A stretch of 32,000 nucleotides of DNA from Thermodesulfobacterium commune DSM 2178 (GCF_000734015.1 NZ_CP008796.1:1440001-1472000); one strand, 5' to 3'; positions 1 through 32,000 are shown, numbered from the stretch's first letter. The notes: generated from the letters alone by a model not told the origin. Numbers and translations are program-made.

Positions 1-894
1 GCCAGTTTTTTTAAGAATTTCAGGAAGGTATTCTTCCCAGCCTATAGCCATAAGATGAAATCCCTTTACTCCAGGGATTTCTTTTATTTGTTCTATCAGT
101 TCTACAGCTATTTTTATACCTTCTTCTAAAGGGTCTTTAGCCTCGCGCATTCTTTTAACCAGATCTTCAGGCACACAAGAACCTGGCAGGTGACTTTTGA
201 TGTAGTCTATCATCCGAAAAGATTTGGGAGGTACTATTCCTGCTAAGATATAGGCCTTTTCTGTAAGACCTTCGTTGTGGGCGATATACATGAACTGCTT
301 AAACTTGGTTACATCATAAACCAGCTGAGTTTGAATAAACTCAGCCCCTGCTTTGATTTTTTTAGCAAGTCTTCTTACTCTATACTCTGAAGGGTCAGCA
401 AAAGGATTTTCTGTTGCCCCGATAAAAAATCGAGGATTTTCTCCTTTTATCTCCTGTCCGTTTAAAAACCTCCCTTGCTTAAGTTGATTAACCATAGCCA
501 CCAGTTGCACAGAATCTAAATCAAACACAGGCTTAGCCTGAGGATGATCACCAAACGTAGGATGGTCTCCTGTGGTACAAAAAACATTTCTTATCCCTAA
601 AGCCCAAGCCCCAAGAAGGTCAGACTGCATGGCTATGCGGTTTCTATCTCGGCAGGTCATCTGAAGGATAGGTTCTATCCCCTCTAACATAATAGCCAAA
701 CAACCAGCTAAGCTTGAAAGCCTTACCATGGCAACCTGACAGTCGGTTATGTTTGCAGCATCTACATAACCTTTAAGCACGCGGGCTTTCTTTTTTAACG
801 GCTCAAGGCTTGCATGCTTCGGAGGTGCAAGCTCACAAGTAATGGCCATATAACCAGACTTTAAAACCCTTTCTAAATTGCTTCTAAATTTCAC
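1..894 (-). CDS. metF: Methylenetetrahydrofolate reductase (anaerobe/acetogen MetF type); the C-terminus runs off the window edge
   Basis: I translated the minus strand by hand from GTG at 894, which has GAGGAG about 7 nt upstream. It reads VKFRSNLERVLKSGYMAITCELAPPKHA...DAANITDCQVAMVRLSSLAG...QMTCRDRNRIAMQSDLLGAWALGIRNVFCTTGDHP...FFIGATENPFADP...GAEFIQTQLVYD and stays open to base 1. It is absent from the ORF track because it has no in-window stop. ATG at 848 is an alternative start. Confidence 0.85.
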   Translation of the reverse strand, partial: MKFRSNLERVLKSGYMAITCELAPPKHASLEPLKKKARVLKGYVDAANITDCQVAMVRLSSLAGCLAIMLEGIEPILQMTCRDRNRIAMQSDLLGAWALGIRNVFCTTGDHPTFGDHPQAKPVFDLDSVQLVAMVNQLKQGRFLNGQEIKGENPRFFIGATENPFADPSEYRVRRLAKKIKAGAEFIQTQLVYDVTKFKQFMYIAHNEGLTEKAYILAGIVPPKSFRMIDYIKSHLPGSCVPEDLVKRMREAKDPLEEGIKIAVELIEQIKEIPGVKGFHLMAIGWEEYLPEILKKTG

Positions 895-908
895 GCAAGC
901 TCTCCTCT

Positions 909-1577
909 TTAAAAGGTTAAGTCTTCTCTTTGTCTTTTTCTTGGGCCTTCGCCAAAGGTTAATCTCCAATCCTTTGGACCTATTATTTCATCAAGGCTTG
1001 CAAGCTCTCCCCTTTTTTCAAGCCTGATGATAATCTCATACCACACACAAGGTATTTCAGGGTTTACCTCACACCTTTCTGTTTGAGACCCTCCACAAGG
1101 CCCGTTTAAAAGACCTTTTGGGCACCTTGCTATAGGACAAAGACCTGCGGTTTTATCGATAAAACAATCCCCACAAGCCCGACACTTCTCCTCCCAAACA
1201 CCAAATCCAACATGGGCTCCTATAAATAAAGTATCTGTTCCAGGATAAACCTTTAAATCAGGATAAAGGTCAGCTATCAAGTTTACCCCTACTCCACAAG
1301 CTAAACTGACTACCGCTTCAACCTCTTTAAGAAACTCAGGCAACACCTTCAAAGCAACAGGGTCACACTGCCTAATAAGGGTTTGTCCGAGAGCAATAAA
1401 GTTTTTCCCTTCTTTTTCTGCTATAAGGTTTAATGCCGAGACCAGCAACTTTACCTCTCGATCTCCTCCAGTTGAGCAAATCCCTGAACACCCCCTACAT
1501 CCTAAAACCAGAACCTTACGAAAGTCTGCTATGTTTTGCCAAATCTTTTCTATAGGTTTTAATTCTGTAATTACCAT
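909..1577 (-). CDS. metV: MTHFR C-terminal-domain protein (MetV-like Cys-rich small subunit of MetFV)
   Basis: Cys clusters CRGCSGIC and CRACGDCFIDKTAGLCPIARCPKGLLNGPCGG are typical of MetV. Its stop lies 14 nt upstream of the metF start. Confidence 0.8.
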   Translation of the reverse strand: MVITELKPIEKIWQNIADFRKVLVLGCRGCSGICSTGGDREVKLLVSALNLIAEKEGKNFIALGQTLIRQCDPVALKVLPEFLKEVEAVVSLACGVGVNLIADLYPDLKVYPGTDTLFIGAHVGFGVWEEKCRACGDCFIDKTAGLCPIARCPKGLLNGPCGGSQTERCEVNPEIPCVWYEIIIRLEKRGELASLDEIIGPKDWRLTFGEGPRKRQREDLTF

Positions 1578-1590
1578 AACCTTTTCTCCG

Positions 1591-1929
1591 TTAAGCTTTA
1601 AGAACCTGATCTAATAAAGTTTGACCTTTTTCTTTGCTAAGATAAACCATCTCCAGTCTATATCCTTCAACCCATTTTCCTAAATATCTTCTTACCGTAG
1701 CCATCCTTTTTTCTGCCCTTAAGTTCCCGATCCTACTTTTACACGTTCCTTTTTTACACCCTACCACAAAAACCTGCTGAAAACCCTCTTCCAAAGCTTT
1801 CAGCACCTCAAAAACAGTTAAATCTCCTGCACAATCTAAGGTCTTTAAAACTATATCTTCTCTATCCTTCATCTCTTCTTCTAAACCAAGCTCTCTACAA
1901 ACAAACATCAGAGTTTTTCCTTTCATCAA
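1591..1929 (-). CDS. MvhD/FlpD-like hydrogenase iron-sulfur subunit
   Basis: It is 112 aa with FVCRELG...VGCKKGTCKSRIGNLRAEKR, the MvhD-type pattern. It sits directly upstream of metV-metF, as in MetFV-Hdr-MvhD clusters. Confidence 0.7.
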   Translation of the reverse strand: MMKGKTLMFVCRELGLEEEMKDREDIVLKTLDCAGDLTVFEVLKALEEGFQQVFVVGCKKGTCKSRIGNLRAEKRMATVRRYLGKWVEGYRLEMVYLSKEKGQTLLDQVLKA

Positions 1930-1941
1930 GCCTCCGTAACC

Positions 1942-3357
1942 TTAGATTACTTGAAGATAGATCGCCTCAGAAGGACACTCACCGATACAGATGCCACAAC
2001 CTGTGCATTTCTTTAGGTCTACCAATATACTATTAGCCACATGGTCGATAGACATGGCTGAAAAAGGACAAATCTTTACACAATTAAAACAGTTGATACA
2101 CCTTTCTCTAAAAATTTCAGCCCGTTTAACCGGAAGCATTTCAGAGGAAAAAGTGTTTTTAAACCTTTCTAACAATATTTGTTGGTAAAAAGACATGTGT
2201 TCTGAAGAAGAAAGAGACCTTCGCATTTCCATATCAAAAAGCACCCTTGGCTTTGGCTGGTGAATTCCTAAAGTCTTTCTTTTTGTTTCTATCCTCTCTA
2301 TGATTTCCTGTAAAATCTGGTCGGCAAGACCTTCTTCAAATACCTTAACCTTTTCATCAAGCAATTTAAAAGGTAAAAAGTCCTTCCCTATGGCTAAAAC
2401 TTCTAAACCTAAACCTGAAAAAGCAGGAACTAAAAGCCCAGGATTAACAGTTTTTAAACTGTTTTTACTACAGTAAACCGCAACTAAAGGTATCTCTGAA
2501 AGCTCTTTAAACAACCCTCCGGCACTAAGCATCTCTAAAACAACAGGGAAAACCTCTACTTCATCCCTTAAACATAAAACCGGAGGCAAACCAAAGGCTT
2601 CTAAAAATTCTCTCAGCCCTTCTCCTGCTTCCTGGATGAGTTCTAAATATTTTAAGGTTTCTTTCTCGTTTCCTGCAGACCATATCCAGATATTTTGATG
2701 TAATAGTTTTTTAACCAAAGAAAGATTTGATTCTTCTAAAGGAAGATGATTAAAAAATACCAGTCCTTTTAGATTGCCTGTTTTAAGGTTTTCGTTGATC
2801 GGACTTAAAGAGGCCCTGAAAGTTCCTCCAAGGGCATACATCAGGTCTGAACAGGTTAAACCGTTTAAATTCCCTTTAGAAAAAAATAAATCCTTAAGGT
2901 ATGACCTAAATAATGCTAAACCAAAAACATAGGTAAGAGAAAGTTTTATCAAGCTTTTAGTAAGTTCTTCTTTTTCTTCGGGTCTGAGAAACTTTTCGTA
3001 AGTACGGGTTATTTCTCTTTCTATTCCCTCAACCAAAAGCCCTTCTTTTTTAAGCTTAGATAAAACCTCAGTAGGGAAAAATTTTTCAACTTTTTCTGTT
3101 AAATCTTTAGTAGAAAACAGATCTAAAAGGTTTTTAGCGATTTTCGTCAGTAAAATCCTTTCAGGAAGACTACTGTCTAAGCCTAAACTTTGAGCCAAGA
3201 AAAGAAGATTTTCTGGTTTGGTAAAATTTATCGGCTTACCTGAGGATAAAGCCTCATCTATCTTAAAAATTTCACCTTTAAACTCTAAAAGGTTTAGCCC
3301 ATAATCTTTAATCAGGGTGAACCCTAAGTTTTTTAGCTGATCTTTGTTTTTTTCCAA
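1942..3357 (-). CDS. Uncharacterised protein with a C-terminal 2x[4Fe-4S] ferredoxin domain; the N-terminal ~400 aa may be a degenerate CODH/prismane-like fold
   Basis: The C-terminus carries CINCFNCVKICP and CTGCGICIGECP, two CxxCxxCxxxCP motifs. The segment GLPPVLCLRDEVEV...IPLVAVYCSKNSLK...GLGLEVLAIG resembles the CooS region PPVLHMGSCVDNSR...LPVVAS...EKAVAIG, but the cluster-ligand Cys context is lost. Confidence 0.55.
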   Translation of the reverse strand: MEKNKDQLKNLGFTLIKDYGLNLLEFKGEIFKIDEALSSGKPINFTKPENLLFLAQSLGLDSSLPERILLTKIAKNLLDLFSTKDLTEKVEKFFPTEVLSKLKKEGLLVEGIEREITRTYEKFLRPEEKEELTKSLIKLSLTYVFGLALFRSYLKDLFFSKGNLNGLTCSDLMYALGGTFRASLSPINENLKTGNLKGLVFFNHLPLEESNLSLVKKLLHQNIWIWSAGNEKETLKYLELIQEAGEGLREFLEAFGLPPVLCLRDEVEVFPVVLEMLSAGGLFKELSEIPLVAVYCSKNSLKTVNPGLLVPAFSGLGLEVLAIGKDFLPFKLLDEKVKVFEEGLADQILQEIIERIETKRKTLGIHQPKPRVLFDMEMRRSLSSSEHMSFYQQILLERFKNTFSSEMLPVKRAEIFRERCINCFNCVKICPFSAMSIDHVANSILVDLKKCTGCGICIGECPSEAIYLQVI

Positions 3358-3452
3358 AGTTATCCCTCAACCCTATAAAATTTTAAAAAACTATTATAAC
3401 ATATTTATACTAAAACACTATCGATAAAATCTGTTCGAGGCTTGAATTTTAG

Positions 3453-4358
3453 CTAAAACTGAATTTCTTCAGAAAGACCTTGGCTTGCTTTTGCAGCTTC
3501 TAACGTGTTTTTCATCAACATGGTAATCGTCATAGGACCAACTCCACCGGGAACCGGGGTAATAACCGAGGCTTTCTGCTTAACACTTTCAAAATCTACA
3601 TCTCCACAAAGAATCGGTTTACCCTCAGGAGTGGTCCCAATCCTGTTAACCCCAACATCTATAACCACTACCCCTTCTTTCACCATATCCCCTGAAATAA
3701 ATTTTGGTCTACCTGCTGCCACTATCAAGATATCTGCCCTTTTAGTATGAAAAGCAAGGTCTTTGGTAGCGGTATGACACACCGTTACCGTTGCGTTTCC
3801 TACAGGTTTAAGTTTCTGCATAAGAAGGAGAGCTAAGGGTTTTCCTACGATGTTACTTCTTCCTATGATAACCACCTCTTTTCCTTCTACCTCTATATCA
3901 GCTTCTTTTAAAAGAAACAGAATTCCATAGGGTGTGCATGGAATAAAGGTAGGATGTCCCATAACCAACCTTCCTAAATTAAAGGGATGGAAACCGTCGA
4001 CATCCTTTTTAGGGTTGATAGCGCAGATCACCTTTTTTTCATCAATATGTTTAGGAAGAGGTAGCTGCACCAAGATACCGTGGATGGATGGGTCCTGGTT
4101 GTATTTTTCTATAAGGTCTAAAAGGGTTTTTTCTGAGATGTCCTCCGGAAGGTTTTCTTGAACTGAGTAAAAACCAAGTTCTTTGGCTACCCTCTGTTTG
4201 GCTGTAACATAAGAAACTGAGGCAGGATTTTCTCCTACCAAGATGGTTACAAGACCAGGAATGAGCCCATATTGTTCCTTTAATGTTCTTACCTCTTCTT
4301 TGATCTGTTCTCTCAAGTTTTTAGCTATCTCTGACCCTTTTAATATTAAAGGCTCCAT
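3453..4358 (-). CDS. folD: Bifunctional 5,10-methylene-THF dehydrogenase / 5,10-methenyl-THF cyclohydrolase
   Basis: 301 aa with PGLVTILVGENPASVSYV, ILVQLPLP, DVDGFHP, VIIGRSNIVGKPLALLL and PVPGGVGPMTI, the canonical FolD motifs. Confidence 0.95.
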   Translation of the reverse strand: MEPLILKGSEIAKNLREQIKEEVRTLKEQYGLIPGLVTILVGENPASVSYVTAKQRVAKELGFYSVQENLPEDISEKTLLDLIEKYNQDPSIHGILVQLPLPKHIDEKKVICAINPKKDVDGFHPFNLGRLVMGHPTFIPCTPYGILFLLKEADIEVEGKEVVIIGRSNIVGKPLALLLMQKLKPVGNATVTVCHTATKDLAFHTKRADILIVAAGRPKFISGDMVKEGVVVIDVGVNRIGTTPEGKPILCGDVDFESVKQKASVITPVPGGVGPMTITMLMKNTLEAAKASQGLSEEIQF

Positions 4359-4370
4359 GATTTAACCCCT

Positions 4371-6137
4371 TTATTCAAGACCTATGATTTTGCCAGTTTT
4401 CAAATCTACATCTATCTTACGAAAAGCTGGATTAGAAACTGTGCCAGGCATAAGGTTGATTTCACCAGCAACAGGCACAACCAACTTTGCTCCTCTAAAA
4501 ACCATGATATCTCTTACATTAAAAACCCAATCTTTAGGAACACCTCTAAGATCAGGATTATCTGAAAGAGAAAGGCTGGTTTTAGCCATACAAACAAAAA
4601 ATTCTGTAAGGTCTTCTTTTTCAAGCTGTTCCAATTTTTCTTTGGCTAAAGGAGTAAAACAAACTTCCTTTGCACCATAGATTTCTTTTGCAATTTTTTC
4701 TATTTTAGCTTTAAGAGGCTCTTTTGTGTCGTAAAGAAAGTTAAAACTATTCGGTTTTTCACAGGCCTCTATAACCGCTTCAGCAAGTTCTACTGCTCCT
4801 TCTCCTCCTTTTAACCAGTGGTTAGAACAAACTGCAGTTACCCCTAAGGCCTCACAAAATCTTTTAACCACCTCTATTTCTTCTTTAAAATCATGTATAA
4901 ACTGGTTGATACATACCACTGGATTAATTCCACTTCTTTGGATAATCTCTATACAATGGGCTAAAAGTTCACAACCTTTTTCTACCAGGTCTGGTCTTAA
5001 ACTTTGGTATTCTGAAGGAAGAAGCTGGTTTTTCCTAGGAAGAGGTGCTCCTCCGTGATATTTAAGAGCCCTTAAAGTGGTTACCAAAACTACTGCCTGA
5101 GGTATAAGACCTGATAACCTGCACTTAATATTCCAAAATTTTTCATAGCCAATCTCTGCTCCAAATCCTGACTCAGTAACATGATATTCGGAAAGTTTTA
5201 GACCTAAATAGTCTGCGATGATAGAAGACTGGCCAAGGGCGATGTTAGCAAAAGGTCCGGTGTGTATAAAAACAGGTTGTCCTTCTATGGTTTGTGCAAG
5301 GGTTGGGTTAAGAGCTTCTACCAACCAGGCAGTCATCGCACCTGCTACCTCAAGGTCTTCGGTAGTAATAGGATTTCCCCTTTTATCATAGGCTACTACA
5401 ATCTTTCCAACCCTTTCTCTTAGATCCTGTAAATCTTTAGCGATAGAAAGAATGGCCATAAGTTCTGAAGCTGGGGCTATCCAAAACTTGCTTTCCATCA
5501 AAACACCGTTCTTTTTTTCTCCAAGTCCTATCAAAACTTTTCTCAAGGCTTGGGCACAAAAATCTATTAACCAGGGAAATTCAACCCTTTTTGGGTCTAT
5601 GTTAAGCCTTTTAATTCCTATTTTTAAAAGCTCTTCGTCAGTATACGTTTCTTCATGGTGAAGTCTTGAGGTAAGAGCTACCATAGCAAGGTTATGGGCA
5701 TTCATCACCGCATTTATGTCTCCAGTAAGCCCTAAAACAATCTTATCTAAAGGTAATACCTGAGATAACCCACCTCCGGTGCCTCCTCCTTTTAGGTTAA
5801 AAGTTGGGCCTGAAGAAGGCTGTCTTATAGCCCCACTTACCCTTTTCCCTTTTTTAGCAAGTCCCTGAATAAGTCCTATCGTGGTGGTAGTTTTTCCCTC
5901 TCCAAAAGGGGTAGGCACTATCGCAGTAACATCGATATATTTTCCGTAAGTTTTGGTTTTTAACCTTTGAATTACTTTTAGGTAGTCAACTTTAGCCAAA
6001 TAATAACCATAAGGGATTAATTCTTCTGAGAGAAGTTCGATTTCTTCTGCCAGTTCAAAAACCTTCTTTAGATTTTTTTCGGCTTGATAGGCTATCTCCC
6101 AGGGAGAAAGTTTTGTTGGGTCTAAATTTTTTTTCAT
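4371..6137 (-). CDS. fhs: Formate--tetrahydrofolate ligase
   Basis: 588 aa with TPFGEGKTTTTIGL, GPTFNLKGGGTGGG and PVFIHTGPFANIA, the canonical Fhs motifs. Confidence 0.95.
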   Translation of the reverse strand: MKKNLDPTKLSPWEIAYQAEKNLKKVFELAEEIELLSEELIPYGYYLAKVDYLKVIQRLKTKTYGKYIDVTAIVPTPFGEGKTTTTIGLIQGLAKKGKRVSGAIRQPSSGPTFNLKGGGTGGGLSQVLPLDKIVLGLTGDINAVMNAHNLAMVALTSRLHHEETYTDEELLKIGIKRLNIDPKRVEFPWLIDFCAQALRKVLIGLGEKKNGVLMESKFWIAPASELMAILSIAKDLQDLRERVGKIVVAYDKRGNPITTEDLEVAGAMTAWLVEALNPTLAQTIEGQPVFIHTGPFANIALGQSSIIADYLGLKLSEYHVTESGFGAEIGYEKFWNIKCRLSGLIPQAVVLVTTLRALKYHGGAPLPRKNQLLPSEYQSLRPDLVEKGCELLAHCIEIIQRSGINPVVCINQFIHDFKEEIEVVKRFCEALGVTAVCSNHWLKGGEGAVELAEAVIEACEKPNSFNFLYDTKEPLKAKIEKIAKEIYGAKEVCFTPLAKEKLEQLEKEDLTEFFVCMAKTSLSLSDNPDLRGVPKDWVFNVRDIMVFRGAKLVVPVAGEINLMPGTVSNPAFRKIDVDLKTGKIIGLE

Positions 6138-6206
6138 AAAAGCCTCTTTAAGATGTTTTTAAGTTTATAAGTTTTAGCTCAAAAAACGATTTTCGTCAAT
6201 CCAAAG

Positions 6207-6222
6207 GTCAAAACGGTTTGAC
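6207..6222. promoter_or_regulatory. 16-bp palindrome GTCAAA-ACGG-TTTGAC overlapping a TTGACA box in the fhs upstream region; possible operator
   Basis: The sequence GTCAAAACGGTTTGAC has 6-bp perfect arms. It lies about 70-85 nt upstream of the fhs start codon on the opposite strand. Confidence 0.2.
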
Positions 6223-6248
6223 AAGTTTAGTGAGTATTTGAGTATAAA
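6218..6248 (+). promoter_or_regulatory. Candidate sigma70-type promoter (TTGACA-N17/19-AGTATAAA) facing the C-depleted tract
   Basis: TTGACA is at 6218-6223. After 17 nt comes AGTATA, with TATAAA at 6243-6248. No protein-coding gene follows for about 500 nt. Confidence 0.3.
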
Positions 6249-6327
6249 AACACGTTTAGAGGAGTTAAAAGGGTTGGTGTGAAAGGTGGGGTTAGTAGAG
6301 TTTGTATATGGGGAGGTTAAGAGAGGA

Positions 6328-6510
6328 TATGGGAGAAATATGTTTAGAATCAGGGGAAAAAGATTGAGAGGAGTGGGTACAGGTAGAAAATGGAATAGAT
6401 TTTATATGAGAGTTGGGGAAGAACTATAGAAAGTAACTAAGAAATATGATTTTTAAGTTTAAAGATTACGGAAAGATTTTTTATTTTATTCTCTATCGGC
6501 AATTTTGGGT
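6328..6510 (+). repeat. Intergenic repeat element, copy A (interrupted)
   Basis: 6328-6345 (TATGGGAGAAATATGTTT) matches 12658-12675 at 18/18. 6450-6510 matches 12685-12745 at 56/61. The two blocks are 104 nt apart here and 9 nt apart in copy B. GAAATATG occurs at both edges of the extra segment. Confidence 0.8.
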
Positions 6511-6759
6511 CAAAATCTCTGTCTAAAGAAAAAACAAAAACATGTTTAAAACTATGTTTAAATTTTTAAAAGTTTTCGACATGCTTTTGAATAAGGTTAT
6601 TTAAAACCTTTTGACAAAAGTTTAAAATCATCCATCTCTGATATTTTGGACCTTATAAGCATTTTGTTTAAACCAACCTGTTTTATCATTATCTTATCTT
6701 TTATTTTTTTTCTTTTAAATTAAAATCTTTTTATAAAAATTTTTATATTAAGACCAATT

Positions 6760-7341
6760 ATGTTAAAAAATTTAAAGCTGATTAAAAAATTAGACCCAGA
6801 TCCTACTGCTTTGATGAAAGAAAAAATTAAAGTAGCTGAAGAGCTTTTTGAGCATTGGAATGACTATTTTTATAAAGACTCAAAGTTTTTAAAACTTTTA
6901 AAAAGGTACGAAAACGCAGTTTTGTTGTCAAACCAGATGATGTCAAACTTAGAAACGTTTAACGAATGTTATATTTGCTCAGTAATAGATAAAAAAGGTT
7001 GTTGCAAGGCTGGTATTGAGGCAGAAGTTACTGTAAACATTTTATTATTAAACCTTTTTTTAAAAAAAGACGTTCCTAAGGAGAGAGAGATTCCTTTAAA
7101 ATGTTTTTTTGTCGGTCCTATAGGATGTAAGATTTTTGCCAGACCTTTTATCTGTAGAGACTATTTTTGTCGTCGTTTGTTAAATAAACTTACGCAAGAA
7201 AAGTATGCCTTAGTAACCCAGGTGCTTAACGAAGAGCTTACTTTACTTTATGAAATAACGCGATATATTAGAAAACAACTGGAGTTTTTATTAGGTGAGT
7301 TTTTGTTAGAATTAGACATAGTAGGTTATTGCTGGGAATAA
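6760..7341 (+). CDS. YkgJ-family-like cysteine-cluster protein (CxxCxxCC type), function unknown
   Basis: CYICSVIDKKGCCKAG followed by GCKIFARPFICRDYFCRR matches the remembered YkgJ/UPF0153 Cys pattern. Confidence 0.45.
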   Translation: MLKNLKLIKKLDPDPTALMKEKIKVAEELFEHWNDYFYKDSKFLKLLKRYENAVLLSNQMMSNLETFNECYICSVIDKKGCCKAGIEAEVTVNILLLNLFLKKDVPKEREIPLKCFFVGPIGCKIFARPFICRDYFCRRLLNKLTQEKYALVTQVLNEELTLLYEITRYIRKQLEFLLGEFLLELDIVGYCWE

Positions 7342-7351
7342 GGGGAGACCT

Positions 7352-7930
7352 ATGGTTAGATGGTGGCTTTTAATAGGTGTTATCCTTTTATTTTCTGGAT
7401 GCGCAAAAAAGGAGGTTCCACCTATAGTTGGAGAATCTCAAGTTCCTGTTTATCAATCTCAGAAAGAGTCTACAACTTCTGTCTCTCAGCCTAAAGCTCC
7501 TTCAGAAGTAGAACAGAACCAGGTTTTCTCTCCTGAAGAATTCAAAGATTCAGAAAAAGAAGACTGGGAAAGATGGAAAGTTTATGGAAGAAGCACCTCT
7601 CCTCTTAAGGCAGTTTTTTTTGATTATGACGATTATTCCATAAAAGAAGATATGTGGGAACCTATTAAACATAACGTTAAATACCTTCTTAAGCACAAAG
7701 ATTTGAAGGTTGAGTTACAGGGAAACTGCGATGAAAGAGGCACCAACGAATACAACATGGCTTTAGGTGCTAAAAGAGCTCAAGAGGTAAAAAAGGTACT
7801 TACTAAATTAGGAATAGATGAAGAAAGGATTAACACCATCAGTTTTGGAGAAGAAAGACCTCTTGCTAAGTGTTCTAACGAAACATGTTGGGCTATCAAC
7901 AGAAGAGTTGATTTTGTGATAATTAAATAA
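7352..7930 (+). CDS. pal: Peptidoglycan-associated lipoprotein (OmpA-like domain)
   Basis: It has a lipoprotein signal with lipobox LFSGC. The C-terminus reads FDYDDYSIKED...ELQGNCDERGTNEYNMALGAKRA...ISFGEERP. GGGGAG precedes the ATG. Confidence 0.9.
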   Translation: MVRWWLLIGVILLFSGCAKKEVPPIVGESQVPVYQSQKESTTSVSQPKAPSEVEQNQVFSPEEFKDSEKEDWERWKVYGRSTSPLKAVFFDYDDYSIKEDMWEPIKHNVKYLLKHKDLKVELQGNCDERGTNEYNMALGAKRAQEVKKVLTKLGIDEERINTISFGEERPLAKCSNETCWAINRRVDFVIIK

Positions 7931-7960
7931 TTAAATAATAAATAAAAATAGGAGGTTTTT

Positions 7961-8506
7961 ATGAAAAGGTTTTTTATTAGTATGTTTTTTGTCTTTTTTT
8001 TAGGTTTTGTTTTTTTTAATGAGGCTAAGGCTGAAACCAGTTTAAAAATAGGGGTTATAGACATCAAAAAAGTGATTAATAAATCCAAGTACGGCGAAGA
8101 AATTATTCAAAAGTTGCAAAAAAAATATGAAGAACTTTCTTTAAAAGTTCAAGCCAAGGCTAAAGAATTAGATACCATTAAAGAAGAATTAGAAAAAAAA
8201 GGCGCTCTTCTTTCTCAAGAGGCAAGAGAAAAAAAACAAGCTGAGTATCAAAAGCTGTTAAGAGAACTTAAAAGCCTTCAAGAAGACGCACAGTATGAGA
8301 TGCAAGAATATGAAAAACAACTTCTTGACCCGGTTTTTAAGGAGTTAGAAGGGGTGCTTAAAGAGTTTGTACAAAAAGAAGGTATTGACCTTGTTTTAGA
8401 AAAAAATCAACCAGGAATATATTATGTAGCACCCAAGGTTGATTATACCGATAAATTGATAGATAAATTTAACGCTTATTACGAAGCTAAAAAGACAAAG
8501 AAGTAA
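7961..8506 (+). CDS. skp: OmpH/Skp-family periplasmic chaperone
   Basis: A signal peptide, then IGVIDIKKVINKSKYG and a long coiled-coil rich in K, E and Q, in a protein of 181 aa. GGAGG precedes the ATG. Confidence 0.8.
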   Translation: MKRFFISMFFVFFLGFVFFNEAKAETSLKIGVIDIKKVINKSKYGEEIIQKLQKKYEELSLKVQAKAKELDTIKEELEKKGALLSQEAREKKQAEYQKLLRELKSLQEDAQYEMQEYEKQLLDPVFKELEGVLKEFVQKEGIDLVLEKNQPGIYYVAPKVDYTDKLIDKFNAYYEAKKTKK

Positions 8507-8534
8507 AGTTTGGTTTTTACTACAAACTTAAAGA

Positions 8535-9455
8535 ATGTTAGTAGCTGACATAGGAGGTACTAATTCAAGAATAGGGATCTTAAAAAATCGCAAAATTTTA
8601 AATATCAAGATTTATCTAACCAAAGAACATAAAAATCTATACAGTATACTCGAAAGGTATTTTTCTGAAGTTTTTCTCGAAAACCTTACGGAAGAGGTTT
8701 ATTTAGCGGTTGCTGGTCCGGTTTTCGAAGATAAAGCCAAACTTACCAACCTGGGATGGGAGGTTTCTGTAAAGGAGCTTAAGAAAAAATTTAATTTCAA
8801 AGAAGTTTTTTTGGTAAACGACCTTTATGGGTTAGCACTTGGGGCCTCTTTTTTATCTGATAAAGACCTAAAAACTTTAAAAAGAGGAAAAACTAAAAAG
8901 AAGTTCCCCCGAGTGTTTTTGGCACCAGGCACAGGGTTAGGTATTTCGTTCTCGATAGATGAAGGCATAGTTTTACCCTCAGAAAACGGACATACCCTTT
9001 TTTGCGCTCTTAAAAAAGAAGAATATGCTTTTTTAGAATACTTGGGAACTCTAAACGAAGAAAAGTGCTGGGAAAAAGCTTTATCAGGAAAAGCTGTTTC
9101 TCTCTGGTATCAGTTTTATTTTAACCAAACTTTAATACCTGAAGAAATTTTTAACCTTGCTAAAAAGGGAGAAGAAAAGGCTCTTAAGACGGTTGAGACG
9201 ATGGTAGAACTTTTAGGAAGAAAGGCCTCAGAATTAGCCCTTACTTTTTTGCCAGAAGGGGGAATTTATCTCACAGGTGGTTTGGTCTCAGGATTAAAAG
9301 AGTTTTTGACAAAAAAGAATTTCTTAGATAAGTTTTTAACAGGTTATTTTAACAATCCTAAGATGGATTTTCTTTTAGAGCGTTTTCCTATCAAGTTGAT
9401 AGCTCATCCTTATCCAGTTCTCTTAGGAGCTCTTGCCATTCTCCGTAACCGATAA
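8535..9455 (+). CDS. glk: Glucokinase (Glk family)
   Basis: ADIGGTNSR, AVAGPV, LVNDL, APGTGLG, ENGH and GGIYLTGG are collinear with E. coli Glk motifs. Confidence 0.8.
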   Translation: MLVADIGGTNSRIGILKNRKILNIKIYLTKEHKNLYSILERYFSEVFLENLTEEVYLAVAGPVFEDKAKLTNLGWEVSVKELKKKFNFKEVFLVNDLYGLALGASFLSDKDLKTLKRGKTKKKFPRVFLAPGTGLGISFSIDEGIVLPSENGHTLFCALKKEEYAFLEYLGTLNEEKCWEKALSGKAVSLWYQFYFNQTLIPEEIFNLAKKGEEKALKTVETMVELLGRKASELALTFLPEGGIYLTGGLVSGLKEFLTKKNFLDKFLTGYFNNPKMDFLLERFPIKLIAHPYPVLLGALAILRNR

Positions 9456-9861
9456 AGGTTATCTTTCTTTTTGTGAGGTCCAGATATTTAAAATAAATTT
9501 CTAAAAAATCTTCCTTTAATGACTCGTTAAGGCGGTCAGCCCATTCTATAATTACAATACCTTCATTTAAAAATTCATGAAGTCCTAACTCTTCTAACTC
9601 TATATGTTCTAAACGGTAAAGGTCGACGTGGTAGATAGTATATTTTCCTTCATACACATTGATTAAAGAAAAGGTGGGACTGGTTACATAAACCTCAGGG
9701 TCTACCAATAAACCTTCTGCAACCCCTTTTACAAAGGTAGTTTTTCCACAACCTAGGTCTCCATAAAGAAGGATTAAGTCTCCGGGCTTTAAAAGTTTTG
9801 TAAGACTTCGGCCTAATTTTATGGTGTCTTCTTCGTTTTCAGTTATAAAGTTTATTTGCAT
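9391..9861 (-). CDS. tsaE: tRNA t6A37 biosynthesis ATPase TsaE
   Basis: LLYGDLGCGKTTFVKG (P-loop), SPTFSLINVY and HVDLYRL, in a protein of 156 aa. Confidence 0.85.
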   Translation of the reverse strand: MQINFITENEEDTIKLGRSLTKLLKPGDLILLYGDLGCGKTTFVKGVAEGLLVDPEVYVTSPTFSLINVYEGKYTIYHVDLYRLEHIELEELGLHEFLNEGIVIIEWADRLNESLKEDFLEIYFKYLDLTKRKITFIGYGEWQELLRELDKDELST

Positions 9862-9880
9862 TTATAGATTTTTAAAAATT

Positions 9881-12481
9881 TTATTTTCCTAAAATAAAAA
9901 GCACAGCATTTTCTTTTTTTAGATAGGTTTTTATAAACTTTTGGATATCTTCTTGTTTGATATATTGTAACATGTTTTCGTAATTTTGACTATAGTCCCA
10001 CCCAAGGTTTAAAACCTCATTTACTGCTATGTCTTCGGATTTAGCAAGGTTGCTTTGTAAGCCAATTTTGAGCTTACCTAAAAGTCTGTTTTTAGCCCTT
10101 TCGATTTCCTCTAAGGTTAAACCTTTTTTAGAAACTTCTTCCAAAATTTCCCAAAAACCTGCTATCGCAGCTTCTTCTTTTTCCGGAGAACAACCTATGT
10201 AGAACACAAAGGCAGATTTTTTAGGATAAAACACCGTAAACGAGGTAACGCTATAAGCAAGGGAGCGTTCATCCCGTAAAACCCTAAATAGCCTTCCGTC
10301 TTGGCCTGAGAGAGCACTGCTTAAGATTTCTAATACCAGTTTTTCCTTTGAATTAAGACCAGGAGTTTGAAATCCAAGTAAAATTTGGTTCTGGAAGGTT
10401 TCTTTTTTTATTTTTTGGGTCTTCTGAGAAGGGAGTTTAGGTTCTTCTTCTTCTTTAACTCTTACCTTTGAGGCTTTCCAGTCCTTTAGATAGGATTCGA
10501 GTTTTTGTTTTAGGATTAAGGGGTCTACGTCCCCTACCACGGTTAATACAGCCTTTTCAGGGGTAACAAAATTTTGATAAGCCTGCCTTAGGTCTTCGGC
10601 TTTAAAGTTTTGGTAAAAAATTAAGTCGCCTGCTATGTTTAATCCATAGGGATGATCTGAAAAAAGTATTTTTAAAAATTGATTGACAGCTAAGCTGATC
10701 GGACTGTCTTCTTGCATAAAAATCATAGAAATAAGTTCAGGCCGAGCTTTTTCACACTCCTCTTCTTTAAAAGTAGGAGTTAGTAAGATTTCCTTAAAAA
10801 GCTTTAAGGTTTCATCAAAATTAGAGGAAAGGGAGAGTGCTTTTAACCCAAAGGTATTTCTTCCAGAAAAACCTTTTATGGTAGCACCTAATGCCTCAAG
10901 CTTAGAGGAGATTTCTTCTGCAGAATATTTTTGAGTTCCTCTTGTCCAAAGAAGGGTTAATGCTTGAAAAAGTCCATTAGTTTGAGGGGTCTCAAACCTC
11001 AAACCTCCTGGAAAGGCTAAGGTTATTCCTACGGTGGGTAAATCCTTCCGTGGATAGACGATGACCTTTAGTTTATTTTCTAAGGTAAAGAATTTAACAG
11101 GAGAATCTTTTTTTACAGAGATCAATTTTTTAAAATCTTCTTCATCAAAAAGCCTTTTTTCAGATAGAAACCCACCTACCAGTTTATCAAAATTAAAGTA
11201 TTTTTTCGCTACCTCTTTTAGGTCTTCAACCGTTGCTTGCTCTATCTTGTTTTTATACCACAGGATGTCCCTATAATTTCCTCTTTTTAGCTGAAAAAAC
11301 GAAAGAGTGTTTGAAAGACCATCAGAAGTTTCTGCATCAAACACAAAGTCAGAAATTAGTTGTACTTTTGCTTTTTTTAACTCTTCTTCAGTAACTCCTA
11401 AATTTTTGATTTCTTCAAGCTCGGTTATCAGATGGGAGACTATGTCTTTAAACTTTTCTTGGTCTGCAGTGCCATAGATTTCTATCAACCCAGGTCCTAC
11501 CGGAGAAAAAGCAGAAATAGAGATAGTCTTTACTAAGTTTAATTCCCTTTTTAATCTTACGTAAAGTCTTGAAGATTCTCCTCCTCCTAAGGCCTGGACA
11601 AGTAGGTCTAAAAGAGGTGCATCTTCTTCCCTAAAAGAAACCCCAGGCAAAGTAAAAACAAAATACCCCTCTTTAACCGGTCTTTCTACCCAGACTAACT
11701 TTGGTTTTTCTGTAAAGGGTTCTTCAGGGAATTTTACTTTTTTAAGCTTTCGTTTAGGAAGGTTGGTAAAGAATTTATTGATTAGAGAAAGGAGCTCATC
11801 CTGAGGGACTTTCCCTACCACTGAAAGGACCATATTTTCAGGGGTATAAAACTGGTTGATAAAGGACAAGAGGTCTTCTCTTTTAAGAGACCTTACGGTT
11901 TCTTCATAACCGATGATAGGGCGTCTATAAGGATATTTTTGATAAGAGGCCTTCATGACTTCCTCGAAAAGCACTACATGGGGATTGTCAAGCCTCATTT
12001 TCATCTCCTCAACCACCACTTCTTTTTCTCTTTCTAACTCTTTAGGGTCAAAATAAGGATGAAACACTATGTCAGAAAGTATATCTAAGGATTTTTCTAA
12101 GATCTTGGTTGGGCCTGTGGTATAATAACAGGTGTAATCAAAAGAGGTAAAGGCGTTCATGTAGCCACCAAGGGCTTCGATTTCACCTACGATATCCTCT
12201 GGCTTTTTGGATTCGGTGCCTTTAAAGATCATGTGTTCTATAAGATGGGTAATCCCTGCCTGTTTTTCATTTTCATAAGCACTACCGACTTTAACGCAAA
12301 GCTTAACAGTTACCACGTCTTCTCTTTCATAGGGATAAAAAAGTACCGTAAGCCCGTTTGCAAGTTTTTTTTCTACCACCTTGTCTACTATGTAATCAGA
12401 TTTTTTAGCTTCTCCTGGCATACTAAAACCTCCTAAAAACAGGATGATAAAAAATACTATCCAAAACAATTTTTTCAACAT
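9881..12481 (-). CDS. Secreted M16-family zinc peptidase (tandem M16 halves, PqqL-like)
   Basis: N-terminal signal peptide; inverted zinc motif HLIEHMIFKG (HxxEH); 866 aa, which fits two M16 active/inactive domain pairs. Confidence 0.85.
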   Translation of the reverse strand: MLKKLFWIVFFIILFLGGFSMPGEAKKSDYIVDKVVEKKLANGLTVLFYPYEREDVVTVKLCVKVGSAYENEKQAGITHLIEHMIFKGTESKKPEDIVGEIEALGGYMNAFTSFDYTCYYTTGPTKILEKSLDILSDIVFHPYFDPKELEREKEVVVEEMKMRLDNPHVVLFEEVMKASYQKYPYRRPIIGYEETVRSLKREDLLSFINQFYTPENMVLSVVGKVPQDELLSLINKFFTNLPKRKLKKVKFPEEPFTEKPKLVWVERPVKEGYFVFTLPGVSFREEDAPLLDLLVQALGGGESSRLYVRLKRELNLVKTISISAFSPVGPGLIEIYGTADQEKFKDIVSHLITELEEIKNLGVTEEELKKAKVQLISDFVFDAETSDGLSNTLSFFQLKRGNYRDILWYKNKIEQATVEDLKEVAKKYFNFDKLVGGFLSEKRLFDEEDFKKLISVKKDSPVKFFTLENKLKVIVYPRKDLPTVGITLAFPGGLRFETPQTNGLFQALTLLWTRGTQKYSAEEISSKLEALGATIKGFSGRNTFGLKALSLSSNFDETLKLFKEILLTPTFKEEECEKARPELISMIFMQEDSPISLAVNQFLKILFSDHPYGLNIAGDLIFYQNFKAEDLRQAYQNFVTPEKAVLTVVGDVDPLILKQKLESYLKDWKASKVRVKEEEEPKLPSQKTQKIKKETFQNQILLGFQTPGLNSKEKLVLEILSSALSGQDGRLFRVLRDERSLAYSVTSFTVFYPKKSAFVFYIGCSPEKEEAAIAGFWEILEEVSKKGLTLEEIERAKNRLLGKLKIGLQSNLAKSEDIAVNEVLNLGWDYSQNYENMLQYIKQEDIQKFIKTYLKKENAVLFILGK

Positions 12482-12639
12482 TTTAAGTCTCCCCGCTTAA
12501 ATCTGATTATATAACTTTTTAATTTATCATAGTTATAATTTTTATCCAGTGAGGTTAGGTTTTGCTAAATTTTCAGGTTATGAGCTTTCAATCTGTGTAG
12601 ATATAATTTTCGTAATGTTTATAAAAAATAATTGACCTT

Positions 12640-12745
12640 AATTTGTCGATAGAAGTTTATGGGAGAAATATGTTTTATGAAAATTTTTTAAGTTTAAAGA
12701 TTACAGAAAAATTTTTTCTTTTATTCTCTATCGGCAAATTAGGGT
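12640..12745 (+). repeat. Intergenic repeat element, copy B (compact), bounded by 14-bp imperfect terminal inverted repeats
   Basis: AATTTGTCGATAGA (12640-12653) pairs with TCTATCGGCAAATT (12727-12740) at 13/14 complementary positions. The internal blocks match copy A (see 6328-6510). The left end resembles the first bases of the CRISPR leader (AAATTTCTGTCGATC at 21628). Confidence 0.75.
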
Positions 12746-12759
12746 ATTATAAAAAACAT

Positions 12760-12789
12760 TTGACTTTTATAAAGATTTTATTATATAAA
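12760..12789 (+). promoter_or_regulatory. Candidate cas operon promoter (TTGACT-N16-TATATA)
   Basis: TTGACT at 12760-12765 and TATATA at 12782-12787, about 30 nt upstream of the cas6 ATG. Confidence 0.35.
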
Positions 12790-12819
12790 ATTTTTTAAAG
12801 TGTTAATTTGTTTGCAAAA

Positions 12820-13557
12820 ATGAGATTAAGTTTAACTTTTTCATTTACCAAAAATTTGCTTCTACCTCTTCATTACAATGAAATACTTCAGGGCTTGATT
12901 TACCGTCTTTTAGATAAAGCTATTGCTGAGAAGCTTCACGATGAAGGTTTTGTCTTAGGAAAAAGAAAGTTTAAATTATTTACTTTTTCTCGTCTCTTTG
13001 GGAATTTTGAGAGGCAGGGAGAGAACCTTAAATTTTTTTCTCCTTTTAAGTTTTATTTATCTTCTCCTTATAATGAAATGATTGAGAGTTTAGCTTTAAA
13101 TCTTTTAAAAGCTCCTGAAATCAAGATTTTAGAGAATAAGATTTTAGTTGAAAGTATTGAAGTTGTAGCCTCTCCTGTCATAAAAAGAGAAGTGACAGTT
13201 AAGATGCTCTCTCCTCTCACTGTTTACAGTACCTTGTTGAGTCCTGACGGTAAGAAGAAGACTTATTATTATCATCCTAAGGAAAAAGAATTTTCTCAGC
13301 TTGTTAAAGAAAACTTAGTTAAGAAATACAAAGCCTTTTACGGAAAGATACCTCCTTCTGAGGATTTTTTTATAGAGCCTTTAGGGATAAGTAACAAAAA
13401 CGAAAAGTTAGTCATTTATAAAGGGTTTATAATAAAAGGTTGGATGGGAAAGTTTAGATTAAGAGGGGATCCTGAGCTTATAAAATTTTCTTACGAAGCT
13501 GGTCTTGGAGCAAAGAATTCTCAAGGGTTTGGGATGTGGGAGATTTTAGAAAAATAA
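12820..13557 (+). CDS. cas6: CRISPR endoribonuclease Cas6
   Basis: It starts MRLSLTFSF, and the C-terminal Gly-rich loop GLGAKNSQGFGMWE is typical of Cas6. The ORF track starts at TTG 12808; I consider ATG 12820 more likely. Confidence 0.85.
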   Translation: MRLSLTFSFTKNLLLPLHYNEILQGLIYRLLDKAIAEKLHDEGFVLGKRKFKLFTFSRLFGNFERQGENLKFFSPFKFYLSSPYNEMIESLALNLLKAPEIKILENKILVESIEVVASPVIKREVTVKMLSPLTVYSTLLSPDGKKKTYYYHPKEKEFSQLVKENLVKKYKAFYGKIPPSEDFFIEPLGISNKNEKLVIYKGFIIKGWMGKFRLRGDPELIKFSYEAGLGAKNSQGFGMWEILEK

Positions 13558-13642
13558 AAATTATCATGTCAGAAATAGGATTAAAAAGCTGTTATAAATT
13601 AAATAGAAAATAAATATTAATGAAAAGGGACTTTAACAAAAA

Positions 13643-15352
13643 ATGCAAAATATAAGTCTAAATGTTAGAGATTTTTATAAAAAATACTTTCAAATAGACG
13701 AACCTTACGAATTTCAAGAGAGGATCTGGGATTTAATTTTACAAGGTAAAAATCCCCTATTGGTTAGAGCTCCCACAGGTAGTGGCAAAACTGAGGCAGT
13801 AATTGCCCCATTTTTAGCTCAGTTTATCAATAATGATTTTATCATTGCACCAAGGTTAATTTATGTGCTACCTATGAGAGTACTTGTCAACGGTATTGCG
13901 CAAAGGATAAAAAAATACGCAGAGAGAATTTCTCCAAACATATCTGTTGAAATTCAGCACGGTGACATCCCTGATTCACCGTTTTTTATTGCTGATATTA
14001 TAGTTACAACTCTTGACCAGTTTCTTTATGGTTTTGCAAGAGCAAGTAGACAGGTAGGATATCATATTGATGTACCTGCTGGCTCTATAGCTTCTTCTTT
14101 AGTAGTTTTTGATGAAGCACATATGTACAGAGATGGGTTTACGTTTTCCATCATGAGGGCTTTAATGGAAATACTTTATAGAAGCAACATTCCTTTTGTG
14201 GTTATGACAGCAACCATGCCTAAAACTCTTGAAGAGAGCCTTTTTGAGAGAATTGAAATGGATGAGGAGCAGAAGATTTTCGCAGATCTTCCTTCTTCTT
14301 CAAAGATTAAGATAACTCTTATTGATAAGCCTCTTTTTTCAAAGGAAGATATAAATCTTTCCGATGAGCTTTTAGAAAAAATAAAGAAAAAGAAAACCCT
14401 GATCGTGGCAAATCAAGTTAAAAGAGCCCAAAAAATTTATGAGAAAATTAAGTTAAGGCTTGATTTGAGAGACGAAGAGATTGTTTTACTTCATTCAAGA
14501 TTTACCAAAGCGGATAGAGCTTTCCACGAAACGAAAGCGTTATCATTAATACCCCACAAAGAAGATGGAAAAATTGTTGTTCCTGAAGGAGCAGGTATTG
14601 TAGTTTCAACCCAGGTTCTTGAAGCAGGAATAGATTTTTCAGCAGAGCTTTTACTTACAGAGCTTGCACCAGCTGATTCTCTGGTTCAAAGGTCTGGAAG
14701 ATGTGCAAGATATAATGGGCAGAAAGGCGAGATGTACATATTTCCAGTGGAGGAAGAAAATAAAGGTTACTTGCCTTATGAGAAGAAATGCTTAGAAAAA
14801 ACTTGGGAGTGGCTTAAGAATAATCCTGATTTTGACATAAAGGATTTTAACCAAGTGTGTAACTTTGTTGATTTCACCCTTGACTACAAAGCAAACGATT
14901 ATGAAGCAGCAGATACTTTAATTGACCTTTATGAATGTGTTTTGTATGCCGATACAGAACCAAGAAATATTCAGTTAAGGAAAAGTAAGCCAGTAACAAT
15001 AGTCATTTTAGACATTCCTGACAGAAGCGGTGAAAAGATTAGAAAAGAGGTTGAAGCTAAATATTTAGAACATCTCAGGAATACCACAATAAAGGATGTT
15101 TCCTTTGAGATAGACACGAATATTGCTTGGGCCTGGTTTAAAGATAGACTAATTAAATATGAAATCAAGTGGAGATATAATGAGAATACTAAAAGGAACG
15201 AATTTGAGGTTATTGATCTATTTAAGATGAGGACGAGCCGAGAACCAGAAGAGGAAGATCCAAGGATAAATCCTTTTGGTATTTATGTAATTCCTAAGGC
15301 CTACTATGATCCCACTTTAGGGGTTGAAAAAGATGGTAGTCCTTTTATTTAG
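13643..15352 (+). CDS. cas3: Cas3' helicase (stand-alone SF2 helicase without an HD domain)
   Basis: APTGSGKTEA (motif I), VVFDEAHMY (DEAH), VSTQVLEAGIDF and QRSGRCARY (motif VI). No HD motif at the N-terminus. Confidence 0.9.
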   Translation: MQNISLNVRDFYKKYFQIDEPYEFQERIWDLILQGKNPLLVRAPTGSGKTEAVIAPFLAQFINNDFIIAPRLIYVLPMRVLVNGIAQRIKKYAERISPNISVEIQHGDIPDSPFFIADIIVTTLDQFLYGFARASRQVGYHIDVPAGSIASSLVVFDEAHMYRDGFTFSIMRALMEILYRSNIPFVVMTATMPKTLEESLFERIEMDEEQKIFADLPSSSKIKITLIDKPLFSKEDINLSDELLEKIKKKKTLIVANQVKRAQKIYEKIKLRLDLRDEEIVLLHSRFTKADRAFHETKALSLIPHKEDGKIVVPEGAGIVVSTQVLEAGIDFSAELLLTELAPADSLVQRSGRCARYNGQKGEMYIFPVEEENKGYLPYEKKCLEKTWEWLKNNPDFDIKDFNQVCNFVDFTLDYKANDYEAADTLIDLYECVLYADTEPRNIQLRKSKPVTIVILDIPDRSGEKIRKEVEAKYLEHLRNTTIKDVSFEIDTNIAWAWFKDRLIKYEIKWRYNENTKRNEFEVIDLFKMRTSREPEEEDPRINPFGIYVIPKAYYDPTLGVEKDGSPFI

Positions 15353-16091
15353 TGCACCTGAGGAAGAGTATTTAAAGCATATTAAAAGGTGTGAAGAAAA
15401 GTTTGAAATTTTATTTTCGATTTTTTCTCACACAGTAAGAAGGATACTGAATAGCTCTTTTTCAGAAGATGAACTACGCCAATATTTCTTGAAGATGATT
15501 AGGTTCCACGACCTTGGCAAGCTCACCAAAAAATGGCAGGAGAATATAGGTAAAGATAAAAATAAAAAATTACCCTCTCATGCTCCAATAGGTGCTGCCT
15601 ACCTGTGGAAAGTTTTGCCAAAAGGTATAAAAGAATCTTTAGCCTTTGCGGTTGCTATTCATCATACAGACCGGGGTCTTCTTGGAGACAACATTGAAAG
15701 ACCAGATGTTCAGGCAATACTTGATGGCATAGTTAAGAATGACGGGAGTATTGATTGGCACAAAGGAGTAGATGATTTAGATAAAGAATACTTTCCAGAT
15801 GGAGCAAGAGAGCTTACGATTAATGATTTAAGAGAAATGGCAAGAGGATTAAGGGTCTGGGCAAGAGGATGCGATTTATTTGAACAACACCGAAGAAGAC
15901 TCCAAGTTGCATTAGCCCATCACATACTAAAACTTTGCGATATCTCTGCTGCAGTAGAGCGAAAAGAGTATCAAAAAGGAGATGAAAATAAAGAAGTCTA
16001 TTTTGGTGGATGGCTTATGTCTAGTAATATAAAAAGTTATGTGGAGAACGTTTATAATCGTATGCAACAATTAAAAAGGTTAAAAACATAG
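15333..16091 (+). CDS. cas3: Cas3'' HD nuclease (stand-alone)
   Basis: IRFHDLGKLTKKWQ (HD), AVAIHHTDRG and LCDISAAVE. ATG 15333 is preceded by AGGGG and overlaps the cas3' end by 20 nt. The ORF track starts at TTG 15324. Confidence 0.8.
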   Translation: MVVLLFSAPEEEYLKHIKRCEEKFEILFSIFSHTVRRILNSSFSEDELRQYFLKMIRFHDLGKLTKKWQENIGKDKNKKLPSHAPIGAAYLWKVLPKGIKESLAFAVAIHHTDRGLLGDNIERPDVQAILDGIVKNDGSIDWHKGVDDLDKEYFPDGARELTINDLREMARGLRVWARGCDLFEQHRRRLQVALAHHILKLCDISAAVERKEYQKGDENKEVYFGGWLMSSNIKSYVENVYNRMQQLKRLKT

Positions 16092-16113
16092 AAAATGGCA
16101 AATTAAATAACAA

Positions 16114-17487
16114 ATGATTAACTTATACACTCCTGCAACAGGATTTCCGGATTTAGAAGTTAAAATAGCTTATGGACTTGCGAGGGTCGGGATTGAGGCG
16201 TTTGGGATAAATAGAGTAAAAATAATTCCTGAAAAAGGATTTTATTTGGTTTTAATAGATGGAAATATCCCAAAACTCAATGATACTTTTCATAAAATTT
16301 CAGCAAGAGTTTTGAGTTCTGATTTTATTCCCCGTTCAACTCCAGGAATAACAGGAAGAACAGCTGATACAATAAAAGTGAGCAAAAACGAAACTTTTGA
16401 TTTAAGTATATATACGCATATTATAGAAATTGCTGAACACAAAAAATCAGAAAATTTTTGTAGACACAAAGAAAAAATTAAAGTAAGCAATGTCATTGGA
16501 TTTACTGCCGCTGCCACAACTGGTGTTTTATGTAAAAGAGATGGTCTTGATATTACCTATTATCAAGGAGTACCAAGAAGACCAACAGATCCAAGAGAAA
16601 TCTGCAAGACTTGTGCTTTATTAGCCCTTCTTGGTATGTGGTATGCTTCTTTTATATTCAATATTGCCGATAAAGAGGTTATTATAACTCCTATACCAAA
16701 TAATGAAGTTAGCGGTTTAAAATTGCAGGAGATTTTTTCTATTCAGCATCAGATAAGAAAAGAATGGTTTGGGCAAGAAATTCCCCAAGTACTTATTCCT
16801 TTGTTCTTTCTTTCAAGGATTCCGTCTTCTGCAGATATTCTTGAAGGATTTGATTTGTTCGTTGCAGTATTAAGCCGTCAACAAGGTTATCATGTGGATG
16901 GGATTTATTTGCTTTCTATTGAAAAGTATTTAAACTTTCTAAGAGATAATCCGTTTAATATAGCAAGTATTGATGTAATGCTGCGGAATAATGCTTTTTC
17001 AGCTCTTACGGAGTTAAATAATGTTATTTATTATAAAAAAGATTCGATAACAAAATTTGCTCGTCTTTATGTTCAAGAAACATCATCTGACAAGTTCGTT
17101 AATCTTCTATATCCACAAACAGCAAAATATCTTTTAAGGGAGGTAGGGATGATTAGACAGGATATAATTGAAAATCCTGCGTTAGCAAGTCTTGCAAGGA
17201 CTTTGAGATATTTCATCAGAGAGAGAAAATATGGATATGCTGATGACATAAGAAATGCAAGAAAGGACTCAAGGGATTTTGAGGAGACGATAGCCAGAAT
17301 GCTTAGAGAGGGAAGGTTAAGACTTGAACAAAAAGAAAAAATTCATTTACCAACAGAAGATGAAATAAAAGAAGTATTCAGACTTGCTAATGAAAATTTT
17401 GAAGCTACAAAAACAGCTCTTGTTATACTTGCTTTTTCATTTCCATCCAAAGTTGAGCAAACTGCAGAAAATATAGAGGAGGTGTAA
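16114..17487 (+). CDS. cas8b: Large subunit, Cas8b/Cst1-like (assigned mainly by position)
   Basis: 457 aa, located between cas3'' and cas7. It has a CKTCALLALLG motif and a helical C-terminal region. I recognise no strong family motif. Confidence 0.6.
   Translation: MINLYTPATGFPDLEVKIAYGLARVGIEAFGINRVKIIPEKGFYLVLIDGNIPKLNDTFHKISARVLSSDFIPRSTPGITGRTADTIKVSKNETFDLSIYTHIIEIAEHKKSENFCRHKEKIKVSNVIGFTAAATTGVLCKRDGLDITYYQGVPRRPTDPREICKTCALLALLGMWYASFIFNIADKEVIITPIPNNEVSGLKLQEIFSIQHQIRKEWFGQEIPQVLIPLFFLSRIPSSADILEGFDLFVAVLSRQQGYHVDGIYLLSIEKYLNFLRDNPFNIASIDVMLRNNAFSALTELNNVIYYKKDSITKFARLYVQETSSDKFVNLLYPQTAKYLLREVGMIRQDIIENPALASLARTLRYFIRERKYGYADDIRNARKDSRDFEETIARMLREGRLRLEQKEKIHLPTEDEIKEVFRLANENFEATKTALVILAFSFPSKVEQTAENIEEV
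17149..17487 (+). CDS. Putative internally translated small subunit (Cas11b-like) nested in cas8b
   Basis: An in-frame ATG at 17149 is preceded by GGGAGG (17138-17143) at 5-nt spacing. It would give a 112-aa helical product. The call is hypothesis level. Confidence 0.35.
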   Translation: MIRQDIIENPALASLARTLRYFIRERKYGYADDIRNARKDSRDFEETIARMLREGRLRLEQKEKIHLPTEDEIKEVFRLANENFEATKTALVILAFSFPSKVEQTAENIEEV

Positions 17488-17488
17488 A

Positions 17489-18448
17489 ATGCTTAAGTTT
17501 GTAACTTTGGCAGTAAAAGTACAGCTTAACGTTCATGACCTTAACAATGAAACAGTAGCGGGAAATGTAACCGATATAAGGGTTATGGAATTTCTGGATG
17601 AGAATGGTACGCGAAGGGAGGCTCCAGCGGTTTCTGGAAGAATGCTCAAGCATTGGCATTATGAAGGAATGAGGCATTTGATATTAAATGGGTTATATAC
17701 TTCAGTTCCACTATGTGCTGGATGTAAAGTAGGAGAACCTATAAGACCAGCTGAAATTAAAAATGGCAACTTGAAACAAATTGCAAAACCTGAAGAGGAT
17801 GCAATTTTATCTTGCGTTATTTGCGATGTTCACGGTTATCTTATAGCAAGGGAAGCTGAAGGTGAAAGTGATAGAGGTATATCTGCAAGAAGAACTTCTC
17901 GGGCAATGTTTTCATGGCTTATGCCTGTTTTAGGTCCAGAGACTACCTCAACCCAAGTTATACATACAAGGGTGTCACAAATTAGAGAAAGAGGAGAGGG
18001 CGAGCAAGCAGCTCAAATGATTTTCAACAAATCGTATGCTTCAGGTATTTATGCCTTTGTGTCAGCTCTTGATGTAGATAGAATCGGGCTTGTTGAGTTG
18101 AACCTTGGTAGTTCAAATCCTTATGTTATCAATAATAACGATCGTAAAAATAGAATTAAGGTTGCCTTAGAAGCATATCGTTATCTGATTTCAGGACAAA
18201 TGGGAGCCTCTCTCTCACATGCCATACCTCACATGAACCCGATTGAGGTTTTCGTTGCCTATTCAGAAGTTGGACCTTTGCCTTTCCCTGTGTCACCAAT
18301 GTATAGTGATTATCTTTCCAAAACTGTAGGGCTTTTTCCCCAACATGCTAAGTTTCTTTACTGGGGGCAAAAAACCCCAGAAGGAGTAATTAAAAAAGAA
18401 AAAATTTCCGAAATTTTTGATGAGCTTTTAGGTAAGGTTGAAGAATAA
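17489..18448 (+). CDS. cas7: Cas7 backbone subunit (Csa2/Cst2/DevR family)
   Basis: LNVHDLNNE...AVSGRMLKHW is typical of the Csa2/DevR N-terminus. GGAGGTG precedes the ATG, and the position is between cas8 and cas5. Confidence 0.85.
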   Translation: MLKFVTLAVKVQLNVHDLNNETVAGNVTDIRVMEFLDENGTRREAPAVSGRMLKHWHYEGMRHLILNGLYTSVPLCAGCKVGEPIRPAEIKNGNLKQIAKPEEDAILSCVICDVHGYLIAREAEGESDRGISARRTSRAMFSWLMPVLGPETTSTQVIHTRVSQIRERGEGEQAAQMIFNKSYASGIYAFVSALDVDRIGLVELNLGSSNPYVINNNDRKNRIKVALEAYRYLISGQMGASLSHAIPHMNPIEVFVAYSEVGPLPFPVSPMYSDYLSKTVGLFPQHAKFLYWGQKTPEGVIKKEKISEIFDELLGKVEE

Positions 18449-18459
18449 GAGTTTTTAAC

Positions 18460-19257
18460 ATGAAAGCCATAGCTTTTAAAGTAAGATTAAATTCTCTTTA
18501 TTCCATTAGAATTCCCTTTACCTGGCAATCTGCTTTAACTTATCCTGTGTTACCACCATCGGCTGTGATTGGAATGTTTGCTAATGCTCTTCAACGCTAC
18601 AAGAATGATAGAAATCCTTTAGATTATCTTAATTTAGTGGAAGAAAACATAATTTGGGCTGGCTCAAGGCTCCTTACTCCATGCCTTATCAAGAGTTATA
18701 CAACCTCTGCCATTACTAAATGGGAAGATCATATAGGTGCTAAATTTACTAATGCTCTGGGAAGACAGTTTGCTTTTACAAAGACTTTAGAAATTGCTGG
18801 AATTTTTAAAGATGATACATTAATAAATGAGCTTGTAGAAGCTTTGATAACTTCTCCGCTTACCTGTGGAGATAGTGAGTCAGCTATAAGTTTAGAGAAT
18901 AAGCCTGAAGACATGATAAAGGAAGTTGAAAAAGTAGATGATTTAGAAAGTATCGTCACTAATTACCCCTTTCCCTTTACCAATGATATAGAAATTAGTG
19001 AAGGAAAAGGGCTTCTTTATCTTATGCATGAAAGGTGTAAACCCTCTGAGAAGAATTTTCCTCTCACTCTTTATCTTGTTCCCATAGAAGAAAAAGAAAG
19101 AATCCTATTTCCTACCTCCGTAACTATTCAGATTGTTAAGAAAAATTCAGAAAGTCCAAAAGAAGTGTTTAAAATTCAAGACATAGGATATGTCTTAAAA
19201 AGCCAATTTAAAAATAGAAGAACAAAAGCTAAGATAAAGAAAAGGAAAAAGAATTAA
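18460..19257 (+). CDS. cas5: Cas5 (I-A/I-B type)
   Basis: The N-terminus reads FKVRLNSLYSIRIPFTWQSALTYPVLPPSAVIGMFANAL (Cas5 P-x-P-S...G pattern). It follows cas7. Confidence 0.8.
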   Translation: MKAIAFKVRLNSLYSIRIPFTWQSALTYPVLPPSAVIGMFANALQRYKNDRNPLDYLNLVEENIIWAGSRLLTPCLIKSYTTSAITKWEDHIGAKFTNALGRQFAFTKTLEIAGIFKDDTLINELVEALITSPLTCGDSESAISLENKPEDMIKEVEKVDDLESIVTNYPFPFTNDIEISEGKGLLYLMHERCKPSEKNFPLTLYLVPIEEKERILFPTSVTIQIVKKNSESPKEVFKIQDIGYVLKSQFKNRRTKAKIKKRKKN

Positions 19258-19307
19258 AAATTTTGAGTTGCAGGATGATATTAAGTACAGGTTTTTTTAA
19301 ATTTTAA

Positions 19308-19345
19308 TACGAGAATTTTAAAACTATATTTTCAAAATTCTCGTA
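19308..19345. repeat. Perfect 12-bp inverted repeat TACGAGAATTTT/AAAATTCTCGTA with a 14-nt loop
   Basis: Arms at 19308-19319 and 19334-19345. It lies between the cas5 stop and the ATPase relic ATG. No U-tract follows, so it is not a canonical terminator. Confidence 0.6.
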
Positions 19346-19358
19346 CTAAAATAAAATC

Positions 19359-19874
19359 ATGATTAAAAGAAAATTGTTAGAAGAAATAAAAGGGCATTTG
19401 AATAAAAGGGAGATTACTTTTATCGTAGGTCCGAGGCAAGCGGGTAAGACTACACTAATGTTAATGTTTAAGGAATTTTTAGAATTTTTTTACTTCTCAG
19501 AGCAAGCTGATAAAGAAGATAGAGCTTGAATTGGAGTTTTACAGGATGCTGGATTTATTTTTGAAAACTTTATTTTCAATTTGCTTAAAGAAAAAGCAAG
19601 GCAAAACTTTGCTAAAATTTATTTCTGGAGAACAAAGGATAAAAGTGAGGTAGACTTTGTCGTAGAAAGAGGAAATGAGGTTATTCCTGTAGAAGTGAAG
19701 TACAAAAGGCTTACCAAACCAGAGATCACGAGAGGGATGAGAAGTTTTATAGAAAGATATAAGCCAAAGAAAGCTTTTATTGTAAACCTTGAACTTGAAA
19801 GCACTTTTTGTTTAAACAGTACCAAGCTTTATGTGGTACCTTATTACAAACTACTGACTGATTGTTTCTTATAA
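19359..19874 (+). pseudogene. Relic of a COG1373-type AAA+ ATPase (DUF4143 family): in-frame TGA plus a large internal deletion
   Basis: The N-terminus is MIKRKLLEEIKGHLNKREITFIVGPRQAGKTTL (Walker A), then TGA at 19527. The same frame continues ...GFIFENFIFNLLKE...KSEVDFVVERGNEVIPVEVKYK, which is the family C-terminus. That is 172 codons in total, against the roughly 400 aa I remember for intact members. Confidence 0.75.
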
Positions 19875-19876
19875 AG

Positions 19877-20371
19877 ATGGTATCCGTAACAGGCACACTT
19901 ATCTGGTATTACTACATTTGTCCAAGGGAAGTATGGCTTATGAGCAGACACTTAAATCCGTCTCAGGATGACCCTTTTATTGAAATTGGAAGGCTTATAA
20001 GTAAGGAAGCTTACCAACGAGAAAGAAAAGAGGTAAGGGTTGAAAATATTGTTATAGATCTTCTAAAAAGTTCAGAGGGTGAAGTTGTGGTAGGAGAGGT
20101 GAAAAAATCATCGAAGTATGAAAAAAGTGCCAAGATGCAGATTTGTTATTATCTTATGAGATTAAAAGCACTTGGTATTCTTGCTAAAGGAGTTCTTCTT
20201 TTTCCAAAAGAAAAAAAGAGGATTGAGGTAGATCTTACTCCAGAGATTGAAGAAGAATTAAAAAATACTATTGCTGACATAAAGGCAATTTCTGAAAAAG
20301 AGACGCCGCCCCCAGCAAAAAAAATTAAGTTTTGTGCAAAATGTGGTTATAAGGAGTTTTGCTGGGCATGA
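19877..20371 (+). CDS. cas4: Cas4 (RecB-like nuclease with a C-terminal Cys cluster)
   Basis: VTGTLIWYYYICPREVWL and the C-terminus FCAKCGYKEFCW. ATG 19877 lies just after the relic stop. The ORF track starts at TTG 19862. Confidence 0.85.
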   Translation: MVSVTGTLIWYYYICPREVWLMSRHLNPSQDDPFIEIGRLISKEAYQRERKEVRVENIVIDLLKSSEGEVVVGEVKKSSKYEKSAKMQICYYLMRLKALGILAKGVLLFPKEKKRIEVDLTPEIEEELKNTIADIKAISEKETPPPAKKIKFCAKCGYKEFCWA

Positions 20372-21360
20372 AAAAAACTGTTTATATCTTTACAGACGGA
20401 GAACTTAAACGAAAGGACAACACTATTTGCTTAGAGACTTCTAATGGTAAGAAATATCTTCCTGTTGAAAATGTAGCTGAAATCTTGGTTTTTGGAGAAG
20501 TAACAGTAAACAAGCGTTTTCTCGAATTTCTCACTCAATCAGAAATAATTCTTCATTTTTTTAACCGATATGGTTATTATGTCGGCTCTTTTTATCCACG
20601 CGAACATCTAAACTCTGGTTACATGATTTTAAAACAGGCTGAATTTTATCTTGATAGGGATAAAAGATTTGTTCTTGCAAAAAAGTTTGTTTGGGGAGCT
20701 ATAGAAAACATCAAAAAAGTCCTTACCTACTATCAGAATAGAGGAAAGAATTTAGAGGAAATTATTGATAAGGTTAACTCTATAAGTGATGGACTTGTAA
20801 GATGTAGAAATGTAGATGAGCTCATGGCTATTGAGGGAAATGTAAGAGAGCAGTATTACCATGCTTTCGATAGAATCCTTAATAAGGAACATTTTGTTTT
20901 TGAAGCCCGCAGTAAAAGACCACCAAAAAATAGATTAAATGCTCTTATAAGTTTTGGGAATTCGCTTCTTTATACAGTTTGTCTAAGCGAGATTTATAGA
21001 ACTCATCTTGATCCAAGGATTGGGTTTCTTCATACTACTAACTTTAGGAGGTTTAGTCTTAATCTTGATGTAGCTGAAATTTTTAAGCCAATTATTGTGG
21101 ATAGAGTGATTTTTAATTTGGTTAACAAGTCTATTATTAAATCTCAACATTTTGAGAGTAAACTTGACGGTATTGTGTTAAATGAAAAGGGGAAACAGGT
21201 GTTTATTAAAGAATTTGATGAAAAATTAAAAACAACGCTTTATCATAAAAGATTAAAAAGAAAGATATCTTACAGAAGTTTAATTCGTTTAGAGTTGTAT
21301 AAGATTGAAAAACACTTAATGGGAGACGAAGAATATAAACCTTTTATAAGTGAATGGTAG
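20368..21360 (+). CDS. cas1: Cas1 integrase
   Basis: MKKTVYIFTDGELKRKDNT..., MAIEGNVREQYY, NALISFGNSLLY and DPRIGFLH. AAGGAG lies 11 nt upstream, and there is an ATGA overlap with the cas4 stop. Confidence 0.95.
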   Translation: MKKTVYIFTDGELKRKDNTICLETSNGKKYLPVENVAEILVFGEVTVNKRFLEFLTQSEIILHFFNRYGYYVGSFYPREHLNSGYMILKQAEFYLDRDKRFVLAKKFVWGAIENIKKVLTYYQNRGKNLEEIIDKVNSISDGLVRCRNVDELMAIEGNVREQYYHAFDRILNKEHFVFEARSKRPPKNRLNALISFGNSLLYTVCLSEIYRTHLDPRIGFLHTTNFRRFSLNLDVAEIFKPIIVDRVIFNLVNKSIIKSQHFESKLDGIVLNEKGKQVFIKEFDEKLKTTLYHKRLKRKISYRSLIRLELYKIEKHLMGDEEYKPFISEW

Positions 21361-21363
21361 GCA

Positions 21364-21627
21364 ATGTATGTGATTTTAGTGTATGATATTAATGAAAAAA
21401 GAGTGCAAAAAGTGTTAAAGATTTGTAGAAAATTTTTGCATTGGGTACAAAATTCAGTTTTTGAAGGAGAGATTACAGAAGCAAAACTTTTCAAGCTAAA
21501 ACAGCAGCTTAACCATGTTATAGATCCTGAAGAAGATTCGGTGGTTATATATACGTTTTTAACTGAGAAGTATTCAAGAAGGGAGATTTTAGGAAAGAAC
21601 AAAGCGGTTACGGATGTGATTATATAA
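21364..21627 (+). CDS. cas2: Cas2
   Basis: 87 aa, MYVILVYDI...RVQKVLKICRKFLHWVQNSVFEGE. It starts 3 nt after cas1. Confidence 0.95.
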   Translation: MYVILVYDINEKRVQKVLKICRKFLHWVQNSVFEGEITEAKLFKLKQQLNHVIDPEEDSVVIYTFLTEKYSRREILGKNKAVTDVII

Positions 21628-21788
21628 AATTTCTGTCGATCTTAGATAATGTAAAAGTTCTTGGGGATAGACGAAGGGCAAGATATTAGATTAAATCTTG
21701 ACAAGCTGGATTTTGGAGTGGTAATTTTTTAAAAAAAGGAATTAGTTCTTTGACAATTGAATAATAGATTTTATAATATTTTAAATGG
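21628..21788 (+). promoter_or_regulatory. CRISPR leader (161 nt, AT-rich)
   Basis: It lies between the cas2 stop and the first repeat, and contains the promoter listed below. Confidence 0.75.
21750..21777 (+). promoter_or_regulatory. Near-consensus sigma70 promoter for the array (TTGACA-N16-TATAAT)
   Basis: TTGACA at 21750-21755 and TATAAT at 21772-21777, 11 nt upstream of repeat 1. Confidence 0.55.
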
Positions 21789-23221
21789 GTTTTGAGCCTA
21801 CCTACAAGGAATTGAAACCTCCTGTTTTTCCTGAGTATTCAGCTCTTATTGACCCGGTTTTGAGCCTACCTACAAGGAATTGAAACTCAAGAGACTTGTA
21901 ATAATTGTCCATCTGGATATGTTTAGTTTTGAGCCTACCTACAAGGAATTGAAACGTGCTTGGTATGATGTTTTAGAGGTTTATGTAGATGGTTTTGAGC
22001 CTACCTACAAGGAATTGAAACTAAGCAATTTTCTCAACATCTTTTATCCCCACCTCCGTGTTTTGAGCCTACCTACAAGGAATTGAAACTTTCCAGCCTT
22101 TTCCCATCTATTTCGTCCTCAAAAAGTTTTGAGCCTACCTACAAGGAATTGAAACCAAACTACTACCTTCTCCCCCAAATAATTAAAATAAGTTTTGAGC
22201 CTACCTACAAGGAATTGAAACGAAGAAGAGGTAGCTCAAAAATTAGGTATTAAAAAATGTTTTGAGCCTACCTACAAGGAATTGAAACGTTCAATACGAC
22301 ACATAGAAGGCTTGTGGGAACTATACGTTTTGAGCCTACCTACAAGGAATTGAAACAGGAAAAAGAAGGATAATTCTTCGGTGGAAAAATAACGTTTTGA
22401 GCCTACCTACAAGGAATTGAAACTGAATTTGTAATGAAAAGATGAAGCGAGATGTTTTTGTTTTGAGCCTACCTACAAGGAATTGAAACTGAGAACTGGA
22501 AATTATCAGTATTCAGTGCCTGAGATGTTTTGAGCCTACCTACAAGGAATTGAAACATCTATCTGTTTAGGTATCTGAAATTCAATCATTCCGGTTTTGA
22601 GCCTACCTACAAGGAATTGAAACTTTACCATGAAGGACCCCACTGATCATTCGGGAAATCGTTTTGAGCCTACCTATAAGGAATTGAAACACCGCTCCCT
22701 TTCCTATCCGAGCCAACTCAAAAGAGAGTTTTGAGCCTACCTATAAGGAATTGAAACCTTTAAACTTCCCAATCCAAGGCACAGGAGCCGAATGTTTTGA
22801 GCCTACCTATAAGGAATTGAAACACTGTTTAAATTTCTTGCTTGCCTCTTGACTATATTGGTTTTGAGCCTACCTATAAGGAATTGAAACCCCTCAGGTA
22901 ATCTTGTCCTGAGAACAAAGTGTATGGGTTTTGAGCCTACCTATAAGGAATTGAAACGTTTCACCGTTCAATTCTTGCATATATCTAATTAGGTTTTGAG
23001 CCTACCTATAAGGAATTGAAACGAAGATAGCCCAGACCCAGAGCATCCACAGTGCATAAGTTTTGAGCCTACCTATAAGGAATTGAAACATGAGTCTCTT
23101 GACATTTTCTAAAAATATGTTAAAAGTTTTGAGCCTACCTATAAGGAATTGAAACATATTAATATACACAACACGTTGCCCTGCTTTATCAGTTTTGAGC
23201 CTACCTATAAGGAATTGAAAC
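21789..23221 (+). CRISPR. CRISPR array: 22 repeats of 30 nt (GTTTTGAGCCTACCTAYAAGGAATTGAAAC) and 21 unique spacers of 35-39 nt
   Basis: I located every repeat by hand. Repeat starts are 21789, 21857, 21926, 21992, 22060, 22126, 22192, 22259, 22327, 22394, 22460, 22527, 22594, 22661, 22728, 22794, 22861, 22928, 22993, 23060, 23126 and 23192. The ATTGAAAC 3' end, which gives the 8-nt crRNA 5' handle, fixes the orientation as +. Repeats 1-13 have C at repeat position 17 and repeats 14-22 have T. Confidence 0.98.
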
Positions 23222-23243
23222 ATTACTCCTTATTTGCCCTTAC

Positions 23244-26200
23244 ATGCTTACAGAAGGCTCGATAATTGAAGGAGACTTTTGGCCTGAGCCTGTTGAAGTC
23301 AAAAGAGTAGAAGAGGTAGAGGATGGATACCGCATCGTTGGTTCAACGATAATTTCCCGTCAGCATGTAGATGATTTCATCGCCTTTTCAGACCTTCCAA
23401 AGATAAAAACTAAAGAATTCTTGTTAAGTTTTACTCAACCGGGCTCTGAAGCCTTTTTAGCCCTTGAGGCTCTTCGGTTTAGGTATGCTTCCCTTTTTGA
23501 CCCCTTGCTTGCTGTAAACGTCTCCAAAGTCGAGCCCCTACCCTTTCAGATTGAAGCTGTCTATGGCTATATCCTAAAGCTTCCTCATATAAGGTTTCTT
23601 CTTGCTGACGACCCCGGGGCAGGAAAGACTATCATGGCTGGTCTTGTGATAAAAGAGTTAAAGCTTAGAGGGCTTGCTAGGCGAATCCTCATCGTTGTCC
23701 CAGGTCATCTAAAAGATCAATGGTTAAGAGAATTGCAAGAAAGGTTTAAAGAAACCTTTGTAGTCTTTGATAGATACACTTTAAACGCCTCCTACGGAGA
23801 TAACTTTTTACTTCGGAATAATCAAGTCATAACCTCTATGGACTTTGCTAAACAAGAAGAGATCTTACCCCTTTTTGCTTCCTCTCATTGGGACCTAACC
23901 ATCGTTGACGAAGCCCATAAAATGGCAGCCTACAGATACGGTGAAAAAGTTGAAAAAACGCAAAGGTATAAATTAGGGGAAACCCTTTCAAAAACCTCTA
24001 CCCATCTGCTCTTTCTTACAGCAACCCCTCACAAAGGGGACCCAGAGAATTTTCGCCTACTTCTTGACCTACTTAAACCTGGATTTTTTGCAACTTCTGA
24101 GATGGTTGAAGCCTCCTTAAGAGACCAAGATAACCCTCTTTTTATAAGACGGCTTAAAGAAGACCTAAGAGATTTTGAAGGCAAGCCGTTATTTACCAAT
24201 CGCTATCCTAAAACCATTAAGTTCACGCTTTCTGACGAAGAAAGAGAGCTTTACCAAGAGCTTTCTCAGTATGTCGTTGAGCAATACAACAAAGCTTTGA
24301 CCCTTGATAAAAAGAGAAACATTGGTTTTGCCCTTCTAATACTTCAGAGAAGAATGGCCTCAAGCACTTATGCCCTCCTTAAATCCCTTGAGAGAAGAAA
24401 AAACCGTCTTGAAGACCTGCTTAAAAGCCCTGAGCTTGATAAAAAACTTACTAATTTAGAAGACTTTGAAGAAGTAGAAGATTATCAGGAAAAAGAAAGA
24501 TGGAAAATAGAAGAAAAATGGGAAACAATTAGCTTAGCAAGAAACAAAGAAGAGCTAAGAAGAGAGATTTGGACAATTGAGAGACTAATAGAAAAAGCTA
24601 AAGAAATATTAGCAGAAGAAAAGGAAGTAAAACTATCTGAATTAAAGAAGGCTATTGAAGAGGGGTTTAGAAAGCTAAAAGAAGTTGGCGGAAACGAGAA
24701 AATTTTGATTTTTACAGAATCTAAGGACACTTTAGAATATCTTGTAAACAAAATTAAATCGTGGGGATACTCTATCAACTATATTCATGGTGGAATGGAT
24801 TTAAGAGAAAGAGTGGAAGCAGAAAGAGTGTTCAGAGATAAAACACAAATTATGGTAGCAACAGAGGCAGCTGGTGAAGGTATAAACCTTCAATTCTGCA
24901 ATCTTATGATAAATTACGACATTCCTTGGAACCCAAACCGCCTTGAACAAAGAATAGGAAGGATACACCGGTATGGACAACAGAAAGATGTATTTATCTT
25001 CAATCTTGTAGCGATTGACACGATAGAGGGAAGAATTTTATCCAAACTCTTCGACAAGCTTGAAGAAATTAAAGAAAAACTTGGTAGCGATAGAGTATTT
25101 GACATAATAGGTGAGGTCTTCTTAGGGAAAAATCTGTATCAATTGATCGTAGAGGCTGTAGTGCAGGCAAAAACTTTGGATGAAATCATAAAAGAAATAG
25201 ACATAGAAGTTGATGAAGAATATATTAGGAAAGTTAAGTCAGCCTTGGGAGAAAGTTTAGCTACAAAGTTTATAGATTATACAAGGATAAAGGAACTTTT
25301 TGAAAAGGCAAAAGAAAATAGGCTTATTCCTGAGTATGTAGAAGAATTTTTCAAGAAAGCGTTCACAAAAGCAGGAGGAAGCTATCATATCAGAAAAGAT
25401 GGTTTTATCAGCTTAGAGGCTCTTCCTTTTGAGCTAAAAAACATAGCTCAGAAACAAAACATAACTCTTGCCAAATATCCTAAGGCAACCTTTGATAAGG
25501 ATAAAGCCTTTAAAAATCCTGATGCAGAATTTATCTCCTTTGGGCATCCGCTTCTTGAAACGCTTATAGATTGGGTACATCAAACCTTTCTAAACAATCT
25601 TCAAAAGGGAGCTATGTTTGAAGACCCAGACGGAAAATATAACGGTATCATTTGGTTCTTTGAAGGGGAAGTAAAAGATGGAAAAGGAGAAACAGCAGGA
25701 AAGAGGATCTTTGCCATCTACGATGATATGGAAAAAAACTTTACCGAAATAAACCCAGCGGTTATCTGGGACCTAATTCCAATAGATAATCCAACTGAAG
25801 TGCCAAACTTAGAAAATCTTAATTCGAGAAAAGAGAATACTAAAAACTTTGCTCGACAACTAATAATGAAGTATAAAAAAGAAATTGAAGAAGAAAGGAC
25901 AAGGCAAGCTGAAATAAAAGAAAAATACGGTATCAAATCTTTAGAATATCTCATCGATAAGCTAGATGAAGAACTTGTTGTGCTGTATGAAAGAGAGGAT
26001 AAAGGAAAAGAGGTAAGGTTAGCTATCCAAAACAAAGAAGAAAGAAAAAAATATTATCAAAAGGCTTTAGATGAGCTTAAAGAAGAAATAAAAAGGGAAA
26101 AAACTTTGACCATAACTTGGCCTCAGTTCAAAGGGGCAATCTTAGTTAAACCTAAAAAAACAGACCAAATGGTTAGCGATGAGGAAATAGAAAGAATAGG

Positions 26201-26549
26201 TATGGAAATTGCGATGGAATACGAAAGAAGTCAAGGAAGGGAGCCTGAAGATGTGTCAAAAGAAAACCTTGGGTTTGACATTAGGTCAAGAGGAAAAGAT
26301 GAGATAAGATACATTGAGGTAAAGGCAAGAAAAGATGAGGGAGATGTAGCATTAACCGTCAACGAATGGCTTAAGGCAAAACGCTTTAAAGAAAACTACT
26401 GGCTCTACATAGTTTGCAACGCCATCACCAATCCAACTCTATACATCATTAACAACCCTGCGGAGAATTTGAAAGTTCAAGATAAGGTAGAAGTAGTAAG
26501 GTTTATTGTTCCGTTAGAAGAATGGAAGAAAAAAGGAGAGAGGGCATAA
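23244..26549 (+). CDS. SNF2/SF2 helicase with a C-terminal DUF3883-like PD-(D/E)xK domain
   Basis: LLADDPGAGKTIMAG (motif I), LTIVDEAHKMA (DEAH), LFLTATPHKG (III), IMVATEAAGEGINLQ (V) and LEQRIGRIHRYGQ (VI). There are coiled-coil inserts. The C-terminus IERIGMEIAMEYERSQG...GFDIRS...IRYIEVKAR...EWLKAKRFKENYWLYIV matches the remembered DUF3883 pattern. Confidence 0.85.
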   Translation: MLTEGSIIEGDFWPEPVEVKRVEEVEDGYRIVGSTIISRQHVDDFIAFSDLPKIKTKEFLLSFTQPGSEAFLALEALRFRYASLFDPLLAVNVSKVEPLPFQIEAVYGYILKLPHIRFLLADDPGAGKTIMAGLVIKELKLRGLARRILIVVPGHLKDQWLRELQERFKETFVVFDRYTLNASYGDNFLLRNNQVITSMDFAKQEEILPLFASSHWDLTIVDEAHKMAAYRYGEKVEKTQRYKLGETLSKTSTHLLFLTATPHKGDPENFRLLLDLLKPGFFATSEMVEASLRDQDNPLFIRRLKEDLRDFEGKPLFTNRYPKTIKFTLSDEERELYQELSQYVVEQYNKALTLDKKRNIGFALLILQRRMASSTYALLKSLERRKNRLEDLLKSPELDKKLTNLEDFEEVEDYQEKERWKIEEKWETISLARNKEELRREIWTIERLIEKAKEILAEEKEVKLSELKKAIEEGFRKLKEVGGNEKILIFTESKDTLEYLVNKIKSWGYSINYIHGGMDLRERVEAERVFRDKTQIMVATEAAGEGINLQFCNLMINYDIPWNPNRLEQRIGRIHRYGQQKDVFIFNLVAIDTIEGRILSKLFDKLEEIKEKLGSDRVFDIIGEVFLGKNLYQLIVEAVVQAKTLDEIIKEIDIEVDEEYIRKVKSALGESLATKFIDYTRIKELFEKAKENRLIPEYVEEFFKKAFTKAGGSYHIRKDGFISLEALPFELKNIAQKQNITLAKYPKATFDKDKAFKNPDAEFISFGHPLLETLIDWVHQTFLNNLQKGAMFEDPDGKYNGIIWFFEGEVKDGKGETAGKRIFAIYDDMEKNFTEINPAVIWDLIPIDNPTEVPNLENLNSRKENTKNFARQLIMKYKKEIEEERTRQAEIKEKYGIKSLEYLIDKLDEELVVLYEREDKGKEVRLAIQNKEERKKYYQKALDELKEEIKREKTLTITWPQFKGAILVKPKKTDQMVSDEEIERIGMEIAMEYERSQGREPEDVSKENLGFDIRSRGKDEIRYIEVKARKDEGDVALTVNEWLKAKRFKENYWLYIVCNAITNPTLYIINNPAENLKVQDKVEVVRFIVPLEEWKKKGERA

Positions 26550-26551
26550 GG

Positions 26552-28075
26552 ATGAAAGAGCAAAAGAGCTTTATTGAAGTTACCTTCCCTATAAAAGAGG
26601 TTAGCGAAGAGTCAGCAAGGGAGAAGAACATAAGGCATGGGCATATTTCAACCTTACATATCTGGTGGGCAAGGCGTCCTCTTGCCTCATCAAGGGCAAC
26701 AACTTATGCTGCCCTAATTCCTTACCCATCAACGGAAAAGGAAGCTAAGGAAAAGGCTAAATTCATCGTTGAGCTTTCTAAATGGGAAAATTCTCTAAAA
26801 GAGGACCTTATCCAAAAGGCAAGGGAAGACATTCTTAAGACAAACGGTGGGAAGCCTCTACGCGTGTTAGACCCCTTTTCTGGCGGTGGCTCAATTCCCT
26901 TAGAGTGCTTAAGGCTTGGGTTAGAGACCCATGCGGTGGAGTATAATCCCGTTGCGGTCCTTATTCTAAAATGCACCCTTGAGTATCCTCAAAGGTATGG
27001 AAGACAAAACAAGGTTAAAAAAGATGAAGGCTTGTTCAATTTTGAAAAAGAAGAAAGTCCGCTTATTGCGGATGTCAGGAAATGGGGGGAGTGGGTTTTA
27101 GAGAAAGCAAGAGAGGAGATAGGAAAGTTTTATCCTGCAGATGAGGACGGCTCAGTCCCAGCAGGTTATATCTGGGCAAGGACAATACCTTGTCAAAACC
27201 CCTCTTGCGGAGCAGAAACTCCGCTTATGCGCCAGTTTTGGCTTGCAAGAAAGGAAAATAAGATGATTTCGCTCTATCCTTTTGTTCATGAAGGAAGGGT
27301 TGAGTTTGCTATAGTGAAGAAAAACGGAGATGAATGGCAGGTAGTAGAGAGCTCTATCCCTGGATTTAGCCCGAAGGTTCCCTTTAACTTTGAGCCAGAA
27401 AAGGGGACGGTTTCTCGAGCCATCGCCGTTTGCCCTGTCTGCGGGGGCATGGTTGATGACAAGCAAGTAAGAAGGCTTTTTCAAGAAGGGAAGGCTGGGC
27501 AAAGGATGGTAGCCGTTGTCTTAAGTAGACCTCAAGGCAAAGCCTACAGGTTAGCAACTAAAAGAGATGTCGAATTTTATAGAAAAGCGGAAGAATATTT
27601 GGAGGAAAAGAGGGAAAAGCTCTGGGAAGAGTGGGGAATTGACCCTGTGCCGGATGAAGAAATTGATCCAAATTCATTAAAGCCGAGAACAATGTGGCTA
27701 TATGGGATGAGTAGATGGGGCGACCTTTTCAACTCCCGCCAAAAGTTAGCGCTGATTACCTTTACTGAAAAGGTCCGTCTTGTGTATAATAAAATGATAG
27801 AAGAGGGATACGATAAAGATTACGCTAAGGCGGTTGTGAGTTATTTGGGCTTGGGAGTAAACAGGTTGGCAATTTATGCTACCACTTTTGGATATTGGCA
27901 TAACACCAGGGAATTAGTAAATCCAGGTATGGGTAGACAAGCTCTAGCTATGACATGGGATTATTCGGAAGTCAATCCTTTTGGTGGTAATGCTGACTGG
28001 GAATCTGCTATAAGTTGGATTATTTACGTCCTCTCCCACCTCACCCAAATCCCACCGGTGGAGACTGAGGAATGA
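26552..28075 (+). CDS. DUF1156-type DNA methyltransferase, N-terminal half (DUF1156 + SAM motif I + Zn ribbon)
   Basis: FPIKEVSEESAREKNIRHGHISTLHIWWARRPLASSRA (DUF1156 signature), VLDPFSGGGSIPLEC (FxGxG motif I), and CQNPSCGAE...CPVCGG (Zn ribbon, COG1743-like). This ORF has no DPPY motif. ATG 26552 lies 2 nt after the helicase stop. The ORF track starts at 26522. Confidence 0.8.
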   Translation: MKEQKSFIEVTFPIKEVSEESAREKNIRHGHISTLHIWWARRPLASSRATTYAALIPYPSTEKEAKEKAKFIVELSKWENSLKEDLIQKAREDILKTNGGKPLRVLDPFSGGGSIPLECLRLGLETHAVEYNPVAVLILKCTLEYPQRYGRQNKVKKDEGLFNFEKEESPLIADVRKWGEWVLEKAREEIGKFYPADEDGSVPAGYIWARTIPCQNPSCGAETPLMRQFWLARKENKMISLYPFVHEGRVEFAIVKKNGDEWQVVESSIPGFSPKVPFNFEPEKGTVSRAIAVCPVCGGMVDDKQVRRLFQEGKAGQRMVAVVLSRPQGKAYRLATKRDVEFYRKAEEYLEEKREKLWEEWGIDPVPDEEIDPNSLKPRTMWLYGMSRWGDLFNSRQKLALITFTEKVRLVYNKMIEEGYDKDYAKAVVSYLGLGVNRLAIYATTFGYWHNTRELVNPGMGRQALAMTWDYSEVNPFGGNADWESAISWIIYVLSHLTQIPPVETEE

Positions 28076-28563
28076 TGGATAAAGAGACCGCAAAAAAGGT
28101 TTTAGAGATAATGCTTACCGCTGATGGGGGATGCGAATATTGCGTTAGAAACCTTTATCTGCAGTTCATAAAGGAATTCCCGCAGTATTCTTACCTTGCC
28201 AGAAAGCTTTATAGGAAAACCTTTAATCAAGAGCTTGTAACCGAAGATATGGCAGAAGATATAATAAAAGAGGTCATCAATGAGACATTAAAAGCATACA
28301 ACTTGGAAGGGGAAAAGATAATTCTTTTTGGGTCAAGAGCAAGGGGCACCCAAAGAAAAGACAGCGATTGGGATATTCTTGTTGTTGTAAAACAACCTGT
28401 TGCTAAAGAAACCAAACAGAAATTATTTAAAGAAATTACCGAAAGGCTTTCCTATTACTTAATTCCTTGTGATGTGATAATAAAATCAGTTAAGGATCTT
28501 GAGTTTTACAAGAACTTTTATGGAACTGTCACTTATGAAGCCTTAAAAGAAGGGCACTCTTGA
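28072..28563 (+). CDS. Nucleotidyltransferase-domain protein (MNT-like) with an unassigned ~70-aa N-terminal extension
   Basis: ILFGSRARGTQRKDSDWDILVV carries the GS...DxD minimal NTase motif. I do not recognise the N-terminal MMDKETAKKVLEIMLTADGGCEYCVRNLY.... Its ATG overlaps the upstream TGA (ATGA). Confidence 0.65.
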   Translation: MMDKETAKKVLEIMLTADGGCEYCVRNLYLQFIKEFPQYSYLARKLYRKTFNQELVTEDMAEDIIKEVINETLKAYNLEGEKIILFGSRARGTQRKDSDWDILVVVKQPVAKETKQKLFKEITERLSYYLIPCDVIIKSVKDLEFYKNFYGTVTYEALKEGHS

Positions 28564-28574
28564 GGTTATAAAAA

Positions 28575-28871
28575 ATGAAAACAATTGAAGAAATAAAGAG
28601 AATACTTGCGGAGCATAAATCAGAAATAAGAGAAAAATATGGAGTAGTAATAGTTGGCATCTTTGGGTCCTATGCAAGAGGAGAACAAAAGGAAACAAGC
28701 GATATAGATATTATCGTAGAACTTGATAGACCAGTTGGATTAGATTTTTATGAATTTTGGGACTACATTGAAAATCTTTTTGGAACAAAAGTAGATGTTT
28801 TAACACTAAGCGCACTTAAACAGAAACCTTTGCTTTGGGAAAAAGTAAAGGACAATATTGTCTATGTCTAA
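28575..28871 (+). CDS. mntA: Minimal nucleotidyltransferase antitoxin (MntA-like)
   Basis: 98 aa with GIFGSYARGEQKETSDIDIIVELD. It lies directly upstream of a HEPN/DUF86 gene and overlaps it. Confidence 0.85.
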   Translation: MKTIEEIKRILAEHKSEIREKYGVVIVGIFGSYARGEQKETSDIDIIVELDRPVGLDFYEFWDYIENLFGTKVDVLTLSALKQKPLLWEKVKDNIVYV

Positions 28872-29217
28872 ACCTAATAGGGATTGGAAACTATTAATCT
28901 TAGACATTTTAGAAAGTATCAATAAGATTGAAAGGTATACTGAAGGAATGGATTACGAGCTTTTTGAAAAGGCAGAACAAACTAAGGATGCTGTAGTAAG
29001 AAATCTTGAAATAATAGGAGAAGCCTCAAGCAAAATCCCTAAAGATATACAACAAAAATACAACCATATCCCTTGGGGTAAGATAATAGCAATGCGAAAC
29101 AGAATGATCCATGGCTACTTTACTATAGATTATCGTATTGTTTGGAAAATTATAAAAGAAGACTTACCTGAGCTTAAGGAACAGTTAGAACAAACTCTAA
29201 AAAAGGAGAAAGGATGA
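28864..29217 (+). CDS. hepT: HEPN-domain (DUF86) toxin (HepT-like RNase)
   Basis: RNLEIIGEA and RNRMIHGY (the Rx4-6H HEPN motif). There is an 8-nt ATGTCTAA overlap with mntA. The ORF track starts at TTG 28858. Confidence 0.85.
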   Translation: MSKPNRDWKLLILDILESINKIERYTEGMDYELFEKAEQTKDAVVRNLEIIGEASSKIPKDIQQKYNHIPWGKIIAMRNRMIHGYFTIDYRIVWKIIKEDLPELKEQLEQTLKKEKG

Positions 29218-30452
29218 AGAAAATCATAATCCCCACAGTCCTTCAAGCCTCAGCAACAGAACTACCTTATCCAGATAACTACTTTGACGCCGTCTTCACC
29301 GACCCGCCCTATTATGATAATATCAATTATGCAGAACTTTCTGACTTCTTTTATGTTTGGCTAAAAAGGAGTATAGGAGATCTATACCCAGAATTATTTT
29401 CTACCCCATTGGTTCCTAAGAGTAAAGAAATTGTAGCAAATCCGGTAAGACATGGAGGAGAAGCAAAAGCAAAAGAATTTTTTGAAACTATGCTCAAAAG
29501 AGCCTTCCAGGAAATTTACCGGGTTTTAAAGCCAAACGGTATAGCGGTAATTGTTTACACCCACAAGTCAACTTCTGGTTGGGAAACAATGATAAACTCC
29601 CTTTTAGACTCAGGGTTAGTGCCTACGGCAAGCTGGCCTATTGATACTGAGATGAAAACCAGATTAATAGCTAAAGATTCTGCCGCCCTTGCTTCATCCA
29701 TCTACATAGTTTGTAGGAAGATGGAAAGGGAAGATATTGGATGGTTTAGCGATGTGAAAAAGGAGATAAGAGAAAGGATTTTTAACAACCTCCTTTGGGA
29801 AGAAGGTATTGCTGGACCAGATTTTTTTATTGCCTGCATAGGGTCAGCCATAGAAGTTTTTGGCAGGTATAAAAAAGTTATGGATTACGAAGGAAATGTG
29901 ATAAGGGCAGATAAGCTTCTTGAGTTTGTGCGAGAGGTGGTAACCGAGTATGCAATAAAGCAGATTTTACACAATGGCATTGCTGGAGAGCTTTCAGCTT
30001 TGACTAAGTTTTACATCCTTTGGAGATGGTCTTTTAGGGAAGCTAAGGTTGAGTTTGACGAGGCAAGAAAGCTTGCCCAAAGCATAGGCGTTCATTTAGA
30101 AAGAGTATGGAATAGAAGCTTCATCAAAAGGGATAGAAACTACATAAAGGTTCTTGGTCCACAAGACAGAAGATTAGAAGACATTGAAAACATGAGAGAA
30201 AAAGATTTGATAGATGTTTTGCATCAAGTTTTGCTCCACTGGTCTAAAGGAAGACGAGATGAGATGAAGAGGGTACTTAAAGAGACTGGATATGGTGAGA
30301 ATGATGCCTTTTACCGAGTTGCTCAAGCTGTATCCGAAACTTTACCAAACGACAGCAAAGAAAAGAAGCTTCTTGATGGCTTTTTATCAGGGAAAGATAG
30401 GCTTATATTGGAAATAAAAGATATAAAGGACAAACAAGGGAGGTTGTTATAA
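29214..30452 (+). CDS. DUF1156-type DNA methyltransferase, C-terminal half (catalytic motif IV DPPY)
   Basis: LPYPDNYFDAVFTDPPYYDNINYAELSDFFYVWLKR, the DPPY N6A/N4C catalytic motif in its family-typical context. No motif I in this ORF. Its ATG overlaps the hepT TGA (ATGA). Confidence 0.8.
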   Translation: MKKIIIPTVLQASATELPYPDNYFDAVFTDPPYYDNINYAELSDFFYVWLKRSIGDLYPELFSTPLVPKSKEIVANPVRHGGEAKAKEFFETMLKRAFQEIYRVLKPNGIAVIVYTHKSTSGWETMINSLLDSGLVPTASWPIDTEMKTRLIAKDSAALASSIYIVCRKMEREDIGWFSDVKKEIRERIFNNLLWEEGIAGPDFFIACIGSAIEVFGRYKKVMDYEGNVIRADKLLEFVREVVTEYAIKQILHNGIAGELSALTKFYILWRWSFREAKVEFDEARKLAQSIGVHLERVWNRSFIKRDRNYIKVLGPQDRRLEDIENMREKDLIDVLHQVLLHWSKGRRDEMKRVLKETGYGENDAFYRVAQAVSETLPNDSKEKKLLDGFLSGKDRLILEIKDIKDKQGRLL

Positions 30453-32000
30453 ATGAGACCTTTTACTACAGTTGCTGTACCTCATGATGATATCTTAAAA
30501 GAGAAACTTACGATGGATGTATTTGCCGCTGACCTATGGCAAGTCTATAAAGGATCTGCTCCAGCCGAATATCAAGACCCAAGAGAGTTTTTTAGGAAGA
30601 CCTTTTTGACAAAAGGAATGTCTTACTTAATTGATGTGGTAAGGAAAAGGCTTGAAGGAAGGGGTGGGGACTCGGTTATACAGCTTCAGACACCTTTCGG
30701 CGGTGGAAAAACCCATTCTTTGATAGCTTTATACCACAAAGCAAAGACAGAATTCAACGCTAAGGTAGTTGTTCTCAGCGGAACTGCATTTGACCCAAGA
30801 GACACTTTCTTGTGGGAAGAAATAGAAAGACAACTGACAGGTAAAGTTGATATTTTAAAGGGTAATATATCACCTGGTAAAGAGAAGTTAAGAAAAGTAT
30901 TAGAAAATCATCAACCTTTATTAATCCTTATGGATGAAATTCTTGCATATACTATCAAAGCTGATGGAGTTAAGGTTGGGAATACTACTTTAGGAGATCA
31001 AACCCTGTGTTTTATACAAGAGCTTACTGAGACTTTGTCAACATTATCTAATGCTGTATTAGTTTTTACTTTACCTTCTAGTCTGCTTGAACATTTTGAT
31101 GAAAAAGGAGAAAAAAGATTTCAACAACTTCAAAAATTTGTTGGAAGGATGGAAAAGGTTCTTACACCGATTGAAGACGAAGAGGTTGCCCATGTAATAA
31201 GAAAAAGACTTTTTAAGTATGTTGATGAGAGCTTAGCTGAAGAAATAATCCAGGAGTTTACTGATTATGCAGAAAGAGAAGGCTTTTTAAAAATGGACAA
31301 AGTTTTATACAAGCAAAGATTTAAGGCCAGCTATCCTTTTCAACCAGAGGTTATTGATGTTTTATACAAAAGATGGGGCTCTTTCCCAACCTTTCAGAGA
31401 ACAAGAGGAGTTTTAAGGCTCCTTGCCCTTGTTGTTAAGTCTTTAAAAGATTCAAACTTACCTTTTATCAGCCTTGGGGACATTGATCTATCCAACGAAG
31501 AAATTAGAAGAGAGCTTATTAAACATATTGGGTCTGAATATGATAGCGTAATAGCAGCTGACATTACTTCTTCAAACTCTGGAGCTAAAAAAGTAGACGC
31601 CTCTCTTGGATTATCCTATTTATCCTTTAGATTGGGCACAAAAATTGCAACAACCATTTTCATGTATTCTTTTTCAGGTGGACCAGAAAAGGGCGCAACT
31701 CTTAGTGAAATTAAGCTTTCCTGTGCAAGACCAGAATTTCAAAGTAGCATAATTGTTGAAGCTTTAGAAAAGTTAAGAAATACTCTTTTCTACCTTTCTG
31801 ACTCCGAAAGCATATATCTTTTCACAAATAAGCCGAACCTTAATCGCATTCTTCTTATCAAGATGGACGGGATAAGTGAAGCAAGATTAATTGAAGAGGA
31901 AGAACATTTGTTAAAGCAGGTATTTAAAAAATCTGAACACTTTGATATATATATTTGCCCAAAACATACAAGGGACATACCAGACTCAGAAAAACTTAAG
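30453..32000 (+). CDS. DUF499-type (COG1483-like) ATPase; the C-terminus runs off the window
   Basis: I translated it by hand from ATG 30453, with GGGAGG about 10 nt upstream: MRPFTTVAVPHDDILKEKLTMDVFAADLWQVYKGSAPAEYQDPREFFRKTFLTKGM...IQLQTPFGGGKTHSLIALYH (P-loop) ...LLILMDEILAY (Walker B-like). It stays open to base 32000 and is absent from the ORF track because it has no in-window stop. Confidence 0.8.
   Translation, partial: MRPFTTVAVPHDDILKEKLTMDVFAADLWQVYKGSAPAEYQDPREFFRKTFLTKGMSYLIDVVRKRLEGRGGDSVIQLQTPFGGGKTHSLIALYHKAKTEFNAKVVVLSGTAFDPRDTFLWEEIERQLTGKVDILKGNISPGKEKLRKVLENHQPLLILMDEILAYTIKADGVKVGNTTLGDQTLCFIQELTETLSTLSNAVLVFTLPSSLLEHFDEKGEKRFQQLQKFVGRMEKVLTPIEDEEVAHVIRKRLFKYVDESLAEEIIQEFTDYAEREGFLKMDKVLYKQRFKASYPFQPEVIDVLYKRWGSFPTFQRTRGVLRLLALVVKSLKDSNLPFISLGDIDLSNEEIRRELIKHIGSEYDSVIAADITSSNSGAKKVDASLGLSYLSFRLGTKIATTIFMYSFSGGPEKGATLSEIKLSCARPEFQSSIIVEALEKLRNTLFYLSDSESIYLFTNKPNLNRILLIKMDGISEARLIEEEEHLLKQVFKKSEHFDIYICPKHTRDIPDSEKLK

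Follow-up and report, generated by a model that had tools for sequence, protein, structure and literature searches.

How does an operon that resembles a helicase-methylase-ATPase defence system work when its methylase gene is interrupted by other genes, among them a toxin-antitoxin (TA) pair? The question is raised by a 32,000-nt stretch of Thermodesulfobacterium commune DSM 2178 DNA (the window), in which the ORF listing places a co-directional operon that begins at 23244 and continues past the window end at 32000. The operon comprises seven ORFs: hmaA, the hmaB N-half, a nucleotidyltransferase (NTase), MNT, HepT, the hmaB C-half and hmaC (Table 1). A sequence-only reading of this DNA had described three large genes; it missed the split methylase, which is two ORFs with three genes between them, and the embedded TA genes. 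We believe, at a probability of roughly two in three, that Thermodesulfobacterium carries here an intact restriction-modification (RM)-like defence operon of the Hma class (Type-1 DUF499-centred BREX-related, BR), with a two-polypeptide methylase and a TA cassette at the junction of its halves.

Table 1. Features of the operon and of the CRISPR-Cas locus beside it, in window coordinates
Feature	Position	Strand	Description
cas6-cas3'-cas3''-cas8-like-cas7-cas5-cas4-cas1-cas2	12808-21627		type I CRISPR-Cas, directly upstream of the array and operon
CRISPR array	21789..23221	+	22 repeats x 30 nt, GTTTTGAGCCTACCTA[C/T]AAGGAATTGAAAC; Rfam CRISPR-DR2, 22 matches; context only
hmaA	23244..26549	+	1101-aa SNF2/SF2 translocase with C-terminal NOV_C (DUF3883) PD-(D/E)xK nuclease
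hmaB N-half	26522..28075	+	517 aa; alternative start 26552 gives 507 aa; ends in LTQIPPVETEE and the stop
Orphan class II-type nucleotidyltransferase	28072..28563	+	163 aa (NT163); GSX10DXD at residue 87; ATG overlaps the hmaB N-half stop
mntA-like minimal nucleotidyltransferase	28575..28871	+	98 aa; GSX10DXD GSYARGEQKETSDID at residue 31
hepT	28864..29217	+	117 aa from ATG 28864; alternative TTG 28858 gives 119 aa
hmaB C-half	29214..30452	+	412 aa; starts MKKIIIPTVLQASAT (strand β3)
hmaC	30453..32000	+	5' part (516 codons) of a DUF499 ORC/Cdc6-like AAA+ ATPase, cut by the window end

The PADLOC Hma models were the best matches for all four hma pieces. Hma is a PADLOC system (Payne et al. 2021, PMC8565338) that was later renamed the Type-1 DUF499-centred BR system, for which an RM-like mechanism has been proposed (Rakesh & Krishnan 2026, PMC12839542). 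It is exactly the computationally proposed helicase-methylase-ATPase system that the sequence-only reading had mentioned. Pfam and PADLOC bore out each family named there (SNF2, Helicase_C, DUF3883-like/NOV_C, DUF1156 and DUF499), and every motif quoted is present (GFD...E-V-K, the Zn-ribbon Cys pair, DPPY, GGGKTH and MDE). Synteny, which had been put forward as a check, also held, as the hmaA-hmaB-hmaC order and strand were kept in all fetched loci spanning the operon, from more than 15 bacterial and archaeal phyla. The seven-gene order recurred in the JGI, NCBI and Logan contigs inspected (23 with an identical C-half were read for this layout), and 3' of hmaC the public contigs carry a 130-146-aa ORF followed by coaBC. 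On the other side, 22 nt separate the end of the last CRISPR repeat from the hmaA start codon. The adjacency to CRISPR-Cas, read earlier as fitting a defence island, is thus real here, but the neighbourhood is not kept: operons with 89-96% C-half protein identity adjoin rpsI-asd or groESL.

HmaA matched Pfam SNF2-rel_dom (3.9e-18), Helicase_C (2.7e-27) and NOV_C (5.3e-24; PF13020, which we take to be the former DUF3883), and the PADLOC HmaA model over profile positions 66-1131 of 1176 (6.9e-211). The motifs GAGKT125, DEAH222 and QRIGR569 are present, as is the nuclease motif GFD1012...E1025-V-K1027 with E1041; D1012, E1025-x-K1027 and E1041 have D1084, E1104, K1106 and E1121 as their Halomonas counterparts, and by analogy with that enzyme HmaA is the predicted restriction effector. 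HmaC, whose start codon directly abuts the stop of the hmaB C-half, matched Pfam DUF499 (2.8e-32) and PADLOC HmaC (1.3e-109), contains Walker A (GGGKTH83) and Walker B (LILMDE157), and reaches its full length of 856 aa on public contigs that cover this locus (L087-L089). An N-terminal HEPN fusion is absent from HmaC and from the ATPase of its clade; among 2446 Type-1 BR taxa, 1370 (~56%) have an ATPase with a fused HEPN (PMC12839542).

The split methylase and the embedded TA genes are the only unusual features of the locus. The hmaB N-half (Pfam DUF1156, 1.4e-23) contains the DUF1156 helical domain, AdoMet motif I (DPFSGGG117), Rossmann strands β1-β2, a Zn-ribbon-containing β-rich insert that is a putative target-recognition domain, a four-Cys pair (CQNPSC224/CPVC304) and two hypervariable segments. 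In the C-half (Pfam N6_N4_Mtase, 3.2e-06), β3 is followed by FDAVFTDPPYY (β4 and catalytic motif IV), the remaining Rossmann fold and C-terminal helical/HTH-like domains. The N-half matched PADLOC HmaB over profile positions 4-550 of 973 (1.2e-77) and the C-half over 571-876 (1.5e-55), so that jointly they cover positions 4-876. Motif I and DPPY are intact, yet they lie on two separate ORFs with a 1.14-kb gap and three further genes between them. When the split was mapped on an AF2 model of a fused homologue (P0312, 79% identical, pLDDT 92.6), the break fell in loop 489-498, with helix 473-488 before it and strand 499-502 after it; β1 (112-115) and β2 (133-138) precede the break, and β4 with DPPY (515-524) follows it. 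The model thus places the split in a variable acidic surface loop ahead of Rossmann strand β3, and the halves would have to reassemble into a single Rossmann fold. Both hmaB junctions are ATGA stop/start overlaps (N-half stop/NTase ATG and hepT TGA/C-half ATG), mntA lies upstream of hepT with an 8-nt overlap, and Shine-Dalgarno sequences at the gap junctions lie within the preceding coding ends, that of the C-half (AAGGAG) near the 3' terminus of the hepT coding sequence. Stop-to-start overlap at these two junctions and between mntA and hepT suggests translational coupling.

A frameshift or a chimeric contig could mimic a split gene, and many of the related loci are indeed MAG contigs. A few apparent splits, those of L009 and of L028 (runs of N), are probably errors. 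Such an artefact is effectively refuted here by a gap of this length with three complete, conserved genes, and by the identical layout in independent samples, including the complete genomes CP007141.1 and CP043908.1. Homologues of split size made up 105 of the 120 best for the C-half (400-440 aa) and 101 of the 120 best for the N-half, from many phyla. The C-half ORFs have a constant length of 405-419 aa at 62-100% identity across bacterial and archaeal phyla, and the split position is identical in every case, all C-halves beginning at the same residue. Thermotogota, Campylobacteraceae, Aquificaceae and Kapaibacteria also have the split layout, and a Bathyarchaeota archaeon gave partial evidence of it. 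The dN/dS values of the C-half (0.09) and the N-half (0.20-0.30) accompany 0.11-0.16 for hmaA and 0.09-0.13 for hmaC; purifying selection acts on both halves of hmaB. Bootstrapped trees required at least 13 changes between the split and fused states, a count from neighbour-joining on one 396-column region that recombination could inflate, and fused P0312 sat within a split clade with 100% support, so some lineages have apparently re-fused the halves.

These data bear on whether TA insertion simply inactivated hmaB, leaving a degenerating locus or a methylase-independent remnant in which only HmaA matters. HmaA alone defends E. coli against T4 via its NOV_C nickase, over-expression of Halomonas HmaB left T4 sensitivity unchanged, and 15-20% of hmaA loci are without hmaB or hmaC (PMC11232893). 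Because HmaA sufficed and HmaB over-expression had no effect, the RM-like logic is unproven even for the type system. Real damage also occurs in some relatives, with an in-frame stop in L009, fragmented hmaA and N-half in L017 and a split hmaA in L090. We nevertheless consider decay of this locus highly improbable, given the intact motifs, the low dN/dS of both halves, the constant C-half length and its identity across phyla, the in-frame return to a full-length ORF in P0312 and the retained coupling signals.

Between close relatives the N-half was far more divergent than the C-half (85% vs 96% identity; dN 0.112 vs 0.017), with the divergence focused in ~residues 381-396 and 445-505. These two discrete segments assort independently among otherwise near-identical alleles, and the second abuts the split site. 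This pattern would be expected if HmaB were a two-subunit enzyme whose recognition N-half is swapped by recombination against a conserved catalytic C-half, as in the HsdS/HsdM arrangement of Type I systems, with the cassette as a by-product. We think it unlikely that modular specificity accounts for the split. Fused relatives vary in the linker and segments at the same positions, and diversification therefore does not require the split; the N-half also carries AdoMet motif I and is hence no pure specificity subunit, and DNA contact by the two segments is only putative.

The first gene in the gap, NT163, matched Pfam NTP_transf_2 (1.6e-12) and PADLOC PDC-S09 (2.3e-14). Its PF05168 HEPN partner, and with it a class II HEPN/MNT (PF05168/PF01909) pair, was not found in the window, only 11 nt separating NT163 from the next gene. 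The close relative L091 has the complete pair, NT163 followed by HEPN143, and L012 and L014 are likewise complete. The mntA-like product matched Pfam NTP_transf_2 (PF01909; 9.4e-16), PADLOC PDC-S09 (5.7e-26) and the minimal NTase of PDB 1WOT (3.2e-07), and HepT matched Pfam HepT-like (PF01934; 8.9e-33), with RX4HXY (RNRMIHGY) at residue 80; the public gene call for hepT is 117 aa, and its product is a predicted HEPN RNase toxin. The two genes have the sequence marks of a class I HepT/MntA pair, an RX4HXY HEPN and an adjoining upstream GSX10DXD MNT. Type VII antitoxins work enzymatically, and we know of no trigger for HepT release. As MntA AMPylates the HepT tyrosine in RX4HXY (PMC7641770), the mntA-like product is, by analogy, the predicted antitoxin AMPylating HepT.

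We compared the cargo of the gap in 32 split loci, of which 30 were determinable and two were not. A class I pair or HepT was found in 11, an NTase only in 5, a class II pair in 2, DarT-Macro, PIN/RHH or unknown proteins in 8, and nothing or remnants only in 4; the empty gaps of L004 and L033 retain a remnant of the MNT start. Cargo reached 4.8 kb. Because the cargo varies and some loci have none, Hma function does not depend on any particular cassette. This diversity is one reason to consider that the split methylase works and the TA cassette is merely a selfish occupant of a tolerated junction in a mobile, well-expressed operon, of no benefit to defence or stability. Toxin genes are also lost easily, leaving orphan antitoxins, as in the window, which lacks the HEPN143 of L091, and in L007, L008, L093 and others, which retain an NTase alone. 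The same NTase/HEPN pairs are moreover found between hmaB and hmaC in 8 loci and between hmaA and hmaB in 5. Against this, NTase and/or HEPN genes were present in 18 of the 30 determinable split loci. HEPN/MNT pairs are very abundant in thermophiles, and their frequency in the gap may therefore be a background effect. Between the window and L001, however, MNT (64% identity) and HepT (46%) diverge roughly in step with the Hma proteins (54-69%), which points to long co-inheritance. For MNT and HepT, dN/dS is 0.19-0.38, and NT163 is 100% identical in amino acids to that of L091 at dS 0.11. Type-1 BR ATPases, moreover, repeatedly have HEPN built in as a domain (PMC12839542). On balance, a purely neutral cassette is a possibility that we lean against.

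In our preferred reading, an intact RM-like operon with a two-polypeptide methylase, HmaC would load the methylase onto DNA, the methylase would N6-methylate adenine in a short motif and so mark self DNA, and the HmaA translocase with its PD-(D/E)xK nickase would attack unmarked DNA, all by analogy with related systems. The break in the acidic loop is in effect an extra operon junction, here carrying the MntA/HepT pair and the orphan NTase. The cassette most likely originated as a selfish addiction module, and it may persist because it lies inside the antidote (methylase) gene, where imprecise deletion would come at the price of self-protection. A further possible contribution is an abortive-infection back-up through the HEPN RNase.

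The locus shares with Hma three families, their order and their strand (SNF2 + NOV_C, DUF1156 N6-methylase and DUF499 ATPase). It differs in having hmaB as two ORFs, with the embedded genes placed within hmaB instead of between hma genes, and it departs from many Type-1 BR systems in belonging to a clade without the ATPase-fused HEPN. Extra genes embedded between hma genes are a known hallmark, found in 62.7% of Hma systems in a survey whose curation required each hma gene once only (bioRxiv 10.1101/2024.01.29.577857). The two hmaB ORFs of the present locus, separated by 1.14 kb, do not conform to this single-copy rule, and we infer that the survey would have excluded split loci because of it. 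The word 'split' is absent from the main text of that preprint and of the BR paper (PMC12839542).

The statement in the sequence-only reading that no mechanism was known has been overtaken by the HmaA nickase (PMC11232893), the RM-like model (PMC12839542) and the reconstitution of MANTIS, the Type-2 sister system, in which the methylase is loaded by the DUF499 ATPase, methylation leaves asymmetric sites hemimethylated, and restriction falls to a motor-nuclease (bioRxiv 10.64898/2026.09.23.753747). Like MANTIS / Gao_RL, the locus combines a DUF499 ORC-like ATPase with an N6-adenine methylase and a helicase-nuclease effector, and MANTIS is the best mechanistic template available. MANTIS has, however, its own fourth protein (DUF3870 MtsB), a PLD/HKD nuclease on the helicase and a single-polypeptide methylase; membership was rejected, as Pfam found neither DUF3870 nor PLD/HKD nuclease in any operon ORF. 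With BREX (types 1-6) and DISARM the locus shares a predicted methylation-based self/non-self logic and a BrxC-family (DUF499) ATPase. Its components had been assigned to families other than those of BREX, which does not stand, as DUF499 and the BrxC family are one and the methylase is similar to those of Type-3 BREX (PMC12839542). HmaA also matched the DrmD (3.2e-156), BrxHI/HII (4.9e-119) and DrmA models, with the HmaA model scoring higher. No gene for PglZ, BrxA/B/L, DrmB (DUF1998) or DrmC lies between hmaA and hmaC or immediately 3' of hmaC. BREX was rejected for the lack of PglZ among the PADLOC matches and of further operon ORFs, and DISARM for the lack of a DUF1998 or PLD gene and the weaker DrmD/DrmA matches.

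The TA pair resembles the type VII class I HepT/MntA system (Yao et al. 2020, PMC7641770) in having PF01909 MNT upstream of, and overlapping, PF01934 HepT. It is not free-standing but lies inside a split methylase gene with both ends apparently coupled to the halves, and beside it stands an orphan class II-type NTase that has lost its PF05168 HEPN partner by deletion. Two-polypeptide methylases have a precedent. M.AquI and M.EcoHK31I are C5-cytosine methylases of Type II systems whose halves are adjacent or overlapping, and they too consist of two associating polypeptides with the break in a variable region beside the target-recognition part. To our knowledge, no cargo genes occur between the halves of methylases of this type. 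In the present locus the enzyme is a DUF1156 methylase of the N6A type, and its break falls between β2 and β3, beyond the Zn-ribbon insert that comes after β2. The locus is thus a known system in a new architectural variant, in which the embedding hotspot lies within a gene, and this variant recurs in many heat-loving bacteria and archaea.

Seven co-directional ORFs occupy 23244-32000 (see table), where the sequence-only reading had counted three large genes. Its family calls (a helicase with a DUF3883-like nuclease, a DUF1156 methylase and a DUF499 ATPase) were borne out by the Pfam and PADLOC assignments, the nuclease through NOV_C (PF13020), which we take to be the former DUF3883. The 517-aa and 412-aa ORFs match consecutive positions of one HmaB profile and are therefore two colinear halves of a single methylase gene (N-half and C-half), with a cassette of three small genes in the gap between them. 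The TGA of the N-half overlaps the ATG of the first cassette gene, NT163 (ATGA), and the TGA of hepT likewise overlaps the ATG of the C-half; the AAGGAG Shine-Dalgarno sequence of the C-half sits within the 3' end of hepT, and hmaC starts at the base directly after the C-half stop. Motifs are intact in HmaA (GAGKT125, DEAH222, QRIGR569, D1012, E1025-x-K1027, E1041), the HmaB N-half (DPFSGGG117 and four Cys in CQNPSC224 and CPVC304), the C-half (DPPY30), HmaC (GGGKTH83, LILMDE157), both nucleotidyltransferases (GSX10DXD) and HepT (RX4HXY, as RNRMIHGY).

Positions of the features discussed: nucleotides in the window and in related loci (L numbers), residues in the model of the fused HmaB protein P0312
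Sequence	Feature	Position	Strand	Description
Window	folate/C1 genes	909-6137	-	formate-tetrahydrofolate ligase, FolD, ferredoxin-domain, FlpD-like and MTHFR C-terminal-domain proteins
Window	ORF between cas5 and cas4	19581-19874		97 aa; match limited to the final ~35 positions of DUF4143
Window	CRISPR repeats to hmaA start	21789-23244		22 repeats; start codon 22 nt past the last
Window	ORF1 hmaA	23244-26549	+	1101 aa; Pfam SNF2-rel_dom, Helicase_C, NOV_C; PADLOC HmaA 6.9e-211
Window	ORF2 hmaB N-half	26522-28075	+	517 aa; Pfam DUF1156; PADLOC HmaB 1.2e-77, profile positions 4-550/973
Window	cassette	28072-29217		ORF3 to ORF5
Window	ORF3 NT163	28072-28563	+	163 aa; Pfam NTP_transf_2
Window	ORF4 MNT98	28575-28871	+	98 aa; Pfam NTP_transf_2
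Window	ORF5 hepT	28864-29217	+	117 aa (119 aa from TTG at 28858); Pfam HepT-like 8.9e-33
Window	ORF6 hmaB C-half	29214-30452	+	412 aa; Pfam N6_N4_Mtase; PADLOC HmaB 1.5e-55, positions 571-876
Window	ORF7 hmaC	30453 onward	+	at least 516 aa, exceeds window; Pfam DUF499; PADLOC HmaC 1.3e-109
L008	MNT-only insert	9666-10020		flanked by perfect 15-nt direct repeat
L046	4.8-kb gap insert	3597-8343		Aquificaceae MAG
L089	ORF after hmaC	13828-15582		584 aa; DUF7380 and EMARD_N matches
L090	broken hmaA, at the locus of re-fused hmaB (P0312)	2688-5989		872-aa helicase ORF and separate 143-aa NOV_C nuclease ORF
L091	cassette	6437-8004		NT163, HEPN143 (PF05168), MNT98, HepT117
L093	694-bp direct repeats	1759-2452 and 11940-12633		Transposase_mut fragments
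P0312	β1	112-115		motif I next
P0312	β2	133-138
P0312	β-rich Zn-ribbon insert, then helices	after β2, to helix 473-488
P0312	break loop	489-498		IPPVETEKPV
P0312	β3	499-502
P0312	β4	515-520		DPPY next

A protein listed as 'MULTISPECIES: DUF1156 [Thermodesulfobacterium]' matches the C-half at 100% identity. We read 23 contigs carrying an identical C-half, and those displayed (JGI, NCBI and Logan) repeated the seven-gene layout; on these, hmaC encodes 856 aa and is the last gene of the operon, followed by a small ORF and then coaBC. The 584-aa protein directly after hmaC in L089, a sample otherwise identical to the window, is missing from other copies of the locus. Scans of 22900-32000 found 20 promoters versus 18.9 expected from shuffled sequence and 7 terminators versus 9.0 expected, and thus gave no evidence of internal transcription units.

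The methylase split is conserved and not accidental. For the C-half, 105 of the best 120 homologues (67-100% identity) were 400-440 aa long; for the N-half, 101 of the best 120 were 470-540 aa and 14 full length. They come from sources that include Thermodesulfobacteriota, Thermotogota, Nitrospirota, Kapaibacteria, Caldisericota, Dictyoglomota, Aquificota and several archaeal lineages. We fetched 80 loci from species-representative genomes and annotated them by phmmer and HMM searches. All split C-halves start at the identical residue, MK(K/T/S).(I/L)P.V.Q.SATELPYPDNYFDAVFTDPPYYD; in fused relatives the split point is bridged by a short linker of variable sequence that is often acidic. The 430-aa P0100, whose start is possibly a gene-calling artefact, was excluded as evidence for the split, and L009, L028, L071 and L083 were handled as ambiguous or damaged. 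Both halves are under selection: against two close relatives, L091 (96% C-half identity) and L092 (89%), dN/dS was 0.09 for the C-half and 0.20-0.30 for the N-half, compared to 0.11-0.16 for hmaA, 0.09-0.13 for hmaC, 0.19-0.38 for MNT and 0.28 for HepT. NT163 gave 0, with no amino-acid changes at a dS of 0.11.

Neighbour-joining on the C-half region (101 taxa, 396 columns, 200 bootstraps) gave a tree that requires 13-19 changes between the split and fused states. Mixed clades comprised the window, L007, P0016 and P0023 (split) with P0312 (fused) at 100% bootstrap, L004 and P0103 (split) with P0376 (fused) at 92%, and L048 (split) with L058 (fused) at 84%. Recombination could produce such a mixed pattern. 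Since all splits have one boundary and MNT remnants, we favor a history in which the split arose once or a few times and then spread horizontally, with turnover of the cargo and re-fusion on repeated occasions. The P0312 sequence IPPVETE-KPVVLQASAT aligns with IPPVETEE (stop) ... MKKIIIPTVLQASAT of the window and is six or seven codons shorter here, as expected from an in-frame deletion. In the P0312 locus hmaA itself is broken.

The position of the break was read from an AlphaFold2 model of P0312 (902 aa, 79% identical to the N-half), built from an 80-sequence alignment (pLDDT 92.6, pTM 0.91); a first model from a 14-sequence alignment (pLDDT 58), which did not resolve the methylase core, was discarded. 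In the model, the break is a surface loop that comes after the β-rich insert and its following helices, immediately before β3. Strands in class I methyltransferases follow the canonical order 3-2-1-4-5-7-6, so that the β3 and β4 strands of the C-half would flank β2-β1 of the N-half, and the two chains would then have to co-fold. Searched with Foldseek, the PDB yielded only generic class I methyltransferases for this model (SpnF, Bud23 and Trm11/14; best E-value 4.6e-4), with no PglX- or MmeI-like match and no close solved structure, so the search placed the protein in no structural family narrower than the Rossmann fold. Two discrete hypervariable segments of the N-half (residues ~381-396 and ~445-505, 28-40% identity) stand out from the rest, which is 90-100% identical; the two assort independently of each other when close alleles are compared (window, P0271, P0275, L091, L092, P0312), and the second adjoins the split site. 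The pattern resembles shuffling, by recombination, of loops that determine specificity.

Our cargo census covered 32 non-redundant loci whose hmaB is broken at the canonical position. Eleven held a class I MNT/HepT pair, or HepT adjoining the C-half (window, L001, L017, L023, L057, L091, L092, L006, L029, L048, L078), five a nucleotidyltransferase only (L007, L008, L024, L055, L093) and two a class II pair of nucleotidyltransferase and PF05168 HEPN (L012, L014); two were cut by contig ends (L011, L039). Other cargo was present in eight: PIN/RHH genes on the opposite strand in L022, L027 and L043, uncharacterized proteins in L020, L056, L054 and L062 (159-173 aa and unannotated in the last two), and in L046 a DarT-Macro fusion of 390 aa (DarT 6.3e-32, Macro 4.6e-13) with AAA_15/AAA_21 ATPase fragments and four ORFs of 139-173 aa lacking a Pfam match. 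The remaining four gaps were empty or held a remnant only (L004, 83 bp; L025; L033; L051, a bare ATGA overlap). Because the first MNT codons (MKTLEEIR...) persist directly after the N-half stop in L004 and L033, these two are cassette-loss derivatives. Relative to the four-gene cassette of L091, a 96%-identical relative, the window has cleanly lost HEPN143, with 11 nt left, and in L092 a 52-aa stub is all that is left of NT163; by sequence comparison, the three cassettes depict stepwise toxin loss with the antitoxins kept. Within the clade, nucleotidyltransferase/HEPN pairs also occur at hmaB-hmaC (8 loci) and hmaA-hmaB (5 loci). Against PDB sequences, phmmer found nothing for HepT, and NT163 gave marginal nucleotidyltransferase matches only.

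Around the window cassette, neither target-site duplications nor terminal inverted repeats rose above chance (junction similarity p=0.35), and no consistent target-site duplication was present across junctions. Only L008 (15 nt, reached by 0/300 shuffles) and L001 (p=0.003) stood out, and only in L008 was there a clear flanking direct repeat, GTTGAAGAATGAAAA, covering both ATGA junctions; recombination between its copies would leave a cargo-free split of the L051 type. The motif common to the junctions, GGAGG...ATGAA(A/G)A, was rejected as a transposon footprint and is read instead as convergence on translation signals.

By analogy with related systems, HmaC would assist methylation of self DNA, HmaA would restrict DNA, and HepT would be under AMPylation control. 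The anatomy of the locus suggests that the HmaB halves reassemble and that the cassette, which may supply the kind of HEPN back-up found fused to the ATPase in other Type-1 systems, is kept owing to its position within the antidote gene. The chief alternative sees the cassette as a selfish passenger of neutral effect. Our boldest proposal, to which we give a probability of only about 0.12, is that the loop between insert and β3 is a dedicated intragenic docking site for exchangeable toxin-antitoxin and defense cassettes, more than a break that is simply tolerated. With the cargo translated between the self-protecting methylase halves, toxin control would be wired to methylase production. Under this docking-site proposal, a disturbance of hmaB expression or assembly (by phage anti-restriction, by host shut-off or through an imprecise deletion, for example) would shift the MNT:HepT balance and set off an RNase back-up, in effect a guard on the modification arm, and the SD-ATGA-AAA junction motifs, as in the L008 repeat, would mediate cassette swap, scarless loss or re-fusion.

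The sequence-only reading took the CRISPR-Cas neighbor as fitting a defense island. This adjacency holds in the window and L089, but near-identical operons adjoin rpsI-asd (L091) and groESL (L092), so we regard it as incidental. The whole operon of Thermodesulfobacterium sp. TA1 (L093, CP043908.1) lies between its two direct repeats (99.3% identical), an arrangement that resembles a composite transposon. In the window, no convincing separate promoter fits between the last CRISPR repeat and hmaA, whose transcription may therefore depend on read-through of the array or on a promoter within the last spacer or repeat. The nine repeats closest to hmaA carry a C-to-T variant (CCTATAAGG). Rfam CRISPR-DR2 matches fall on the minus strand; the ...ATTGAAAC 3' end argues for array transcription on the plus strand. 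The interference genes have a type I-A/I-B character (split cas3'/cas3'', Csa4-like, Csa2/DevR), and the 97-aa ORF looks like what is left of an AAA_14/DUF4143 ATPase gene within the cas operon; L089 has a 56-aa AAA_14 fragment in the same place. On the left, the folate/C1 genes are ordinary housekeeping genes, and core metabolism thus bounds the defense region.

We believe the architecture merits follow-up, as a defense methylase split within its Rossmann fold at one fixed residue, with halves conserved across many bacterial and archaeal phyla and a gap that serves as a landing pad for toxin-antitoxin and defense cargo. If confirmed, it would extend 'guilt by embedding' from between-gene junctions to a within-gene junction, with unmined cargo such as the proteins of L020, L046, L054 and L062. 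It would also offer a natural two-chain N6-methylase with naturally re-fused controls such as P0312 for studying BREX-related methylase assembly and DUF499 loading, and a test of whether toxin-antitoxin modules inside an RM-like antidote gene are addiction modules or abortive-infection back-ups.

The operon is an ordinary member of a named, surveyed and partly characterized system. Hma was named in the PADLOC paper as a helicase-methylase-ATPase trio (1,638 instances, 26 phyla; PMC8565338), and the later name, Type-1 DUF499-centred BREX-related systems, comes from Rakesh and Krishnan, who found the family in 2446 taxa, proposed an RM-like mechanism and noted as back-up effectors the HEPN and MNT genes that stand alone in BREX and BREX-related loci (PMC12839542). 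The statement in the sequence-only reading that there is no known mechanism is out of date. Halomonas HmaA on its own protects E. coli from T4, for which the NOV_C nickase residues D1084, E1104, K1106 and E1121 are needed (PMC11232893), and in the reconstituted sister Type-2 system, MANTIS, the methylase is loaded by the DUF499 ATPase, asymmetric 6-bp sites become hemimethylated and restriction is the task of a helicase-nuclease (bioRxiv 10.64898/2026.09.23.753747). Membership in BREX, DISARM or MANTIS was rejected, as the defining genes of each are absent. Payne et al. found genes embedded between hma genes in 62.7% of Hma systems and mined them for new defenses, admitting only loci with each hma gene once (bioRxiv 10.1101/2024.01.29.577857), a filter that probably left split-hmaB loci out. 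We found no description of a split hmaB with an internal cassette in the open-access papers searched, a scope that makes this weak evidence. An N-terminal HEPN RNase is fused to the ATPase in 1370 of the 2446 Type-1 taxa (PMC12839542), whereas none of the HmaC proteins of this clade has one. Overall, the system at this locus is known, and its architectural variant is new.
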